This document shows positions 1 to 64,000 of a stretch of 64,000 nucleotides of DNA, piece after piece. The notes beneath the pieces were generated by a model. That model saw only the letters and a program-made list of their open reading frames with translations. It had not been told where the DNA came from and did no database searches. How positions within the stretch are numbered: position 1 is the stretch's first letter; each line of letters opens with the position of its first letter. The position numbers and the translations under genes are program-made. The DNA is from a virus (lineage: Duplodnaviria; Caudoviricetes), in the IMG/VR virus record IMGVR_UViG_3300033067_000589, positions 1 through 64,000 of that record. The stretch is one strand, 5' to 3'.

Positions 1-2
1 AT

Positions 3-791
3 AATACAGTAGGTACGCCAGTAACCCGCCCCGCCGACCTATTCGCCACAACGGGCTTTCAGTTCCAACGGCGGTATAATCAAAGAGAGGGGACGTTCTA
101 TGTCAATACACGTGCGATTAGCAACCTTACGACGACAGTAGCGGTATTCTCAGACGGTACGACAAACAACGAAACTAGACTACTTGCAAACGGAACGCTA
201 ACTATTCGCAAGGGGGGCGTTCAGATAGCTACGATACAAGCGACAGGAGCGACGCTAAACGCTCATTCGATTTTCGGTTTTACCTACAAAGGAACGCGTA
301 TCGTAATCACACGAAACGGTGCGACGGTGGGAGTTGTAACGGCGAGCGAGGAACTAGCAACGAATTACACGACGTTTCAACTTGGAACGGGTATTTACGT
401 TCGTAATCTACGTTACGTACCGCGTGCTTTTTCAGACTCAGAATTACAGTTCGTTACAAATCCTTTGTATTTCGTAGGCTTAGAAGGCGACAAAGTACCT
501 ACAATCAACGACCTTTCGAGTGGTGCATTTATGGATATAGAAGATATTTATGCAGCAAATCCAGAGATTCAAACATTTTTTGGCATAGGGTCGGCGCAAA
601 CAATTGTCATAAATAGACCATATCCATTTACATTAAGGCAAGTTTATTTATCTCCATCTGGGGTAACAAGTAGTACACTCCCTACATTGCCTTCCGCTGG
701 ATTTTTTGCAGCCAATACAGATTATAATATCGTATTCAATGCAACTAATGTATCACAGCTCACAATATCAATAACCAGAGTATTAGTATGA
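3..791 (+). CDS. C-terminal part of a tail fibre/adhesin with a LamG/ConA-like domain (5' truncated by the window edge)
   Basis: Frame is open from nt 3 (NTVGTPVTRPADLF...) into the listed 327..791 ORF. VTRPAD resembles the phage fibre 'VTRAAD' motif, followed by a beta-rich domain ending LRYVPRAFSDSEL. Confidence 0.6.
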   Translation, partial: NTVGTPVTRPADLFATTGFQFQRRYNQREGTFYVNTRAISNLTTTVAVFSDGTTNNETRLLANGTLTIRKGGVQIATIQATGATLNAHSIFGFTYKGTRIVITRNGATVGVVTASEELATNYTTFQLGTGIYVRNLRYVPRAFSDSELQFVTNPLYFVGLEGDKVPTINDLSSGAFMDIEDIYAANPEIQTFFGIGSAQTIVINRPYPFTLRQVYLSPSGVTSSTLPTLPSAGFFAANTDYNIVFNATNVSQLTISITRVLV

Positions 792-1180
792 AATTAATAT
801 TAGCAAAACCCCACGTAACCACTCTTGTTGTTACATCAGTAAAAGTTCTAGTAACTGGAGATGTAAATTCTCAGTTATCTAATTTTCGTCTTACATTTAT
901 TGCCGATGCAAGAGCTGATGTAGCTTACGACGAAAACGGATCACCGGTACTGGATGAGAATGGAAAAGTTACCTATGCTATAACACCTACCAATGGCCCA
1001 ATTGTGGTGGATAGTGTAGATAAGGAAGGATTACCATTTGACTTGTATTCTGGATTAAGAAAAGCATCTACTCAAAGTGAATTATTAGAGATGATTAATC
1101 CTATGTTACAACAATATAACTCAGGGTTTACTGGAACACTTGCTGGATTAGATATGAATGTTGAACTGGTTGAATTTTAA
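788..1180 (+). CDS. Tail-fibre-associated protein (possible chaperone), paralogue of 48448..48816
   Basis: ATGA overlap with the fibre gene; shares GDV and 'IN..L..(Y/F)..G...GL...V' segments with 48448..48816. Confidence 0.45.
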   Translation: MKLILAKPHVTTLVVTSVKVLVTGDVNSQLSNFRLTFIADARADVAYDENGSPVLDENGKVTYAITPTNGPIVVDSVDKEGLPFDLYSGLRKASTQSELLEMINPMLQQYNSGFTGTLAGLDMNVELVEF

Positions 1181-1192
1181 GGCAATTCGTTT

Positions 1193-1223
1193 AAAAAGGA
1201 GAACTTTTGATTCTCCTTTTTTT
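1193..1223. terminator. Bidirectional intrinsic terminator
   Basis: AAAAAGGAGAA...TTCTCCTTTTT hairpin between convergent genes. Confidence 0.8.
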
Positions 1224-1884
1224 ATTCTATTAGTGAAGTTATTATATCTAGGTTTTCAAGTATATACTTTCTCCTGTATTCACTATCCTTATCTTTATTT
1301 AGTAGCTTTATATTTAATCTTTGAAGTGCATTTAGCAACTTCAATTCTTTTTCACTTAATCCGTTTCTTACGCCACCTTCGTACCTTCCGATGCAAATCT
1401 TATTGAGAAATCTAGCTTCATTTGAATACACAAAAGGATTAGGGCGACGCTCCTTGTTTCTTTCATAATAAGAAAGTATAGATTCGCACATTTCTTTATA
1501 GTGGTCCCCAGCTTCATTTCTCACCTCTATTAAGTTATCATACACCCACTTTATAACTTGCAACTCAAATTTAGGAGAAAGCCACATAGCGAATTTTACA
1601 AACAAATAAGGGTGCATCCATGTACCTCCACCGTGCCTTCCTCTTGTTGTTTCGTGTGTTTTTAAATGGGCGGTATTCCCCCTATTTAAAACTATCTCAT
1701 TTTCAAGCTCTTGTATAAAGTCTTTAGTACCCTTGTTTTCCCAAAAGTCCTTAAACCTTTTTTGAGACTGACTGTTAGAATTGTAAATATCCAATAGCGA
1801 GGTAGCAAAAAAGAATCCATCTTTTGTTCTTTGCAAAACTTCTGAATCCATAAAACCACGCTTCATTACTTGATTTGTCTTCAT
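1222..1884 (-). CDS. KilA-N domain DNA-binding protein
   Basis: GGGTWMHPYLFVKFAMWLSPKFELQV signature. Confidence 0.9.
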   Translation of the reverse strand: MKTNQVMKRGFMDSEVLQRTKDGFFFATSLLDIYNSNSQSQKRFKDFWENKGTKDFIQELENEIVLNRGNTAHLKTHETTRGRHGGGTWMHPYLFVKFAMWLSPKFELQVIKWVYDNLIEVRNEAGDHYKEMCESILSYYERNKERRPNPFVYSNEARFLNKICIGRYEGGVRNGLSEKELKLLNALQRLNIKLLNKDKDSEYRRKYILENLDIITSLIE

Positions 1885-1911
1885 AATACTTTAATTGATT
1901 TGTTTATAGGT

Positions 1912-1919
1912 CAAATATA
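1912..1919 (-). promoter_or_regulatory. Bacteroidota-type -7 promoter box (TATATTTG) for the KilA-N gene
   Basis: Matches TAnnTTTG about 30 nt upstream of the ATG. Confidence 0.65.
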
Positions 1920-1961
1920 CGAAAAATATCTAATATATAGAAATTAAAATACTATTTAAAA

Positions 1962-1995
1962 ACAAAAAAAAACCAGACGTAAAACATCTGGCTTT
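1962..1995 (-). terminator. Intrinsic terminator ending the minus-strand operon
   Basis: Minus-strand CCAGATGT-TTT-ACGTCTGG stem followed by a long T run. Confidence 0.7.
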
Positions 1996-2037
1996 TAAAA
2001 CTAAATTGTTCAATATACTAAAACATCAATTTCTTTA

Positions 2038-2511
2038 TTAGAATATTTCAGAACTATCATCCTCTCTTACTTCAATGGTTGTGCCTTTCACAAGAAGCAT
2101 CGCATCATCATTGATAACACCTGTTATCTTTGTGAGCTTCGCTGATTTTACAAATACATTAGATATAGTAAACAAACCAATAGCCTTGTTTGATGCACGT
2201 TGTACCGTTTCTTCCTCAACTAAAATGGTGTATGGGGTGTGCTTTTCTTTTCCGGTATTTTCGTTAATATCAACCATAGATACAACTACCTCGAAGAATA
2301 CACCTTCTTTGTCTAGTACGCCCGGTGAATAAACGATGTCGCTAATCTTCACCTCTTTGATTTGATTGACAGATAGATTAAAGAACCCTTCAAATTCCTT
2401 ATGGATTAACCTTTCTGCGTCACCAAAATTTACAGCGAACACAAGATGATTATCTACCACTATTTTGCCTTCTGGCAATGTGTACGAGAATTGAACTAAA
2501 TACTTTTTCAT
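2038..2511 (-). CDS. DUF4494 family protein
   Basis: Y..LV.AVNFGDAE..I and DINENTGKEK.....ILVE pattern typical of this Bacteroidota family. Confidence 0.8.
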   Translation of the reverse strand: MKKYLVQFSYTLPEGKIVVDNHLVFAVNFGDAERLIHKEFEGFFNLSVNQIKEVKISDIVYSPGVLDKEGVFFEVVVSMVDINENTGKEKHTPYTILVEEETVQRASNKAIGLFTISNVFVKSAKLTKITGVINDDAMLLVKGTTIEVREDDSSEIF

Positions 2512-2747
2512 AGTTTGTTTTGTCTTTCTTGTTTAATTTTTTCATCCAACTTGATACTAAGTACTCTAATCTCTTTGAGTAACTTACCAATCATCACTGT
2601 TCTTTTTCTGGACCTTGAGCCAGATGATAGATTGTTTTTCTCTAGGTATTTCACCTCAATCTCCTGTGCTGTGGCTGTCATCAGTTTTTCAGCCTCTCTT
2701 GTTGCATTTAGCAAATCTTCTGATAATTGTTCTTTAGTTAATTCCAT
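2508..2747 (-). CDS. Hypothetical protein
   Basis: 79 aa ORF overlapping its neighbours in a packed operon. Confidence 0.6.
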   Translation of the reverse strand: MELTKEQLSEDLLNATREAEKLMTATAQEIEVKYLEKNNLSSGSRSRKRTVMIGKLLKEIRVLSIKLDEKIKQERQNKL

Positions 2748-2940
2748 CGTCTTTTTGAGTAAAAAATTGAAATAATGTGTAAATAGCTAGTACTGGTGCA
2801 AATAACGTAAGTAATAAAACCGTGATAACAAACTGGACTTTACTTAAACCACCGATATTTATGTTGTGGATAACAGTGTGAGGTCTTATGATATAAAAGC
2901 CAATAACCAAGTAAACAAAAGCAAAAATCAATAGCTCCAT
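2734..2940 (-). CDS. Small membrane protein
   Basis: 68 aa with two hydrophobic segments. Confidence 0.6.
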   Translation of the reverse strand: MELLIFAFVYLVIGFYIIRPHTVIHNINIGGLSKVQFVITVLLLTLFAPVLAIYTLFQFFTQKDDGIN

Positions 2941-2946
2941 AATTGT

Positions 2947-3165
2947 TCATAATTTTTGAAATGTATTTTTGTAGTAATCCTCCGAGATGAAAAAGTAATC
3001 ATCTTCTGTGCCTTCTACACTTTGAAAATATCCATTCTGGATTTCATCCCATGTGTACATATCAAAAATATTCTTCACATTATCATCTAGCCCATTTTTC
3101 TCTATGTACTCCAATGCTGGAACTAATAATAAATCTCCTTTTAATGTATGCCTTTCAAATGTCAT
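2947..3165 (-). CDS. Hypothetical protein
   Basis: 72 aa acidic ORF in operon. Confidence 0.6.
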   Translation of the reverse strand: MTFERHTLKGDLLLVPALEYIEKNGLDDNVKNIFDMYTWDEIQNGYFQSVEGTEDDYFFISEDYYKNTFQKL

Positions 3166-3170
3166 AGTTT

Positions 3171-3899
3171 TTAAAAGTTACGAATTACATTTCCTTTCTT
3201 AATGTGCTTCTCCAGTACTAGCCTATCAAACACTGAAATCTTATCTGCATCCTCGAAGTTGTACAATGCCTCAGATATGATTGGGCATTCTTGCATGAAG
3301 ATTTTCTTGACTTCCTCTGCTACCATACGTATCTCCTTCTGTGCTGTATGATGAAGTCTTTGAGATAAGAAACTAATCCAAGACCGGATATTGCCATTTA
3401 GATTCATCGTGGTTGTTGCATTTTCAGTTAAGATAAACCTAGCTGTTTCTGGTGCAATACCTTTATCTATTGCGTGGCGATACACCATCTCTGTCTGCTT
3501 CTGTAACTCATCGTACATCGCAATAACATGGGTATTTGTCGTAACCTCTCCACTGGATTGTCTATTTGACTTACCGGCAACCCTTAGTTCAATATCTTCA
3601 AACTCGGTAACAATAGCATACCTTTGGGAAAACTCCTGTGGCTTGATTTCGTGTCTTAAAATCTCCCTACCCATTGCACGAGATGTCTTTACTTGGATAC
3701 CAAGATTTGCCTGCTCATAGATTGATGTATGACCCTCCATAGAGCAGTGACGAATTAATTTATAAGGTTCGTCAAATAATTCATTCACCTCTCTGGATGA
3801 TGATACCCTAGCATTGCCTACTACAATCTCATCAATACTCTTTCCTTCATACTCAGTGCCTGCTGCACCTGTGGTTTTAGATATTAGGCGTACTTCCAT
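3171..3899 (-). CDS. thyX: FAD-dependent thymidylate synthase ThyX
   Basis: ARVSS, GHTSIYE, EILRH...EFSQRY, APETARFIL, RLHHTAQKEIR motifs. Confidence 0.88.
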   Translation of the reverse strand: MEVRLISKTTGAAGTEYEGKSIDEIVVGNARVSSSREVNELFDEPYKLIRHCSMEGHTSIYEQANLGIQVKTSRAMGREILRHEIKPQEFSQRYAIVTEFEDIELRVAGKSNRQSSGEVTTNTHVIAMYDELQKQTEMVYRHAIDKGIAPETARFILTENATTTMNLNGNIRSWISFLSQRLHHTAQKEIRMVAEEVKKIFMQECPIISEALYNFEDADKISVFDRLVLEKHIKKGNVIRNF

Positions 3900-4278
3900 T
3901 TTCTTTTGCTTGTTCTGATGCTAGATATTTTGATTTAATTCCGTTGTCTTCCAATTCCTGTAACGCAGCTTCGAGTGCATTTGCTAAGGCATTGTACTCA
4001 TCAATCAATTTGTCGTACTTGTCTTCGTAGTTGATTACTACATTTATCAAAGACAAGATTGCTTTCTTTTTTGTACTTACGTGAATAATATTGTCCTCGT
4101 TTTTAAATATCCACAATGGGCAAGTTAAAGACTTTACCTCCCCTTTTTCGTCTTTCTCACTTTCGTAAGGAACAAAAAATGAATGGTCTTCAATGTTATC
4201 ATTTGTTACAATCTTATCCTCAAAATGCTCGGTGATTTGAATTAGCTTTAATGCTTTTTCATCTTCTTCTTTTTTCAT
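3877..4278 (-). CDS. Hypothetical protein (likely start MKKEED at 4278)
   Basis: ORF with C-terminal coiled coil; internal ATG preceded by A-rich sequence. Confidence 0.55.
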   Translation of the reverse strand: MKKEEDEKALKLIQITEHFEDKIVTNDNIEDHSFFVPYESEKDEKGEVKSLTCPLWIFKNEDNIIHVSTKKKAILSLINVVINYEDKYDKLIDEYNALANALEAALQELEDNGIKSKYLASEQAKENGSTPNI

Positions 4279-4403
4279 AATACTTGTGTTGTTTGCGTTA
4301 ATAATGCCCAAAGGTACAATGAAATGGCGATATTGCAATAAAAAATATGTATTTTATTTTTAATAAGGAAAATTTGTATCTTTATTGCAAAATTCAATCA
4401 AGT

Positions 4404-5000
4404 ATGAGATTACTGACTAGGGAAGAGATTATAGATGTAGCGGATAGATATGATATAGAACCGGAGCTTATTATGGCTGTGGATAAAAAAGAATCAAGAG
4501 GTTCTGGGTTTTATTTGGATGATGGCCCACATAAAGGAGAATTAAAGATACTATTTGAGGGTCATCACTTTAGGAGACTCACAAAAAGAAAATATGATCG
4601 TTCACATCCTCATTTATCTTACTTATTTAAAGATAGAAGACAATACTACCGGAGAGGTCAGTTAGAGTTTGATAGGTTACTGGAGGCAATTAAGCTAGAT
4701 GCAACCGCTGCATTAATGTCAGCCAGTTTTGGTAGGTATCAAATCATGGGATTTAACTTTCAAGTACTAGGTTATTCTCGTGTCCAAGAAATGGTAACAG
4801 ACTTCTATCGTGGAGAGGATAGACAACTTGATGGATTTGTATCATTCTTGAAGAATACTAGGGTTCGGGGCCACTCGCTCCTTAATCATCTAAGGAATAA
4901 GAATTTTGAAGCGTTTGCACTGGGATACAATGGTGCTTCATACAAAGTTAATAATTATCACACAGACATAGAAAGATTCTACAATGAGCTTAAAAAGTAA
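4404..5000 (+). CDS. Endolysin, N-acetylmuramidase (DUF3380 family)
   Basis: AV..KESRG.GF, ILFEGH.F, SASFGRYQIMGFN, FALGYNG..YKVNNY motifs; likely start MRLLT at 4404. Confidence 0.9.
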   Translation: MRLLTREEIIDVADRYDIEPELIMAVDKKESRGSGFYLDDGPHKGELKILFEGHHFRRLTKRKYDRSHPHLSYLFKDRRQYYRRGQLEFDRLLEAIKLDATAALMSASFGRYQIMGFNFQVLGYSRVQEMVTDFYRGEDRQLDGFVSFLKNTRVRGHSLLNHLRNKNFEAFALGYNGASYKVNNYHTDIERFYNELKK

Positions 5001-5541
5001 ATTATTATCACTCATCGGCACTGGTGAAGGTTTAGGTAAACTCGCAGATAAAGTTATTGAAAGTAGGTACACGAAAGAAGAACGTGCCGAAATGGATTAC
5101 AAGGTTCTTGAGATGGCAGAGCTATCAAGAGCACGTTCAGAAGAAATAGATCATCTTGAGTTCATGAAGCAACTTGAGATGTTTGAAAAAGAGCAAGAAC
5201 TACATCAGCAAGATAGGGTAAATGCCCGGTCAAGAGAGATTGAAGTAACTAAACTTGATGGTGCTACATGGCTACAAAAAAATTTCTCTCATATTATAGC
5301 AACCGTATTTGCTATTTTTTCTTTCACTATAATCCTTATTGTTCTTACTGGAAATGCTAAGGCAGATGAGCGTACACAAGAAAGAATTATGACTATTGCA
5401 GAGTATGTGATGGTTGCTATCATTTCCTATTACCTTGGTTCTTCTATTGGCTCATCTCGTAAGCAAGAGGTAATCGAAAGGAAAGGAACTAGGTCATCGG
5501 TCGATACTGGTAATAAAAAGTATGAAGCTGAAACAGAATAG
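4984..5541 (+). CDS. Holin-like protein (GTA-type 3TM holin family)
   Basis: Overlaps the endolysin; coiled coil, 'DRVNAR.REI', two TM segments, 'SYYLGSSIGS' end motif. Confidence 0.75.
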   Translation: MSLKSKLLSLIGTGEGLGKLADKVIESRYTKEERAEMDYKVLEMAELSRARSEEIDHLEFMKQLEMFEKEQELHQQDRVNARSREIEVTKLDGATWLQKNFSHIIATVFAIFSFTIILIVLTGNAKADERTQERIMTIAEYVMVAIISYYLGSSIGSSRKQEVIERKGTRSSVDTGNKKYEAETE

Positions 5542-5543
5542 AG

Positions 5544-5574
5544 AATAACTCCCAAAAATCTGGGAGTTATTTTT
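5544..5574. terminator. Bidirectional intrinsic terminator
   Basis: AATAACTCCCA...TGGGAGTTATT perfect stem between convergent genes. Confidence 0.8.
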
Positions 5575-5920
5575 AATACTTCAATGCCCTTACTGCTATG
5601 TGCTTCAAGTCTTCAAAGATTGGTCTTGTATTCGTCTTTACCAATTCTTTTGCTGTTGGCTCTGGTATCTCATACATATTGGAAAACTTAAATAACTTGG
5701 CTAAATTCTCCTCAGAAACCAAATAGGGTTCTCTTTTTTTTGACATCTGGAACTCATTATCTATATAACCTCCAAACACTTGCATTACATATCCATTTGC
5801 TTCGTTTCTTCCTATTCTCAATATACTCATGGAATTATCTTTACTAAAGAAGAATCTACATAACCTATTGTCGAACACTGGTATATTCTTTCTTTCTAGT
5901 GCTGTTTTTGGCTTACTCAT
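5573..5920 (-). CDS. Hypothetical protein
   Basis: 115 aa ORF in operon. Confidence 0.6.
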   Translation of the reverse strand: MSKPKTALERKNIPVFDNRLCRFFFSKDNSMSILRIGRNEANGYVMQVFGGYIDNEFQMSKKREPYLVSEENLAKLFKFSNMYEIPEPTAKELVKTNTRPIFEDLKHIAVRALKY

Positions 5921-6285
5921 ATTTGGTTTCTTCTAATTTTAAATCCTAACTCATAGGCAAGTTCACCTATCTCTTCAATCTTTCCATTACAATGATTGCA
6001 AGATGCCATCCAGTAATTCTCATCTAAATAAAGCTCTTTCGTTGCCTTGCCTTTTTTATGATGAACTCCTTGTGCAAAATGTGTGCAGCCATCTAGTTTG
6101 ACCTCACACATTTTTCTTACATCTAGGAAGACCCTCATTTTTGGTTTATACTCCTTTAGTAAATCCGATTGTGATTTGGAACAATTACCTAACCTTTTCT
6201 GCGGAGTACAAGCCTTACATCTCCCCTTGCTAAATATATAATTTTCTTTATTGCACACTACGCAAATCTTCTTTTTGAGTTTCAT
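5917..6285 (-). CDS. HNH endonuclease-like protein with N-terminal Zn finger (likely start MKLKKK at 6285)
   Basis: CVVC...CKAC, CEVKLDGC...VHHK...WMASCNHCN pattern. Confidence 0.7.
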   Translation of the reverse strand: MKLKKKICVVCNKENYIFSKGRCKACTPQKRLGNCSKSQSDLLKEYKPKMRVFLDVRKMCEVKLDGCTHFAQGVHHKKGKATKELYLDENYWMASCNHCNGKIEEIGELAYELGFKIRRNQI

Positions 6286-6292
6286 CTTGTTT

Positions 6293-7559
<1,267 letters not shown>

Positions 7560-7583
7560 TGCCTTGTATTGGTTGAAATGGGA

Positions 7584-7652
7584 AAATCGGTTGAGAAACG
7601 CTCCGGTAATAACGTGTTTACGCCAGCCTTATTGCAATCTCTCAACCGATTT
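7584..7652 (-). promoter_or_regulatory. Structured 5' leader (13-bp perfect stem) directly downstream of a TAACTTTG box at 7660..7667
   Basis: AAATCGGTTGAGA (7584-7596) and TCTCAACCGATTT (7640-7652) are exact reverse complements. Confidence 0.55.
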
Positions 7653-7654
7653 AA

Positions 7655-8563
7655 CTATGCAAAGTTAGTTAGAAACTTATCAACTTGCAAATAAAATTTA
7701 TCTGATGTTATAAGTTTTTTTCCGTATTGGAATAACTCATTAACTTTCGTAGAATCATCCATCTGGATATTGTCGAATAATTCAAAGTTAATCCTTGTAA
7801 AGTTAGGCAAAAGGTTCTCACACTCATACACAACTGCATCATTGTTTGCTTCCATCATTGTATTAGTGATTCTTGTAATCCACTCCAATTTACCCCACTT
7901 TCCAGAATTAGGAATTGGACTTTTGTATCTTCCTGTTCCAACACTAAGTACATTTAGCTTACTCAGGTCTTTTTCTTTTAAACCATAATATTGATTATGC
8001 TTCATCACCTCAGATACCGCAGCCATAGTTGGATTGTTGATATAGATACCACCATCAACAAGTTGTCTCCCTTCGTATGGAAGTGGAGGAAAGTACGTAG
8101 GTGCTGCTGATGTTGCCAACGCTGCATCTACCATTTTAACATCCGGCATACTTCTACTTTTAAACATGAATACCTCGTTATTCAAAACATCATAAGAAGT
8201 AACCATTGTATTGCAAGTACCATTCTTTAATTTGCTTAAATCGAAGTAGTCATAAGCAACCTCTTCTAATCCACATCTTGAGTACTTTGGATTAAAGAAG
8301 GAGTTTACCCCATTAAATACTTTTCCAACCTTACTTTTTTGTGGAAATATCTCATCCCCATACTCCATATAAATATCAAGTATAGATTCTAAGTTTCCAG
8401 TAAGAGAATAACCGAGAGATATGATTCCCCCGGTTGAAGTTCCTGCCATCAAAGAAATATTATTTCTTAGTGGCGCACCATTTCTTAATTCAATGGCTTT
8501 TAGTGCCATTATGGAGACTATACCTTTTAGTCCTCCTCCATCAATAGAGATTATATTTGTCAT
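7655..8563 (-). CDS. Patatin-like phospholipase (CapV-like)
   Basis: DGGGLKG, GTSTG, SAAPTYF and VDGG..NNP catalytic motifs all intact. Confidence 0.9.
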   Translation of the reverse strand: MTNIISIDGGGLKGIVSIMALKAIELRNGAPLRNNISLMAGTSTGGIISLGYSLTGNLESILDIYMEYGDEIFPQKSKVGKVFNGVNSFFNPKYSRCGLEEVAYDYFDLSKLKNGTCNTMVTSYDVLNNEVFMFKSRSMPDVKMVDAALATSAAPTYFPPLPYEGRQLVDGGIYINNPTMAAVSEVMKHNQYYGLKEKDLSKLNVLSVGTGRYKSPIPNSGKWGKLEWITRITNTMMEANNDAVVYECENLLPNFTRINFELFDNIQMDDSTKVNELFQYGKKLITSDKFYLQVDKFLTNFA

Positions 8564-9427
8564 TTAGAATTAAAGTTTATATACATCGAAGATTCTGTAT
8601 TAGGAATTAAATCATTTACACCACAAAATCCATTACATTCAAATAGTGGCTCTACTTTCATTTGTGGCATATCATCTATACATTTTAGTTCTGGATATGC
8701 AGGGTTCTTTTTTAAGAAAACAAATGCTTTCCATTTTATACCGGTTGATTCTACTACCTTCTTTGCAAAGTTACTTTGGTCTTTTAGCATTGTAACTGGC
8801 TCACCTCTTAATTCAGTAAGATGGTGCTCCGTCTCTGCCATCTCATCGAACTTTTCTGGAAATTCCCTTTGCATTTTTTGCCAGTATCCAATCCCACCCT
8901 GTACACAGCCAGTCTGAAAACAGTTATTATTTCTAAATCCAAATTGATACATTCTCGGAATAGTTGTGATTTAACCTCATACTAGATGAGCGATTAAATT
9001 CTTTTTTGTCAAATTCAAAACCAAATACCTGATGGTCAAAATGATTTGTCTCTTGCCATTTTTCTCTTACTCTTCTTTTTATCTCAGTGGAGCATATAGC
9101 TCCAGTCGCCACACAGAGAGATTTGTGCTTAATCCAAACATCCTTTATGCTTCCATATTCGATACCAATATCAATAAATGTATAATTTGGCTTATTGTTG
9201 CCACAATAGTCTATCTTGGGCTTTATAGCACTAATTGACTCTATTTGTAAACCATACCATTTTTCACAATCTCTCTTGAAGCGATATGTATCTTTATCCT
9301 CATTCATGGTATCAATCATAATGACTCTGCATTTATTATTTTGTGAAAACAAATCTAATGCAACCTTACAAGCAACGGCAGATGTTATGCCACCTGACCA
9401 CCAACAAATAATAGTTTTTCCTTTCAT
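8560..9427 (-). pseudogene. PAPS-reductase-like (adenine nucleotide alpha-hydrolase) gene split into 8933..9427 and 8560..8952
   Basis: The N half has the WWSGGITSAVA PP-loop; the C half has NNNC..TGCVQGGIGYWQK. The two are in different frames, joined at ...LNH / (T)IPRMY. Confidence 0.65.
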
Positions 9428-9438
9428 CTTGTTTTTAT

Positions 9439-9738
9439 TTATTGTAATTCAAAGTATGTTTTCTTTTTAAATGTATTGTTAGCTGGCTTGGACTTGTATT
9501 CTCTCATCCAAGCTGTAAAAGTCACTAAGTTAAACCGGAAGCTATCAACCCCAAGGAAACCTGTCGAACCCTGCATTCCAATCTCTTGGGCCTGTTTAGT
9601 TGTAATTTCTTTTGGATGCACTTTTAGCCAATTAATAGCCAACTGTACCGCTGCCTCTTCTGATAGAGCTTGTTGCATATTAAATGCACACATCAAAAAT
9701 ACTCTTGCTAAATCTACTGAATTTACGTGATTTTCCAT
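9439..9738 (-). CDS. Hypothetical protein (likely start MENHV at 9738)
   Basis: ORF in operon between the methyltransferase and the PAPS-reductase-like gene. Confidence 0.55.
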   Translation of the reverse strand: MENHVNSVDLARVFLMCAFNMQQALSEEAAVQLAINWLKVHPKEITTKQAQEIGMQGSTGFLGVDSFRFNLVTFTAWMREYKSKPANNTFKKKTYFELQ

Positions 9739-9751
9739 AGTTAAACTTGTG

Positions 9752-10783
9752 TTAATTAATGAATGAAAAAATATGTGCAATTACATCAACAGTCCAGCCA
9801 TTGCCAATCATTTTATACCTTTGTGAATTAGAAACACATGAGCTGTATCCCATAGGTATAGTCTGTAATATCTCACATTCTTCTGGAGTTAATTTACGAT
9901 ACCTTACGTTTTCAATTTCATATTGTGTTTTATTATCAGTATCATAAACAACATTATTATCTTTCTGTACGGTTGTTAGTGTATTTGTTTTACTATCATG
10001 CCTAACCTCCATTTTTTGAATTATAGAGCCATCTTCTTTGTATCTACCACGAATAGCACCGCACTTGATTACGTTATAAGGTATTCCTTTTTTATAATTC
10101 GCTACAATCGTATTAGATTTATTGTCTTTTGTTGGAGCAGGTGGATGAATCTCCCAGTGATTCCTTCTGCTTCTTATTCTTCTTGACATATAATCTAATG
10201 CTACTTGTGATAAATAATACTTATCTTGTATACTGGAATCATCTATCACATCTGCAAAATATATCTTCTTATCTTCCGGTTGCGTTATACCTTCTATATT
10301 TGTCCAATAGTATCTATTTCTGTTTTGTGCCGAAACTAATGCGCTGTTTATTAAATGTTTACTTACCTTTCCTAATGCCTCTTCTGTATGAAACGTAATG
10401 TATTCCTCAAATTCTCTTTTCATCTTTACGTTCTCTATTAGGAAATAAGCATTTGGATTACTAGATAGTACTTTCTTTATTATATCTAACATTACCCAAA
10501 ATAACTTCCCTCTTTCGTCTTTATCTCCAAGTTGATTCCCAGCTACCGACCACGCTTGACAAGGGAATCCACCAGTAACTAATCCAATGGAAGGCCAATT
10601 AATATCCCATTCTTTCCATTTTGTTACATCGCCTAATTGTATTGTATTAGGATAATTTTGTTGAGTAACTTTTATTGCGTACTTATCTATTTCAGACGCA
10701 TAATAGTTATCATATTTAATACCAGCACGATTAAGAGCAATTTGCCCACAAGACATTCCATCAAATAAACTTAATACATTCAT
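9752..10783 (-). CDS. DNA (cytosine-5)-methyltransferase
   Basis: LSLFDG (motif I), GGFPCQ (IV), ENV (VI), QNRNRYYW (VIII), R.LTPEECE.LQ, RYKMIGNGW (X). Confidence 0.95.
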   Translation of the reverse strand: MNVLSLFDGMSCGQIALNRAGIKYDNYYASEIDKYAIKVTQQNYPNTIQLGDVTKWKEWDINWPSIGLVTGGFPCQAWSVAGNQLGDKDERGKLFWVMLDIIKKVLSSNPNAYFLIENVKMKREFEEYITFHTEEALGKVSKHLINSALVSAQNRNRYYWTNIEGITQPEDKKIYFADVIDDSSIQDKYYLSQVALDYMSRRIRSRRNHWEIHPPAPTKDNKSNTIVANYKKGIPYNVIKCGAIRGRYKEDGSIIQKMEVRHDSKTNTLTTVQKDNNVVYDTDNKTQYEIENVRYRKLTPEECEILQTIPMGYSSCVSNSQRYKMIGNGWTVDVIAHIFSFIN

Positions 10784-10794
10784 GTTTATATATT

Positions 10795-11550
10795 TTAATA
10801 CCCAGAACTTAAAACGTTTACACTTGAACCTTCTAGTCTTCTAGCTATATCAGCTAAATTACCTCCATCTACCATACTCATCACACTTGGCACAGACTTG
10901 TTTTGATGACTCTTAGCAGAAACAATGAGTGTATCAAACTTCTTAGATAGTGTTGTTGTAGATAGTATATTCTTCTTCCAGAAGTCATCGTCTCTCAAAA
11001 ACTTAAATACTAATCTAAATTGTTCTACATCTGCCTGTTCGTTTTTGAGCATATCGTAGATGGGATTTACCCATGTTTTATATCTTGACCTACCTTTTAT
11101 CAAGTTGGATGTACCGCCACTGGATTCAATATTCTGCACAAATAAGCCAAAAAATGCTTTCGTAATCTCAAATGCTTTGACCTCTAGGGTATCCTCAGAT
11201 TCCCTTACTTCTTCAATAGTGACCTCATCTAACTTCTTTGTGGCCCGACCACCAAACTTACCTTTCTTCTTTTTCGTATCCACCTGCTTCTTCTCTCTCT
11301 TTACAAATACTGCATCTTTCACTACAATAACAGCATTACCTGAGAAAGCTAGGTATCCATAATCTAAAAGCTCTTGTAATTCGTCAGAAACATCTTGATA
11401 GATTTCACCTAAGTAGGCATTGATAAAGTCAATATCCTTTTTAGTTTTTCCATCGTAATCTGCCATAGCCATGATGTCTATGTAAATCAACCTAGCTAAT
11501 GGAGATAATCTCGAATCGTGTCTTACAGACTTTGGTGATACTTCAAACAT
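10795..11550 (-). CDS. Phage replication initiator (N-terminal HTH, O/DnaD-like C-terminus); likely start MFEVS at 11550
   Basis: VRHDSRLSPLARLIY N-terminus and DDFWKKNILS...L.KKFD.L C-terminal motif. Confidence 0.75.
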   Translation of the reverse strand: MFEVSPKSVRHDSRLSPLARLIYIDIMAMADYDGKTKKDIDFINAYLGEIYQDVSDELQELLDYGYLAFSGNAVIVVKDAVFVKREKKQVDTKKKKGKFGGRATKKLDEVTIEEVRESEDTLEVKAFEITKAFFGLFVQNIESSGGTSNLIKGRSRYKTWVNPIYDMLKNEQADVEQFRLVFKFLRDDDFWKKNILSTTTLSKKFDTLIVSAKSHQNKSVPSVMSMVDGGNLADIARRLEGSSVNVLSSGY

Positions 11551-11686
11551 GATAATAAAAAACCCCAATAGGTAGGAGTCTATTGGGGCGTTGGTTGATA
11601 AGTGAGAAATACAGAAAACTCACTTGGTGAACCACTCTTTGAAACTCCTACCTTTCAAGGAGTGGTTCTTTGTTGATGCAAAGTTA
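11551..11686 (-). promoter_or_regulatory. Promoter (TAACTTTG, 11679..11686) plus three-hairpin attenuator-like leader
   Basis: Hairpins at 11629-11668, 11600-11625 and 11563-11588. The first and last loops are complementary; the last hairpin is followed by U6. Confidence 0.7.
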
Positions 11687-11729
11687 CTACAAAAAGTAAA
11701 TACCATGCAAGAAAAATTTATATTTTATT

Positions 11730-12380
11730 TTAAATATCCTCTGCTTCTTTTAGGACAGAATAGTCAAACTGTGGATATGCTGCCTTGAATACGTCAATAT
11801 GATATGTATTCCGGTAGCCATACCTTGTACTTGGCATCTTTTTTATCTCATGACCAAGTACGGTGCTATGCTCTTTTAGTCTCCTCCAATTAAAAGTTTT
11901 TTCATGTACACCTACACACTGTGCTACCCTTAAAATAGAAGCCCTTTCCATTGACCTTCCGAGAGCTTCTGTTAAGTTCTTTGCCTTTAATTGAGCCAGT
12001 TCTTTTGCTTCAAACTCATCAGCCCATGCTCTCGCTGCCTCTGCTGGGTTGTTAAAATTAGGCATTGACAATACGTTCATTTTCTTTTCGCACTCAATAA
12101 AGTAATTTCTTGCAGCTTCTCCTTTTTCAGTTCTCGCCATCATGGCTAATCTCTTTGCAAAGTCGATTGTAATAGAAAAATCTTTAGTTTCATTACCGTT
12201 CGTCTTAATGACGAACCCTGCCCAATCCTCATTTTCACGTGAAAAGGGATTATCTTCAATATTTTTCTTAGACCATCTAGTCCAATTGCTTTTATCTAGC
12301 TCAAGAAAATCATACAATTCTCTTGCAGATACTACCTGCTTGCCTCCTTGTGATTTTTCAATCTTAATTAATCCTTCCAT
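11730..12380 (-). CDS. AntA/AntB antirepressor-family protein (likely start MEGLI at 12380)
   Basis: VSARELYDFLE, ENEDW, ITIDFAKRLAMMARTEKGEAARNYFIECE motifs. Confidence 0.9.
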   Translation of the reverse strand: MEGLIKIEKSQGGKQVVSARELYDFLELDKSNWTRWSKKNIEDNPFSRENEDWAGFVIKTNGNETKDFSITIDFAKRLAMMARTEKGEAARNYFIECEKKMNVLSMPNFNNPAEAARAWADEFEAKELAQLKAKNLTEALGRSMERASILRVAQCVGVHEKTFNWRRLKEHSTVLGHEIKKMPSTRYGYRNTYHIDVFKAAYPQFDYSVLKEAEDI

Positions 12381-12515
12381 TTGTAAAATGTGTAAAATAA
12401 AAGAGGGTACTTTATCTAAATGGCTCGCACAGGGGAATAACATAAAACCCCAACCATCTTCGATAAAATACCCTCAAATTTCTTTAATGTCATTTTTAAT
12501 CAGTGTGCGACCGAT
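12381..12515 (-). promoter_or_regulatory. Structured leader RNA homologous to 34777..34905
   Basis: 5' hairpin loop (TCGCACA) complements the TGTGCGA bulge in a long downstream hairpin followed by U-rich sequence. Confidence 0.7.
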
Positions 12516-12567
12516 ATGAATACAACGAATCTCATGATTAAAAAGTTTCGTTTTTCTTAAAATTATT

Positions 12568-12795
12568 TTAACCTAAAGATTCATACCAATTAACACTTCC
12601 ATTTGTTTTATTATGAACAATATAAAATCCTCTATCTTTTTTGTTCAACTTATATACATCTTCTTTATCTGTTGATTTTCTTGGCATTTTGTATAAGTCA
12701 TAATCTGATATATTCGCACCAGTCAAATGAACTCCGTTAATTGTTACACCATATATGCTTGCGAAAATATTATCCTTTTCAACCTTTATCTTCAT
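12568..12795 (-). CDS. Hypothetical protein
   Basis: 75 aa ORF in operon. Confidence 0.55.
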   Translation of the reverse strand: MKIKVEKDNIFASIYGVTINGVHLTGANISDYDLYKMPRKSTDKEDVYKLNKKDRGFYIVHNKTNGSVNWYESLG

Positions 12796-12805
12796 ACTAC
12801 TTAAA

Positions 12806-13231
12806 TTATTTTACCTCATCTTGAACAAATACCTCTCTTAATATCAATAAGTAAACATCTGGATATTTGTCGTTTTCTATTTTTGACACTGGAATGATCA
12901 ACGTGTCTGTCTTTAGAAAGTTAGGTACGCCTCTTGACCTATTGGACTGATTAATGACTTCACGAAGGAAGTAAAGTAATTTCCTGTTGTAAATCCTCGT
13001 ATATCTATGTCTTCCGTTTGTCTCAAATCCATCTTCTCCTTCTCTTGTTTTCCCTATGTAAAGTTCTGGTTCTTTTTCAGTTCCATTGTTGTAAAGAGAA
13101 ATTGATTCTCCCGGATTGATACCTAGTAAATTTGATAAACTCCTATTGATTCCTATTTGATTACCACCCACCGAAAGGCATGGGTGTTTTTTTGACATTT
13201 TACTTAAATCTGTTACATCTATCTTTCTCAT
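12806..13231 (-). CDS. Hypothetical protein
   Basis: 141 aa ORF overlapping the helicase stop. Confidence 0.6.
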   Translation of the reverse strand: MRKIDVTDLSKMSKKHPCLSVGGNQIGINRSLSNLLGINPGESISLYNNGTEKEPELYIGKTREGEDGFETNGRHRYTRIYNRKLLYFLREVINQSNRSRGVPNFLKTDTLIIPVSKIENDKYPDVYLLILREVFVQDEVK

Positions 13232-14643
13232 TATAATTGGGGCATAAACTTCTTCTTGATAAAAAACTCTCTTTTATATAGGGCTGAAAGATAACGACAC
13301 GCATTTAGTTTCACCATCTTTCCATCGTAATTTCCGGGTTCAAACTTATCTCCACTCAACCAGAGTAAATATCTAGTTTCTACCTCCCTTAATCTTTTAC
13401 CCTTATTCTGTCCGAAAGGTACAACTTCAAATCCAGAAGAAAAAGAAGGCTCTACCAAAATTTCTTCTGAATCACCTGCTTTTATCTTTACCCTAAACTT
13501 TCTAGGTACGTCAGAAATAATGTTATTGCCGGACAACATGACCCATCCGTACTCTGGATGTTTCTCGAATCGAAATCCCTGCACTGGGCCAAACTTTTGT
13601 GTATTCCCTGACAAGTCCACAACAATGGCTCTCTTTTTATTTTCATGTATCCTTACTAATCGACCAATATGTTGATACCATATCCTGACAGACCCAGTGG
13701 GTCTTGCGTGAATAATGGCATCTAGTTCCGGAAAGTCAAATCCTGTACCTAGTACATTTACGTTGATTAGTGTACGAATTTTCTTCCTCTTGAAGTCGTC
13801 AATATACATATCTCTGAGATCGGAGGATAAATCACCATACACTGCTTTTGAATCTGGTATGTGAGATTCTAGTTCTTTTGCATAATCTACACTAGGAACG
13901 AAAATTAAAATACTATTGAAATTACACAACCGCTCAACCATTCTTTTTATCTGGTCTGATAGTTTATTCTTATTATAGAAAGCACGAACTGACTTTTCAG
14001 TATATTCCGTTCCCCCTGTGTTCAACTTGAGTTGGCTTGTGTCTTGATTAAAAACACGATATTCTACGTTTGACCAGTATCCATTGTCAATCAACTCTTG
14101 TATTTGAGTTACGTGAATAATATCTCTCCAAAATGAATGATAGTTTTTTGTTACAAACTCAATAACACTTCCTTCTTCCATGGATTGCTTCATTACAATG
14201 GGTGTAGCTGTCAATCCAATTACCTTATTTGCCTCGATTCCTTTGACAATCTTATGAATACTCGATCCCCTTTTATATGCTTGGTCACATTCATCAACAA
14301 TTACTGTTTTTACTCCTAATTGAATCAAAGTGTCTATCTCATTTACTACTGACATGGGTGTTGCAAATGTAATCTTTCCTATTTTCTTAGACTTGAGAGA
14401 GCTTGAATAGATGTGTGCTTTATTTCCGTAACTGATATACTTGTTGTAATTCTGAATCAATAATTCCTTACTTGGTTGTAATACTAAGACTGGCCCATTT
14501 GCTAACATTGCTGCTTGTGCGATTAGAATACTTTTACCAGCTCCTGTTGGTGCTACGACCACACTAGGCAAATCTGATTTATTATTCATGTAGCTTTCAA
14601 TCGCTGCTACTGCGCTTTTCTGATAACTTCTTAGCTCAAACAT
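13231..14643 (-). CDS. SF2 DEAD/DEAH-box helicase (UvsW/RadD-like) with C-terminal DUF3820-like motif
   Basis: APTGAGKS, VDECD, GLTATP, NVNVLGTGFDFP, QHIGRLVR; C-terminal PFGQNKGKRL.EV...YL.WL. Confidence 0.92.
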   Translation of the reverse strand: MFELRSYQKSAVAAIESYMNNKSDLPSVVVAPTGAGKSILIAQAAMLANGPVLVLQPSKELLIQNYNKYISYGNKAHIYSSSLKSKKIGKITFATPMSVVNEIDTLIQLGVKTVIVDECDQAYKRGSSIHKIVKGIEANKVIGLTATPIVMKQSMEEGSVIEFVTKNYHSFWRDIIHVTQIQELIDNGYWSNVEYRVFNQDTSQLKLNTGGTEYTEKSVRAFYNKNKLSDQIKRMVERLCNFNSILIFVPSVDYAKELESHIPDSKAVYGDLSSDLRDMYIDDFKRKKIRTLINVNVLGTGFDFPELDAIIHARPTGSVRIWYQHIGRLVRIHENKKRAIVVDLSGNTQKFGPVQGFRFEKHPEYGWVMLSGNNIISDVPRKFRVKIKAGDSEEILVEPSFSSGFEVVPFGQNKGKRLREVETRYLLWLSGDKFEPGNYDGKMVKLNACRYLSALYKREFFIKKKFMPQL

Positions 14644-14666
14644 TCCTACTATGTTGTTTTATAGGG

Positions 14667-14697
14667 CAAATTTACTAAGAATTTTCATTATTTCAAA
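14667..14697 (-). promoter_or_regulatory. Canonical Bacteroidota promoter for the helicase operon
   Basis: Minus strand TTTG-N19-TAAATTTG. Confidence 0.8.
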
Positions 14698-14890
14698 GAC
14701 CACTTTCACATTTTTACACTATTCTCCCATTAACAAAAGTTTCCCTTTTGATTTTTAAAAGTCAAGTTACAAATGCAGGTTGCATGGACTTGAAATATCT
14801 TAATAAGGATTAGGTGTCTTTTATCATTTATTGCAAGCTCGTGCAGGTTGTGAAAAAAAATAACCTAATGGTACGTAGTTGATAGATTAG

Positions 14891-15634
14891 TTACCTTCGG
14901 AATCTAATCTGACTAGAGTGTCTCCTTGAGATAGGAACTTCGGTTAGCTTACCTCCAAAGTTCATTAGACGACTACCTCTTTCGATAATCTCTTCTTTAC
15001 TTTGATTGTAAGTCTCAAACTTACACCCTGTCGCAATGATTTTTCTCTTTCCAACTTCGTACTTCGCCAGAGTTTGTTTCTTTCTTCTGTTAGCAGCAGT
15101 GGAAATACAACAACCTCCTGCAACAGCAGCGTAAGAAAGACTTACTAGGTCATGAGCTGTCTTTTTACGCCCATCCTTAACTCTCTCTCTTGCCCCTGTT
15201 CTAGGGTCAGTGGTAGTATATCCTCTAGCAACGGCAGCTTGCTTCGCCTTCTGGAGTTCAATATACAATTCCATCACATCTGAACTAAACTCAGAGTAAG
15301 TCTTAGTACTATAAGAAAATAGTACATCATTATCAAATTTTACATACCTAGGTCGCTTCACGCCAGTTTGCGATATAGCCAACTTCTTAGTGGATAAAAT
15401 ACGATAATAGCCATCTCCCAAAGGGATAGCAAGACCTGCATCAATAAGTTTTTGTAGATAGATTTTAGCGGTTCTTCTTTTAAATTGAGTTGCATCCATC
15501 ACATCTGAAAAATGAACCCTACCGCCATGAAAAGAACCAATTTGAGCCAAACGAGTATAGGTAAGAGCCAACTTTGTAGTTTTGTCTCTTTGCGATAGAT
15601 AATCTAATGCTCCTATGTAAACTCTGGTATTCAA
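14891..15634 (-). CDS. Basic, putative winged-helix DNA-binding protein
   Basis: TTG start; 'RRTAKIYLQKLIDAGL' HTH-like segment; K/R-rich. Confidence 0.55.
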   Translation of the reverse strand: MNTRVYIGALDYLSQRDKTTKLALTYTRLAQIGSFHGGRVHFSDVMDATQFKRRTAKIYLQKLIDAGLAIPLGDGYYRILSTKKLAISQTGVKRPRYVKFDNDVLFSYSTKTYSEFSSDVMELYIELQKAKQAAVARGYTTTDPRTGARERVKDGRKKTAHDLVSLSYAAVAGGCCISTAANRRKKQTLAKYEVGKRKIIATGCKFETYNQSKEEIIERGSRLMNFGGKLTEVPISRRHSSQIRFRR

Positions 15635-15671
15635 GTGTGTTGTTCTTTTACGTGTTGTCGATTGAACGCAT

Positions 15672-15729
15672 CAAAATTACAAAGGAGTGGTCTAATATGC
15701 AATAGTTTAATAAAAAAAATGTAAATTTG
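15672..15729. promoter_or_regulatory. Divergent promoter pair at the strand switch
   Basis: TAATTTTG on minus (15672-15679) and TAAATTTG on plus (15722-15729). Confidence 0.7.
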
Positions 15730-15748
15730 TCAAAAAAGGAAATGCAAT

Positions 15749-16435
15749 ATGATACACTTTCCAGAGGTTACAAGTCGAAGTAAAATAGGTAGAGCTATTG
15801 AGATAATATCTTCATTTAATGGTGGTAAGCCAAGTGACGACAGGGATACTAGGCTCATTAGATTAGTTATGTCATCTATTGATGCAGTTTATGCTGAGGT
15901 ATTGAGAGAGGACTTGCAAAGAAGGCAATTATTAGGAGAGGATATAAATCCACAGACTTACTTTTCGTATGAGTGCGAACCAATAGAACTTAGTGAAAGT
16001 GCTTGTGAGGAATGTTCATCTACTTACCGGGTGAAACTACCAGAACTTGCCCAGTACTATGGTTATCCACTTATCGCAAATGTAGGAAATAGCGTAGTTA
16101 AATTTACTCAAACAAGAAATAAGCAAGAGGCTACAACTATCATAAAAGGGAGGCCCTATATGCCACCAAAGCCAGCTTATTATATACTTGGTGGATTTAT
16201 GTATATCCTACTCCCTCCAAAATATAGGAAACTAAAAACAGTTAGTTTTGATGTTGTAACAACTACTCCATCGAAAACTGTAAGTGATAGTTGTTTTGAT
16301 ATATGGTCAGATGATTACCCAGTAATGGAGAATTTGTGGCCCATGGTAAAGGACAGGGTTGTTCAAAGATTGATTGAACCAAATATTAGAACAAGAGGTG
16401 TTGTAGTTCAAGACGAAGTAAACGACGGTAAATAA
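15749..16435 (+). CDS. crAss-like tail ring/adaptor protein
   Basis: About 230 aa with 'DDRD..LI..V', 'KLPEL' and 'D.YP' pattern; first gene ahead of the muzzle. Confidence 0.55.
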   Translation: MIHFPEVTSRSKIGRAIEIISSFNGGKPSDDRDTRLIRLVMSSIDAVYAEVLREDLQRRQLLGEDINPQTYFSYECEPIELSESACEECSSTYRVKLPELAQYYGYPLIANVGNSVVKFTQTRNKQEATTIIKGRPYMPPKPAYYILGGFMYILLPPKYRKLKTVSFDVVTTTPSKTVSDSCFDIWSDDYPVMENLWPMVKDRVVQRLIEPNIRTRGVVVQDEVNDGK

Positions 16436-17031
16436 TGCACTATACATTAGACGATTTATTAATAGATGTAAACGAGGTTATACGAAGACCTGATCCGGAA
16501 TCATTGAGGACTGCTATTGTTAGGTATGTCCAAGAATGTTACCGGATTATTGACCCAGCAAACAAACTTTCAGCAGGTAATGGATTCTATCACGTAATTC
16601 CAGAGGGAAACTCAATCACCGTTCCTTTTGGAATAATGAATATTATTGACGTGTACGATGGTGTAGTTCCTAAAGAAACATTGAGCAAAGATATTCCAAT
16701 GCCGAGAGTTCAATTTAGGCACGATCGTGTCTCTAATAAAATTAGACTTGGTAACTTTAGTAGCAATAAATTAACAATACTTGCGACAAAGATACCAACA
16801 GATGCTGATGGTAATTTGATTATTGTAGATATTATGTACAATGCAGTTGTAGAGTATTGTATTAGAAAGTATCTACTAATTGAACTTACGCATAAGAAAC
16901 AAGAGCGTTCTACTTTAAATCCATACATGGAGTGGAAAAGGGAATCATCAAGGGCTATGGATTCTGCGAGAGCAAGAATATCTGAGATGACAGTATCTGA
17001 CATTAGAGAACTATTAAAATCACTTGTGTAA
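16435..17031 (+). CDS. crAss-like tail ring/adaptor protein
   Basis: 'IPTDADGNLII.D...AV..Y' motif; lies immediately before the muzzle gene. Confidence 0.55.
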   Translation: MHYTLDDLLIDVNEVIRRPDPESLRTAIVRYVQECYRIIDPANKLSAGNGFYHVIPEGNSITVPFGIMNIIDVYDGVVPKETLSKDIPMPRVQFRHDRVSNKIRLGNFSSNKLTILATKIPTDADGNLIIVDIMYNAVVEYCIRKYLLIELTHKKQERSTLNPYMEWKRESSRAMDSARARISEMTVSDIRELLKSLV

Positions 17032-20000
17032 TGCCTATATCAAAAAACACATTCTCCGGTGGTATGGTTCAAGACTTAGATGTACACAACCAAAGACCCG
17101 GAACTTACAGGTTCGCAAAGAATGGACAACTCATAAGAAATGAGGGTGGTGATGATGGAAATGGAGCGTACTACGCCTTTTCTAATATAAAAGGAACTGA
17201 GTTGGTATCTCAAATTCAAAATGGATACGTTCCTATTGCTGCTATTGAAGTTGATGAGTACATATTGACTCTTTCGACAAATGGAACAAACTCTCAAATA
17301 AGCAGGTTCGTTTATGATGGAGAATCATTTTCGCATCAAATCTTATTTAATGACAAGAACGATCCAAACGGAGATAAGTTAGGTTTCTTTATACCTAATC
17401 CAGAGGAAGATTATCCAAACATTAGTCTTTCATTTGAAAACGAATACACGAAAAGGATATATATTTCAGATGGAAGAAACCAAGATAGGGTATTTAATCT
17501 ATCTCAAATGTTTCAAGGGTACGATTGTGAAGGGATACTTCCATTATCAAATACACCAATCCATGTAGGAGCAGGTGAAGTATCTAGTGTACCATATCCA
17601 AAACACCTATCTGTACATCACATGGATTTGCAGATGGATTTAGTTTATCCAAAGTTTAAATTTAAGCAAAGGATAAATGGTTCGTTAAAAAGAGGTGCAT
17701 ATCAATATGCAGTAAGATATTACTCTGATTCTGGTTATCGCTCAAACTGGCAAACACCATCACTTCATGTGCTTGTTACTGGAACTCACTTCCCAAATAA
17801 TCCAGAATACCTAACAGAAGGAAACGTAGGTTACTCTCATCACAACAGAGAGATGGCTACCACTGGCGATGACTCTATTGTAAACGATGGATTAAAGATT
17901 GAGTTTAAAGGTTTAGATACAAGGTGGTCTGGATTTGAAATTGCTTTCCTTTACTCAAAGGTAGATAGTATCACCCATGAGGCTATGATATGCTACAAGC
18001 ATAAAAGTAATTGTGGTACAACTACATTTCCATCTACTTTTGTTTTTGACCATACAAAGCACGCTGGAATACCTATTTCTACTGATGAATTTTTAGGTAG
18101 AGACGAGGTGATACTTTCATCAAAAGCATCCATTAACTTTGAAGATAGGCTGTATAGGTTTAATGTAGAAACGTTGCCAAACATTGACCTAGATTTATCT
18201 GGTGCTGAAATATCAACCAAGTTTAGGTATTTGGATTGCGATGATACGATTGAGCCAACGTTCACCGCTGTGTCGAACCCTAGAACCGGAAGGCTAGATG
18301 GCGATCCACTTACAAATACAACTATCAAGAACTCAAGTGTATCTATAAGCACATTTGGTTCAAATACAGAAACGTATGATATTGTAAATGACTACGTAGG
18401 ATATAAAGGTCAGCAAATAGAACACTTGTTTAGGCAATATATGTCTGGTGAAACGTATGGTATTGCACTTGTATTGATTGATAGAAAAGGTAATACTTTA
18501 TTTGCTCAACACATTGATGACTTTACTTTCCCGGAGCAATTTGATTCAGTAGGTTCAGAAGAGTGTACATTGACTAAGTTTGATGGGGGTACGTATAAAT
18601 TAAGAATCAAAGGTATGTTGATTAATAACATTCGCATACCAAAAAACAAGATTCGAGATAAGTATGGTAAATTAAATATATCTGGATTCAAGATTGTAAG
18701 AACAAAAAGAAATGGAAATATACTTCATCAAGGAGTTTTAGTTCCAGTGACTGACACCGTTGTTTCTGCCGGATCATCTATTCAGACAGGAGTACAGGTG
18801 AAGCCACATCCGTTTGTTTCAACGAACTACAAAGATGTTTATTATAACGGAACATCTCATAGATTAAATAATCTACAATTTGGGCCTGCATTTTCAGTAA
18901 GAGAAGAGGTGGATAACGAAAACTTTGTGGATGTTATTGATGCGGTTGCTGGATATTCCCTTTATTTTTCTCCAGATTTAATGATTGAGGGAAGGCATGA
19001 CTTTGTAGACACTGACACCATAAAGCACGTAGGAACTGCTTATAGGGCGTATGTTTCTGATGAGATTAGATTATCAGGCCCACCACTTCCAATGAGTAAT
19101 TATAATCTACATTTCTATGGAAAACAGTATTACACTGGGCTTGATTCTGTAAATGGAGATACTGACCTTTGGCAAAAGTATGGAAGAAAAAAAGTAGGAG
19201 AGACAAGTAGATTGAAGTTTGCTACTCTCATTACGGATTATATGACTAATCTAAAAGGATTCGATAAGGATGCCACAGAGATTGAATTTAAGAATGGAGT
19301 AATAGATGTAGCGGTTCATGTAACATCAAATGACTTAAAAAGAGCAAAAGGTGTTGGGGCAAAAAACTCTGTACTCCTTGGTATGCTTGACTTTGAGCAT
19401 ATTGATATTCGCAATGGAAGTAAGAAGGCTGGTTATCGAATCGTAAATTATATCCGACCAAATGATAACTACTTAGCCAACGAAAATACAGGACTTGATG
19501 CAAGGCTTTATCAATCAACCGGACACTATCAACCCATCACAGAGGAGGTATTGTCTAGTGTGGATAGTGATGCGAATGACTACATTTTTAATAACGTAGA
19601 AGTTTGGGGTGGTGATACATTTGTGAGCCTCTTTGATTTCACTCGTGTAGTTCCTGCTGGAACAAGGAATTGCTCAACTGAAAAGACATGGGCAAACCCA
19701 TTAAATGAAGATGGGATAAAGTTGAATTATAGAGCAACAATTCCTGATGGCGTGTATCCAGAGTTCGCTTCATCTCTCATTGTTCCAATCGAATCTAAAT
19801 ATAATTTATCACTTCGATTTGGCAGGAGATTTGCAAAAAATGCAACATACCCACAGTCTGCGTATTGTGATGATGTATCTCCACAGTATTCTGGAGGTAT
19901 TATGTCTTTCCAGCCGGAGTCTTTTGCAATAAACTCAGTACTACTTCATACTGAAAATATTGTATTCTTCACGCAAGAACCACCAGATTTAACCCTACTA

Positions 20001-21002
20001 TCTAGGTTTGAGAATAGAATATATGTGTCTGACCCAAAGATCTCTTCTGAAAAGTATGATTCATTTAGAAGACAAAAAGTTCTTAATTATGGAGATATAG
20101 ATGGTGATTGTGGTGCTATTGTTGCAGCCAAGCAAGCATTTAGCTACATCTATGTTATCCAAGAAAGGGGGTATGGCGTACTTAGAGCTAGAGAAAGGGC
20201 TGCTGTTGCTACAACTGTTGGTGAATTAATTATTGGCACTGGGAAAGATATTGCTGGTATTCAGTATATATCAAAAGACACTGGATGCCAAAATCCTAAG
20301 TCGATTGTGTCAAGAAGAAACTCTATATGGTGGGTGGATAAACGAAATACAAGTATTGTGAGGCATAGTCAAGGTGGACTAGAAGAGGTATCGAAACGAA
20401 GATTTGTGCATGAATATGTATCGAAAATAGAAAAAGCAAAAGATATATTCAGTGGATTTGATTCTGATAGTGGAAATTATTACGTTTCAGTAACCTATAA
20501 TCAAATACAAAATAATTTTACTATTTTATTTAATGATTCAGTAGGTTTTCAGAGTGAATTGAGTATAATTCCATTATTTTGGTTATCTTTCGGAAATAAA
20601 TTATTAGTGTTTAGTAGCTCAAATAAAAATAAATTATATCTGTATGGTACTGGAATGTATGGTGAGTTTTTCGATGGATTACATGATACAGAAATACAAT
20701 TTGTCATTAACGATGCCTCCGAGGTGGGAAAAATCTTCGATAACGTATTCCTATCAGCCAACGAGAATCTTTTTGATAATCTAAAGTCGGTTACGTTTGT
20801 AGGAGACAATCAAAAGATTTTAACGAAAGCATCTTCTACATTTATATCACAAAGGGGAAACATCAAGTTTCCAGTGATGAATAAGGGAGAAAGAGAGAGG
20901 TTAAGAGGAAGGGTTGTTACGGTAAAAATTGTATTCACCAACCTAGGAAACAAACAGGTTTTACTAAATAGTTTTCAAACCATTTACAGAATAGACAGAT
21001 GA
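17031..21002 (+). CDS. Tail muzzle/stabilisation protein (crAss muzzle, P22 gp10-like)
   Basis: 1323 aa; N-terminal NTFSGGMVQD...PGTY..A.N; S.PK...E..DSF motif near the C-terminal third. Confidence 0.8.
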   Translation: MPISKNTFSGGMVQDLDVHNQRPGTYRFAKNGQLIRNEGGDDGNGAYYAFSNIKGTELVSQIQNGYVPIAAIEVDEYILTLSTNGTNSQISRFVYDGESFSHQILFNDKNDPNGDKLGFFIPNPEEDYPNISLSFENEYTKRIYISDGRNQDRVFNLSQMFQGYDCEGILPLSNTPIHVGAGEVSSVPYPKHLSVHHMDLQMDLVYPKFKFKQRINGSLKRGAYQYAVRYYSDSGYRSNWQTPSLHVLVTGTHFPNNPEYLTEGNVGYSHHNREMATTGDDSIVNDGLKIEFKGLDTRWSGFEIAFLYSKVDSITHEAMICYKHKSNCGTTTFPSTFVFDHTKHAGIPISTDEFLGRDEVILSSKASINFEDRLYRFNVETLPNIDLDLSGAEISTKFRYLDCDDTIEPTFTAVSNPRTGRLDGDPLTNTTIKNSSVSISTFGSNTETYDIVNDYVGYKGQQIEHLFRQYMSGETYGIALVLIDRKGNTLFAQHIDDFTFPEQFDSVGSEECTLTKFDGGTYKLRIKGMLINNIRIPKNKIRDKYGKLNISGFKIVRTKRNGNILHQGVLVPVTDTVVSAGSSIQTGVQVKPHPFVSTNYKDVYYNGTSHRLNNLQFGPAFSVREEVDNENFVDVIDAVAGYSLYFSPDLMIEGRHDFVDTDTIKHVGTAYRAYVSDEIRLSGPPLPMSNYNLHFYGKQYYTGLDSVNGDTDLWQKYGRKKVGETSRLKFATLITDYMTNLKGFDKDATEIEFKNGVIDVAVHVTSNDLKRAKGVGAKNSVLLGMLDFEHIDIRNGSKKAGYRIVNYIRPNDNYLANENTGLDARLYQSTGHYQPITEEVLSSVDSDANDYIFNNVEVWGGDTFVSLFDFTRVVPAGTRNCSTEKTWANPLNEDGIKLNYRATIPDGVYPEFASSLIVPIESKYNLSLRFGRRFAKNATYPQSAYCDDVSPQYSGGIMSFQPESFAINSVLLHTENIVFFTQEPPDLTLLSRFENRIYVSDPKISSEKYDSFRRQKVLNYGDIDGDCGAIVAAKQAFSYIYVIQERGYGVLRARERAAVATTVGELIIGTGKDIAGIQYISKDTGCQNPKSIVSRRNSIWWVDKRNTSIVRHSQGGLEEVSKRRFVHEYVSKIEKAKDIFSGFDSDSGNYYVSVTYNQIQNNFTILFNDSVGFQSELSIIPLFWLSFGNKLLVFSSSNKNKLYLYGTGMYGEFFDGLHDTEIQFVINDASEVGKIFDNVFLSANENLFDNLKSVTFVGDNQKILTKASSTFISQRGNIKFPVMNKGERERLRGRVVTVKIVFTNLGNKQVLLNSFQTIYRIDR

Positions 21003-23236
21003 TATTTGACAATAGCTTTAAAGAACAAAATTTTATTAAGCCACGATTAGGAACAGACAATATGTTCTTCAAAAGAAGTGGTGACATGACAACTTTCGGA
21101 AAGGTAGGTAGCACACTTGCTCCTCTGATTGGTGCTGCATACGGAGGAAAGAAGGGTGCTGAAATGGCTGGTTCTGCTTTTGGCGCACTTGCATCTCTAG
21201 GAATGTCAAAGACAGCCGAAGATGATTTGTACGACGAATCGTTAGCCGATATGGACAAGAAAAACGCCATAGGTCAATTAGTTGGTACTGGTGTAGATTT
21301 TGTGAATGACATTGGAAAAAGGGCTGCTGCTGCAATAGTTACCGGGGGTACATCAGAGGTAACAAGGGCTGCATCGAATATTCAATATTCAAGCCCGACC
21401 AGCGCGTTTAGTCAGTCAAGTATGGCACTTAATAATAATATACCTTACTCATCAGAGAGTGGACTTTCTGGATTAGCTGGATTTACACCAAACAACGGTA
21501 TTCCTTATTCAAGCCAAACAAGTGTACAAGCAAATCCAATTACAGGAACATATATGGATAGAGCAAAGGCAAATCCTTTAGCAAATTTTGCTTTAGGTAA
21601 AATAGCTCCAATCGCACAATTTAAAGATGGTGGCATATTGAAATCAATGAGGTCTTTAAAAAAGAAATCCGATCCATCAGAGGATATTGATATGTACGAT
21701 AAAGAAACTGGTGAAAAGGTTGGGGAGATGAGATACGATGAACGTATTTTTTCTCAAATGGATACAAAGAAAATGGAGAAACTAGCTAGTCAGGGTAAAC
21801 TTGAACAACTAGGTAAACTCGTGAAAGATTCCATTGAGAGGCAAGAATCTAAAGAACAAGGAGGTATGATTATGGCACAAGATGGAGGTAAGCCAGAGGA
21901 TAACTTTAGGCCAACTGGAATTGAGTGGTATGACAACATGAGGAGAAATGTACAGAGTAGGTATAAGGGTTCTGATATATATAAGCCGGAATCATATTTT
22001 GCTGGTAGGTTAATTCCAAAAGAGCAACCTGTGGGTAATAAAAGGGCTAATAGTGCTACAATGAGTGATGTAAGAGATATATACGCATCTATTGGTGCTA
22101 CTTTACCACCGGCAATAGTTGTGGGTCAAAGGAGTAACCCTACAACCACTCAGTCAATCGGAAACAGGCAAGCAACAGGTGGCGGTGGTGGCACATCAAG
22201 ACCATCAAATAGGGCAACAGGGGGGAAGGCAGCACCTACTGCAAAACCTCCAGTGAAAACAAATCCTATGGCTAGTTTTAGGGATTTGTATATGTTAGGT
22301 ACTCCAGAAGTTATGAGTGGTGGAAACTTTGCAAGTATAGAAGGACTCCAAGTTCCACAAGCACCTGCTACTCCAACTCCTGACAACACAGCACCTGCAA
22401 CGCCAACATCCGTTACATCCGAAGCTCAAACCAAAAAGTCTTTAATGGATAGATTGAGAGACTTGAGAAACTCTAAGATAAATGATGCAGACGCAAATAG
22501 AAGAAAGGGTAATCTCGCTGATAGTGCTACTGCATTGTATCAAACAATCAGAGGTTCAAGAATTGACCTACCTACATTTGAGCCAAATGCTCAATACCTA
22601 GAGTACGGAAATAGACTTGGGCAAATGGCACAATCAGGATTACCTGCAAGTCAAGATGCACAACTACGATCACAACTTGATAGACAATCGGCTATGACAA
22701 TGGGTCAATTAGCTAACATTGGTGGTGGTAGTCAAGGTGCTGCATTGGGCGTATTGTCAAATATGGCACAAGGTACACAGGGTGCGGTGGCTCAAAGGGA
22801 TTTAGCTAATGACCAAGCACAGATGCAAGCATTGGGAATGTATGGTAACTTCTTGGGCAATCAAAGGAATCAAGATTTTGCTCAAGTGTTTGCGCCACAA
22901 TATGAGCAAGCTGCTGCTGATATTACATCGACAGCACAGAGTATTGCAGCACTAAGAGGTAATATTGAGGCAAGAAACAACTTCTATAATACTTATGAAG
23001 ACCCTAATTCTCCATATAGAAGAATGATCGAATCTCAAATTAGCTCTATTGGAAGAACAGAGCAAAATATAGAAGATGAAAGCAACAAACTTCCGGGTCA
23101 ATCTGGGGTTAGTTTATATTCTAATGTATTAAAGGATGATGATGCAACATTTAAGGCACTAGAGAAAAGTAGGGCTGATTTGAACGCAAGAAATAGAAGG
23201 GTAACTGGAACTAGAAATTCTAAAATAGGAGAATAA
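20999..23236 (+). CDS. Ejection/cargo protein 1
   Basis: 745 aa, Gly/Ala/Gln-rich, FKDGG and AQDGG motifs, Pro/Thr linker; follows the muzzle as in crAss-like phages. Confidence 0.65.
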   Translation: MIFDNSFKEQNFIKPRLGTDNMFFKRSGDMTTFGKVGSTLAPLIGAAYGGKKGAEMAGSAFGALASLGMSKTAEDDLYDESLADMDKKNAIGQLVGTGVDFVNDIGKRAAAAIVTGGTSEVTRAASNIQYSSPTSAFSQSSMALNNNIPYSSESGLSGLAGFTPNNGIPYSSQTSVQANPITGTYMDRAKANPLANFALGKIAPIAQFKDGGILKSMRSLKKKSDPSEDIDMYDKETGEKVGEMRYDERIFSQMDTKKMEKLASQGKLEQLGKLVKDSIERQESKEQGGMIMAQDGGKPEDNFRPTGIEWYDNMRRNVQSRYKGSDIYKPESYFAGRLIPKEQPVGNKRANSATMSDVRDIYASIGATLPPAIVVGQRSNPTTTQSIGNRQATGGGGGTSRPSNRATGGKAAPTAKPPVKTNPMASFRDLYMLGTPEVMSGGNFASIEGLQVPQAPATPTPDNTAPATPTSVTSEAQTKKSLMDRLRDLRNSKINDADANRRKGNLADSATALYQTIRGSRIDLPTFEPNAQYLEYGNRLGQMAQSGLPASQDAQLRSQLDRQSAMTMGQLANIGGGSQGAALGVLSNMAQGTQGAVAQRDLANDQAQMQALGMYGNFLGNQRNQDFAQVFAPQYEQAAADITSTAQSIAALRGNIEARNNFYNTYEDPNSPYRRMIESQISSIGRTEQNIEDESNKLPGQSGVSLYSNVLKDDDATFKALEKSRADLNARNRRVTGTRNSKIGE

Positions 23237-24729
23237 TGAGAATAGCAGCAAATATAGGAGCAGCATTGGTGACTCCGGTTCAAAACTGGGCATCTCGTTC
23301 TCAAGCGAAGATGGCAGAAGCCCAGTTTAATCAAGTAACTATGCAGAATCTCCAAATGCAAGAGCAGGAGATTGTAAGAAATAGAGAAGAGTTGGAGTTG
23401 GGATTTGAGCGATTACGTTCACTTCCTTTACCCGAAACGAACAAGCAAGATATTCTAGCTGAGATTGATAAATTTCAAGAGAATATACAAAAGAAAGTCA
23501 AGGGCAATTACGCTAATGCTGCTGAATACATAAGAAAGGAAGGTAAGAAAGATTTAGCAGCATTAGCAAATACTATTCAAAATTCTGACGCTTACAAGTT
23601 GGGGTTAAGAAATAAGGCAATCTTGGCTCAATATGAGGAAGATAGGAAAAAAGGATTAGTTCCGATGATGGTGAATGGTAAAACATTTGACCAACAACTG
23701 GCTGAATTTCAAGCTGGAAAAGTAAAAGAACTTACATACCTAGACCCATATAAACCTAGTGTTGAATTTGTAAAAACAATAGGAGGTAGCTATGGGAATG
23801 ATAGGTTCACTAAGCAACAAGCAACGGTTCAAGAAATTGTGATGGAGATGATAAAAACAAATCCGGGCATGACACCTGCACAGGCTTACGACCAACTTGT
23901 GCAAAGTGGATATGACAAGATTCCTCTATTCTACAAGTTTGATGACAAGTACGACAAGGCTAAGTATGACTTAGATATGTATGAGAAACGAGATAGGATA
24001 GCTAGTAGAAATGAAATGGCTGCCTTGAAGAGAAGAGAAGTAGGAATAGAAGAAGCTAAGTTAAATATATTCAGACAAAAACTAGACGTAGCTAGTCAAG
24101 CTGGGTTTGAGGCTGGAATGGGTGTTACTGCAATACAAACAACAGCCGAAAGGGAGGGTGGCTCTAAGTATAGATTAAAGAACGGAGTAACTAGGGTAAC
24201 AACTTCTGACGGGCAAAGTCCTTTATTTGTAAGGGAGATAGCTAGAAACTTGGGTGTTGAAGTGAGTGATAGCAAGACTGGTGAAACTAAATTTATACTG
24301 CCTAAAACTTTTGCAGTTAAAAATGAGTATGGTGGTCAAATAGGTGGATTAGAGAAAAAGGATAGGGAAATTAATCCTATTCGACTAGAGGCACTTAGGG
24401 ATAATCAAGGCAATATTCTGAAAACGTATTTGGTTTATACTACCGATATTTCTGAATCTGAGTACGAAAACAAGTTTGGAAACTCTACCTACAAAAATAA
24501 GTACGTTGGTGGAGAGCCTGTAAAAAGAGTGCAAAGGGCATCAATGTACGACCCTACTGGCGGAGCATTTCAGAATGACGAAGTGTATCGCATTACAGCT
24601 AGAACAGAAATCCCATCTGGAGGCGTTGATGCTTCATTGCTTGCTAAGGGCGTGGGTATCTCTCTGAATGATATGCAGACGGTAAGAGTGGGTCAAAATA
24701 ATCCCAATGCAGAATTGTATAACGATTAA
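23236..24729 (+). CDS. Ejection/cargo protein 2
   Basis: 497 aa, helical Q/E-rich N-terminus; position in cargo cluster. Confidence 0.55.
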   Translation: MRIAANIGAALVTPVQNWASRSQAKMAEAQFNQVTMQNLQMQEQEIVRNREELELGFERLRSLPLPETNKQDILAEIDKFQENIQKKVKGNYANAAEYIRKEGKKDLAALANTIQNSDAYKLGLRNKAILAQYEEDRKKGLVPMMVNGKTFDQQLAEFQAGKVKELTYLDPYKPSVEFVKTIGGSYGNDRFTKQQATVQEIVMEMIKTNPGMTPAQAYDQLVQSGYDKIPLFYKFDDKYDKAKYDLDMYEKRDRIASRNEMAALKRREVGIEEAKLNIFRQKLDVASQAGFEAGMGVTAIQTTAEREGGSKYRLKNGVTRVTTSDGQSPLFVREIARNLGVEVSDSKTGETKFILPKTFAVKNEYGGQIGGLEKKDREINPIRLEALRDNQGNILKTYLVYTTDISESEYENKFGNSTYKNKYVGGEPVKRVQRASMYDPTGGAFQNDEVYRITARTEIPSGGVDASLLAKGVGISLNDMQTVRVGQNNPNAELYND

Positions 24730-24752
24730 AAAAAAGAAACTAAACAATATAA

Positions 24753-27700
24753 ATGGGAAAGCAAAGAAGTAAGGCAGATATTCCAGTAAATGTAAGTGCG
24801 TATAGCCTAAGAGACGTAAATGAAACCTTAGTCGAAAATAGACTAAGGGATTCTGGATTTAAAAATGTACCAAGAAGTGCAGTACAATCTATTGTAGCAA
24901 GGGGTGGTATTGCGAGTAAAGATAGAAAAACTGGTGAAGCTATCAATATACCCGTTTCAAGTTTACCAACACAAAAGACGTATGAGACCATAAAAGGAGA
25001 TGTTGAGAGTGCATCAGAACTCTTCTTTCAAGGGCTAACAGATATTCCAGTAAGTGTAAGTGCAGGTATTCAACAAATGCTTGCAGGCACAGACAAGCAA
25101 AAGTTAGATGCCATTAGAAAATGGCAAGACGACAATACAAATCAACTTTCATTTGCAGCCAAAAGGATGCTTGAAAATGAAGAGATGAGTATTGAGAAAT
25201 TTATGTTTACCGCAGGTAATACCGTTGGACAAATAGTTGGCTCAATGGCAACTGCTGCTGCTGGTACGGCTATTGGTGCTACTGCTGGTACTGCTGTGGG
25301 TGGCCCAGTTGGTACAGTTGGTGGTGCTATTGGTGGATTCTTGGGAGGTATGGCTGTGAATATGCCGTTTATGTACAACTCCTTATTAAATTCAGCTAGA
25401 GATGCAGGGATAAATGATGCAGATGCAGTAGGGTATGCTTATGGCGCAGGCATTGGACTTGCTGCGCTAGAGGCAGTTCCATTATCTAAAATTGCAGGTT
25501 GGACAGCAAAATCAGTAGCTCCGTCACTTACAAAGAGTGTCCTTAATAAAATGACAACCAAGTACGGTGCTAAAAGTGCAAATGAACTTATTGAAAGGAT
25601 TGGTGCAGACAGGTTCAATAAAGAGGTTGCTGTTGGAATATATAAGGCTGCAAGAAATGGAATTGCAGATAGGGTTATAGGGAAGGCTGGTGCAGTAGGC
25701 ATGGGGGCTTTGGCAGAAGGTGGTCAAGAGATTACCGAGTTTTATTTAGAAAAACTAGCTCAAGCAACCTATGATTCAACAAGAGGAGAGGGTAGGCAAG
25801 CTGGCAAAGGAGCTTTTGGTACTCAATTTACTCAAGAAGAGTTTTTTGGCAAAAAGGCTAGAGACGAGGCGTTTTGGAATGGTGTATTTGGTGCTGTTGG
25901 TGGTGGATTTGCCGGAACAGTACAAGCTGTATCTTCTCCACTTTATAAAACTGGTGTTTACGATACAATCGACACTTTTGTAAAAAGAGGTAAAACTGTT
26001 GATGAAGCTGTTGCTGCGTTGAATGGAATTATTGATAGGAGAATTGGTGAAGGGGAGTTAGCACAAGATATTGCAGACACCGCAAAATCAGCCATCCAGA
26101 ATGTAGCACAATCATATAATAAGATTGGCGGTAAATTTGATGAGCCAGAATTTAGATATGTTGTTTACGAAAGAATATCTAAGAAAGATGATTTAGTAAA
26201 AGAACTTGGCGCACTAGAATCTAAGAAAGCTGAGATACAGGGTATTATTTCTCAAAATCAAGGTGATGCAGACATCTATACTGTGGATATGATGGAGATT
26301 GATAAGTTAATTGACCAAAAACAAAGGCAATTAGACTTTACATCTACTTGGCTGAAAGACTATACTCAAAAGTATTACGATAATAAGAAAGCAAAAAATA
26401 CCGCTCGTGGTCAATTTATTGATGATTCGATCAACGACTTTATTGTAAGAACAGATAGTTTTGACAAAAAGAAACAGACACCTTACGAGTTTGCAAAAGA
26501 AGCAAACGATGCGTACAATGCAGGAATGAAGGAAATTGATTTACAGTACGACTCCCAAGTGAAATCAATGAATATTACTTCATTGAATGAGAATGTAAAT
26601 CAAGACTTCGATGAGATTGATACAATAAAAACAAAAGTAAGAACAAATCCTTCCTCAAATGAAAATCCAGAGTTTGCTGATGTTGTTTTGGCTACCGACG
26701 AGGATGGGAATATAGCTATAAGAAGAGAGAGTATTATTGATGGGCAATCAAAAGTTGATTACATTCCAATCGCCAATACTCCACAATACGAACCAGTAGT
26801 GGCTCGTGCAAAAAGTTACTTTGAAAATAGAGATAGTTTTGAGGGTATTGCATCTAAGTTAGTTCTTGGTCAAGAATTAACAGAAGATGAAGCTGAACTG
26901 TATGAGGATTTTGCAGATAACATTGATGGTTATAAGGAAGAAATGGAACGTGCTGCAAATTTCAATGCAAATTTGGCTTTAGCAAAAATGTTTGCAAAGC
27001 CAATAAAAGAAGCATTGCAAGGTATGGCCCCAGCTATTCAACGCTACCAAGAGAGGGTTGCAGAAATTGATGAGACATTAGCTAGAGATGAAAATATACC
27101 TGCATCAAATCAAGACCTAGGTAGTACAGAGAAAAACAAAAAACTATCTGCAAATGAGATAGCCAAGTTAAATCAAAACAAACAGGCCCTACTTGCTGAG
27201 ATTGAAAAGTACAATAAAGAACTTCAAAGGGTTACAGAGATGAATCCCGATGATTCTCCATTAGAAGAGTTGAACAGTAAAGAGCTTGCACTCTATCAAA
27301 CAAGAATGGCAGAGGTGGATATTCTTTTCAATGAGATGGTAGAGAAGTTCCTTACAAACAAAGCAAGTAATCTTGATGATTTCTATGGAACATACGGACA
27401 GTATGGATTCCTTAGAAATATGGAGGAATATGCAAAAAGTATAGCAACTCAAAAAAGACTATTTATGGATTCGTATAATCCAGAAATAGCAAATACAATC
27501 AATAAGATTATTGACAAAGCGAGGATTCTTGAAGCAAAAATGCAAGAGGTTCGTGCTGGTATCGAGGCTGCAAAACAAAAACAAGAAGAGGCGAAGGCTG
27601 CTGCGGAACAAATAAAACTAGAGAAGCAAAAGGCAAAAGAAGCTAAAAAGCTACTAGATGAGGCTAATGCTAAACTTGACAAAGAAAAGAAAAAGAAACA

Positions 27701-30700
27701 AACAAAGAAAGGAGAACCTAAAAAAGAGGATACTCCACAAGAACAAGAGGTTCAAGAAGAACTAACCGAAACAGTAGCTGAACTAGAACAAGTAGTAAAA
27801 GAAGCTGGTGATATTATCATAGAGGCAGCAAACAACATAGAACAAATAAGAGGAGAATTAACAAATGAACAGCAATTACCAACAGATAGTACAGAAAATG
27901 AGGGCGGAGTACAATCAGTCCAGACATCTACTACTCCAATATCAGGAACAAGTGAGACTACTCTCCAAGAGAATGTTACCCAAGGAGAAATCACTCCAGA
28001 GGGAGAGGGTACAGCAACTATGGCAACAGATGCAACAGAATCCATCGTGCCAAGTGGAAGTGATGATACTGCAAGCACGCAAGGAGGAGGTACGCAAACG
28101 CAACTTCCGAATGTTAGCGGAGATGTAAAAACACAAGAAGAAAAAGTGAGTGATGCACTTGAAGTATTGAATAGTGAAAAATTCAACGAACTATCAAGTA
28201 GTGATGTTGATATGCCATCACTTGATAATAAGAGTGCGGATAGCCTAGAGTCGCTACTTGCACAAAAGCAAGAACTACTAAAAGGCAATCTATCTCCAGA
28301 AGATAGGCAATTAGTTCAAGACCAAATAGCCGAAATAGAAGGTCAAATCAAACAAAAGGCTATTGAGAATGATGAAATTGTAACCGATACTAAACCAGAG
28401 GTTCAAGCACTTAATGCTTACAATAACATACCAGATGTTGCTATCAAGGTAAAGATTCAAGATACTAAAGGGTTAATTAAGGTAACAAGGGGCAAACTAG
28501 GAGATTCACTTAATGACGAAACAAGAAATGTAATCATAAGTGACATAAAGCAAGTTGGCGACAAAATACAAGTAGTACTGTATGGTGATGAAAATGTAGT
28601 AAACCTTACAAAGAATAGCGAAAACAAGGTTATTGCAAGTAATCAGTTCAACGAGCCTATCACAGTAAAAATGAATGTAGATGAATTTGTGTCTATGTTC
28701 ACCTTTGGGAATAGTAGTGAACTTCAAAGGAGGGCTACACTTGAAAATCTAGGAATAACTGAAAAGCCTCAATCGGAAGGTACGGTTACTATTCCAAAAG
28801 GAACTAATGTGCAAATCGCATACGAACTCGGAAATGAGGTAAAAGGTAAAAGCGCAACACTACAAAAGAGCCTTAAAATAGACTCAAATAATTACAAGTT
28901 AAATACGGATATTGGCTTAAATACAGGGGCTATTTTAAGTATTGCTGATGCAACCGGAAAAATAATTTACCAAAGAGGTGCAACAACTCAAACGCAAGAA
29001 CAAGCTACATCTGCACAACAAGGAAGTACTGATATTCAAAACCAACTCTTGGAAATCAAGAGAAATGGGTCAATGACTTTTGATTCTGGTAGTCAGAAGT
29101 TCTTCAATAGATTTGCTGCTGGTATTGAAAGGATATTCCCCGGAGTAAGCATTGGTGTATTATCTGAACAAGACTGGATTGATTCTGGATTAAGCCCATC
29201 ATCAAGAGGTGCTTTCAATAGAAAGACAGGTCAAGTGATGCTAAGAGAATCTATGTATGATGGAAGTACATTCGTACATGAGGTTGGTCACGCTATAATG
29301 AAAATCATTGGAGATGTAGATACCAACCTTTACAATGCAATGCTTGATGCAGTAGAGGGTACAAAATACGAAGCATACGTAAGGGATAATTATCCTAATC
29401 TAACAACTAGGGAAGAGATACTTTCAGAGGCGATGGGGTATGCTATTCAAGACAAAGGTGTCAAAATGCAATCAAGACCAATGGCTGCATTTAGAGATAT
29501 GATGACCAAGGCATTTAATGCTATCAAGAAATTCATGGGTTATCGTACCAATAAAGATATTGGAGATATGACGCTTGATGATTTTACATCTGAGGTAGCA
29601 GGAATAATGTTTGGCATTAAAGATGCAGACATATTCTTAGATGAGTTTGATTTGACTCAAAATGCAGAACTGAATAATTATTTTGAGACAGAAGGCAATA
29701 CTGACGAATCTAGTATCCAGTACCAGTACTTCAAATTCCAAGCTAATCAACAACAGGTAGCAAAAGGGATAATGAGGGGAAGTGAGTATGCTACATTTTC
29801 AGGTAGAGTTTCGGCTGGTGAAGCTACAATGCAAGAAACGATTGATACATTAAAGTCAATCGTAGATTCGCCAATACTTGAAAGTCAAATGGCAAGCGCA
29901 CTTACTACTGGTAGCGGTAAAGATAAGTTTGATGGATATTCGTTTATTAAGGCAAACCTAAATGACTTTGCTACTGACTACTATAATATCGTAACAAATA
30001 CAGATGCAAAAAATCTAACTCCTTTGCAAAATTCCGATATTGTAGAACTTGGCAACACAATGTTAGAGACGTATGCAGACCAACACAAAAGGTCACATAT
30101 TGAAGTGGTACAAGACGGTAAACAAGTTCAAGTATTTGTAGATCCGGCAAAAGAAGCATCTAATGTAAATAAAAATGTAAGGTCATTCTTTGATGCAGCC
30201 AGAGCTAAAGGAATTATGGCTAAATATACAGCCAAGTTCCTTACTGGAAGTATGTTCTCAAACCTATCCAACATGGATACTGTTGCACAGATGTTAAGTG
30301 GAGACAATGGTATAATGAAAGGTATTCAAGATTTGAGAGTACACATGAATAAGGTTGCAGCTAGAGTTCATAATGGCATGAGGAAAGCTATTTATGATGC
30401 AACAGAAGAATTGACTCAAATTGCAAGAAATAGAGGTAGGGTTTCTAAGTTAAAAGAAGGTAATTTTAAGCCACTTGAAGAAGAGGTAAACGTTTCGTTC
30501 CATAATAACTTTACAGGAGATGCTGAATTAGGAAATAGTAATTTGACACTAGGTCAATTAGCCTACATATACTTAGCGAGACAAACTCAGGTTGATAGTG
30601 ATTTTCAGAGAAGAAATGCAGGACTACTAAAGAGTATTGCGAACATTCAAAAGGAAATAGATAAGGCTAAAAAGATAGGCAATAGCAAGAGAGTATCTTT

Positions 30701-32693
30701 ATTGACCACTGAAATGGATGCAAAGCAACTAGAACTCAAGAATCTAAAAAGAGACCTAGATGCTTCTGATATTATCTATGACCCAACCGTTAAGGATGGA
30801 AGCCACTTATCTAAATATGTCATATCGAACAATAAAAGAACTAACAGAGGTATATCCTTTGAATTAGAAAACGAGCAAAAAGTAACTATACTATTAACTC
30901 GTGACCAAATGAAGGTTATTGATGATATGTTCGAGAATGGTGGTAAGTATGAAGAGGAAATGAAAGTACTAAGAAGATTTTGGAGTTCAGATGCTGTAAA
31001 AAATGTGTTCACAGAAGCAAATGAGGTAAAATACAGGATTGAAGGCGGAAGAGCACAAGAAGTGTTTGGCACTTATATTCCAATTAGAAAAGACACTGCT
31101 GATTCATTAAGTGAAACGTCAGTCGAACCTAACGTAAAGAATATGAGATTCGTTCTCGAGAGAACTGGTCTTGCAGGAAGAATAGTTGGATTAGATATGT
31201 TTTCCATTATGAATGAATACATGGAGCAAAATACAGAATATATCGCCAATGCCGAATATCGTGATTCGCTTCGTACTTATAGAAACTCATTGACTACTGA
31301 TGATACCTCAAAAAACAGGCTTGTATCCGGTGCTGATATGGAGATTGTGGATGCCATTAATACTACATTGAAGGGTATAGATGATATGGTGAGGTCTATT
31401 GACAGTGGGCTTAAATCGAGAAGAGATGCGAATCGTGAATTGGATAAAGCTGGTATTCCTCATAGGATATATAATTTGATACTATCTAATTTCTCTAAAG
31501 CTGTATTCTCATTTAACCTTGGTAACTTATTCAAACAGTCTGCTGGTTATTTAGCTGGTCTTGGTCAGGGTATTGTAGATGATAAATACATATACAGAGA
31601 GGTGGGATATATAGGTAAAATTATTCCAGCATCAATGAAGACATACATCACGAATGATGGTAAGCTATTTGGTAAAGATTTTAATGGATTTTTCAAGGTA
31701 AAAGCAATCGAAAGGGAAATGGAATACCTTGAGAAACATGAATATCATTTTGCTGACATTCTAAGACGTATTCAAGATGAATCTGCATATACCGGAAATA
31801 TAGAACTAGACTCTCTTGATTTTGTATTAAGGAAAAAAGGTAAACTAGGTGATGTGTACCGAGCTGCTAATAAGACCATATTCAAAGGTTTATCTGCAAT
31901 GAGAATGAATGATGCTGCTGTTATCATTGCTTTTGTAAGGGCTGCCAGAGCTGAGGTTACAGATTTAGTTAGAAATGGCAAACTATTGGATGCTGAAAAT
32001 AATCCAATTACTGACGTAGAATCCCCGAAAGCACTGAGATTAATTGCGGAAAAGGCGAGTGAACTTGTGTATAGAACCAACAATATGTACATGGAGAATG
32101 ATAAAACTCCACTACAAAGAAGTAATAATATTCTACATAAATCTATTGGTCTATTTTCATCACAGCCACAAAAAATTTCAAATCTTTTTGCGCAAAGGTT
32201 TATGTCTGCTGCTCAAGATGGGTTTAAGAATGAAGAGAAAAACAAGACAATGAGATCGACTATGGTATGGGCGATGCTTGCTGGTGCTACCCTACAATCG
32301 TCTATAACAATCATGTATGGTATTCTAAGAAACGGATATGATGAAGAAAGAGAGTACGAGTTGGATTTCTTCTACGAATTTATTAGAAACTTTACTGGTA
32401 TGTTCCCATCGTTGTCTGTGGAAGTTTTAAATGGACTTCTTAGTGCACTAGATAACGCACCTTGGACTGGAGATATTGCATCAAATCCTGTATTTAGCTT
32501 ACTAGAAAATGCAATAAAAGCTACTGCTGCATTGAAAGAGTCTATGGATGAAGACAAGCCAGAGTTTATTAGAGACAGAAAGTACCAAGAAGGCGTAAGG
32601 CAAGGTGCTGATGCTCTTGCCAAGATATTTGGCGCACCAACGGTAGCGGTGAACTTTATCGTAAAACAGGCACTACTAGAGGATAAAAAATAA
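24753..32693 (+). CDS. Large polyvalent ejection protein with zincin-like metallopeptidase motif
   Basis: 2646 aa; Gly/Ala hydrophobic N-terminal segments, coiled coil, acidic linker, FVHEVGH (HExxH), helical C-terminus. Confidence 0.7.
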   Translation: MGKQRSKADIPVNVSAYSLRDVNETLVENRLRDSGFKNVPRSAVQSIVARGGIASKDRKTGEAINIPVSSLPTQKTYETIKGDVESASELFFQGLTDIPVSVSAGIQQMLAGTDKQKLDAIRKWQDDNTNQLSFAAKRMLENEEMSIEKFMFTAGNTVGQIVGSMATAAAGTAIGATAGTAVGGPVGTVGGAIGGFLGGMAVNMPFMYNSLLNSARDAGINDADAVGYAYGAGIGLAALEAVPLSKIAGWTAKSVAPSLTKSVLNKMTTKYGAKSANELIERIGADRFNKEVAVGIYKAARNGIADRVIGKAGAVGMGALAEGGQEITEFYLEKLAQATYDSTRGEGRQAGKGAFGTQFTQEEFFGKKARDEAFWNGVFGAVGGGFAGTVQAVSSPLYKTGVYDTIDTFVKRGKTVDEAVAALNGIIDRRIGEGELAQDIADTAKSAIQNVAQSYNKIGGKFDEPEFRYVVYERISKKDDLVKELGALESKKAEIQGIISQNQGDADIYTVDMMEIDKLIDQKQRQLDFTSTWLKDYTQKYYDNKKAKNTARGQFIDDSINDFIVRTDSFDKKKQTPYEFAKEANDAYNAGMKEIDLQYDSQVKSMNITSLNENVNQDFDEIDTIKTKVRTNPSSNENPEFADVVLATDEDGNIAIRRESIIDGQSKVDYIPIANTPQYEPVVARAKSYFENRDSFEGIASKLVLGQELTEDEAELYEDFADNIDGYKEEMERAANFNANLALAKMFAKPIKEALQGMAPAIQRYQERVAEIDETLARDENIPASNQDLGSTEKNKKLSANEIAKLNQNKQALLAEIEKYNKELQRVTEMNPDDSPLEELNSKELALYQTRMAEVDILFNEMVEKFLTNKASNLDDFYGTYGQYGFLRNMEEYAKSIATQKRLFMDSYNPEIANTINKIIDKARILEAKMQEVRAGIEAAKQKQEEAKAAAEQIKLEKQKAKEAKKLLDEANAKLDKEKKKKQTKKGEPKKEDTPQEQEVQEELTETVAELEQVVKEAGDIIIEAANNIEQIRGELTNEQQLPTDSTENEGGVQSVQTSTTPISGTSETTLQENVTQGEITPEGEGTATMATDATESIVPSGSDDTASTQGGGTQTQLPNVSGDVKTQEEKVSDALEVLNSEKFNELSSSDVDMPSLDNKSADSLESLLAQKQELLKGNLSPEDRQLVQDQIAEIEGQIKQKAIENDEIVTDTKPEVQALNAYNNIPDVAIKVKIQDTKGLIKVTRGKLGDSLNDETRNVIISDIKQVGDKIQVVLYGDENVVNLTKNSENKVIASNQFNEPITVKMNVDEFVSMFTFGNSSELQRRATLENLGITEKPQSEGTVTIPKGTNVQIAYELGNEVKGKSATLQKSLKIDSNNYKLNTDIGLNTGAILSIADATGKIIYQRGATTQTQEQATSAQQGSTDIQNQLLEIKRNGSMTFDSGSQKFFNRFAAGIERIFPGVSIGVLSEQDWIDSGLSPSSRGAFNRKTGQVMLRESMYDGSTFVHEVGHAIMKIIGDVDTNLYNAMLDAVEGTKYEAYVRDNYPNLTTREEILSEAMGYAIQDKGVKMQSRPMAAFRDMMTKAFNAIKKFMGYRTNKDIGDMTLDDFTSEVAGIMFGIKDADIFLDEFDLTQNAELNNYFETEGNTDESSIQYQYFKFQANQQQVAKGIMRGSEYATFSGRVSAGEATMQETIDTLKSIVDSPILESQMASALTTGSGKDKFDGYSFIKANLNDFATDYYNIVTNTDAKNLTPLQNSDIVELGNTMLETYADQHKRSHIEVVQDGKQVQVFVDPAKEASNVNKNVRSFFDAARAKGIMAKYTAKFLTGSMFSNLSNMDTVAQMLSGDNGIMKGIQDLRVHMNKVAARVHNGMRKAIYDATEELTQIARNRGRVSKLKEGNFKPLEEEVNVSFHNNFTGDAELGNSNLTLGQLAYIYLARQTQVDSDFQRRNAGLLKSIANIQKEIDKAKKIGNSKRVSLLTTEMDAKQLELKNLKRDLDASDIIYDPTVKDGSHLSKYVISNNKRTNRGISFELENEQKVTILLTRDQMKVIDDMFENGGKYEEEMKVLRRFWSSDAVKNVFTEANEVKYRIEGGRAQEVFGTYIPIRKDTADSLSETSVEPNVKNMRFVLERTGLAGRIVGLDMFSIMNEYMEQNTEYIANAEYRDSLRTYRNSLTTDDTSKNRLVSGADMEIVDAINTTLKGIDDMVRSIDSGLKSRRDANRELDKAGIPHRIYNLILSNFSKAVFSFNLGNLFKQSAGYLAGLGQGIVDDKYIYREVGYIGKIIPASMKTYITNDGKLFGKDFNGFFKVKAIEREMEYLEKHEYHFADILRRIQDESAYTGNIELDSLDFVLRKKGKLGDVYRAANKTIFKGLSAMRMNDAAVIIAFVRAARAEVTDLVRNGKLLDAENNPITDVESPKALRLIAEKASELVYRTNNMYMENDKTPLQRSNNILHKSIGLFSSQPQKISNLFAQRFMSAAQDGFKNEEKNKTMRSTMVWAMLAGATLQSSITIMYGILRNGYDEEREYELDFFYEFIRNFTGMFPSLSVEVLNGLLSALDNAPWTGDIASNPVFSLLENAIKATAALKESMDEDKPEFIRDRKYQEGVRQGADALAKIFGAPTVAVNFIVKQALLEDKK

Positions 32694-32715
32694 GGAGAAT
32701 CAATCTCTCCTTATT
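32689..32715. terminator. Bidirectional intrinsic terminator
   Basis: AATAAGGAGA...TCTCCTTATT stem overlapping both stop codons. Confidence 0.8.
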
Positions 32716-33326
32716 TTATGAATATATGTGCCACGACCAAGAGATTTACCTTGTTTGACCATTTTGTCTTCAAGGTCTTTCTCTTGGTTTTTTATTAATT
32801 TCCCAACATCTGATACGACCTTTAATGTTTCTGAAATATGATCCATGAACGATCCCTTGAGCGACTGCAACCTTTCGGTTCTATCCTCATCTAGCTCTCC
32901 TCTCCTTGCTTCCTCTTCTAGTTCTTGTATCTGTTTGTTGTAGTCATCAATATATTCTTGCTTTACCTTGTTTATTTTTTCAAAGTCAGCAAGTAGTGAG
33001 CGATAAATGTCAGCTTGTACATCTGGGTAAATTACACCAAAGATAGATTGTGCGTTCTTAAATAGCTGATTTCTATAAAACTCTGATATATTTGTGCGAT
33101 TATCTTCATCTGGTGGATATTGATTTACGATTCCGGTTACAATAGCATCTCTATCTTTTTCCGGGATTGCTCCAAAAGGGTGAGGATTACAGAATAAATA
33201 GAGGTAGTATAGGCCATTCATACCATACTTTGATTTGGCTATATCTCTAAATTGTGGCACTTGCAGGGCTGCATCAATATCTACAATGATGGAAAAATTA
33301 TTTTGTTGGTCTATCTTGCAATACAT
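32700..33326 (-). CDS. Conserved crAss-like packaging-module protein (possible terminase small subunit)
   Basis: 'P.F......YLYLFCNP....PE.DR' and terminal 'RG' pattern recalled from genes next to terL in crAss-like phages. Confidence 0.4.
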   Translation of the reverse strand: MYCKIDQQNNFSIIVDIDAALQVPQFRDIAKSKYGMNGLYYLYLFCNPHPFGAIPEKDRDAIVTGIVNQYPPDEDNRTNISEFYRNQLFKNAQSIFGVIYPDVQADIYRSLLADFEKINKVKQEYIDDYNKQIQELEEEARRGELDEDRTERLQSLKGSFMDHISETLKVVSDVGKLIKNQEKDLEDKMVKQGKSLGRGTYIHKIRRD

Positions 33327-33371
33327 ATTTAAAAATTAATTATATTTGTACTCAGTAAATATACGGAAAAT

Positions 33372-33977
33372 ATGGCGTTCAAAACTCTAATCAAGAAAAG
33401 AAAAACATCCGGCACATCAAGTATATCAAAATCTAAGTTTGCAAAGTTAGATAAAAGAACACGAGCGCACGATATTCAAACAGAATACAGTTCATCAGAC
33501 GTTGAAAATATTTCAATTACAGCAAGATATGAAGATGGTATTTTAGAGTTTACTACAAGAGGGAGATGGATTTCATTAAACTTCATTATGACCAAATCAC
33601 ATTGGGCTAAAGATTCTGGAATTAAGGAGATAACCAAGAAAAAGGTAAGAGAGGCAGTAAAAGGATTGAATGTAAAACTATCAGACTTTGTAATTATACT
33701 AAGATACAACTCAAGATTGGATGACCATAATACTGTAATGATGCCAAAGTATTTTACAGACTCAATTAAGCACAACTGGCTAAAGAATAATAACGGAAGA
33801 ATATTGGTAGATGCACAAGGAAAAAGAATAGTTGAATACGAAGGAATCATAACAGAAGATAATAAGAACTTTTCAAAGGGAACATTACTTATTCCAGATG
33901 CTACTTTACCACACGACACATATATAATGAAATACGTTCCATTTGATAAGATAAAAGACGTATTGACTAAATTATGA
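33372..33977 (+). CDS. RusA-like Holliday junction resolvase
   Basis: SLN....HW, RLDDHN..M.K...D, GII.EDN pattern; TATATTTG box at 33341-33348 upstream. Confidence 0.6.
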   Translation: MAFKTLIKKRKTSGTSSISKSKFAKLDKRTRAHDIQTEYSSSDVENISITARYEDGILEFTTRGRWISLNFIMTKSHWAKDSGIKEITKKKVREAVKGLNVKLSDFVIILRYNSRLDDHNTVMMPKYFTDSIKHNWLKNNNGRILVDAQGKRIVEYEGIITEDNKNFSKGTLLIPDATLPHDTYIMKYVPFDKIKDVLTKL

Positions 33978-34648
33978 AAGTATTTAAAAAGGGCGATCAA
34001 GTTATTGCAGGTAGATACAATAAAGATGTATGTTGTTTTATTCCTGATTACGTAAAGTATGTATTGAGGGAGAGATTGTCGAGCGACTACTATGGCATTA
34101 TTACAACAGTAGGCATACGAGAGATTGTATTCAAGTTGAGTATGGATTACGAGAAAGACGATGACAATAAAGTCTTGGTTTACGACAATAAGAAGAACTT
34201 TGAGATAGTTAATCAGTATGTCGAAATGCTCTATAAGCAAGATATTCGTATGCAGACAGGTTTTGGTATGATGGCTAAGACAAAGGATTTCTTGGATGTG
34301 GCATACAAAATGATTGATGAGTACTTCGTAAAAGAGAACTTACCAGAGATATTGGAAGACGTAGAGATACATCATTCAAAGCCAGTATACAATATTAAAA
34401 GAGTAGTACCAATAGGAAGGTGGATGCACGATGGCATTATGATAGATGGAGCGAGAAGGTATTTACCGTTTAATACGGTATCCAATGTGGTAAAGGCTTG
34501 TGCCAATAGGATAAGAACACGAATGGAAGAAATTTATCCTTACGCTTATGAGTGGAAAAGTACCGGAGGTGATAAGAAAAAACGGTCTGAGTATATTAGA
34601 TTTTGGCATTATGAATTACACACATTTGGTGGAAAAGAGGTTTCGTAA
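33974..34648 (+). CDS. Hypothetical protein
   Basis: 224 aa, ATGA-coupled to the RusA-like gene. Confidence 0.65.
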   Translation: MKVFKKGDQVIAGRYNKDVCCFIPDYVKYVLRERLSSDYYGIITTVGIREIVFKLSMDYEKDDDNKVLVYDNKKNFEIVNQYVEMLYKQDIRMQTGFGMMAKTKDFLDVAYKMIDEYFVKENLPEILEDVEIHHSKPVYNIKRVVPIGRWMHDGIMIDGARRYLPFNTVSNVVKACANRIRTRMEEIYPYAYEWKSTGGDKKKRSEYIRFWHYELHTFGGKEVS

Positions 34649-34702
34649 CTTATTGATTATTAGGCTCGCTCATTTTAGGAAACCTGATAATCAATAAGTT
34701 AC
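34645..34702. repeat. 16-bp perfect inverted repeat with 26-nt spacer
   Basis: GTAACTTATTGATTAT (34645-34660) / ATAATCAATAAGTTAC (34687-34702). Confidence 0.85.
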
Positions 34703-34776
34703 AAACTATAAGAAATAAATTATTTTTTTTTACAACTTGTGAACTTTTTACGGACAAGTCTAGTTATACATACATA

Positions 34777-34905
34777 ACGGCTGGACACCGTAAAAAACAA
34801 AAAAGAAATTTAAGGGCATTTTGTTGAAAGCAACTGGGGTTTATTTGTTTCCCCTGTCCAAGTTGCTGAAACGAATTGCCCTTTTACATTTTATATATTT
34901 TACAA
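34777..34905 (+). promoter_or_regulatory. Structured leader RNA homologous to 12381..12515
   Basis: ACGG-CTGGACA-CCGT hairpin; loop complements the TGTCCA bulge (34855-34860) in a long downstream hairpin. Confidence 0.7.
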
Positions 34906-35640
34906 ATGGAAACATTGTCAATTGGTTTACCATCAAACGCAATCACATCTCTTCAACTGCTAGAGCAAATTAATATCTTTAGGCTTGAAGATGGGAAGGG
35001 TGAATTGTTACACAAGAATCTTCTATCTATAATTCGAGACGAATTTGAAGAGGAGATTAACGAGCTAAAAATTCAGCCCGTTACTTACAAGGATAAAAAA
35101 GGGGAAGAAAGGGTAATGTTTGAACTAACATTATCTCAAGCAAAGCAAGTCCTAACAAGAGAATCCAAGAGGGTTCGCAAGGCGGTGATTGCATATATTG
35201 AAAAGTTAGAAAAGGCATTTCCCAACTTTACTGACCCAGCCGAAGCTGCCGAAGCATGGGCGAAGGAATACAGGGCAAAACAAAAGGCATTAGAAGAGAA
35301 AAAACAACTAGAACTAAAGGTACAAGAAGATGCTCCAAAGGTAGAGTTCTTTGATGACCTAGTGGATAGAAAGCTAAATCTAAATTTCAGAACAACAGCA
35401 AAAGAGATTGGTGTCAAAGAATCTGTATTCATCCAGTATCTCTTAGATAAAAAATATATTTACAGAGGTAGTGGTAATAAGCTATTTCCCTATGCACAAT
35501 ACGTAGGAGAAGATAGCCTATTTGTTATTAAGGAACAAAAGACAGAAAAGTGGGCTGGCACACAAACACTAATTACACCAAAAGGTAGGGCTAGGTTCTT
35601 AATCCTACTTGGAGACAAAGGACAGCACCTTCTTAATTAA
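34906..35640 (+). CDS. Rha-family regulator fused to a KilAC/ANT C-terminal domain (likely start METLS at 34906)
   Basis: ITSLQL, HKNLL..IR, Y.DKKGEER.MF.L; APKVEFFD, TAKE, GTQTLITPKGR. Confidence 0.88.
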   Translation: METLSIGLPSNAITSLQLLEQINIFRLEDGKGELLHKNLLSIIRDEFEEEINELKIQPVTYKDKKGEERVMFELTLSQAKQVLTRESKRVRKAVIAYIEKLEKAFPNFTDPAEAAEAWAKEYRAKQKALEEKKQLELKVQEDAPKVEFFDDLVDRKLNLNFRTTAKEIGVKESVFIQYLLDKKYIYRGSGNKLFPYAQYVGEDSLFVIKEQKTEKWAGTQTLITPKGRARFLILLGDKGQHLLN

Positions 35641-35644
35641 ATAA

Positions 35645-35671
35645 AAAATCCCACTCATAAGGTGGGATTTT
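35645..35671. terminator. Bidirectional intrinsic terminator
   Basis: AAAATCCCAC...GTGGGATTTT stem between convergent rha-like and terL genes. Confidence 0.8.
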
Positions 35672-35674
35672 CTT

Positions 35675-37567
35675 TTACCTGCCAAATGAAAACATATTCT
35701 CACTTCTACCAAACCCGAAGTCTACATAAGCGGTTGGCACAAACTCATTATCAACTTCTTCATCTGTTCTTATTGTTCCAAGGTTCTTTGTTTTCTCAAG
35801 TGCCAATAATACCAAGTGGAAAGCTGATGTTATATCGTTGTTTACTTCTGACCTCCAATAGTTAAATGAATCCATCAGGGCTGTATGTGATATTCTTAAA
35901 TGCCTGTTTGCCTCAAAGTACTTAATACCAAGTACAGTCATGTCTGCTACGACTGAATCTGAAAGCCTTACACCAATTTCTCCATTTACATAAAGTAAAT
36001 TTTGCATAATACCCTTTTCTCTGGCGTATCCAATAAAACCTGCTGATTCATTATGCTCATACATCACCTTTGGGTCGTAGTATAAAATTGCCTTATAGAA
36101 CTCTTGCCAATCAAGCATACGGTTTTTATAGCGACCAAGATAAAAAGCAACTGGCAAGTCTGATAATTCACTATACACTGATGGTCTTCTGTATATAACC
36201 ATGGAGTTTAATGAATCTGAATAGGTTACTTTATCTTTATACACGTCATCTATCCCAGCTACAAAAGCATTTTCTACATCTTCCATATTATACCCAGCAC
36301 CTTCTAGTACCTTCCAGAATCCGGTAGGATCTTCTTTGAAAATAACCCTACCTGTCATCTTTCCTCTTACGTCTTTTTCTTCTACAAACTTTCCTGTAAT
36401 CCAATGTGAATCTAAGTCATGTTCTAGTATATGTAGATAATGAGAGTCTATCTTTTCTTTGTCGTACTCTGTGTCATTGCTAGGAATAAATGATTCATAA
36501 ACAGTAAGTGGGTTCTCTTGAATCTTCATTTTTAAATCCTCTGGCTTTAGGTCTGGAGAATTTCTTTCTTCTTTAATAACCTTTTCTGCCTCTTCCCTTA
36601 GTGATATACCTGTGTAGTAATCAATATAACCTTGATAGCAAATTGATGCCGGAGTAAATATGGTTTTGAATTTATTACCTTTTGGTCTAAGAAAGTTATC
36701 TTTATAGTCTGTGGACTTGTTATTGATACTATCCGATGTACCTCCAACTAAAAGCATACCTACTTTATAATCCCCTTGCCTTAGTGTATCATTTGCTGAA
36801 CCAATAAAAGGGGATAGGTGTGTGTGAATACCTGCCTCGACTACAACAATCAATCCTAGTGCATCTCCACGAACACCAGAACCTTTGGCATCTACAATAG
36901 TTAGGTTGATTGAATTTACGATAGAGAAATTTCGACCATCTATCCAGTAGCCTTGAGATATGACTTCTGCATTATCTACAACTATATCGAGTTCTTTATC
37001 ATCATCATCTCTTTTAAAGAATGGGTGGATATATTCATACATCTTTTTAAGTCTCCTTCTTTCTTTTTCGATGATTGGCTTATTGGGGTATGCTCTGAGT
37101 ATATTTTGATTTTGATTAAATAAGAACCACCAGAGGGTTATCCCCCACTCGGAGGTAGACCATCCCTTACGACGACCTTTGGCCACAATGATATTATCAG
37201 CATCTTTAAATCCGTACTTTGTCATTCCAGACATTCCGTACCAAACTTTATCAAAATACACTTTATCTCCATCTCGATAATAAGGCGAGTAATACCCTTC
37301 TCTTCCTGTGAGTTCATCAAAGATACTTACCTTCATAAAATTTAAGAAAAAGTAATAGATAGGGTTGATAAAAACACCATCTGGGGCTATATACCCTTCT
37401 GTGCATCTTCTTAATTGTTCAACCCACCAATCCCTATCGCTCGCGAAAGAAGATGATGTAGGATTTGGTAGGTCTGGTACTCTTTCTTGAAGAACTGGTC
37501 TGTATTTGACTTGTGCTGAATTAGGGTCTTTTAAAATCCTATCTTTATCTTTCCTTTTTAATTTCAT
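35675..37567 (-). CDS. terL: Terminase large subunit (crAss-like)
   Basis: YYFFLNF, Walker A KGRRKGWS, Walker B VVVEAG, GGT coupling motif, AGIDD nuclease motif. Confidence 0.9.
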   Translation of the reverse strand: MKLKRKDKDRILKDPNSAQVKYRPVLQERVPDLPNPTSSSFASDRDWWVEQLRRCTEGYIAPDGVFINPIYYFFLNFMKVSIFDELTGREGYYSPYYRDGDKVYFDKVWYGMSGMTKYGFKDADNIIVAKGRRKGWSTSEWGITLWWFLFNQNQNILRAYPNKPIIEKERRRLKKMYEYIHPFFKRDDDDKELDIVVDNAEVISQGYWIDGRNFSIVNSINLTIVDAKGSGVRGDALGLIVVVEAGIHTHLSPFIGSANDTLRQGDYKVGMLLVGGTSDSINNKSTDYKDNFLRPKGNKFKTIFTPASICYQGYIDYYTGISLREEAEKVIKEERNSPDLKPEDLKMKIQENPLTVYESFIPSNDTEYDKEKIDSHYLHILEHDLDSHWITGKFVEEKDVRGKMTGRVIFKEDPTGFWKVLEGAGYNMEDVENAFVAGIDDVYKDKVTYSDSLNSMVIYRRPSVYSELSDLPVAFYLGRYKNRMLDWQEFYKAILYYDPKVMYEHNESAGFIGYAREKGIMQNLLYVNGEIGVRLSDSVVADMTVLGIKYFEANRHLRISHTALMDSFNYWRSEVNNDITSAFHLVLLALEKTKNLGTIRTDEEVDNEFVPTAYVDFGFGRSENMFSFGR

Positions 37568-37627
37568 CTCTACTCTTGTTATTATATCAAAAATAGGTAT
37601 TTTTACACAAAAAATTTGTAAAAAGCA

Positions 37628-38590
37628 ATGAACTTAGTTCCAAATTTTGAAATATCCGTACTAGCTGATTCATCGAAATTAATCTTTGAAGATACAACAA
37701 GTAGTTTTTCTATACAAAATCCCGGTGGTTATGGTTCTCCAAACGTAGCTATTACTGATATTGCTGCCACTATTATAACTATTGGAACGCCAAATGGTAA
37801 GCAATTTTCATTAAGAACAAATTTTCTTCCAACTCAAGGTTCTTTTGAAATACCTGCATATTGGCTTAATGAGGGCTTTGAAGTGCCAGTACCTCCTAAT
37901 TTCATAAATAATGCGTGTGGAGACGTAATACCCGTATCACCTATTATTTCTTTTGAGGAATTTGATAGAGGTGTAAACATTCAAGATAGATGGAGATTGG
38001 GTCAAGAAGAACTCATGCAAAAAACATGGGTGGATAAATGCTACACATTCAGGTACGAACTATACATCAAAAATGCCATCGTTGATTATGCTGTAAAGGT
38101 AAAGGCGAAATCAACACAACAACTCTGGGTAATGATAAATAATAGCTGGGTAAATAAAACATCCCAAGCTGTCTATCAAAATGGTTACTATTACTACACC
38201 GTAATTGGCACTACCGATAAAATCACAAAATACGAGATACGCGATTTATTAAATATGATTGCTTGTGGAGATGTATTTCCACAAAATGTTAGAGTCTCTC
38301 CAGTACCACAGAGTGATGATACATTGGTGCTTTGTGCGTTCACTCAATTACAAATTCCTCTATTTTCTAATGTAGATAAAAGACTATCTCAAATGGCATA
38401 TCATCTAACGGCAGGTGGTAAATGGGGGAATAGTAACCATTGGTGTCATCATCCTATTGACAATTTTTCATTAGCACTAGCTTTACTTGATACAGTAAAA
38501 AATGATACAAATTGTGGATGCGAGGTAATTAATTCTACGATTGATTCTGTAAATAATATCTTAGACGAAATTCAAGAAGAGTCATGCTAG
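37628..38590 (+). CDS. Virion structural protein (tail-associated)
   Basis: 320 aa; first gene of the fibre cluster; 'F.D.T......N.GGYG.PN' N-terminus. Confidence 0.5.
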   Translation: MNLVPNFEISVLADSSKLIFEDTTSSFSIQNPGGYGSPNVAITDIAATIITIGTPNGKQFSLRTNFLPTQGSFEIPAYWLNEGFEVPVPPNFINNACGDVIPVSPIISFEEFDRGVNIQDRWRLGQEELMQKTWVDKCYTFRYELYIKNAIVDYAVKVKAKSTQQLWVMINNSWVNKTSQAVYQNGYYYYTVIGTTDKITKYEIRDLLNMIACGDVFPQNVRVSPVPQSDDTLVLCAFTQLQIPLFSNVDKRLSQMAYHLTAGGKWGNSNHWCHHPIDNFSLALALLDTVKNDTNCGCEVINSTIDSVNNILDEIQEESC

Positions 38591-38790
38591 TAAATATCAA
38601 AAGAAACATTGCAAAGGCAAGGATGGATGCGTTAAAAAAATACGACAAATTAACGTATCGTGGCGTTCAAGACTTTGAGCTTGAATTGAAGATAAAGAAA
38701 ATGTATATTTTGGATAGATTTGTTACATCTTGGTCAGATGACCAAATTAAAAATACTGAAAGATATGTCAGGGAATTGCAATCCATGTAA
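38584..38790 (+). CDS. Hypothetical protein
   Basis: 68 aa, overlaps both neighbours. Confidence 0.55.
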   Translation: MLVNIKRNIAKARMDALKKYDKLTYRGVQDFELELKIKKMYILDRFVTSWSDDQIKNTERYVRELQSM

Positions 38791-39184
38791 TGAAAATAAT
38801 GGCTCTTGGGTTGAACCAGCACATCGAGTTTTTCCTGCTGTTGAGCCAAGTATCGAAAAAAGAACTTTAGTATCTACAAAAGTTAAAGTTGCTAAGACAA
38901 TTAACGATGAGGTGTGTATTGATTGTTTGCAAGATGCAGATGTGGTTAATTGTCCACAAGGTACAACTCAAAAGTTAGTTCCTACTGGTGTTTCTTATTG
39001 CGAAGAGATAAATGGAGAGAGAACTGGATTTTCGATTACTGAGTATATTGATACGAATACTTGTTCTGCAACATTTGGTCAAAAATTTCCTATTAAGAAT
39101 CAATCAATAAACTGCGTGGTTAAATTGCCGATAACTATAAATGTTGTAAATTTAACGTGCGGTAGTGGATTGATTCCAGTTTAA
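38765..39184 (+). CDS. Cys-rich structural protein (likely start MSGNC at 38765)
   Basis: Multiple cysteines; CEE....TG......D.N.CS.TFGQ motif. Confidence 0.55.
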   Translation: MSGNCNPCNENNGSWVEPAHRVFPAVEPSIEKRTLVSTKVKVAKTINDEVCIDCLQDADVVNCPQGTTQKLVPTGVSYCEEINGERTGFSITEYIDTNTCSATFGQKFPIKNQSINCVVKLPITINVVNLTCGSGLIPV

Positions 39185-39195
39185 AATAACAAGAG

Positions 39196-39531
39196 ATGCT
39201 AAAAGAAATATTGTCCTTGATAAACTTGTCAGCAAGAGAAATTCTCTTGACTCTAAGTATAACCTTAAATGCTGGTCTTGTGATAGCTTATCACGATAAT
39301 TACAGCAAAAGAATTGAGGACATAAAGACATTAGAGAATCAAGTTAGAGCAAGGTACGAAAAGTCAATAGAAGAAATTACGATGTCAAACTCTAAACAAC
39401 TTATACGTTGTGCAGAAGAGAAAGAGGCAATACTTAGGTCTAGTTTAATTAAGATTGACTCGATTGAAAGAAAGACAATCGACTTGTACAGGAAGTATGA
39501 ACTTTTAAACAATAGCGTTAATAAGAGATGA
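39196..39531 (+). CDS. Membrane-anchored coiled-coil protein (holin/spanin-like?)
   Basis: One N-terminal TM segment followed by a coiled coil. Confidence 0.45.
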   Translation: MLKEILSLINLSAREILLTLSITLNAGLVIAYHDNYSKRIEDIKTLENQVRARYEKSIEEITMSNSKQLIRCAEEKEAILRSSLIKIDSIERKTIDLYRKYELLNNSVNKR

Positions 39532-39743
39532 GAAAAGTAGTCATTGTATCGGGTGTATTATTGGTGGTGCTTGTTGCCTCCACATCGACTGGGAAAAAAG
39601 AACCAGAAGAATTAATACGGATAAAAACAAGCATAGAAAACACCGAAAAAACACTCAGTAAAATAGACTCATTATCTATAATTGTTGAAGAAAACATTGC
39701 ACTAATTGAAAGAGATAGAGAACATACAGGAACTCAGGAATAG
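39528..39743 (+). CDS. Small signal/TM-bearing protein
   Basis: MRK followed by a hydrophobic stretch; overlaps the previous ORF. Confidence 0.5.
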   Translation: MRKVVIVSGVLLVVLVASTSTGKKEPEELIRIKTSIENTEKTLSKIDSLSIIVEENIALIERDREHTGTQE

Positions 39744-40092
39744 AAAGGGCGGAAAAAGCCTAGCTATTGTAAAGCTACTTGGAAAACAGGTGGTAGGAGA
39801 TGGCTATGCTGGTACTTTTTATTGGTGTTCAGAATGTACTCAAAGTGATGATGGCATAAGTATAATTAAAAGCAATTTATCAGATACTGGTAGGTGGATT
39901 AGGGCATCTCAAAACGAATATCTATCTGACATTTTTATAACTAATAATCAAGATATAACTCTTGAGCAAATATTCAACGCATTTAATGTAGAACTCAGGG
40001 ATGTAAACGAAAAAAGGCTAGGTTTTATTATTGATCCACACGCCAATTCTCCTGAGATAGAAATAACAATAACCAACCTAACTTGTATATGA
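39706..40092 (+). CDS. Tailspike N-terminal-like small protein
   Basis: GDG.AG.FYW......DDG..I......GRWIR motif. Confidence 0.55.
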   Translation: MKEIENIQELRNRKGGKSLAIVKLLGKQVVGDGYAGTFYWCSECTQSDDGISIIKSNLSDTGRWIRASQNEYLSDIFITNNQDITLEQIFNAFNVELRDVNEKRLGFIIDPHANSPEIEITITNLTCI

Positions 40093-40430
40093 AAGTAATA
40101 AATGTAGTTACTAGAGATAACTTAGGTAATACAATAAAGTTAGGTAGATTAACTTTAGGAAAGCTGGATGTAAATATAGATAATGAAACCATAGTTGTAA
40201 ATGCAAATGGCGAACTATCTGTAAAAGAAAATCTAAATTACCTAATGTATCAGAGTGTAGGTGAGCAGCAAACTTGGATAATTGAACATAACTTTGGAGA
40301 AAAGCCAATGGTTCAAGTGTACAACTTAGACAACAAGCAAGTGTGGGTAAGCCCAACACATACAAATGAAAATGTAGTACAGATAACTTTCGATAAACCA
40401 AGAGCTGGATATGCTCTTATAATAATATAG
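40089..40430 (+). CDS. Tail fibre-related small protein (likely start at 40089)
   Basis: ATGA overlap; 'NIDNETI' and 'WIIEHN.G..P.VQV' fibre motifs. Confidence 0.55.
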   Translation: MKVINVVTRDNLGNTIKLGRLTLGKLDVNIDNETIVVNANGELSVKENLNYLMYQSVGEQQTWIIEHNFGEKPMVQVYNLDNKQVWVSPTHTNENVVQITFDKPRAGYALIII

Positions 40431-40432
40431 AT

Positions 40433-41665
40433 ATGCCAATACCAGTTTTAGATAACATTGACTTATCCCAAAATCAAATAGTAAATGTCGTTGTACATAA
40501 AAACGGAGAATTTCCACTATCTCCAACCCCCATATCTGGTCAGATATTTTATAAGACTGGAGCTAACGAAGGCTTCTATTATTATGATGGAACTACTTGG
40601 AGGGGTGTCGGAGATATTACATCAGTAAATGCTACAAATGGAGGTGGTCTTACTGGTGGTGCAAATGCAGGAGATGTAAATCTTGTAGTGAATACTGATA
40701 ATACTACACTAGAAATAAACTCCGCCACTAATCAAGTAATAATTAAAGATGGTGGTGTATCTACTGTAAAGTTAGCAGATAATGCTGTTACTACTGTAAA
40801 GGTAAGTAACAACGCCATTACGCTTGCAAAAATACAACAAGTTCCAACAATGACCTTGGTTGGTAGGGTTACGGCAGGAACAGGAAATGTAGAGCAAGTT
40901 TCTATCATTACAGCAACCGATTTATCAGGGGCCAGTAATTCAAATTTAGCTACATCTCAAGCTGTAAAGACATACATAGATAATAGATTTTCTGGTATAG
41001 GTAGCCTTGTTGATGCTTATGTTCCAGCTACCAATTTTCCAACAAATCCACTAGGAACAAAAAAGGGAGACTACTGGTATGTAACAGGGAGTGGAACGGT
41101 ACAAGGTGTAGTTTTAAATAATGGTGATGTAATTATTGCAAATAAAGATGCAGCGTCTGTAACATCTTCTGCTGATTGGATATTTGTAGAATCGAACAGA
41201 GACCAAGCAACAACAACTGTATTGGGCGTAATTAGGCTTGCAACTCAAGCCGAGGTGAACGCAGGAACGGTGACTAATGCTGCCGTAGCTCCATCAACGC
41301 TTGTAGCGTACATTAATCAAAGGGTTGCTACTGAAACAATAACAGGTGTAGCTGAAATTGCGACAACAGCCGAAGTTACGGCAGGTACAGATAATACAAG
41401 GATAGTAACTCCATTAAAGCTAAAACAATATGTAGATTCAAGTGTACTTGCAAATAACGGAGTTGAGTTTCCGTCTGCATTAGCTAGTAGTGCCGTTATT
41501 ACCCATAACTTAAATACACTAAATTTGAATGTAGACATTTATAGAGTTTCTGATGGTGCTCAAATTTTAACTGGCGTAACTCTTAATACAGTAAATCAAG
41601 TTACAGTAAATTTTGGGTCTCCTCAAGCTATAAATTCATTTAGAATTGTAATAGGAAGAAGATAA
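40433..41665 (+). CDS. Tail fibre protein
   Basis: VTT.KLADNAVTT.K repeats and ATQAEV.AGT / ATTAEV.AGT fibre repeats. Confidence 0.8.
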   Translation: MPIPVLDNIDLSQNQIVNVVVHKNGEFPLSPTPISGQIFYKTGANEGFYYYDGTTWRGVGDITSVNATNGGGLTGGANAGDVNLVVNTDNTTLEINSATNQVIIKDGGVSTVKLADNAVTTVKVSNNAITLAKIQQVPTMTLVGRVTAGTGNVEQVSIITATDLSGASNSNLATSQAVKTYIDNRFSGIGSLVDAYVPATNFPTNPLGTKKGDYWYVTGSGTVQGVVLNNGDVIIANKDAASVTSSADWIFVESNRDQATTTVLGVIRLATQAEVNAGTVTNAAVAPSTLVAYINQRVATETITGVAEIATTAEVTAGTDNTRIVTPLKLKQYVDSSVLANNGVEFPSALASSAVITHNLNTLNLNVDIYRVSDGAQILTGVTLNTVNQVTVNFGSPQAINSFRIVIGRR

Positions 41666-41666
41666 T

Positions 41667-44600
41667 ATGTCAATACCATTATTAGATACATTTAACATTC
41701 CAACTGGAATACTTACTTCAACAACATCTGAGTTACTACTAGCTAGGGATACAGATGGTGATGTTAAGTTATTTAATGGTGCTTCTTATTTGAGAGGTAG
41801 TGGCACTGTAAATTATTTGCCTGTTTACTCTGCAACCAATACACTTGCAAGTAGTATATTACTCCAAACTGGTGGAAATATAGGAATTGGATTAACTACG
41901 AACATTGACCATAAGTTAAAAGTTGGTGGTGGTATTTATGGAGACTACTTACAGGTAAATACAGCTTATAGTAACGGAAATGTTCCGGGTAGGTTTTCTT
42001 GGGATTCTGACCATGATTTAATTGAGCTTGGTCTTAACAATCAATTTTCTGCAAAGTTACCTCAAGATGAAGTTTGGTCATGTATTGCTGCTACTACTAT
42101 AACAAAAGGACAGCTTGTTTACGCTAGTGGAACAGTAGGAAGCTCTGGTAAGATACAAGCAACTCCTTTTATTGCAGATGGCACTATACCAGCAAGATTT
42201 TTAATTGGTGTTGCCACTGAAAACGCAGCACAGGGCGAATCTTTCCATGCAATGAGGTCTGGTATATTAAGAGGCATAAATACCTTTATGTACACAGAAG
42301 GTCAAGATTTGTGGGCATCTATAACAACAATAGGCGGTTACCAAACCACTGCGCCAGTAGCACCTAATCAAAAGTTATCGGTTGCTTTTGTAGTTGCAAG
42401 CCACGCTCAGAACGGAGAATTAGCTATACGTATTAACAATGGATTTGAATTAGGTGGAGCTAGTGATGCACAAATTACATCACCAACTACGAATCAATTA
42501 CTTAGGTATAATAGTAATCGTTGGGAGAATTGGACACATAATTTTGTTAGTTTGTCCGTAAATGGTACAGTAAATAGGATAGCTAAGTTTACAGGTGCTA
42601 CTACTTTAGGAAATAGTTTAATTCAAGACGATGGTACAAATGTATTGATTTTTGGCAATATAGGAATAGGTGCGAGTGCTAATAGTGCTATATCTTTAAA
42701 TTTAAGGAGAGATTTAATAGGTAGTGGTACGTTTGGTATCCTAAACGCATCAGGGGGGTTTGAGAACGGTTCTGATAATATTGGTATAGACAACGAATTT
42801 AGAATAAACTCTAATATAGGTATAAGTAGTTATATTGCATTTAGGTCAAGGAATACAACAATACCCTCTGGGGCAACGAATCAGCTTTATGTTGGATTTC
42901 AAAACTTAAATATAGCCTTTGCTGCTGCTAGTACAGTTTATTCTTTTCAAGGGCAAGTTTCGTCAGGCACAAATCGTTGGAACTTGTACATGGACGGTAC
43001 GGCTATAAACTACCTAAGAGGAGGTTTGCTGCTTAACACTACATCAAATACAGGCGAACAATTAATAGTTAATGGTAACGCAAAAATCACTACAATGGCT
43101 ACCGGTACAAGTACTGATGAAGTTGTAACAGTAACAAGTTCGGGTGTTTTAAATAAAAGAACAGTAACTGCCTTACTTAGTGATATAAATGGTATAACAG
43201 GAACAGGAACTACAAATAGGATAGCTAAGTTTACAGGTGCTACTACTTTAGGAGATAGTTTAATTCAAGATGATGCTAATCGTGTAGGTATAGGTGCGTT
43301 ATTTACTAACACGAGTTTAAATATAGCACTCGGGTTAAGTCAAACTAATAGTATAGGATTACTTCAACGTGGTACGGTTTCTATTGTATCTGGAGGTGAT
43401 GTTATTGGTGTATATAATCAATCAAACATTTCTTCATCTGTAACAAGTGGTAATTATACTCATTTCGCAGCAATACAAGGGAGTGTTACTGGTGCATCTT
43501 TAACAAATCAAACTGGATTCTTAGCAGGATTTAATCTAAATCTAGGAACTAATAATTATGGATTTAGAGGTTTACTTTCATCTGCAACTGGCCGTTGGAA
43601 TTTGTATATGGATGGTACAGCTAGTAATTATTTAGCAGGAAGATTAGTTATTGGTACTTTAGTTGATTTTGGTTTAAATACTGATAATGGTCTAAGATTG
43701 GCTGCATTAAGAAATCACGTAACTCCATCAACCAGCGGAATAAGCATAGATACGGTTGGTGTATTTTCAAACAACGCATCAACTAATGGTAACGCTACTG
43801 TTTCTATATTATCAAGGTCATCAGGAACTCAACGATTAAATTTTGGAAATCAACTTGTAGAAAGTGCATCATTTATATCTTCCGTCTTGGGTGATTTAAG
43901 ATTTGGAACAGGAAGTGGATCGGTAGATGCTGTCGAAAGAATGAGGTTATTAGCAAGTGGATCTTTAGGGTTAGGAACTACATCTCCAATCTCTTTGCTT
44001 GAGTTATCTAATGATTCTAGTGGTAGTATAATAAAACTCACAAGACCAACATTAGCATCAAACAATCTAGGTGTTGGTGCTATTTCATTTGGTGATAGCA
44101 CTGGATATAAAGCAGCAATAACGTCAAGGGTGTCAGCTACAAATATGCAAGACCTTAGATTTCATACTGGAACAGCAAATGCCTCGGTTTATAATGTTTC
44201 AGAGAGGATGAGGATAGAATCTAATGGTAATCTACTCATTGGTCTTACTATTGATGGTGGTCAGTTATTGCAAGTTGGTGGTTCAATAAGACAAACTTCC
44301 GTAACAAATAATCTTTTATTTGCCGATTCAAATGGTGTACTTACAGGATATGCAAATACAGCAAGTATAGCACTAGGCACAGGAACTGGCGGATATATAG
44401 TCAGGTATTCTGGTACTGGTGTAACTCAAAACATCGGCAATTCAGCATTATTTCAATCCGGTAGCAATATAGGGTTAGGTAAAACAAATCCCGGTTATAC
44501 ATTTGATGTGAATGGAGATATTGGGGTGTCAGGTACTTTATCTGTCTATTCTGGTGCATCTAGCGTTAGTATAGTATCTAGTATACAGGGGGTTATATCT

Positions 44601-45044
44601 ACTTATATCAATAACTCTATTAATGTTTTTGGTGATACTAATTCATTTATAATAAGTAATTCCAATTCCTTACCTAGTGGTGGTTCTGGTTATAGGGTAC
44701 AAATAGATTCTGGTACAACAGGAGGTAATGGTCTTTTTGTGAGGGGAAATATTTACTCAACTGCTACGATTACATCATTCTCTGATATTCGACTAAAAAG
44801 TGAACTAGAAAGAATAGAAAATGCCATTGATAAGATAAAGAAAATTAGTGGTTATACCTATTTATTTAATGATAAGAAAACACTGGGCCTTATATCTCAA
44901 GAAGTGAAAAATATAGCACCAGAAGCTATTGAAGAAAAAGGTGGATATATGACACTGAACTATCAAGGCTTCTCTGCTGTAATTGTAGAAGCAATCAAAG
45001 AATTGTCTAGTGAAATTCAAAAATTGAAAGAGAAATGCCAATAA
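41667..45044 (+). CDS. Long tail fibre with C-terminal peptidase S74 intramolecular chaperone
   Basis: G/T/N-rich repeats, ERMR motifs, terminal FSDIRLK...GLISQEV..IAPEA. Confidence 0.88.
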   Translation: MSIPLLDTFNIPTGILTSTTSELLLARDTDGDVKLFNGASYLRGSGTVNYLPVYSATNTLASSILLQTGGNIGIGLTTNIDHKLKVGGGIYGDYLQVNTAYSNGNVPGRFSWDSDHDLIELGLNNQFSAKLPQDEVWSCIAATTITKGQLVYASGTVGSSGKIQATPFIADGTIPARFLIGVATENAAQGESFHAMRSGILRGINTFMYTEGQDLWASITTIGGYQTTAPVAPNQKLSVAFVVASHAQNGELAIRINNGFELGGASDAQITSPTTNQLLRYNSNRWENWTHNFVSLSVNGTVNRIAKFTGATTLGNSLIQDDGTNVLIFGNIGIGASANSAISLNLRRDLIGSGTFGILNASGGFENGSDNIGIDNEFRINSNIGISSYIAFRSRNTTIPSGATNQLYVGFQNLNIAFAAASTVYSFQGQVSSGTNRWNLYMDGTAINYLRGGLLLNTTSNTGEQLIVNGNAKITTMATGTSTDEVVTVTSSGVLNKRTVTALLSDINGITGTGTTNRIAKFTGATTLGDSLIQDDANRVGIGALFTNTSLNIALGLSQTNSIGLLQRGTVSIVSGGDVIGVYNQSNISSSVTSGNYTHFAAIQGSVTGASLTNQTGFLAGFNLNLGTNNYGFRGLLSSATGRWNLYMDGTASNYLAGRLVIGTLVDFGLNTDNGLRLAALRNHVTPSTSGISIDTVGVFSNNASTNGNATVSILSRSSGTQRLNFGNQLVESASFISSVLGDLRFGTGSGSVDAVERMRLLASGSLGLGTTSPISLLELSNDSSGSIIKLTRPTLASNNLGVGAISFGDSTGYKAAITSRVSATNMQDLRFHTGTANASVYNVSERMRIESNGNLLIGLTIDGGQLLQVGGSIRQTSVTNNLLFADSNGVLTGYANTASIALGTGTGGYIVRYSGTGVTQNIGNSALFQSGSNIGLGKTNPGYTFDVNGDIGVSGTLSVYSGASSVSIVSSIQGVISTYINNSINVFGDTNSFIISNSNSLPSGGSGYRVQIDSGTTGGNGLFVRGNIYSTATITSFSDIRLKSELERIENAIDKIKKISGYTYLFNDKKTLGLISQEVKNIAPEAIEEKGGYMTLNYQGFSAVIVEAIKELSSEIQKLKEKCQ
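42572..43275 (+). repeat. 62-bp direct repeat pair (42572-42633 and 43214-43275), 60/62 identical, in frame
   Basis: Both encode NRIAKFTGATTLG(N/D)SLIQDD; spacing 642 nt. Confidence 0.9.
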
Positions 45045-48000
45045 CACAAGCACCAAACGAGATACGCACTATTGATATATTAAGAGAGCTTGGTTATACA
45101 AATCCAAATATTGATATATCTAAAAAGATAGAATTGGATTTAAGATTAAATGGAAGCATTATTGAGGTAAAAGTAGAAGATGTATTTATTCCATTAAATA
45201 TGTGTTCCACTTTTCTTCCAGACCCAAACAAACCGCATGAATTAGAACACTGGTATGGATATGATCATTTAGAGGTTGGTGATTGTTGTGGTGTGTATGA
45301 CCCACTAACAAACTCAAATTTTGGAAAGATACCAACAGGAGATAGGGTTATTGTGAATAGCGACAAATCTGTTACATTTTATGATTTAGGTAGTAACCCT
45401 AGAATCGACCCATATAAGACACCATCTATAAATGGTATGTCGTTAAATCCTGCTGTTTTATCGACAGAATTTAATGGATTCTATGAATTTCCGAATACAA
45501 GATTTTCATCAGAGCCTACTCTTATTTGTAATACAAGTCAAATGATGACGGTGTATGCTGAATCTGAAAATATCCTTACCAATTCATTAACTAAATTATA
45601 TAGAAAGTCTGGCTCTTCCCTAGTTCCATTAACAGGAACGACACAATATAGATACGTAAGAATTGGTAATTATGTGTATGTAGTGGATTTTAATAGTACA
45701 GGTAATGTACTTATTCGAGATAATACTATCTCCTGTGGAAACCCATCTACGCCAGAAGTTAATGATATAGGATTGCCAGCACCTTTTTTTGGTAAGGATT
45801 ACCAAATAGTAAAGGTATCATTTAAGTCAAGTATAACATCTGTTGGTGAGTGGTTCATGTTTTTTGTAGGTAAAGATTCTAACAATAATCAACTAACAGG
45901 AAGTGTACAAAGAACCCAAGCATTAGAAGCTCAATATAGGGAATTTACATTTGATATGTCAAATACTCCTAATTGGAACAATGCCATTATAGAGAATGTT
46001 TATTTTCTATTTCTTCGGTCATCTATGTTTGACTTGTCACTAAAGAACTTTACAATATGTTCAAAAGATGGATTAAAAGCATTTAGTGGAGTTAGATTAG
46101 GTACTGAAATTACAATACCGGAGCAGTGGTTAAGAAATAGTCAATTTCAAGGTTCTGTAAGTGTAACCAATACTGGTAATCAAAACACATCAGGAACAAT
46201 AACTATAAAGGTTTATTTTCCTAGTTCAAATATAACTTACGTAGCAACTACAACAAGTGGGTACACATATAGTTTCGCATCAAACGTACTTACAATTACC
46301 ACTACAAATGTCATACAGATAGGGCAAATTGTTAATATCCCAATCAATATGACTTCTTCCGTAGAGGGAATATACACTCTTTACTCAAAAGTATATGGAG
46401 GTGGTGATTTAGTAAGTACAAACGAAACGAATGGAGCTAGGAGTAAGGATAAACAAATACAAATATTTGCTACCCTCCCATGTGTTCCTATAAATTCAGT
46501 AGAAATACAAGGTCAAAATATAGTTGATTTTGATTCGCTTCAAACATATAATGTATTTTACTCTGGTGGTAATTATGCACCAACAATTCTTTGGTCAGTA
46601 GTTGGTGGAACTATTGTAGGGTCAAATAATGGAAATCAAGTTTCAATAAGGTGGAATCTGAATCCAGCCACATCAGGTAGTGTATCTGTAAGATTAGATA
46701 ATCAATGTACCACAAATCTAAACACAACATTATCGGTAACTAGAAGATCTTATGGAAATGATTATCAAGTAAGAACTTCTGTTAAAAATAACTGTCCAGT
46801 TGGGCAGTTTGGCACAGCATATACAACAGAGGTGCAAGCTAATACCTATTTTGCAAAAACAAAACAAGAAGCAAATGATTTAGCTATTGCTTTTTTAAAC
46901 GCAAATAGCCAAACAAATGCGAATAACTTTGGTACTTGTATTATTGGGTGTAATAATATTACGAATGTAACAATAAGTGGAAGTACTACGGTAGGTTGGC
47001 AAGCATCGGCAGTATATACTGCAACTGTTACAGGGGGCACTGGGGTGAAATACGAATGGAGTGTAACTAATGGTGTAGTTACAGGTGGACAGGGCACGAG
47101 TAGTGCTACTATACTTTTCAATTTTAATGCTTCTGGAGCTTCATTTTCTAATGCAGTGGTAACTGTTCGTGCTTTTCAAGATTGCAATTCTTCTGAAAGA
47201 AGTACTCAAAGGACTGTGAGTCCAATATTATTTACAGCTAGTGACACAAGAACCTTGAGTAAGAATAATTGCCCAACCAACTTCGAGTCAGCATCAACAA
47301 AAGAATATTTTGGACAAGTATCTTCCGCTATAAGTCAGCAAACAGCCAATGAGGCATTAAATATATTATTTGCAACTACGCTTCAAGATTTAGCTAACAC
47401 AGAGCTTACTTGTCGTCAAAGTGTATTCTTTAATGCACAGGCATCAAGAACCTACACAAAGACTTGTCCTAGCGGATATACTCCATCGCAGCAATCATAT
47501 ACTCATATTGTTCCAGCAGGTAAATATAGTGCGCCTACTCAAGCAGGTGCAGATGCTCTAGCTACGGCTGAGTTGGATAGTATTGATGTAAACCAATATA
47601 TTTCATGTGTGTTTACCGGTACGGTTACGGCAAGCGCGTCTATCCGAGAAATTAATGTATTTGCAGGAAATCCAACGGCATCTAACTTTATTAGAGTTGA
47701 TGTGTTTATATCAAATGGTTTAGGTTTTGTGTCAAGTGTAAATATGTTTGATACGTCTAACAATCAAATGGTGGCATCTGGCTCTCCATCATCCAGTTTG
47801 ATACTCACGCACAATGGGGCCGTCTCTGTTTTAACTACACCCGGAACGTCCATATTTAAAGAATATAGGGTGGACATGGGATTGACTGGTGGAGGTACAA
47901 TAAGTGTATTTGCAAGTGCAGTAATAACGAATAAAGATTATTCAAATGGATACGCCATTACCTATGGTTATCAAAATAGAAGAAATCCATTATTAGGGCA

Positions 48001-48445
48001 ACCTAGAAGATTATTGACCATAAGAATATCACCTCCTTTGTACTTTTACGAGCAATCACTTAATTTTTATTTAGGATTTATACGATGGAGAATTGGTACA
48101 TCTGGTGCTTGGAATAATTTTACTAGGATATTGTCAAGTGGCGTAGGTGCTCCAGAATTGACAAATGCGCCTATTGTGTCATTATTGGGAAATACAGGAA
48201 ATTTAGTTGATATTCGTAATGTAACTACGATGGCAACAGATTCTGGGTCTGGACTACCATTAGAATTTGTAAGAATAGTTTTGACAGGAGAGGTGCTGGA
48301 TTCTGATTTACCAACTTATCAAAATATAAATTTGGAGATAAGGTATTTAACTCAAGTGTCATCAAGTTCATCTAAGGCTCACTATACGGCACTTTCACCA
48401 CCATTTATTTACAGCGTAAATTACACAGATATAGATTTAGGATAA
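45035..48445 (+). CDS. Multi-domain adhesin/fibre with Ig/PKD-like and DUF5977-like repeats
   Basis: Two 'Y....GG....W.V.GG...G' PKD-like units and three 'KN.CP......V.A..Y.....Q..A...A' units. Confidence 0.7.
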   Translation: MPITQAPNEIRTIDILRELGYTNPNIDISKKIELDLRLNGSIIEVKVEDVFIPLNMCSTFLPDPNKPHELEHWYGYDHLEVGDCCGVYDPLTNSNFGKIPTGDRVIVNSDKSVTFYDLGSNPRIDPYKTPSINGMSLNPAVLSTEFNGFYEFPNTRFSSEPTLICNTSQMMTVYAESENILTNSLTKLYRKSGSSLVPLTGTTQYRYVRIGNYVYVVDFNSTGNVLIRDNTISCGNPSTPEVNDIGLPAPFFGKDYQIVKVSFKSSITSVGEWFMFFVGKDSNNNQLTGSVQRTQALEAQYREFTFDMSNTPNWNNAIIENVYFLFLRSSMFDLSLKNFTICSKDGLKAFSGVRLGTEITIPEQWLRNSQFQGSVSVTNTGNQNTSGTITIKVYFPSSNITYVATTTSGYTYSFASNVLTITTTNVIQIGQIVNIPINMTSSVEGIYTLYSKVYGGGDLVSTNETNGARSKDKQIQIFATLPCVPINSVEIQGQNIVDFDSLQTYNVFYSGGNYAPTILWSVVGGTIVGSNNGNQVSIRWNLNPATSGSVSVRLDNQCTTNLNTTLSVTRRSYGNDYQVRTSVKNNCPVGQFGTAYTTEVQANTYFAKTKQEANDLAIAFLNANSQTNANNFGTCIIGCNNITNVTISGSTTVGWQASAVYTATVTGGTGVKYEWSVTNGVVTGGQGTSSATILFNFNASGASFSNAVVTVRAFQDCNSSERSTQRTVSPILFTASDTRTLSKNNCPTNFESASTKEYFGQVSSAISQQTANEALNILFATTLQDLANTELTCRQSVFFNAQASRTYTKTCPSGYTPSQQSYTHIVPAGKYSAPTQAGADALATAELDSIDVNQYISCVFTGTVTASASIREINVFAGNPTASNFIRVDVFISNGLGFVSSVNMFDTSNNQMVASGSPSSSLILTHNGAVSVLTTPGTSIFKEYRVDMGLTGGGTISVFASAVITNKDYSNGYAITYGYQNRRNPLLGQPRRLLTIRISPPLYFYEQSLNFYLGFIRWRIGTSGAWNNFTRILSSGVGAPELTNAPIVSLLGNTGNLVDIRNVTTMATDSGSGLPLEFVRIVLTGEVLDSDLPTYQNINLEIRYLTQVSSSSSKAHYTALSPPFIYSVNYTDIDLG

Positions 48446-48447
48446 TT

Positions 48448-48816
48448 ATGGAAAAGAACTTAGAATTAAGTCAGGACTTTGTAGTCCAGTTGAAGCCAAA
48501 TAGACTTTTTATAAAAGCTATTGGTGATGTATCAGGAAGTCAAACTCAAGTATATTATAAATTAATATACGACCATTATGAGAACGAACCGCAACAAGTT
48601 CCAACTGAACAAGAAGATGGTAGTATTATTATGCAAGGTAGTCAAGAAGAAAATCTTGTACTAAGATATTCTATTACATTGTTTGAGGGCAATCAAACAA
48701 TACCTACTGAGTATTGGATACCATTACTTATGGGAGATAAGGAAACGATAAATCAAATACTCTCAGGATTTACTTGGTATGGGCCATTTGAAGGACTTGT
48801 TTTACAGGTAAAATAA
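48448..48816 (+). CDS. Fibre-associated protein, paralogue of 788..1180
   Basis: Position after the adhesin and shared motifs. Confidence 0.5.
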   Translation: MEKNLELSQDFVVQLKPNRLFIKAIGDVSGSQTQVYYKLIYDHYENEPQQVPTEQEDGSIIMQGSQEENLVLRYSITLFEGNQTIPTEYWIPLLMGDKETINQILSGFTWYGPFEGLVLQVK

Positions 48817-48849
48817 CAATATATTTGAAGTGAAATAAACACACTAAAT

Positions 48850-49257
48850 ATGACTAACAAGGAAGCAATTAGATTAAGAAGTGCACTCGTTGCAATCGAG
48901 AGAGATTATTTCTCGGAAAAACCAAAGTATTTGGATTTAAAAAAAGAGTTTATCTCTAAGGTGATAGATAACAATATGAAGTTATCTAAGCTAGAGGAGG
49001 AAGCTCAGGCCATTGTAACAAAATGGAGAAAGATTTTCTTAAAGGAGCATGGATATTCAGAGGAAAGGCTACAAGAGCGAGATGTATTATCTCAATTTAC
49101 CTTATTCTTAGATAGTGACGGATTACCAAAAGAAGAGCTTGAAAAATTTGACAAAGCACCATACAAGGTAAAGTTAGACAAGTTCGAGAAGTCTGACTTA
49201 AATGGCGTAATCCTCCCTTCTGACATTAGAGTCATATTAGAGTCAGTAACCGTTTAA
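48850..49257 (+). CDS. Helical protein, possible fibre assembly chaperone
   Basis: 135 aa, charged and helical, at the end of the fibre cluster. Confidence 0.45.
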   Translation: MTNKEAIRLRSALVAIERDYFSEKPKYLDLKKEFISKVIDNNMKLSKLEEEAQAIVTKWRKIFLKEHGYSEERLQERDVLSQFTLFLDSDGLPKEELEKFDKAPYKVKLDKFEKSDLNGVILPSDIRVILESVTV

Positions 49258-49269
49258 TTATTATATATT

Positions 49270-49398
49270 ATGATGAAAGGTGGTAAAGGTGGGAAAATGG
49301 ATAAGATGAAAGGTCTTCCAAAAGGATTAAAAGAAGCTATGATGAAAAAGTCTGGCGGAAAAAAGATGGCAGCTAAAAAAGGCAAAAAATCTTATTAA
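49270..49398 (+). CDS. 42-aa Lys/Gly/Met-rich basic peptide (not in ORF track)
   Basis: MMKGGKGGKMDKMKGLPKGLKEAMMKKSGGKKMAAKKGKKSY, translated by hand; followed by a terminator. Confidence 0.65.
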   Translation: MMKGGKGGKMDKMKGLPKGLKEAMMKKSGGKKMAAKKGKKSY

Positions 49399-49412
49399 TC
49401 TAACTCACAGAT

Positions 49413-49451
49413 AAAAATGATAGAGATGTAAAAAGTTTCTATCATTTTTTT
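49413..49451 (+). terminator. Intrinsic terminator, followed by a TATTTTTG promoter box at 49455-49462
   Basis: AAAAATGATAGA...TCTATCATTTTT stem plus T run. Confidence 0.75.
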
Positions 49452-49481
49452 TTGTATTTTTGATTCAAATGATTATTAACT

Positions 49482-49658
49482 ATGGCAACGAAGAGTAAGG
49501 TAAATGCTGCTGGTAATTATACAAAACCATCTATGAGAAAGTCTTTGTTTAATAAAATAAAGGCAGGAAGTAAAGGTGGAAGGCCGGGGCAATGGTCGGC
49601 TCGTAAGGCTCAAATGTTAGCTAAGGCATACAAATCCAACGGAGGGGGATATAAATGA
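49482..49658 (+). CDS. 58-aa basic protein, DUF5872-like N-terminal half (not in ORF track)
   Basis: VNAAGNYTKP.MRK.LF..IKAGSKGG.PGQWSARKAQMLAK.YK..GGGYK; ATGA-coupled to the next gene. Confidence 0.8.
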   Translation: MATKSKVNAAGNYTKPSMRKSLFNKIKAGSKGGRPGQWSARKAQMLAKAYKSNGGGYK

Positions 49659-49891
49659 AAAAGCCACAAAAAGATTTAGTCAGATGGACAAAGCAAAAAT
49701 GGAGGACTCCTAGCGGTAAACCATCTGGAGAAACAGGAGAGGTTTATGCACCATCTGCCACGATAAAATCATTGAAGTCATCTAGTTCTGGTAGAGCTAA
49801 ATTAGCAAGAGCTACTGCTGTAAAAAGAAAAGCAACCAAGGCAGGAGTTCAACACGCAAGGCATGGATTACATAAAGGTAAAAAGAGATAG
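49655..49891 (+). CDS. Basic protein, DUF5872-like C-terminal half
   Basis: QKDL.RWTKQKWRT.SGKPS.ETGE.Y.P motif. Confidence 0.75.
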   Translation: MKKPQKDLVRWTKQKWRTPSGKPSGETGEVYAPSATIKSLKSSSSGRAKLARATAVKRKATKAGVQHARHGLHKGKKR

Positions 49892-49893
49892 AT

Positions 49894-50211
49894 ATGAGTA
49901 AAGACCCTAAATTAGCAAGAGCAGGTGTTAGTGGTTATAATAAACCAAAGAGAACACCAAGTCACCCTAAGAAAAGTCACGTAGTTGTGGCTAAGGAAGG
50001 CTCAAAGACCAAATTAATTCGCTTCGGACAACAGGGAGTATCTGGGTCTCCAAAGAAAAAAGGCGAGTCGGAAGCGTACAGAAAAAGAAGAGAGAGCTTT
50101 AAAGCAAGACACGCTGCAAACATAAAGAAGGGTAAAATGTCTGCGGCTTATTGGTCGAGCCGTACAAAATGGATTGTAGCCTTCATATTTAACTTATTAA
50201 TTTTTATATAA
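49894..50211 (+). CDS. Basic protein of the widespread 'KSHVV.AK.G...KLIRFG' phage family (DUF6321-like)
   Basis: YNKPKRTP.HPKKSHVV.AK, IRFGQQG, SFKARH, SAAYW. Confidence 0.75.
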   Translation: MSKDPKLARAGVSGYNKPKRTPSHPKKSHVVVAKEGSKTKLIRFGQQGVSGSPKKKGESEAYRKRRESFKARHAANIKKGKMSAAYWSSRTKWIVAFIFNLLIFI

Positions 50212-50212
50212 A

Positions 50213-51157
50213 ATGGCATCAACAGGAACAATAACATTATCAAACGCAGCACTAGGCAATATATCTAGTGTGTCTGTAAAAATAAACGGAGACCCTACCG
50301 AAAGGTACATATCTCTTAATCAACAAACAGGGCTACTTACGTTTAATTCATTAGATGACGGATTTAGATACACGTATGTAATTTTACTTACATTTAATGA
50401 CCAAAGGGTTGCTAGTGCTATTTTTAGCCATGGCTGCGGAGAAGGTACGACCACTCAAGGCACAACAAGTACAACCTCTGGAACAACAACATCTAGTACT
50501 ACTACATCTAGTACAACAAGTACAAGTACAACAGCATCTAGTACTACTACACCAGTCCCAACCACTCCATCTTGTCAAGAACCCACGTCGGTGACTATTC
50601 AGGGTAATTTAACTCCACTTATTAACACTACTGAAACTTACACATTATCAGTAGTAGGAGGGCAAAACAATACTTACGTTTGGACTGTTAGTGGTGGTAC
50701 TATATCTGGCTCATCAACATCAAATACAGTAACAGTAATATGGGGAAACAACACATCTGTAACATCAAGCATATCTGTATCAGTCGGGTGTACGGGAGGA
50801 AGTAACCCTGCAATAGATTTTGATTCATTTGTACTTGGAGTTCCAGAAACAACTCCAGCACCAACAACTCCAGAGCCTACTACTACTCCAATTCCTTTTA
50901 TTCAGCTATCAATTAGTTCACAAGAGTACTTAACATCAAGTGAGGCTTGCGCTGCACTAGAGGTTACCATAAATATTTACAGAAATAACAATGGTGCTAC
51001 AATTACAACAGGAGTTGGTGTATTCCAAGAATCTACACTAACTAATCCTTATGTACCGGCAAACACAGCGTCTTGGTATTTACTCCAAGAGGGCGTAACT
51101 AGGTATGCAGTGCAAATTAATTCATTTGGTACAATATCACAACTTATAGCTTGTTGA
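50213..51157 (+). CDS. Mucin-like Ser/Thr-rich PKD-domain protein
   Basis: 34 of 42 residues S/T at nt 50447-50572; PKD-like domain; second PETTPAPTTPEPTTTP linker. Confidence 0.75.
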   Translation: MASTGTITLSNAALGNISSVSVKINGDPTERYISLNQQTGLLTFNSLDDGFRYTYVILLTFNDQRVASAIFSHGCGEGTTTQGTTSTTSGTTTSSTTTSSTTSTSTTASSTTTPVPTTPSCQEPTSVTIQGNLTPLINTTETYTLSVVGGQNNTYVWTVSGGTISGSSTSNTVTVIWGNNTSVTSSISVSVGCTGGSNPAIDFDSFVLGVPETTPAPTTPEPTTTPIPFIQLSISSQEYLTSSEACAALEVTINIYRNNNGATITTGVGVFQESTLTNPYVPANTASWYLLQEGVTRYAVQINSFGTISQLIAC

Positions 51158-52089
51158 TGAGATATATATGCGCACAACCTGCTACTCCTTATTTTGAGTG
51201 GCAGGTTGAAGTTATGATAAATAACTTTATCGAAAAGGGCGTGAATCCTACTAAGATGGATATACTCGTATCTTACGATACGGAAATTCCTCAAAAGTGG
51301 CTAAAACTTAGAGATGGATATAGGTTTGTAAACTTTCATTTTTACAAAGACGAAAGAGAACATAAACACTATCAGCCATCAATCTACTTTTATTTACTCA
51401 AGAAACACTTTGAGGCAAATCCTTGGTTAAAGAGTGAGACTTTATTCTTACACGATTCAGACATTTTATTTACCAAGAATTACAACTTTTCTTTCGCTAC
51501 TAATCCGGGAGATAAGAAGTGGTATCTATCAAATACTAACTCATATTTGAATTACGATTATATTCAACAGAAGGGTAATTATATCTATCGAGATATGTGT
51601 TCTATTGTGGGTATCGACCCATTAGTTCCACGGTTAATGAAATCCCACTCTGGAGGAGCGCAGTATATAGTCAAGGATACAAATTATGATTTTTGGGATA
51701 TAGTAGAAAAAACAAGTGTAGAGTTGTATGATTATTTCGTACAATCCGAATCGCAATTTAAAAAAGATAATCCAAATGTAGAGCCAATTCAAAAATGGAC
51801 AGCAGGTATGTGGTCTATACTTTGGAACGCATGGCTGGCAGGGCATGAAACGGTGGTGGATAGTCGTATGGATTTCTGTTTTGCAACATCAGATATATCA
51901 GAGGTGGATAGGGTAAATATCTTTCACAATGCAGGAGTAATGCAAAGTCACACTGACCTTTTTAGGAAGACGGCATATACTCAACTTTACCCATACAATA
52001 TAGCACCAGAACCAAGAAGAGATAGTGCTAGTTGGTATTATTGGAATGAAGTTCAAAAGGTATCAAAGAAAACAGTTTTGGCAAATTAG
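51157..52089 (+). CDS. GT-A fold glycosyltransferase resembling GT96/GT95 protein O-glycosyltransferases
   Basis: YFEWQ, LFLHDSDILF (DxD), GGAQYI, KWTAGMW....AW.AG, FHNAG; TGATG coupling to the upstream gene. Confidence 0.7.
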   Translation: MRYICAQPATPYFEWQVEVMINNFIEKGVNPTKMDILVSYDTEIPQKWLKLRDGYRFVNFHFYKDEREHKHYQPSIYFYLLKKHFEANPWLKSETLFLHDSDILFTKNYNFSFATNPGDKKWYLSNTNSYLNYDYIQQKGNYIYRDMCSIVGIDPLVPRLMKSHSGGAQYIVKDTNYDFWDIVEKTSVELYDYFVQSESQFKKDNPNVEPIQKWTAGMWSILWNAWLAGHETVVDSRMDFCFATSDISEVDRVNIFHNAGVMQSHTDLFRKTAYTQLYPYNIAPEPRRDSASWYYWNEVQKVSKKTVLAN

Positions 52090-52103
52090 TTTAGGTTGAG
52101 TGC

Positions 52104-52145
52104 ATATTGGTGGTTTCATTTTGATTCCACCAATATATTTTTTAT
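52104..52145 (+). terminator. Intrinsic terminator closing the glycosyltransferase operon
   Basis: ATATTGGTGG...CCACCAATAT 10-bp stem followed by a T-rich tract. Confidence 0.7.
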
Positions 52146-52176
52146 TTTTATATGACAAAACAAACATTAAACACAC

Positions 52177-52527
52177 ATGAGTTTATTTGGAAATATAGCT
52201 GAATACGCAAAGGCATACGCATCTATTATTAAGAATATGTCAGCATCTGACATCGAAAGTATCATTAAGGCATACGGAGACTCCATCAAGTTTGATATGG
52301 ATAATCTTCCAGAATCAGGAGAGGGTATGACAAAACAGGTTTACTTAGATAGACTTGACAAGTGCTTGAAGTGCCCATTAAAAAATGGAAACACGTGTGA
52401 TCCAACAAGACAAAGGATTCACGTAGATACAGGGCAAATAGTGAATGGTTGTGGATGTAACTTGGTAGTAAAACAAAAATCACCACAGTACGGATGTCCG
52501 GCAGGAGAATGGAAACCAGTAATTTAA
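52177..52527 (+). CDS. Cys-rich small protein (metal-binding, DUF6171-like)
   Basis: RL..C.KCP....C....GCGC......CP.G.W. Confidence 0.6.
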   Translation: MSLFGNIAEYAKAYASIIKNMSASDIESIIKAYGDSIKFDMDNLPESGEGMTKQVYLDRLDKCLKCPLKNGNTCDPTRQRIHVDTGQIVNGCGCNLVVKQKSPQYGCPAGEWKPVI

Positions 52528-52534
52528 AAATATA

Positions 52535-53131
52535 ATGATTTCAGAAGAGCAACACAAGGAACTTCTTGACGAGGTTCAAAAATTAAGAAAAAGAATAGAG
52601 GATATTGAATTTGCTAATGATGCTGCATTATTCACATCGTACATGGCAAACCTAGATAGACCAACTATCTATCGGTGTATTGAAACAGCAGTAGCCAGAT
52701 ATTTTAATATCCCATTTACTGACTTCTATAATTCATTACTTATAGGAAAAAGAGGCGGTAAAAGCACAAGTGCTAGATTATTACCAGAAGACCCATCTAA
52801 TATAGAAGATAAGTACACAAGGGAAATTATTGCTAGGCAGTGCTTATTTGGTATCTTGCATATAGAATTTCATGTACCAATCCCAAGATTGATGGAGTTT
52901 TATAACACAAATCCTACCAATTATATTAGAGAGTGGAGAGAGCGATTTGTTCGCATATTTTACTCAGGAGGTGAAATGCCAGCTAGGTACGATTTGGTTT
53001 ACGAAAAATACTGGAGAGGATGTTTTAAAGAGGCAGTATTTGTTTCACAAGAAATGGGATTGTATGATGAGTTAATCGAGAGATTATCAGAGGGGAATGT
53101 AGATAAACTCTCAAAGTGGAGGGTAAAATAA
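52535..53131 (+). CDS. DnaA C-terminal-like HTH protein
   Basis: I..AVARYFNIP......GKR....II.ARQ pattern. Confidence 0.45.
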   Translation: MISEEQHKELLDEVQKLRKRIEDIEFANDAALFTSYMANLDRPTIYRCIETAVARYFNIPFTDFYNSLLIGKRGGKSTSARLLPEDPSNIEDKYTREIIARQCLFGILHIEFHVPIPRLMEFYNTNPTNYIREWRERFVRIFYSGGEMPARYDLVYEKYWRGCFKEAVFVSQEMGLYDELIERLSEGNVDKLSKWRVK

Positions 53132-53140
53132 AAATATAGA

Positions 53141-55576
53141 ATGGCATACAAATCAATATTAGACAGAATTGACTACCTAGAATTTCCAACAATTCTTTGG
53201 TCAGAGGATTACGATAAAGACCCGGAGTTGCTGAATATGCTTGTTCAGCACATTTCAGACTTTATGCTATTTAACAGTAATGTACCTTTTGATGATGCCA
53301 AAAACCCATCAGTTAATATTGATATATTTGAAGGGAATACACAGTCTGGAGAATTAAGAGAAGAGTTTGAAGGGTTACTCTATACTTATGGAGAAGAAGG
53401 CCCAGCCGAGCTTAATGATTATAAATTCCACCGTACAGCATTTGAGGCTATCGAAGGTACACTTATTGGTATGCCACTCAAATTTACAATGCACAATGTA
53501 TCTCAAGCATTTACTGATAAGCAACTCACGAAAATGTCAGAGAAAGCTGCTGCTTATATCCGTAATGCAGCTATTGATGCAATAATGCAACAGACAGGAG
53601 AGAATTTAGAGGATTTAAAAGACCCAGATGCAGAAGCTCCATCAACAATGGAAGAACTATTAGAGGAGCTAGATGGCAGTCAGCAACTAGAATGGGTAGC
53701 TACAAGATTACTACTAAATCTTAGCCGAAGATATAACACAGAAGATGAACTACGCAAAGCAAATAAAGACCATTATGTAAGAAATTGTATGTTTGCTCAT
53801 GTAGATACAGAAAGTGCTACACCACAATTAAAGTACGTATCTCCTGACCAAATAAAATTTATCTCTCCTGTTTCAGTCGAAGACATGGATGATCCAAACA
53901 TTATTGCATGGAGTATAAACAATTACATTTCTTTAGAAAACGCATTGAGGAAATATGGTCAAGATTTAGCTGAGCAAAAAAGCCTTCAAGAGATTATTGA
54001 TATTGTTGTAAGGCTTAGACAAAATGGTAATATCAATGGTGCTTATGACCCAACTAGGCTAGCTACAACCTACCTTACAGAACAGGTACAAGGCGACCAC
54101 GGATATTCTGTTACTATCCCATTTGAATCTACCTTTTTCCCTACATCTGACCTAACAAATCATAATGGGGTTTGTGCTATCCTTGAGCAAAAGATATACT
54201 TCAAAGTAATCAAGCAAAAGAAGTTTATCGTGAAGGTAAACGGAAAAAACCCTACCGCTCAAGAAAGGAAAAGAATGAAGTTTGGTATCACAGTGGAGGG
54301 TATTACATATAAAAGGGTTGATGATAAGTATAAGGCAAAGCCGGGTGAGTATTTAATCAAGAAGCCATACGAAGAGATGTGGGAGGCTACAAGGTTAGCT
54401 CATAATACAATTATTCGTGTTGGCCCATATAAGTACCAAACAAGATACGAGAAAGACCAAAATAGAGTATTCCCTCCGGTTATTGGACTTATATCTCATA
54501 CTGAATCTTTAGTTAGTGTAAGTAAATCATTCTGGAAGATGTACAACTCTTTCATGTACAAGGCTGATGAGCTAACTAAACTAACAGGATCAGAAGATGT
54601 ATTGATGATTGATAGAGCACAATCTAATGGCGATGTGAAATCTATGCTTTACAATGCAAGAAAAGCTGGATTTGTTGAGTTTGATTCTACTCTAGTACAA
54701 GACAGAGAGAATCCACTGGCTAGGTTACACATGAATAAAGTTTCATTCTCCCCATCTGCAAAATCTGTAATGAATTATTTAGAGGCTGCTGATGCCATAA
54801 AAAGAATGTGGGGAGATATAGTAGGTATCAATGCTCACTCTTTGGGTCAGGCATCTCCTTATGACTCAAACGGAAAGGTAAATACACTTATCCAACAGGC
54901 ATCTTTGATTATGCGTAGATACTATTATGAGGACTACACATTTAGAAAAAGAGCTTATCAGAGATACACAGATATTGTCAAGAAATTCTTTGGCTCAAAG
55001 AATCAAAACATATCTATTTATTGGGGGCCACAAGAGAAAGAAATCCTAAGAGTTACCAAAGACTTATCTACATACGACATGGAGGTTTACTTGGATATGG
55101 GTACTAAGTCTATGGAAGATAAGGCGTTCTTGGAAAATATGGCTAGCATGGCACTCTCTTCTGGTGCAATGGATGTAGCTACAATGGCTGAAATTAGACT
55201 GAATGAGAACCCCACAGAAGCGTTGGCTATCATTAAATCTACTGCCAAGAAGATGGAAGAAATGCAAAATCAAAGAGCGCAACAACAACAACAAATTCTT
55301 CAAGAGAAAAATCAAATTGATAAAGCTGCTAAGGTCGATGTTCCACTTCAAAGAACCCAAATCCAGTCAGAAACAGATAGATTTATTGCTGAATTGAAAG
55401 AGCAATCTAAGAGAGCTTCTGATAACTTCAAGGGAGAGATGTATGACATTAAAGAGGCGAATGATAGACAGAAATTGTTATTAAATGCAGAGGCTGATTT
55501 AGAGAAACAATCTCAACTCCAAGAAGAACAAGCTATCATAAATGAATCACAACAACAAGCACCACCTCCAATGTAA
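53141..55576 (+). CDS. Portal protein (crAss-like)
   Basis: 811 aa with Q-rich C-terminal tail, upstream of scaffold and capsid genes; WEAT.......G and GIN...LG motifs. Confidence 0.85.
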   Translation: MAYKSILDRIDYLEFPTILWSEDYDKDPELLNMLVQHISDFMLFNSNVPFDDAKNPSVNIDIFEGNTQSGELREEFEGLLYTYGEEGPAELNDYKFHRTAFEAIEGTLIGMPLKFTMHNVSQAFTDKQLTKMSEKAAAYIRNAAIDAIMQQTGENLEDLKDPDAEAPSTMEELLEELDGSQQLEWVATRLLLNLSRRYNTEDELRKANKDHYVRNCMFAHVDTESATPQLKYVSPDQIKFISPVSVEDMDDPNIIAWSINNYISLENALRKYGQDLAEQKSLQEIIDIVVRLRQNGNINGAYDPTRLATTYLTEQVQGDHGYSVTIPFESTFFPTSDLTNHNGVCAILEQKIYFKVIKQKKFIVKVNGKNPTAQERKRMKFGITVEGITYKRVDDKYKAKPGEYLIKKPYEEMWEATRLAHNTIIRVGPYKYQTRYEKDQNRVFPPVIGLISHTESLVSVSKSFWKMYNSFMYKADELTKLTGSEDVLMIDRAQSNGDVKSMLYNARKAGFVEFDSTLVQDRENPLARLHMNKVSFSPSAKSVMNYLEAADAIKRMWGDIVGINAHSLGQASPYDSNGKVNTLIQQASLIMRRYYYEDYTFRKRAYQRYTDIVKKFFGSKNQNISIYWGPQEKEILRVTKDLSTYDMEVYLDMGTKSMEDKAFLENMASMALSSGAMDVATMAEIRLNENPTEALAIIKSTAKKMEEMQNQRAQQQQQILQEKNQIDKAAKVDVPLQRTQIQSETDRFIAELKEQSKRASDNFKGEMYDIKEANDRQKLLLNAEADLEKQSQLQEEQAIINESQQQAPPPM

Positions 55577-55594
55577 GGGGTTGGTGCTTTTTTT
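55557..55594 (+). terminator. Intrinsic terminator after portal
   Basis: AAGCACCA...TGGTGCTT stem plus T run. Confidence 0.65.
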
Positions 55595-55651
55595 ACATAG
55601 ATAAAGTTTATATTTTTGTATAGAACAAACAACTAAAAATAAGTAAAGATT

Positions 55652-56578
55652 ATGCAGTTCGACAACTTACCATCGGAAGATGACGGTTTAATCCCAAATC
55701 TACCACTCGACAATTTTACACCTACTAATGATTCAGTTGGTGTAGGTTACGAAGATACTATTAAGGATATTCTCGAAGATACTAATTCAACATCAGATGA
55801 AGGTGTATCTGGCGAAGAGGGTAGTTCTAGTAATGAGGGTGTTGCAGATGGAGATGATGATTTTTCATACACGCCACCATCTGAAAAAGATTACTCAGAT
55901 ATAATCAAGAAAGAGCTTGGTAGCGATCTTCAAACATTAGGAGAGGAGTTGCCAGAAAGTGCAACAGAGCAGGATTATCTTGATTTAAAAAAGAAAGTAA
56001 CACTTGTTGCTAATACGGTAAATGAGTCTGAAACTTTTGTAGAGGCAATCAATAGATTCAATTCTACCGATGATGAGATTATTGTTTATGAGCTAATGGA
56101 GCAATATCCACTGGAGTCTGACGATGAAATTTCTGAAAGGTTAAATAAGCTCTATATTGATGGCGACAAGGACAATGGATTAACTCCAAGAGCCAAAGCA
56201 CTAGCTGATAAGAAGAGAAAGGAATACCAAAGGATAGCTGTAAATATCGCTAATGAAGCAAAGAAATCAGCCGAAGAAGAATTAAAGAAAATTATTTCCG
56301 AAAGAGAGGAGTCAGTGAAAGCTGTAAAAGAATTAAAGCTAGATACCTTAGAGGTTGATGATGATGGAGATAAATTTAAGGTAGAAATGCCTAAAATACC
56401 AAACTCCATGAAATATGAGTTATTGAATTTTATGCGTGATAACGAAGTAAAAGGCAAAACTCCACAAGAAAAAGCTCAAAATGCTGCGCTATTATTCCCA
56501 AAGACTAGAGATTTGATTCTCAAAGAAGTTGCGAAAAAGGCGTACATTGCAGGGCAAACGAGGGCATTGAAAAATTAA
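55652..56578 (+). CDS. Putative capsid scaffolding protein
   Basis: Very acidic and helical; lies between portal and major capsid genes. Confidence 0.6.
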   Translation: MQFDNLPSEDDGLIPNLPLDNFTPTNDSVGVGYEDTIKDILEDTNSTSDEGVSGEEGSSSNEGVADGDDDFSYTPPSEKDYSDIIKKELGSDLQTLGEELPESATEQDYLDLKKKVTLVANTVNESETFVEAINRFNSTDDEIIVYELMEQYPLESDDEISERLNKLYIDGDKDNGLTPRAKALADKKRKEYQRIAVNIANEAKKSAEEELKKIISEREESVKAVKELKLDTLEVDDDGDKFKVEMPKIPNSMKYELLNFMRDNEVKGKTPQEKAQNAALLFPKTRDLILKEVAKKAYIAGQTRALKN

Positions 56579-56593
56579 TTTTTAACGTAGAAT

Positions 56594-58192
56594 ATGACTC
56601 AAATCAAAATCCAAAATATCAAGCGTTCAACAAAGTTGAACTATGATATGAAATTCTTAGGCAACCACTTGCTCCGTGACGAAAAGGCGGTAGCTAGGGT
56701 TATCTATAAATTTGCAGGTCGTGATTCTTTCATTGGATTCCTAGCACAGTACGGTATCTCCACAGGAGAGCAAGGTGCTGCTGGTGTAGCTAATGAAACA
56801 ATCGCTGAATCGCTGGTAAGATGGAGAATTGTAGATAACACCTATGAGGCTTGCCGAATTGTGGATGTTTCTACTGTTCCTCAAACTATTACAGCAAACA
56901 CTCCATTTGAAATTTCACTTAACGAAGGTTGGGTAGATACAGATGGTTTGCTTTTATCAAGTGATGGTAAAACTATCTTCTACGTAAGAGGTAAGAAGCC
57001 AAACTTGGGCATCATTTCTCAAGGTGTTACATACATCTTAGAGTGGCCTTCTCCAGATCCAGCTTCAACAATCACATCTGAGATGTTGCAAGTTGGTAAG
57101 TACATGAACTACATCTCCAACGCAAAAGGCGAGCGTTCATCTACTTCTCAGGAGATTAAAATTGACCATGCAAGTTATGACTTGTTTAACGTAACTCAGG
57201 TAGTTCGTCACAAGATTTCTGCTTCTGGTCATGCTTTAAGTACAGACATCACAAATGAGATTCTTCTTTATGAAGAAGTTGATTCTGCTACGAAAAAAGC
57301 AATCAACCAATATGTACTTCCATTCTCAGGTAAGTTATTACAGAAACACTTAGAGTCTGTATCTAGCTTAATCTACTTTGGTCGTACCAACTTTGATGCT
57401 TACAACCGTGTTGTTCGTACTCTTCGTCAGAATGGTGGAGGAAACGAAATTCCATTAATGGCAGGGGTTAAGCAACAATTTGAATATACTGAGCGTGTGG
57501 GTGAATATAACCCATTTGACTCTCCGGCACGTAACCTTGAGATTGTAGAGTCCATTATCTCTCAGTCGAAAGATTATTACCGTAAAGAAATGGTTGATTT
57601 CATTGTTATCACTGGTGGTGGTGGTCGTGCAGTATTGAAGAAAATCCAAAAAGAGAAAACAAAACAACAAGGCATCTCGCTTCGTGTTTCTGATTCTGCT
57701 GTTGGAAATGGACAAGGCACAATCGCTGCTGGCTTGAGATGGGATGAAACATACCAATCAGATGATGGTACACTAAAAATCATGAACACTCAGTTCTCTA
57801 CGAAACCACGTGGTTTCCAGATTGACAAGAAGGTTCTTGATGGTGTGGCATACGACATTGATGGTTACGATATGTATTTCGTGCCAATCGGTATGTCTGA
57901 AACTGTAAACGGCGCACGTACAGTTCGGATTGCAACTAAAAAGAAAGGTTCACTTAACCGTGGTCTTGTTCTTGGTTCAATCGCTGGTATGTCAGGTTTA
58001 CATGGAAACGGTATGGATATGCCTAACCTTACTGATAGTGACATGAAATTCATCAACTCAGTAGCTAACCAACAGAACTACAAAGTAGCATCTCCTGTTG
58101 ATGGTGAAGAGTTTATGGTTCTTTCTGAGCTAACAGTTATCGTTGAAAACCCAGATGACATCTACTGGTTGAAAGCGAAATTTGACGCATAA
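56594..58192 (+). CDS. Major capsid protein (crAss-like)
   Basis: N.TQ..RHK..SG.A, AG...Q.E, F.V.TG.GG, AG....Y pattern matching crAss major capsid proteins; strongly biased codon usage. Confidence 0.85.
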   Translation: MTQIKIQNIKRSTKLNYDMKFLGNHLLRDEKAVARVIYKFAGRDSFIGFLAQYGISTGEQGAAGVANETIAESLVRWRIVDNTYEACRIVDVSTVPQTITANTPFEISLNEGWVDTDGLLLSSDGKTIFYVRGKKPNLGIISQGVTYILEWPSPDPASTITSEMLQVGKYMNYISNAKGERSSTSQEIKIDHASYDLFNVTQVVRHKISASGHALSTDITNEILLYEEVDSATKKAINQYVLPFSGKLLQKHLESVSSLIYFGRTNFDAYNRVVRTLRQNGGGNEIPLMAGVKQQFEYTERVGEYNPFDSPARNLEIVESIISQSKDYYRKEMVDFIVITGGGGRAVLKKIQKEKTKQQGISLRVSDSAVGNGQGTIAAGLRWDETYQSDDGTLKIMNTQFSTKPRGFQIDKKVLDGVAYDIDGYDMYFVPIGMSETVNGARTVRIATKKKGSLNRGLVLGSIAGMSGLHGNGMDMPNLTDSDMKFINSVANQQNYKVASPVDGEEFMVLSELTVIVENPDDIYWLKAKFDA

Positions 58193-58198
58193 TAAAAT

Positions 58199-58230
58199 AG
58201 GTAGCCTAGTAAGAAACAGCTAGGCTACCT
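58199..58230 (+). terminator. 11-bp perfect hairpin after the capsid gene (terminator or stabiliser)
   Basis: AGGTAGCCTAG / CTAGGCTACCT; only a weak U tract. Confidence 0.55.
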
Positions 58231-58260
58231 TACTTTAACAACACAAAAAAAAGATATTAT

Positions 58261-59343
58261 ATGTTAGTACCAGTTCATTCAGAAGTGATTACCCATCACT
58301 CACCAAATCCAAAGATTCGTAATTACACTTTAAGACAATCATTCAAGGTTCTTCAAAAAGATGGAACGTATAAAGAGATTTTCTATACGGATGACTCCGG
58401 TAATCCAATCAGCATTACAGTTGGTAAGGACTTTGTTTTTGACCTAAGTAAAAAATGTGATGCTGATAACTATAAGAAGTTGCAGATTCAATTACAGCTT
58501 GATCCAGAGTTGAAGCAGCACATTAAAATCCTTGATGACAATCTAAATATCGACAAGGCAATCAAGTTTGATAAAATTAAAATTCGAGTGAAAAATCAAT
58601 TACTCGACTTGTACGAAAAGGAAAATGAGGAATACCTAGCTAAGATATTCCGAAGAATGTACAAGAATACAAGAGGCTTGACCATTGGTGTAATCTACAA
58701 AAAACTATCAGAGGTTGCAGAGACAGAGCCACAGAAGATTCAAGAAATGATTGATGATGCTGACTTTGAACTCAAAGCACTTATCGACCAAGCAAGAGAA
58801 TCACGTGTATTAGATTATGATGGTGTTTACAAATCTCGTGATGGTAAAATCTTGGCAGGCAATGATGAAGAAATGGTTTATTTACTCAAGCAGCAGCCAG
58901 AGTTTAAGAAGAACCTAGAGGCACTATTGAGACAAACTGCAAAGGTCGAAGCCATTACTCCAGAGATTATTGGAAGGGTAAATGAGGAAGCACTTGCTCT
59001 ACTTGAAGAACTTGATGATTCTCCAGTTGTATTAAATGGGAAGTCTATTGCATCATCGGATGACGACGATGAAGTGAACGAAGATTATACTCCAGAGCTA
59101 ATCGCTGAGACCATTAAGGAAGCTCTCAAAGAGAATGTCATTAAAGTTGTTGCAGCGAAAGGGCCAAACGCAGGAATGGTTAATGTTCCGGGTATTTCAC
59201 AGAATATCCCTAAGAAAACATTACAGGCTTTCTACGAGAACTCTCATCCACAATTCAAGATATTGCTTGAAGAATTGAGGGCTATCGAGTTGGATAGACT
59301 AGAGAGTGATGAATTAGAGAAAACTTTAAATAATTTGAATTAA
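58261..59343 (+). CDS. Conserved crAss-like protein downstream of the capsid gene
   Basis: 360 aa; synteny; 'F.LKALI..A....V....G.Y....G' pattern. Confidence 0.55.
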   Translation: MLVPVHSEVITHHSPNPKIRNYTLRQSFKVLQKDGTYKEIFYTDDSGNPISITVGKDFVFDLSKKCDADNYKKLQIQLQLDPELKQHIKILDDNLNIDKAIKFDKIKIRVKNQLLDLYEKENEEYLAKIFRRMYKNTRGLTIGVIYKKLSEVAETEPQKIQEMIDDADFELKALIDQARESRVLDYDGVYKSRDGKILAGNDEEMVYLLKQQPEFKKNLEALLRQTAKVEAITPEIIGRVNEEALALLEELDDSPVVLNGKSIASSDDDDEVNEDYTPELIAETIKEALKENVIKVVAAKGPNAGMVNVPGISQNIPKKTLQAFYENSHPQFKILLEELRAIELDRLESDELEKTLNNLN

Positions 59344-59978
59344 TGAAAACCAACGAACAGGTTTATAGAGAGATTGAACAATATAGAGATACAGTAAACT
59401 TCCCCTATTTTAACGAGGAAGTTGTAGCCGATTTCTTTCACAATAAATACCTGTCGTACATTAATTCGATTGTTATGCAAGGGGAGAGTGAGATGATTCG
59501 CTCAAGAATCTCTCCCCTTATATACACTCAGGAGTTAGATGGAGTAAAATCATTTTTTACAACGGAGATAGAGCATAGTGTATTTTTAATAAGAAATATA
59601 CTTGCCAATATGGAATTTGAGTGTAGAGGATTGAAAAGGATTATAACAAGACCAGTACTTCCAGTTACGGATGATGCTATTGGTTTTGTGCTAGATGATC
59701 CATTTTCTACTCCTGATGATTACTTTCCATTATACATGGAGACAAGTTCTGGGCTTGAAGGACATAGAATGATAACTATTCATTCAAAGACCACACCAAA
59801 AGGTATTATCTTTACCTATGTTAAGATGCCAAAAAAGATAGACTTTATAGGAGACCCTGATGGCTATATGGAAGTCAATGAGATGGCGCAAAAGGAGATA
59901 ATAAAGAGCGTTGTATCGGAGCTGTCTGCGATTATACCTGATGCAAGATACAATGGTCTAAAGAACGAGCAAATTTAA
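59343..59978 (+). CDS. Head-tail ring/adaptor protein
   Basis: 211 aa; 'DDPF..PD..FP.Y' and 'Y.K.PK' motifs; synteny. Confidence 0.6.
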   Translation: MKTNEQVYREIEQYRDTVNFPYFNEEVVADFFHNKYLSYINSIVMQGESEMIRSRISPLIYTQELDGVKSFFTTEIEHSVFLIRNILANMEFECRGLKRIITRPVLPVTDDAIGFVLDDPFSTPDDYFPLYMETSSGLEGHRMITIHSKTTPKGIIFTYVKMPKKIDFIGDPDGYMEVNEMAQKEIIKSVVSELSAIIPDARYNGLKNEQI

Positions 59979-59991
59979 AATTCATATATAT

Positions 59992-60936
59992 ATGTTGATG
60001 AAAGGTTATAACAACAGTGATGCAGCTAGAGCACAAGGTAGCATTGTGAATAATTCACAAATGTACACCTACGCTCCATGTTACACAATGGAGAAACCTA
60101 ATTATTTTGTTATGCTAGGTAAAGGCGATAATAGCGCACTTACATTAGCCAACAGTTTAATTAAGGCGACTGGTTGTACATCACAAGGAAAGGCACTTGA
60201 GATTGCTTTCAAGTCTATTCAAAGTAACGTGCAAGTTTTATCTAGCACAGAGGCAGCAAAGCAAAAGGTAACATTCACAGTTGATAAAACAAAGATTGAT
60301 TGTAATGCTAAGTTAATCGGTTTTACAATCGAGAAACGCCAAAACGATTGTTCTGCTGATGCAAATGTTTACAATGTATATGTTCCACTTGTAAAAACTT
60401 GTGAAGACGATACACAAACAAATGCAACGCTTGCTGCCGAACTCGCAGCTAGAGCGGTACAAACGCCTGATTATCCAGTTACAGTAACTGTAAACCCTAG
60501 TAACACAGCTCAGGTTATTGTTGAGGCAAAAACAGCAGGTGAAGGATTTTACGTTCAAGGTTTTGAGAACTTGACGTATGCTCTAGTGACTGCTAACTCT
60601 GCTGAAACTTTGAAGGGTAAAAACTTAGGAGATTTCGGTATTGTGCCTTGTGGTACTGTTGCTGATAATGCTTCGTTGAAGGTTATTTTGCTTCAAATCA
60701 AAGAAGATGTACAGTTGGATATTCACTTCTATGGTGATTCTAATTACTCTTCTGAGTCAGGAAGTTATGTAGGTGCATTGAAAACAGTTGCTTTCATTAG
60801 TGATGGAACTCATGCTGCCAATGTACAATACAACACATTAGCTACTATTCTTGCAGGTGGATTCTCTCCAGCTTCTGAATACTATGCTGTGTCAGATACA
60901 ATTACACCGCTACCTACTACAACAGCAGGAGCGTAA
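59992..60936 (+). CDS. Auxiliary/minor capsid protein (crAss-like), with T/P-rich C-terminal tail
   Basis: 314 aa, highly-expressed codon style, synteny; ends TITPLPTTTAGA. Confidence 0.55.
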   Translation: MLMKGYNNSDAARAQGSIVNNSQMYTYAPCYTMEKPNYFVMLGKGDNSALTLANSLIKATGCTSQGKALEIAFKSIQSNVQVLSSTEAAKQKVTFTVDKTKIDCNAKLIGFTIEKRQNDCSADANVYNVYVPLVKTCEDDTQTNATLAAELAARAVQTPDYPVTVTVNPSNTAQVIVEAKTAGEGFYVQGFENLTYALVTANSAETLKGKNLGDFGIVPCGTVADNASLKVILLQIKEDVQLDIHFYGDSNYSSESGSYVGALKTVAFISDGTHAANVQYNTLATILAGGFSPASEYYAVSDTITPLPTTTAGA

Positions 60937-60970
60937 TTCTTCATATACTTGTGTTGTTTGTTTCAAAATT

Positions 60971-60998
60971 GGGCGAGGATTTCTTCGCCCTTTTTTTG
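60971..60998 (+). terminator. Intrinsic terminator (overlaps a TATTTTTG box at 60999-61006)
   Basis: GGGCGAG...TTCGCCC plus T7. Confidence 0.75.
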
Positions 60999-61023
60999 TA
61001 TTTTTGATTTAAAAGAATGAGTT

Positions 61024-61542
61024 ATGATACGAAGAGATGATGGTAGGATTTCTTATTTAAACACTGAGCAGCGACTTGAAGAGTTAATGTGTCGAATAAC
61101 CAGTAGCTTGATTATAGTAGCTACATTAAAGCAGATTAACGACTCTTGCTCTCCAAATGCTCCTGATGTTTGGTTTCTAAATGAGAAGACTAATAAAGGT
61201 TTCTTTGCTTTCGATAAAGATGATAAAGTATCTCCTGATGATGGCTACGATATATTGGTTGGAAAAGATGGTAGGAGATATAAAAGAGTTGAAGTTGTTG
61301 ATGATTTCTTTGGCTTATTTTATGGTGGCGAATATACTACATCTGCCACTGGGCAAACCGTTGTTGTTATAAGTCATGGAACAGGTATTGACTCAAAAAG
61401 AATATCGGTTGAACCATCAAGTCCAGATGCTGCTGGCTTCTCAATGATCACAACCGATACGGATAACATCTATGTACATTACGATGTTTCTCCTAGACTT
61501 GGAACGAATAATCTAAAATACTACTGGACTATTACACGATAG
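61024..61542 (+). CDS. Small fibre/decoration protein with tailspike N-terminal-like motif
   Basis: G.F.FD......DDG..I.....G.R.KR motif, shared with 39706..40092. Confidence 0.5.
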   Translation: MIRRDDGRISYLNTEQRLEELMCRITSSLIIVATLKQINDSCSPNAPDVWFLNEKTNKGFFAFDKDDKVSPDDGYDILVGKDGRRYKRVEVVDDFFGLFYGGEYTTSATGQTVVVISHGTGIDSKRISVEPSSPDAAGFSMITTDTDNIYVHYDVSPRLGTNNLKYYWTITR

Positions 61543-61960
61543 ATGAGTCTATATATTCCAGAGCTTCTTCTTCTGTCTTGAATACATAGAAACCTACGTG
61601 TAACTTTCCCTTCATGTGAGGAATGAAGTCGCCTAGCCACAGCACTGTATTTACGTCATCGACTTCTGTAACAAAAGTCCAATCTTCATAGTGTTGCGTG
61701 ATGTACCTTTCTCTATCTATCTCTTCTGCAAAGGATAATTCCCTAACTGAGCCATCGCCATATATTGACGCTTTATATGCCATCAATGGTTTTCTTTGAT
61801 AATAGTTTGGATCATACTTAGCTATATGTCTTTGCATTTCTGTTTGACGTGTAAACTCTTTTGCATAGTTATACGCTAGATACACGTGCTCTGAAACTTC
61901 AAACTTGTCAGACTTATTGGCTATGATAATTTTTAAAAACTCTAATGCTAATTCTTCCAT
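61532..61960 (-). CDS. Hypothetical protein
   Basis: 142 aa, last gene of the minus-strand operon. Confidence 0.6.
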   Translation of the reverse strand: MEELALEFLKIIIANKSDKFEVSEHVYLAYNYAKEFTRQTEMQRHIAKYDPNYYQRKPLMAYKASIYGDGSVRELSFAEEIDRERYITQHYEDWTFVTEVDDVNTVLWLGDFIPHMKGKLHVGFYVFKTEEEALEYIDSSIV

Positions 61961-61980
61961 ACTTGTGTTTGTTTAATAAA

Positions 61981-62166
61981 TTAATTATTTTTTGTGTAAG
62001 GATTTAACTCCCAAGACATATCGTTGTAATCAATTCCCTTTTCATATCCAATTTGAATCTTCTTTTTTTCGAGTAATTCTTGGTGATCAATATCTAAATC
62101 ATTACTTATTGATAAGAGATAAATTACTGCACCTGTAATGTGGTTGTAAAGTCTGTAATGTGTCAT
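61981..62166 (-). CDS. Hypothetical protein
   Basis: 61 aa ORF. Confidence 0.55.
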   Translation of the reverse strand: MTHYRLYNHITGAVIYLLSISNDLDIDHQELLEKKKIQIGYEKGIDYNDMSWELNPYTKNN

Positions 62167-62185
62167 TTTGATTTCATTTAATTGT

Positions 62186-62428
62186 TTAATATTCTACTTT
62201 TGATTTCCAGCAATTACAATCAATACATTTTTTAGTTACCCTATCTGACTTACACATTACTATATCCACTTCAAGGTATATCTTCTCTTTTATTAACTTG
62301 TGATAGTCCATATAGGCACGATACGCAATAATATCCGTGAGGTCTAATTCTGGGAACTTTTCCTTTAATGTAGCTAGGGATTTGTTTACCCTAGCTAGTT
62401 TTTGTTTTTTGCTTTTTGCTTTGCTCAT
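62186..62428 (-). CDS. Small basic protein (likely start MSKAK at 62428), C-terminal Cys cluster
   Basis: SKKQKLARVNK...FPELD; CKS...CIDCNCW. Confidence 0.55.
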   Translation of the reverse strand: MSKAKSKKQKLARVNKSLATLKEKFPELDLTDIIAYRAYMDYHKLIKEKIYLEVDIVMCKSDRVTKKCIDCNCWKSKVEY

Positions 62429-62564
62429 ACATTTTTTCTTTAAATTTACAGCTACCAACGTAGCTCAAGAATGAACCATCTTCTTTATGGTCGATGTCAG
62501 GAAACTGTGAATCTATTTGGGCTAGGATTTTATCAACCCTAGCCGGTTTTTGTTTTTTACTCAT
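62391..62564 (-). CDS. 57-aa protein, paralogue of 62186..62428 (not in ORF track)
   Basis: MSKKQKPARVDKILAQIDSQFPDID...; ATGA-coupled to 62561..63031. Confidence 0.6.
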   Translation of the reverse strand: MSKKQKPARVDKILAQIDSQFPDIDHKEDGSFLSYVGSCKFKEKMYEQSKKQKTKTS

Positions 62565-63031
62565 GTTGGTTTGATAATAAATTCACTTACAGAGACGTGT
62601 GTTAAAAGGTCTATACCCCTATTTACCCTATATGTTTCTAGCAATGCAACAAAAGTACCTATCTCTTCAAGTGGAAAAGCAACCGAGTGTCCTAAATCTA
62701 AATTGCTTACCATATCCCAGATGTACGCCTTAAAAGTATTGTGGTGCTTGTCTTTATACTTTTGAGCAGCTTTGACAATTATTTCCGGTAAATCACCAGA
62801 CATATCGAACTCAACCATGATGTATTGGTCATCAATATCGTAAATAGATACACCATTATCAATGAAGAATAACCTATCAAACTTGTCAAGGTTACTAACT
62901 ATGACATTGGCTTTGTTTTTTACAATCTCAATCGAGCGTTGAGAATTACCGTGCTTACCTTCTATAATCAAATCCCATTGCTTGAGAATGTCATAGATAA
63001 TTGTTTGTGCGAATAGTTCGTGATACTGCAT
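62561..63031 (-). CDS. Hypothetical protein
   Basis: 156 aa ORF in operon. Confidence 0.6.
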   Translation of the reverse strand: MQYHELFAQTIIYDILKQWDLIIEGKHGNSQRSIEIVKNKANVIVSNLDKFDRLFFIDNGVSIYDIDDQYIMVEFDMSGDLPEIIVKAAQKYKDKHHNTFKAYIWDMVSNLDLGHSVAFPLEEIGTFVALLETYRVNRGIDLLTHVSVSEFIIKPT

Positions 63032-63043
63032 AGGCGACTTGTT

Positions 63044-63871
63044 TTAGATTACTAATTGATTACATTGATTAAAAACTTTTCTATCTACTCTATACTCCAC
63101 ATAAGAGTCTGGTGTTACATTTACAATAATAGCACCTAGTATTGGAAATTCATAATTTGTCATCTCCGATATTAGTCTTGCATATAAACCTAGTTGAACC
63201 GAATACTCACCATGGGCTGTGTCTAATAAGTAATCAAATGGTTTGTACATCAAATCACTAAACCTAGTTACCTCAAACTTATCTGGTTTGTTTGTCTTCC
63301 AGTCGGTAATAACAAGTCCAGTATTGCCATCTTTACCTTGCATGACCCATAGCTTATCTAACTGACCAAACATACCTATTTGCAAAGAACCCATCTCAAT
63401 TTCAGTTCCAATAAGATATGCTCCTCTATCAATCATAGTACGCACCCATTGTTTACCTTGCTCTATCATTGCATCGGCTTCCAGTTGATACATATCTACA
63501 TTTTCAAAGATTGGCTGCCTTACATCGGACTTGTGTGAGTATATTTCATTAAGGTACTTTTCTAGGTGATAATGAACATAACTTCCTTTATGTGCTTGAA
63601 GTGTACCATTCGCAGCCCATTCTGCCATGAGTGCTTCGGCAAGAACCCTATCGCCCTTACACTTCCTGAGAGAGATGGTTTCTGCATCAAACTGCTTCTT
63701 GTATCTCTTGTAAACCTTAGACACACTGGGCAAGTCGGTAATGACCTGCCCAGTTGTTTTATTTAGTATAGAATACTTGTGTGTCTCTTCTTCAAATGTG
63801 AGTTGATTATCTTGTCTATACTTATCTATCAGTTGCCTGATGTAGTGCGCTGTACTTCCTTTATATTCCAT
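63044..63871 (-). CDS. PD-(D/E)xK (Cas4/lambda-exo-like) exonuclease
   Basis: FEEETHKY, PSVS, GS.VH..LE, GQLDKL, ITDWKTN, Y..QL..YA motifs. Confidence 0.85.
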   Translation of the reverse strand: MEYKGSTAHYIRQLIDKYRQDNQLTFEEETHKYSILNKTTGQVITDLPSVSKVYKRYKKQFDAETISLRKCKGDRVLAEALMAEWAANGTLQAHKGSYVHYHLEKYLNEIYSHKSDVRQPIFENVDMYQLEADAMIEQGKQWVRTMIDRGAYLIGTEIEMGSLQIGMFGQLDKLWVMQGKDGNTGLVITDWKTNKPDKFEVTRFSDLMYKPFDYLLDTAHGEYSVQLGLYARLISEMTNYEFPILGAIIVNVTPDSYVEYRVDRKVFNQCNQLVI

Positions 63872-63999
63872 ACTTGATAATTAGTTTCTCTAAATCCTTA
63901 TTAAACTTGATGACTGTCTTTGAGTCCATCTCATTGATACGTAATCCTAGCGCATAGAACATATCTGCGTAATCACTAATCTTGATGAACTGGTCAAGG
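63861..63999 (-). CDS. 3' end of a gene truncated by the window edge
   Basis: ...LDQFIKISDYADMFYALGLRINEMDSK...KYGI* overlaps the nuclease start. Confidence 0.55.
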   Translation of the reverse strand, partial: LDQFIKISDYADMFYALGLRINEMDSKTVIKFNKDLEKLIIKYGI

Positions 64000-64000
64000 G

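Follow-up and report, generated by a model that had tools for sequence, protein, structure and literature searches.

The window analysed here, a stretch of 64 kb, is the first part of an 86-kb IMG/VR virus record and carries two similar leaders, one on each strand, both of which run directly into the start codon of an antirepressor-type gene. An earlier annotation made from the sequence alone, referred to below as the first-pass annotation, had proposed that the leaders at 34777-34905 (plus strand) and 12515-12381 (minus strand) share one architecture and that antirepressor-type genes lie behind both, and our analysis agrees with it on both counts: the two copies, named leader A and leader B, have one fold made of the same parts, and the genes behind them match the KilAC/ANT and AntA domains. 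The features of the two loci are as follows.

34777-34905, plus strand: leader A, whole, with the ATG of its gene at 34906
34777-34791, plus strand: 5' hairpin P1 of leader A (ACGG/CCGT) with the 7-nt loop CTGGACA
34782-34787, plus strand: key of leader A, TGGACA, the 5' strand of the pairing PK1
34795-34801, plus strand: linker of leader A, AAACAAA, the 5' strand of the probable pairing PK2
34802-34811, plus strand: conserved single-stranded motif of leader A, AAAGAAATTT (family consensus AAGAnATT)
34812-34883, plus strand: long hairpin of leader A, with lower, middle and inner stems and the look of an intrinsic terminator
34836-34839 and 34851-34854, plus strand: GGGG and CCCC of the inner stem of leader A
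34844-34850, plus strand: 3' part of the apical loop of leader A, TTTGTTT, the PK2 partner of the linker
34855-34860, plus strand: lock of leader A, TGTCCA, a 3' bulge adjoining the inner stem and the 3' strand of PK1
34882-34901, plus strand: U-rich tail of leader A, 3' of the hairpin
34906-35640, plus strand: gene with a KilAC (ANT) C-terminal domain (KilAC/ANT, 3.9e-20) and a Rha-like N-terminus (weak Rha match)
34645-34705, plus strand: near-perfect hairpin, its stem about 20 bp long (GTAACTTATTGATTATTAGG ... CCTGATAATCAATAAGTTAC), then a long T-run
12515-12381, minus strand: leader B, whole, with the ATG of its gene at 12380
12499-12515, minus strand: 5' hairpin P1 of leader B, loop TCGCACA
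12504-12510, minus strand: key of leader B, TCGCACA (PK1)
12483-12494, minus strand: linker of leader B, AATGACATTAAA, the 5' strand of PK2
12485-12476, minus strand: motif of leader B, AAAGAAATTT
12403-12475, minus strand: long terminator-like hairpin of leader B
12436-12447, minus strand: apical loop of leader B, TTTTATGTTATT, the 3' strand of PK2
12425-12431, minus strand: lock of leader B, TGTGCGA, a bulge and the 3' strand of PK1
12385-12404, minus strand: U-rich tail of leader B, CTTTTATTTTACACATTTT
11730-12380, minus strand: gene with an AntA/AntB antirepressor domain (AntA, 1.9e-17)

In leader A, the U-rich tail is followed by ACAAATGGAA, which carries the ATG at 34906. The loop of the 5' hairpin and the bulge of the long hairpin are exact reverse complements in either copy, over 6 bp in leader A and 7 bp in leader B, and the letters of key and lock differ between A and B at three positions on either side; shuffled keys matched these pairing lengths in 2.7% (A, 6 bp) and 0.6% (B, 7 bp) of the trials. 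Both leaders are more stable than their shuffles (z = -3.2 for A and -5.6 for B), and 8 of the 32 nested pairs have changed on both sides between A and B and are still paired. As such, the compensatory changes in the stems that had been described earlier are real, and so is the loop-bulge pairing with copy-specific letters, which covaries in A, B and 13 further members of the family described below. Several G-U pairs mark the leader strand as the relevant one. In the window, the pattern TGGGG-N8-16-CCCCTGT is found at only these two sites, and it did not occur in any of 100 shuffles.

Leaders A and B belong to an uncatalogued family of folded RNA leaders in Bacteroidota phages, with at least 15 distinct sequences, A and B included, all on phage contigs from metagenomes. 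The first-pass annotation had suggested searching with a model made of both copies, and such a model (R1, from A and B alone) recognised four further phage loci with E-values of 9e-9 to 4e-4, in regions taken from upstream of Rha/KilAC homologues in IMG/VR. The rest of the 15 came from a second model (R2) and a DNA pattern of the 5' part, in which the three central letters of the key were left free and the lock was excluded. With R2, leader A scored 140 bits, leader B 127 bits and the remaining members 58-115 bits. A and B themselves have all the features by which the family is defined, namely P1, AAGAnAUU, a three-part hairpin with a GGG/CCC inner stem, an adjoining lock and, on the 3' side, a U-run and then an antirepressor-type gene. 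Most of the member records are fragments by CheckV estimate. Two copies each were found in the record of this phage, in G002 and in G006, and five in G008, and all copies within any one record carry different keys. The latter record, G008 (IMGVR_UViG_3300047555_000022), is 52.6 kb long and has direct terminal repeats; its five leaders (L356, L359, L360, L361 and L362), with five different keys and each with its own TATATTTG box, precede KilA-N, AntA, AntA and Rha/KilAC genes and a 67-aa Rha-like stump. In G005 (9899-10372), from which L275 comes, the leader and its Rha gene follow closely behind an integrase gene, and at least one carrier therefore looks temperate; an integrase was not found in the examined parts of G000, G003, G006 and G008.

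The family was also looked for in catalogues and genomes. With Rfam 15, the window had no match at the gathering score, no family including C4 matched around A or B even at E <= 10, and six related loci had no match at E <= 1, so that the comparison with the c4/C4 families proposed in the first-pass annotation gave no sign of kinship. The family is undescribed in Rfam and in the papers that we searched; a survey of structured RNAs in IMG/VR (PMC10690425) may include it unnamed. The pattern AAAGAAATTT..GGGG..CCCCTG gave 13 matches in IMG/VR, all of them due to chance, GGGG..CCCCTGT..ACAAATGG gave more than 120 chance matches in GTDB genomes, with R1 recognising none of the 80 loci examined, a stricter pattern gave no matches in JGI metagenomes, and the family pattern gave 11 chance matches in GTDB genomes, none of which was confirmed by R2. 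Likewise, a blastn search of GenBank phages with A, B and L356 as queries returned only short chance matches, R1 with default filters had no match among the first 18 Rha/AntA loci, and R2 had none in 5 Bacteroidota and 151 Flavobacteriales genomes with few candidates scored per genome.

Across the family, the nested helices are paired in 91.2% of the cells and 27 of the 32 pairs show changes on both sides (17 distinct rows). Controls slid along the sequence reached 38-48%, and none of 500 shuffles attained the observed result, a comparison to be read with some reserve, as the family is small and partly interrelated and shuffle-based figures overstate its independence. Missing covariation among homologues had been named in the first-pass annotation as evidence that would speak against its proposal; the homologues do covary, both in these 27 nested pairs and in PK1. 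The latter pairing, between the loop of P1 and the bulge, consists of 6-8 contiguous Watson-Crick pairs in all 15 members, starts 0-1 nt after the inner stem and has at least 12 different spellings. Cognate pairings have a mean of 6.7 bp and -10.4 kcal/mol, versus 3.8 bp and -5.7 kcal/mol for non-cognate ones, and the four members that were found by the lock-blind pattern all have matching locks. In a column-wise count with a model of PK1 only (R3), 69% of the cells were paired, a figure that understates PK1 because the model-made alignment contains a 1-nt register shift between subgroups, and the analysis per sequence is thus the better measure. PK1 is a crossing long-range pairing kept through compensatory change, which is what is expected of a pseudoknot, and we regard it as established by this covariation. 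The key has no other partner than the bulge within the hairpin, which lies 45-50 nt upstream of the ATG. In six close pairs of sequences, PK1 changed no more rapidly than the remaining RNA, and diversifying selection on the key was rejected on this ground.

A second pseudoknot, PK2, is probable. It joins the 3' portion of the apical loop to the A-rich linker that immediately precedes AAGAnAUU, as seen for AAACAAA (34795-34801) with TTTGTTT (34844-34850) in leader A and, elsewhere, for AGAUUUAAA with UUUAAAUCU, GCAAAAA with UUUUUGC and UGCUU with AAGCA. Cognate duplexes have a mean of -5.9 kcal/mol versus -3.4 kcal/mol for non-cognate ones (permutation p < 1e-4, subject to the reserve given above), and close variants of leader A have GG inserted after 34796 together with T>C at 34848 and 34849. 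The strands of PK2 are A/U-rich sequence, and we rate this pairing as less certain than PK1. PK2 is absent from the description in the first-pass annotation. A different helix proposed by RNAalifold, between the A-rich linker and the U-run, was rejected, as it is poorly kept (66% paired).

The 3' half of the leaders has the anatomy of an intrinsic terminator. In all 15 members, a hairpin of -24 to -35 kcal/mol is followed by a U-run, a short A/U-rich spacer and the ATG, with hairpin and U-run placed 8-25 nt before the start codon, and all 15 combine the stable hairpin, the G+C-rich base and the adjoining U-run that make up such a terminator. Bacterial polymerase stops at sites of this type, where a G+C-rich stem is followed by a U-run, and the anatomy suggests that transcription would terminate here; the premature termination that had been suggested earlier is a sensible mode of action for such a hairpin. 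A simple terminator scan misses these hairpins, as they go beyond its limits for loop and stem, and a sigma-70 promoter scan and a terminator scan of the phage gave nothing above shuffles. On the 5' side, 13 of the 15 members have a TAnnTTTG box (TATATTTA in one copy) whose end lies 5-6 nt upstream of P1, which places the key at the very 5' end of the RNA in these 13. Directly upstream of A and B (34724-34776 and 12516-12565) there is no canonical TAnnTTTG box; in its place, both have GAACTTTTTA and ..CATA(A/T)CGG in common, and the word GAAACTTTTTA, present upstream of both, does not recur as a promoter motif in this phage. According to Pfam, the downstream genes encode KilA-N, AntA with or without KilAC, Rha plus KilAC, or Rha-like plus KilAC proteins. 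A full antirepressor-type gene lies directly behind 13 of the 15 copies, at a fixed short distance, and the two others precede only short open reading frames, of 51 aa behind L348 and the 67-aa Rha-like stump behind L362. A leader peptide was considered and rejected, since the short open reading frames within the leaders show no conservation.

Natural variants of leader A, found on public contigs from seawater, alkali-sediment and animal-gut metagenomes, keep key and lock and change the middle stem in a compensatory manner, with 34831 C>T accompanied by 34865 G>A and 34833 A>G by 34863 T>C. Past ACAAATGGAA, these variants enter different genes, one of them AntA-like, and the leader is thus a portable unit that is joined to its gene at the start codon. 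The key TGGACA stands before a Rha-type gene in the window and before an AntA-type gene in a relative. On the relatives' contigs the leader is held in common and the coding sequences differ right after ATGGAA (34910/34911). Recombination seems to happen at the start codon itself (join at 34906).

The surroundings of the leaders bear on the type of phage and on its host. The hairpin at 34645-34705, flanked by the gene upstream (33974-34648) and by leader A, is probably a strong terminator that would end the transcription unit upstream of leader A. The gene of leader A is the last before the convergent terminase gene (35675-37567, minus strand). The relatives of the large terminase among crAss-like phages are only distant ones, at 23% identity, and the terminase as single query in IMG/VR returned no relatives. 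Beside these genes, an open reading frame of 2646 aa (24753-32693) without a PHROG match follows genes for large virion proteins. To judge from these sequences, the phage may be a far relative of the crAss-like phages and the open reading frame may encode a giant virion protein. Around the AntA unit we noted genes for a DNA methyltransferase (9752-10783), a DnaD-like loader (10795-11550) and a superfamily-2 helicase (13231-14643); with the helicase upstream and the DnaD-like loader downstream, leader B lies inside a replication module. The genes of this phage have no Shine-Dalgarno sequences, their upstream regions are A-rich, and TAnnTTTG boxes stand before many of them, which together amount to a Bacteroidota style of expression, and these expression signals point to a Bacteroidota host.

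Given this anatomy, we propose that the family consists of cis-acting 5' leader RNAs of about 125-140 nt, which probably serve as attenuators with a terminator hairpin docked to a 5' domain. The parts that are kept most strictly, namely the promoter, a fold of about 120 nt, the G+C stem, the U-run and the gene, are those of an attenuator. The RNA consists of the small 5' hairpin P1, then the A-rich linker with AAGAnAUU and then the hairpin of about 70 nt with its adjoining U-run, and PK1 and the probable PK2 connect its 5' part to the distal end of the terminator-like hairpin. According to this model, transcription from the promoter just upstream would mostly stop at the hairpin and U-run, the antirepressor-type gene (Rha/KilAC, AntA or KilA-N) would be expressed by read-through only, and the docked 5' domain would set or regulate the level of this read-through, possibly with the help of a fold-recognising factor from phage or host. 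Another possibility is that PK2 strains against the base of the terminator stem and that read-through thereby becomes tunable, as the connector of 8-11 nt from the PK2 strand to the lower stem is too short for a straight helix stack, which leaves a sharp bend or such strain; simple geometry of this kind suggests no more than that either is possible. The sequences show the family, its nested fold, the two long-range pairings with their covariation, the location behind a promoter box and ahead of these genes, and the portability of the leader, whereas termination, the control of read-through and its input signal are inferred. Speaking against attenuation, the base pairs of the terminator stem are not contested by either pseudoknot, and an alternative fold of the classical antiterminator type is not visible in the leaders.

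The role given to key and lock in this model differs from the one suggested in the first-pass annotation, in which the leaders were orthogonal RNA switches whose key sets the specificity and which possibly respond to trans-acting RNAs from co-infecting phages. This part of the earlier interpretation found no support in the comparison. Key and lock lie in the same RNA with the key made first, one and the same key (TGGACA) serves different genes, the 6-8 bp of the pairing can be crossed with almost no linker, and the position right after the inner stem, the presence of a second pseudoknot next to PK1 and a divergence no faster than that of the remaining RNA all argue for an intramolecular, structural pseudoknot. 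A sign of trans-acting RNAs from co-infecting phages was not found among these sequences, where each key has its lock within the same molecule.

Other functions of the leaders have to be weighed against attenuation in cis. An immunity riboregulator of the c4/CI/CA type would use the same parts differently: the leader, terminated or processed, would build up and act in trans, and its key would pair with the lock of any same-type leader being transcribed, whether from the same or from a co-infecting phage, and enforce termination there, with the 6-8 nt of the key as specificity determinant. The position before antirepressor-type genes and the combination of a leader-encoded RNA with a terminator are indeed the architecture of the c4/CI/CA systems, and the keys within a genome all differ (2 in G000, 2 in G002 and 5 in G008), a finding that counts against a reading in cis only, as it is also predicted by a model of trans action or of avoided cross-talk. 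Moreover, cognate pairing within a genome is longer than non-cognate pairing, with one combination that ties at 6 bp, and L359 and L360 of G008, which are about 85% alike, differ in key and lock by one compensated pair. However, any trans RNA would have to outcompete the cis partner, since the lock has its own key 70 nt upstream, and the lock lies within a hairpin and away from a ribosome site. The lack of faster divergence in PK1, the single key that L168 and L193 have in common despite stems that differ throughout, the recurrence of TGGACA before a Rha-type and an AntA-type gene and the absence of a match to the Rfam C4 model are likewise at odds with an immunity function, which we hold to be distinctly unlikely. 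A stand-alone small RNA gene, with a promoter, an RNA of about 120 nt and a terminator, would act elsewhere, for instance by binding a protein, and read-through into the gene behind it would be incidental. The consensus promoter box together with the strong hairpin and U-run would suit such a gene, as would a double-pseudoknot fold that exceeds the needs of an attenuator and the presence of L348 and L362 before nothing but a short open reading frame and a Rha-like stump. Still, this explanation is quite unlikely in view of the 13 of 15 copies that lie right before a complete antirepressor-type gene with a short and constant spacing, the join of leader and gene at the start codon that is kept through gene swaps, and the fact that a free-standing copy was not seen among the members.

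A purely post-transcriptional role, without termination, would let the fold hide the 5' end, stabilise the mRNA or offer a U/A-rich landing site for ribosomes that does not depend on a Shine-Dalgarno sequence. It would fit the location of the key within the first 10 nt or so of the RNA in 13 members, the A-rich upstream regions of the genes of this phage and their want of Shine-Dalgarno sequences, and the leader of the Riemerella phage PT03, whose 5' end forms a 15-bp helix with the interior of the hairpin, but the G+C-rich stem base and adjoining U-run seen in all members have the look of an intrinsic terminator, and we judge this role to be very unlikely. Finally, the leaders might be repeats that matter at the level of DNA only, as recombination cassettes or as inverted repeats bound by a protein, with no function as RNA. 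Portable modules in several copies per genome, with relatives' contigs that diverge exactly after ACAAATGGAA, would be expected of such repeats, but G-U pairs confined to one strand, extensive compensatory change in the helices and the two pseudoknots, and the fixed orientation relative to promoter and gene would not. The pure DNA-repeat reading is contradicted by the covariation, and we find it scarcely credible.

Returning to attenuation in cis, a more elaborate version might be envisaged in which the double pseudoknot is a sensor of a new class whose input, be it a ligand, a protein or a competing RNA, determines whether the terminator closes, with the 6-8 nt of each copy as its address. 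We regard this version as unlikely at present, and offer it as speculation; if it were true, the antirepressor-type genes of one phage, or of co-infecting phages, could be switched independently by address.

Few accessory genes of phages are as common and as poorly understood as Rha, AntA, KilA-N and KilAC genes, and, to our knowledge, nothing is known about the control of antirepressor-type genes in Bacteroidota phages. The present study adds a conserved leader, supported by covariation and present in up to five copies per genome, between a promoter of host type and such genes, and the leader family might thus provide a concrete handle on how they are controlled. For RNA biology, it represents a compact fold in which a terminator-like hairpin appears to be tied to its own 5' end by two pseudoknots.

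The best-known RNA of this kind is c4 of phages P1 and P7 (immI operon), a leader element of an antirepressor operon with short complementary segments that covary between related phages; its loops pair with sites that cover the ribosome site of the open reading frame ahead of ant, and the C4 antisense RNA is processed, acts in trans and is about 77 nt long. The c4 RNA of P1/P7 represses Ant synthesis (PMC8546580). Like c4, leaders A and B are encoded before antirepressor-type genes and have short covarying complementary segments. Unlike c4, they match the Rfam model neither in sequence nor in structure, their key pairs within its own RNA, in the terminator-like hairpin, and not with the ribosome site of an upstream open reading frame, they give no sign of processing or trans action, and the host phylum appears to be Bacteroidota. 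Membership in the C4 family was rejected on the model match and on the location of the partner site.

The CI RNA of P4 and the CA RNA of N15 act through premature termination in the leader of anti-immunity genes, with control of an antirepressor in N15. As in these systems, both complementary partners of leaders A and B reside in the leader RNA and a putative terminator lies ahead of the genes, and the presence of key, lock and hairpin with U-run in one leader would be compatible with the anatomy of P4 CI and N15 CA. The differences are a single lock per key, a compact pseudoknot of 6-8 bp, a second pseudoknot and the absence of detected homology. With riboswitches and protein-dependent attenuators, the leaders share a promoter-proximal, conserved, pseudoknotted fold and a hairpin with U-run just before the gene, but they differ in that antiterminator pairing is not visible, it is the terminator hairpin that supplies loops to the pseudoknots, and the invariant nucleotides are few (AAGAnAUU among the unpaired positions, and the GGG/CCC inner stem). 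In the PeSL cassettes of T4-type phages, a promoter and a stem-loop flank shuffled accessory genes. Our leaders resemble them as repeated promoter-plus-hairpin units before accessory genes, with exchange of genes behind a constant cassette, whereas their RNA fold with two pseudoknots is under clear selection and their genes are all antirepressor-like. A type III toxin-antitoxin locus was also considered and rejected, as there is a single unit per gene instead of a tandem array and the genes downstream are of the KilA-N, AntA, Rha and KilAC types.

In addition to these established systems, other Bacteroidota phages have leaders of a comparable logic. Before further Rha/AntA genes (L164/L249, L160/L016, L019/L020 and L032) we observed unrelated-looking leaders in which a 5' segment is complementary to the loop of a hairpin with U-run ahead of the ATG, by pairings such as GTACGAA/TTCGTAC, GTACCAG/CTGGTAC and CGCCAAGCA/TGCTTGGCG; those of L164, L160 and L019/L020 are distant analogues of different sequence. 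A parallel in a cultured phage is the KilAC/antirepressor leader of Riemerella phage vB_RanS_PT03 (MZ995504.1; L374), with a TATATTTG box, the motif AAAGATATT, a hairpin with U-run and the ATG, and with a 5' end that, like the key in PK1, is complementary to a segment in the 3' half of the hairpin. The complementarity of PT03 is perfect over 15 nt (1953-1967 with 2057-2071), as opposed to 6-8 nt in the family, and its best score with R2, 15.9 bits at E 0.24, is below detection, so that we regard this leader as a likely distant analogue and not as a proven member. Such an apparent analogue in cultured Riemerella phages opens a route to experiments on leaders of this type.

Follow-up and report, generated by a model that had tools for sequence, protein, structure and literature searches.

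Does the gene pair at positions 50213–52089 of this phage sequence encode a protein O-glycosylation system, consisting of an enzyme and the phage protein that it modifies? The window analyzed here is the whole stretch of 64,000 nucleotides, taken from an 86-kb source record with a CheckV completeness of 49%. The initial annotation of this DNA predicted a glycosyltransferase coupled to a mucin-like Ser/Thr protein. This prediction is supported by the GT-A fold and DxD motif of the enzyme, the gene neighborhood in related loci, 12 of 12 cultured phages examined, and the covariation of Thr-rich tails with the enzyme.

The candidate acceptor, ORF-A (314 aa; 50213..51157, + strand, from the ORF listing and its translation), is followed by the enzyme gene, ORF-B (310 aa; 51157..52089, + strand). 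The TGA stop codon of ORF-A (51155–51157) shares its A with the ATG of ORF-B, resulting in the sequence TGATG with an overlap of 1 nt; the translations and coordinates agree with the initial annotation on these points. The ORF listing also offers an alternative start of ORF-B (TTG at 51151), and ATG 51157 is preferred because homologs begin with MxYIxAQP. The unit is closed, as initially described, by a terminator-like hairpin followed by a U-run (52104..52150, + strand, by folding). The hairpin itself (52104–52136) has a dG of −16.3 kcal/mol (z = −4.7), and none of 200 shuffled sequences was equally stable. A consensus terminator scan did not pick it up because the loop exceeds 8 nt. Upstream lies a gene for a fiber-like protein of 1136 aa with three DUF5977 domains in Pfam (45035..48445, + strand), which is preceded by two genes that match tail-fiber PHROGs. 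Downstream are genes for a portal protein (53141..55576, + strand; phrog_6547, E = 1.8e-29) and a major head protein (56594–58192). The portal gene shows that the pair belongs to the structural (late) gene block. Most neighbors of the pair have no Pfam match, and the label "crAss-like" for this phage rests on a terminase match of 22–23%.

ORF-B is assigned to phrog_4417, a family annotated as of unknown function, by a full-length profile match (E = 2.1e-61; residues 1–303 on positions 1–292 of 293), and no Pfam match was found by hmmscan at E ≤ 0.1. The AF2 model (pLDDT 97.4) is a single Rossmann-like alpha/beta/alpha domain that matches solved GT-A enzymes, and no transmembrane segment was found (maximal 19-residue Kyte-Doolittle mean of 0.74). 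ORF-B is accordingly described as a soluble GT-A glycosyltransferase and a proposed peptide O-glycosyltransferase. The DxD motif (D100-S-D102; 51454..51462, + strand), which is directly after the strand E95–99 in the model, is the presumed Mn2+/nucleotide-sugar site based on conservation and the predicted strand. Among 54 family sequences, the residues D102, H257, and K271 do not vary, and conservation is at least 90% for D65 and D100; W15, Y72, Y130, Y135, and M218 are also invariant. The four motifs highlighted from the start are all present, namely YFEWQ (12–16), LHDSDIL (98–104), GGAQYI (166–171), and KWTAGMW..AWLAG (213–229), and all bear invariant or near-invariant residues of the family. 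A PDB sequence-profile search with the family returned only TAL-effector repeats, which were judged spurious.

For the structural comparison that had been suggested as a check, the best solved structures are GT8-like (TM about 0.5). The lipooligosaccharide (LOS) enzyme LgtC is on top, tied with glycogenin, Skp1 alpha-galactosyltransferase, UGGT, and GlyE, and WbbM also ranks high. Because LOS and protein-glycosylating enzymes are tied, the fold alone cannot name the acceptor. ORF-B is taken to be a metal-dependent enzyme that is probably retaining and GT8/HPAT-like. Within the family, fusion partners include GT2, GT6, and GT25 domains, a DXD sugar-binding domain, methyltransferases, and radical SAM/SPASM domains, which fit the building of a glycan on a peptide.

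The domains of ORF-A are, in order, an N-terminal Ig-like domain, a Ser/Thr tract, an Ig-like module, a Pro/Thr linker, and a C-terminal beta domain. Residues 1–75 (50213..50437, + strand) are predicted to form a small beta-sandwich. The structural neighbors of this part in the ESM Atlas are Ig-like domains, among them a cluster named "phage fiber-tail adaptor" (PF23148; TM 0.67/0.61), which provides a lead that it may possibly dock on the particle. The Ser/Thr tract (residues 76–120; 50438..50572, + strand) is proposed to be a cluster of O-glycosylation sites based on residue composition. It separates C75 from C121, and 34 of these 45 residues are Ser or Thr; the other Cys residues are at 193, 246, and 314. 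The initial annotation was correct about the bracketing Cys residues and the count of 34, but it gave the span as 42 residues, and the densest window of that size contains 33. Ser and Thr together account for 34% of ORF-A, compared to 14% of the window proteome. ORF-A is alone in having a stretch with at least 8 Ser/Thr in 10 residues, out of 64 non-overlapping window ORFs and 40 from the rest of the 86-kb record. The DNA that encodes the tract includes an imperfect 15-nt tandem repeat (50471–50544), and the tract sequence differs between close relatives of ORF-A.

The next part (residues about 121–207; 50573..50833, + strand, by BLASTP) is inserted in the S/T-rich linker and is missing from the relatives P0272/P0273. 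It matches two modules of the upstream 1136-aa fiber-like protein (BLASTP E = 6e-8 and 1e-5), and residues 121–196 are predicted to be all-beta (pLDDT 55–70). These two findings justify the term "Ig-like module". The domain had been called PKD-like, and this more specific assignment did not hold, as residues 121–196 have no Pfam match at E ≤ 0.1, PKD included. The second linker was described correctly; it is the Pro/Thr-rich PETTPAPTTPEPTTTPIP (residues about 211–228; 50843..50896, + strand), and the relatives of ORF-A have a pure S/T run in this place. The C-terminal domain (residues about 229–314; 50897..51154, + strand) is conserved in three relatives. These three near-identical proteins are the homologs found for ORF-A; the full-length search was swamped by low-complexity words, and a search with residues 229–314 alone returned the same three. 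No Pfam match was found in ORF-A, nor any signal peptide or transmembrane segment (maximal 19-residue Kyte-Doolittle mean of 0.91). The AF2 model of the protein is poor (pLDDT 42) yet all-beta. The gene position and the domain shared with the fiber-like protein suggest that ORF-A is located on the virion, most likely as an accessory particle protein.

The association of the enzyme with Ser/Thr-rich genes extends to its relatives. We compared 80 viral loci from IMG/VR, in which the enzymes are related at 42–58% identity and synteny is conserved, and counted a gene as Ser/Thr-rich if S/T made up 55% or more of a 40-aa window. The gene at position −1 is Ser/Thr-rich in 56 of 78 loci (72%), compared to nine of 484 background genes (2%). 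The odds ratio is 134 among related loci, and the Fisher p-value overstates independence because of this phylogenetic relatedness. Such genes are found at frequencies of 26% at −2 and 13% at −3, and at none of the positions from +1 to +3. Where 3 kb or more of upstream sequence is available, 57 of 69 loci have a Ser/Thr-rich gene at −1 to −3, and 20 of 25 enzyme clusters (70% identity) are positive for such a neighbor. The initial annotation had named co-occurrence across phage genomes as a check, and the linkage is clear. BLAST single linkage divides the upstream proteins into 22 groups, and S/T-rich proteins are found in about a dozen of these. A nearby S/T-rich gene is absent in 14 of the 80 loci, some of which are cut contigs. 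The arrangement at the ORF-A/ORF-B locus, with the enzyme gene adjacent, downstream, and in the structural block, is an instance of this pairing of a Thr/Ser tag with phrog_4417.

In the reverse direction, the enzyme is present in eight of 46 viral records with a poly-Thr10 gene that were searched, compared to a base rate of 77 in 50,697 records of the phage collection. It is immediately downstream of the poly-Thr10 gene in the six records that have the enzyme inside the fetched locus. Most poly-Thr ORFs of viral contigs are without the enzyme, which indicates that Thr tracts can exist without it. Fused forms encoded on chromosomes of Chitinophagaceae and Sphingobacteriaceae, about 35 in number, have no S/T-rich neighbor, and the one Chitinophaga form examined is located in a RiPP-like cluster with radical-SAM, LanC-like, and GT1 genes.

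Cultured phages provide a view of the tagged proteins. All 12 examined, with enzymes 21–42% identical and hosts in the genera Lactococcus, Enterococcus, Lactobacillus, Staphylococcus, Clostridium, Arcanobacterium, and Chryseobacterium, have Thr-rich tails or tracts on capsid, tail-tube, Ig-domain, or small unannotated proteins that are nearby and in some cases not adjacent. In Lactococcus phage 1706, a protease/capsid-region protein and the major tail protein both end in T9-10-HHD, and the enzyme gene is right after the tail gene. The tag is found on the major tail protein of bIL285, on gp45 and the major tail protein gp50 of phiFL1A, on the capsid protein, gp8, and the major tail protein of iLp84, and on gp18 of phiCTP1. 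In Lactobacillus phage 521B it is on an annotated Ig-domain protein, and in LP65 it is on orf51, which is annotated as a structural protein (2-D, MS). Two poly-T/S proteins are encoded by Chryseobacterium phage MA9V-3, and the remaining four positives are Staphylococcus vB-SscS-F1, Arcanobacterium TPWB06, Enterococcus Planchet, and Lactobacillus Iacchus. Six tail-tube homologs that are 45–56% identical to that of bIL285 end without a poly-Thr tail. Their source phages belong to genera that do not occur in the 77-record enzyme match list, and a family profile search found no enzyme in the five of these phage records that were searched whole.

Taken together, these patterns make it likely that ORF-B glycosylates the Ser/Thr tract of ORF-A in the cytoplasm, with the gene neighborhood pointing to ORF-A as the acceptor. 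ORF-A would be translated just before ORF-B from the same transcript. Late in infection, the soluble enzyme would draw on a host nucleotide-sugar in the cytoplasm and put sugars on the hydroxyls of the tract, and the Pro/Thr linker may be a target as well. The resulting protein would start with a small Ig-like anchor, continue as a mucin-like stalk that carries the sugars, and finish with an Ig-like module and a terminal domain. No second glycosyltransferase was found in the 86-kb record, the completeness of which is given above, which leads us to expect single sugars or a homopolymer as the product. Among relatives, the glycan would be lengthened or decorated by the fused domains (GT2, GT6, GT25, methyltransferase, or radical SAM). 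We infer the acceptor, sugar, and linkage in this scheme, and also the benefit, which would be a stiff, protease-resistant, and hydrated stalk; shielding, mimicry, or adhesion by glycosylated ORF-A is speculation. More generally, because the enzyme family travels with Ser/Thr-rich capsid, tail, and fiber proteins, these phages probably attach sugars to proteins of their own particles.

Other roles of the enzyme have to be weighed. Modification of host envelope glycans, such as LPS/LOS, capsule, or teichoic acids, is the role of many phage glycosyltransferases. If ORF-B acts in this way for serotype conversion or superinfection exclusion, its Ser/Thr-rich neighbor would be unrelated. The top rank of the LOS galactosyltransferase LgtC, the high rank of WbbM, the general prevalence of this role, and the presence of some family members in prophages fit such a function. 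However, ORF-B lacks a membrane segment, and its gene lies among the late structural genes, where it runs in the same direction as a structural-type gene and overlaps it. The family is also found in Herelleviridae and other large phages (85–145 kb), and in the siphophages among these it adjoins capsid or tail genes. Moreover, this role leaves the enrichment at −1 and the tail covariation unexplained, and we regard it as quite unlikely. Host-glycan conversion was rejected on gene context, as was glycosylation of phage DNA at hypermodified bases against restriction. DNA glycosylation by phage glycosyltransferases is established (Pyle et al., 2024, as cited in PMC12619734), and enzymes of several folds act in this way. 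Nonetheless, no thymidylate-synthase-like (hydroxymethylase) gene was found in the 86-kb record, ORF-B is among structural rather than replication genes, and the same family adjoins the tail-tube gene in small temperate siphophages. A DNA substrate would also leave the S/T-tract association unexplained and is extremely unlikely.

The substrate may instead be a small ribosomal peptide (RiPP-like) or another non-virion protein, with ORF-A being secreted or intracellular. A 55%-identical relative of ORF-B fused to radical SAM and SPASM domains and the Chitinophaga cluster described above are consistent with this possibility, as is the status of the virion location of ORF-A as a prediction from gene position and domain sharing. 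Yet the Thr tags of cultured phages are on annotated major capsid and tail proteins and on the LP65 structural protein, ORF-A lacks a signal peptide, and its module is common to the neighboring fiber-like protein. This possibility is unlikely. Alternatively, the Ser/Thr tracts may be unmodified flexible linkers that are adjacent to the enzyme through shared block ancestry, with the enzyme having some other role. The relatedness and conserved synteny of the 80 loci and the many poly-Thr ORFs without such an enzyme favor this explanation. It is at odds with the recurrence of the association with BLAST-unrelated acceptor proteins, across phages of two bacterial phyla, and in varied gene orders (behind the tail-tube or the capsid gene, or close to recombinase/sigma factor genes in Herelleviridae), and with the absence of Thr tails from tail-tube homologs in phages without a detected enzyme. 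We consider it very unlikely.

With regard to the wider family, the evidence tips slightly toward phrog_4417 enzymes and Ser/Thr tags representing a widespread and undescribed form of phage self-glycosylation in Bacillota and Bacteroidota, with the enzymes being viral/prokaryotic kin of the GT95/GT96 extensin glycosyltransferases of plants and algae. Full-text searches of the open literature found no paper that deals with phrog_4417 enzymes or with structural proteins of phages bearing poly-Thr tags. In the searchable literature, glycosylation of the particle by phage enzymes has been shown only for mycobacteriophages, in which it affects antibody recognition. If this reading is true, self-glycosylation would be a common trait among phages that infect lactic acid bacteria, enterococci, staphylococci, clostridia, and environmental Bacteroidota, including well-known dairy, enterococcal, and staphylococcal phages, and would involve a different enzyme with a simple, portable Thr/Ser tag. 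It would matter for how stable phages are, how they adsorb, and how the immune system recognizes them, in both therapy and dairy settings, and for how "linkers" in structural proteins are read. Soluble, single-domain, tag-directed enzymes could also give a compact cytoplasmic tool for O-glycosylation, and the family may show the origin of the plant GT95/GT96 enzymes.

Among known systems, virion glycosylation in mycobacteriophages involves Che8 gp108–110, Corndog gp38, and Myrna (Freeman et al., 2023, as cited in PMC12363180 and PMC12619734). According to the same two sources, cytoplasmic enzymes of these phages modify their own capsid and tail-tube subunits at the C-terminal ends (PMC12363180; PMC12619734). 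Both the Che8-type enzyme sets and fusions in the ORF-B family bring glycosyltransferase domains together with methyltransferase domains. However, the Pfam families differ from ORF-B (GT2 plus methyltransferase in gp108, GT2 in gp109, and GT25-like in gp110). Based on sequence profiles, ORF-B is unrelated to the Che8 enzymes, as hhalign with the family profile gave probabilities of 0.07% against gp110 and 0.22% against gp108. The Che8 capsid and tail proteins are without a poly-Thr tag, and the enzyme genes are at the far right genome end, away from the acceptor gene, whereas ORF-B adjoins ORF-A. The hosts are Actinomycetota for the Che8 type and Bacteroidota and Bacillota for the ORF-B family.

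The GT8 fold is the nearest to ORF-B, and the invariant H257 and K271, which are placed as in GT8, are candidate equivalents of the GT8 C-terminal His (third metal ligand) and the diphosphate-contacting Lys. At the sequence level, identity to LgtC, glycogenin, Skp1 alpha-galactosyltransferase, and GlyE is 6–10%, and the invariant residues W15, Y72, Y130, Y135, and M218 are the family's own. The Pfam GT8 model PF01501 matched neither ORF-B at E ≤ 0.1 nor anything in the whole record at E ≤ 0.01 (the control matched in five of 14 genomes). Unlike the pneumococcal serine-rich-repeat adhesin pathway of GlyE, the setting of ORF-B includes neither an accessory Sec system nor a GtfA/B-type initiating enzyme. 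The capsid protein of the chlorovirus PBCV-1 bears atypical N-linked glycans made in a eukaryotic host. Capsid glycosylation in PBCV-1 and giant viruses differs from the ORF-A system in that there is no Ser/Thr tag, and the structural score of A64R to ORF-B is below those of GT8 enzymes.

The initial annotation called ORF-B GT96/GT95-like, and predicted models suggest that this is structural resemblance rather than membership. In the ESM Atlas, ORF-B matches a Chlorophyta cluster (99% PF23452) at a TM of 0.75 by query over 283 residues, the match being given as TM score and aligned length between predicted models on both sides, and PF23452 is found in 10% of members of the nearby viral clusters. 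The PF23452 (HPAT) model, which has a cut-off of 23.9 bits, did not match ORF-B at E ≤ 0.1 or any of 10 cultured-phage homologs, and it matched two of 54 relatives weakly (best E = 1.3e-4). A search of the whole record at E ≤ 10 found none and is uninformative on absence, the control being silent as well. The PF23452 profile length of 307 is close to the 310 aa of ORF-B. GT95 and GT96 are related families (PMC8012813), and HPATs have been placed with GT8 (PMC4738400), whose fold is closest to that of ORF-B. Plant HPAT/SGT1 are membrane-anchored Golgi enzymes (PMC8012813), whereas ORF-B is soluble, lacks a membrane anchor and a secretory pathway, and is from a phage in a bacterial host. The presumed acceptor residues of ORF-B are Thr/Ser, as opposed to hydroxyproline for HPAT. 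The plant and algal HPATs (GT95) and the peptidyl-serine alpha-galactosyltransferase SGT1 (GT96) are initiating O-glycosyltransferases that act directly on hydroxyl residues of repetitive, extended, proline/hydroxyl-rich tracts, and the same activity is proposed for ORF-B.

The candidate acceptor ORF-A, a 314-aa Ser/Thr-rich protein (50213-51157), and the candidate peptide O-glycosyltransferase ORF-B (310 aa; 51157-52089) are located inside a structural gene block. This block includes tail-fibre-type genes (40433-45044), a 1136-aa protein (45035-48445) that carries three DUF5977 repeats and two relatives of the ORF-A Ig-like module, four small ORFs between this protein and ORF-A, a small Cys-rich ORF just past the terminator (52177-52527), a 198-aa ORF, and the genes for the portal (53141-55576) and the major head protein (56594-58192). 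The observation of an ORF-A/ORF-B unit is real. The stop of ORF-A and the start of ORF-B overlap as initially described, with TGA and ATG having one base in common, and this ATG start is confirmed because the N-termini of homologues agree. The terminator noted after ORF-B is also present, as a stable hairpin (52104-52136; dG -16.3, z -4.7) followed by a U-run. The 116-aa ORF past the terminator is Cys-rich in its C-terminal half and only weakly matches phrog_13558 (function unknown). Directly 5' of ORF-A are two small, very basic, Lys/Arg-rich ORFs (49655-49891, 78 aa; 49894-50211, 105 aa), both with no match in Pfam.

The virus record has 86,057 bases in IMG/VR and an estimated completeness of 49% (CheckV). 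The cultured relatives of its large terminase are all distant and belong to crAss-like gut phages (22-23% identity). No thymidylate-synthase-like gene was found in the record, and outside the pair it has no further GT2, GT1-type, or GT8 Pfam match. A 2646-aa ORF (24753-32693) has no match in PHROG and Pfam searches.

The Ser+Thr content of ORF-A is 34%, compared with 14% for the window proteome, and ORF-A is the sole ORF in the whole record that reaches at least 8 Ser/Thr in 10 residues. Neither a signal peptide nor a membrane segment was found in this protein. The initial annotation described 34 Ser/Thr within 42 residues bracketed by C75 and C121; the count and the bracket hold, but the Ser/Thr are spread over 45 residues. 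The coding DNA of the tract is an imperfect 15-nt tandem repeat (50471-50544). ORF-A has three known relatives (86-96% identical), and two of these (P0272 and P0273) lack residues about 119-212, indicating that the Ig-like module is an insertion within a longer Ser/Thr-rich linker. Together with the repeat, this absence identifies the tract as a hot spot of length change and domain insertion. The module, originally called PKD-like, is present and is similar to two modules in the 1136-aa protein (E 6e-8 and 1e-5), but does not match Pfam PKD models. As a lead only, the N-terminal 76 residues of ORF-A look like small Ig-like domains, with a 'fiber-tail adaptor' cluster among the similar ones.

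ORF-B has no Pfam match and belongs to phrog_4417 (PHROGs, E 2e-61; function unknown), a family of 1930 clusters at 90% identity and 806 representatives at 50% identity. Among 54 aligned sequences, D102, H257, and K271 are invariant, and conservation reaches at least 90% at D65, D100, Q169, and Q212. In the AF2 model (pLDDT 97.4; 54 sequences as input), the DxD directly follows strand 95-99. An exhaustive structural search with this model ranked retaining GT-A enzymes first, namely LgtC (14.9), glycogenin (14.8), Skp1 alpha-galactosyltransferase (14.7), UGGT (14.2), WbbM (13.9), LARGE1 (13.5), GlyE of the serine-rich-repeat adhesin pathway (13.3), and PBCV-1 A64R (11.6). Foldseek searches against PDB and BFVD gave the same picture, with all members of the ORF-B family labelled 'uncharacterized'. 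Longer relatives are fusions with GT2, GT6, GT25, a DXD sugar-binding domain, methyltransferases, or radical SAM + SPASM; the enzyme domain in the last of these (P0121) is 55% identical to ORF-B.

The proposed co-occurrence of homologues with Ser/Thr-rich ORFs was borne out in both virus samples. Among 80 IMG/VR loci with enzymes 42-58% identical, a Ser/Thr-rich gene (at least 55% Ser/Thr within a 40-aa window) is found immediately upstream (-1) in 56 of 78. The fraction is 26% at -2, 13% at -3, and zero at +1 to +3, and only 9 of 484 other genes in these loci are Ser/Thr-rich (odds ratio 134). When only the 69 loci with 3 kb or more of sequence upstream are counted, 57 are positive. Because the loci are related, enzymes were collapsed at 70% identity, and 20 of 25 clusters have such a neighbour. 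With tracts masked, BLAST single-linkage clustering sorts the upstream proteins into 22 groups, and Ser/Thr-rich proteins occur in about a dozen of them; ORF-A is the sole member of its group.

All 12 distant cultured phages examined (enzymes 21-42% identical) have Thr-rich tags, mostly on structural proteins near the enzyme gene. Lactococcus phages 1706 and bIL285 share a short end tag, a run of nine or ten Thr and then HHD or RHD: in 1706, a protein of the protease/capsid region and the major tail protein both end in T9-10-HHD (L210:468-3975), and in bIL285 the major tail protein ends in T9-RHD (L211:6129-6737). Other tagged proteins are gp45 and the major tail protein of Enterococcus phiFL1A; a capsid protein, a small decoration-like protein, and a tail protein of Lactobacillus iLp84; gp18 of Clostridium phiCTP1; tail and small poly-Thr proteins of Staphylococcus vB-SscS-F1 and Arcanobacterium TPWB06; a tail protein of Enterococcus Planchet; two upstream proteins of Lactobacillus Iacchus; an annotated Ig-domain protein of Lactobacillus 521B; orf51 of LP65, annotated as a structural protein (2-D, MS); and two poly-T/S proteins of Chryseobacterium MA9V-3. 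Homologues of the bIL285 tail-tube protein occur in 203 records, and in every match below 60% identity the alignment stops at about residue 186-190, just short of the tag. Six homologues inspected terminate without a Thr tag; the family profile found no enzyme in the five of these genomes searched whole, and the 77-record enzyme match list has no phage of Streptococcus, Ruminococcus, Geobacillus, or Bacillus.

Taken together, comparative genomics and structure prediction support the initial interpretation, and the enzyme probably attaches O-linked sugars to Ser/Thr tracts on structural proteins of phages. In the reverse direction, 6 of 58 IMG/VR stretches coding for at least 10 consecutive Thr have the enzyme immediately downstream in the fetched locus, and 2 more of 40 poly-Thr records have it elsewhere. 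This is about 17% of the records searched, compared with a base rate of 0.15% across the phage collection. A phrog_4417 enzyme is absent from about 83% of viral records that contain a poly-Thr10 ORF, including four that are at least 90% complete. Their tracts may be served by another enzyme or may be unmodified. In bacterial genomes, stand-alone forms (mostly Bacillota) follow a protein of roughly 205-225 aa with a Ser/Thr-rich run and are probably located in prophages. No Ser/Thr-rich gene neighbours the roughly 35 fused forms (510-830 aa) found on chromosomes of Chitinophagaceae and Sphingobacteriaceae. The one examined more closely, in Chitinophaga niastensis (L232:1562-9107), is a 582-aa fusion of an ORF-B-type domain with a Glyco_transf_7C-like end, flanked by genes for a radical-SAM protein, two unknowns, a LanC-like protein, and a GT1-type enzyme, with an S41 peptidase nearby. 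By gene content, this cluster looks like a glycosylated-peptide (RiPP-like), peptide-modification-like locus rather than a polysaccharide locus.

In the literature covered, full-text searches found no description of the system. The nearest known biology is virion glycosylation in mycobacteriophages (PMC12363180, PMC12619734). However, the three enzymes of Che8 belong to other Pfam families, and the two compared by profile, gp108 and gp110, are unrelated to the ORF-B family (hhalign probability <1%). Poly-Thr tags are also absent from the capsid and tail proteins of Che8. The likeness of ORF-B to plant GT95/GT96 enzymes that the initial annotation proposed is partly supported, short of family membership. 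The ORF-B model resembles a green-algal HPAT cluster (99% PF23452; TM 0.75, ESM Atlas) and, at a TM of about 0.5, solved GT8 structures. However, the PF23452 HMM matches neither ORF-B nor any of ten cultured-phage homologues and misses 52 of 54 relatives, and ORF-B, unlike the plant enzymes, has no membrane anchor. ORF-B is therefore filed as a GT-A, GT8/HPAT-like enzyme of phrog_4417 rather than as a GT95/GT96 member.
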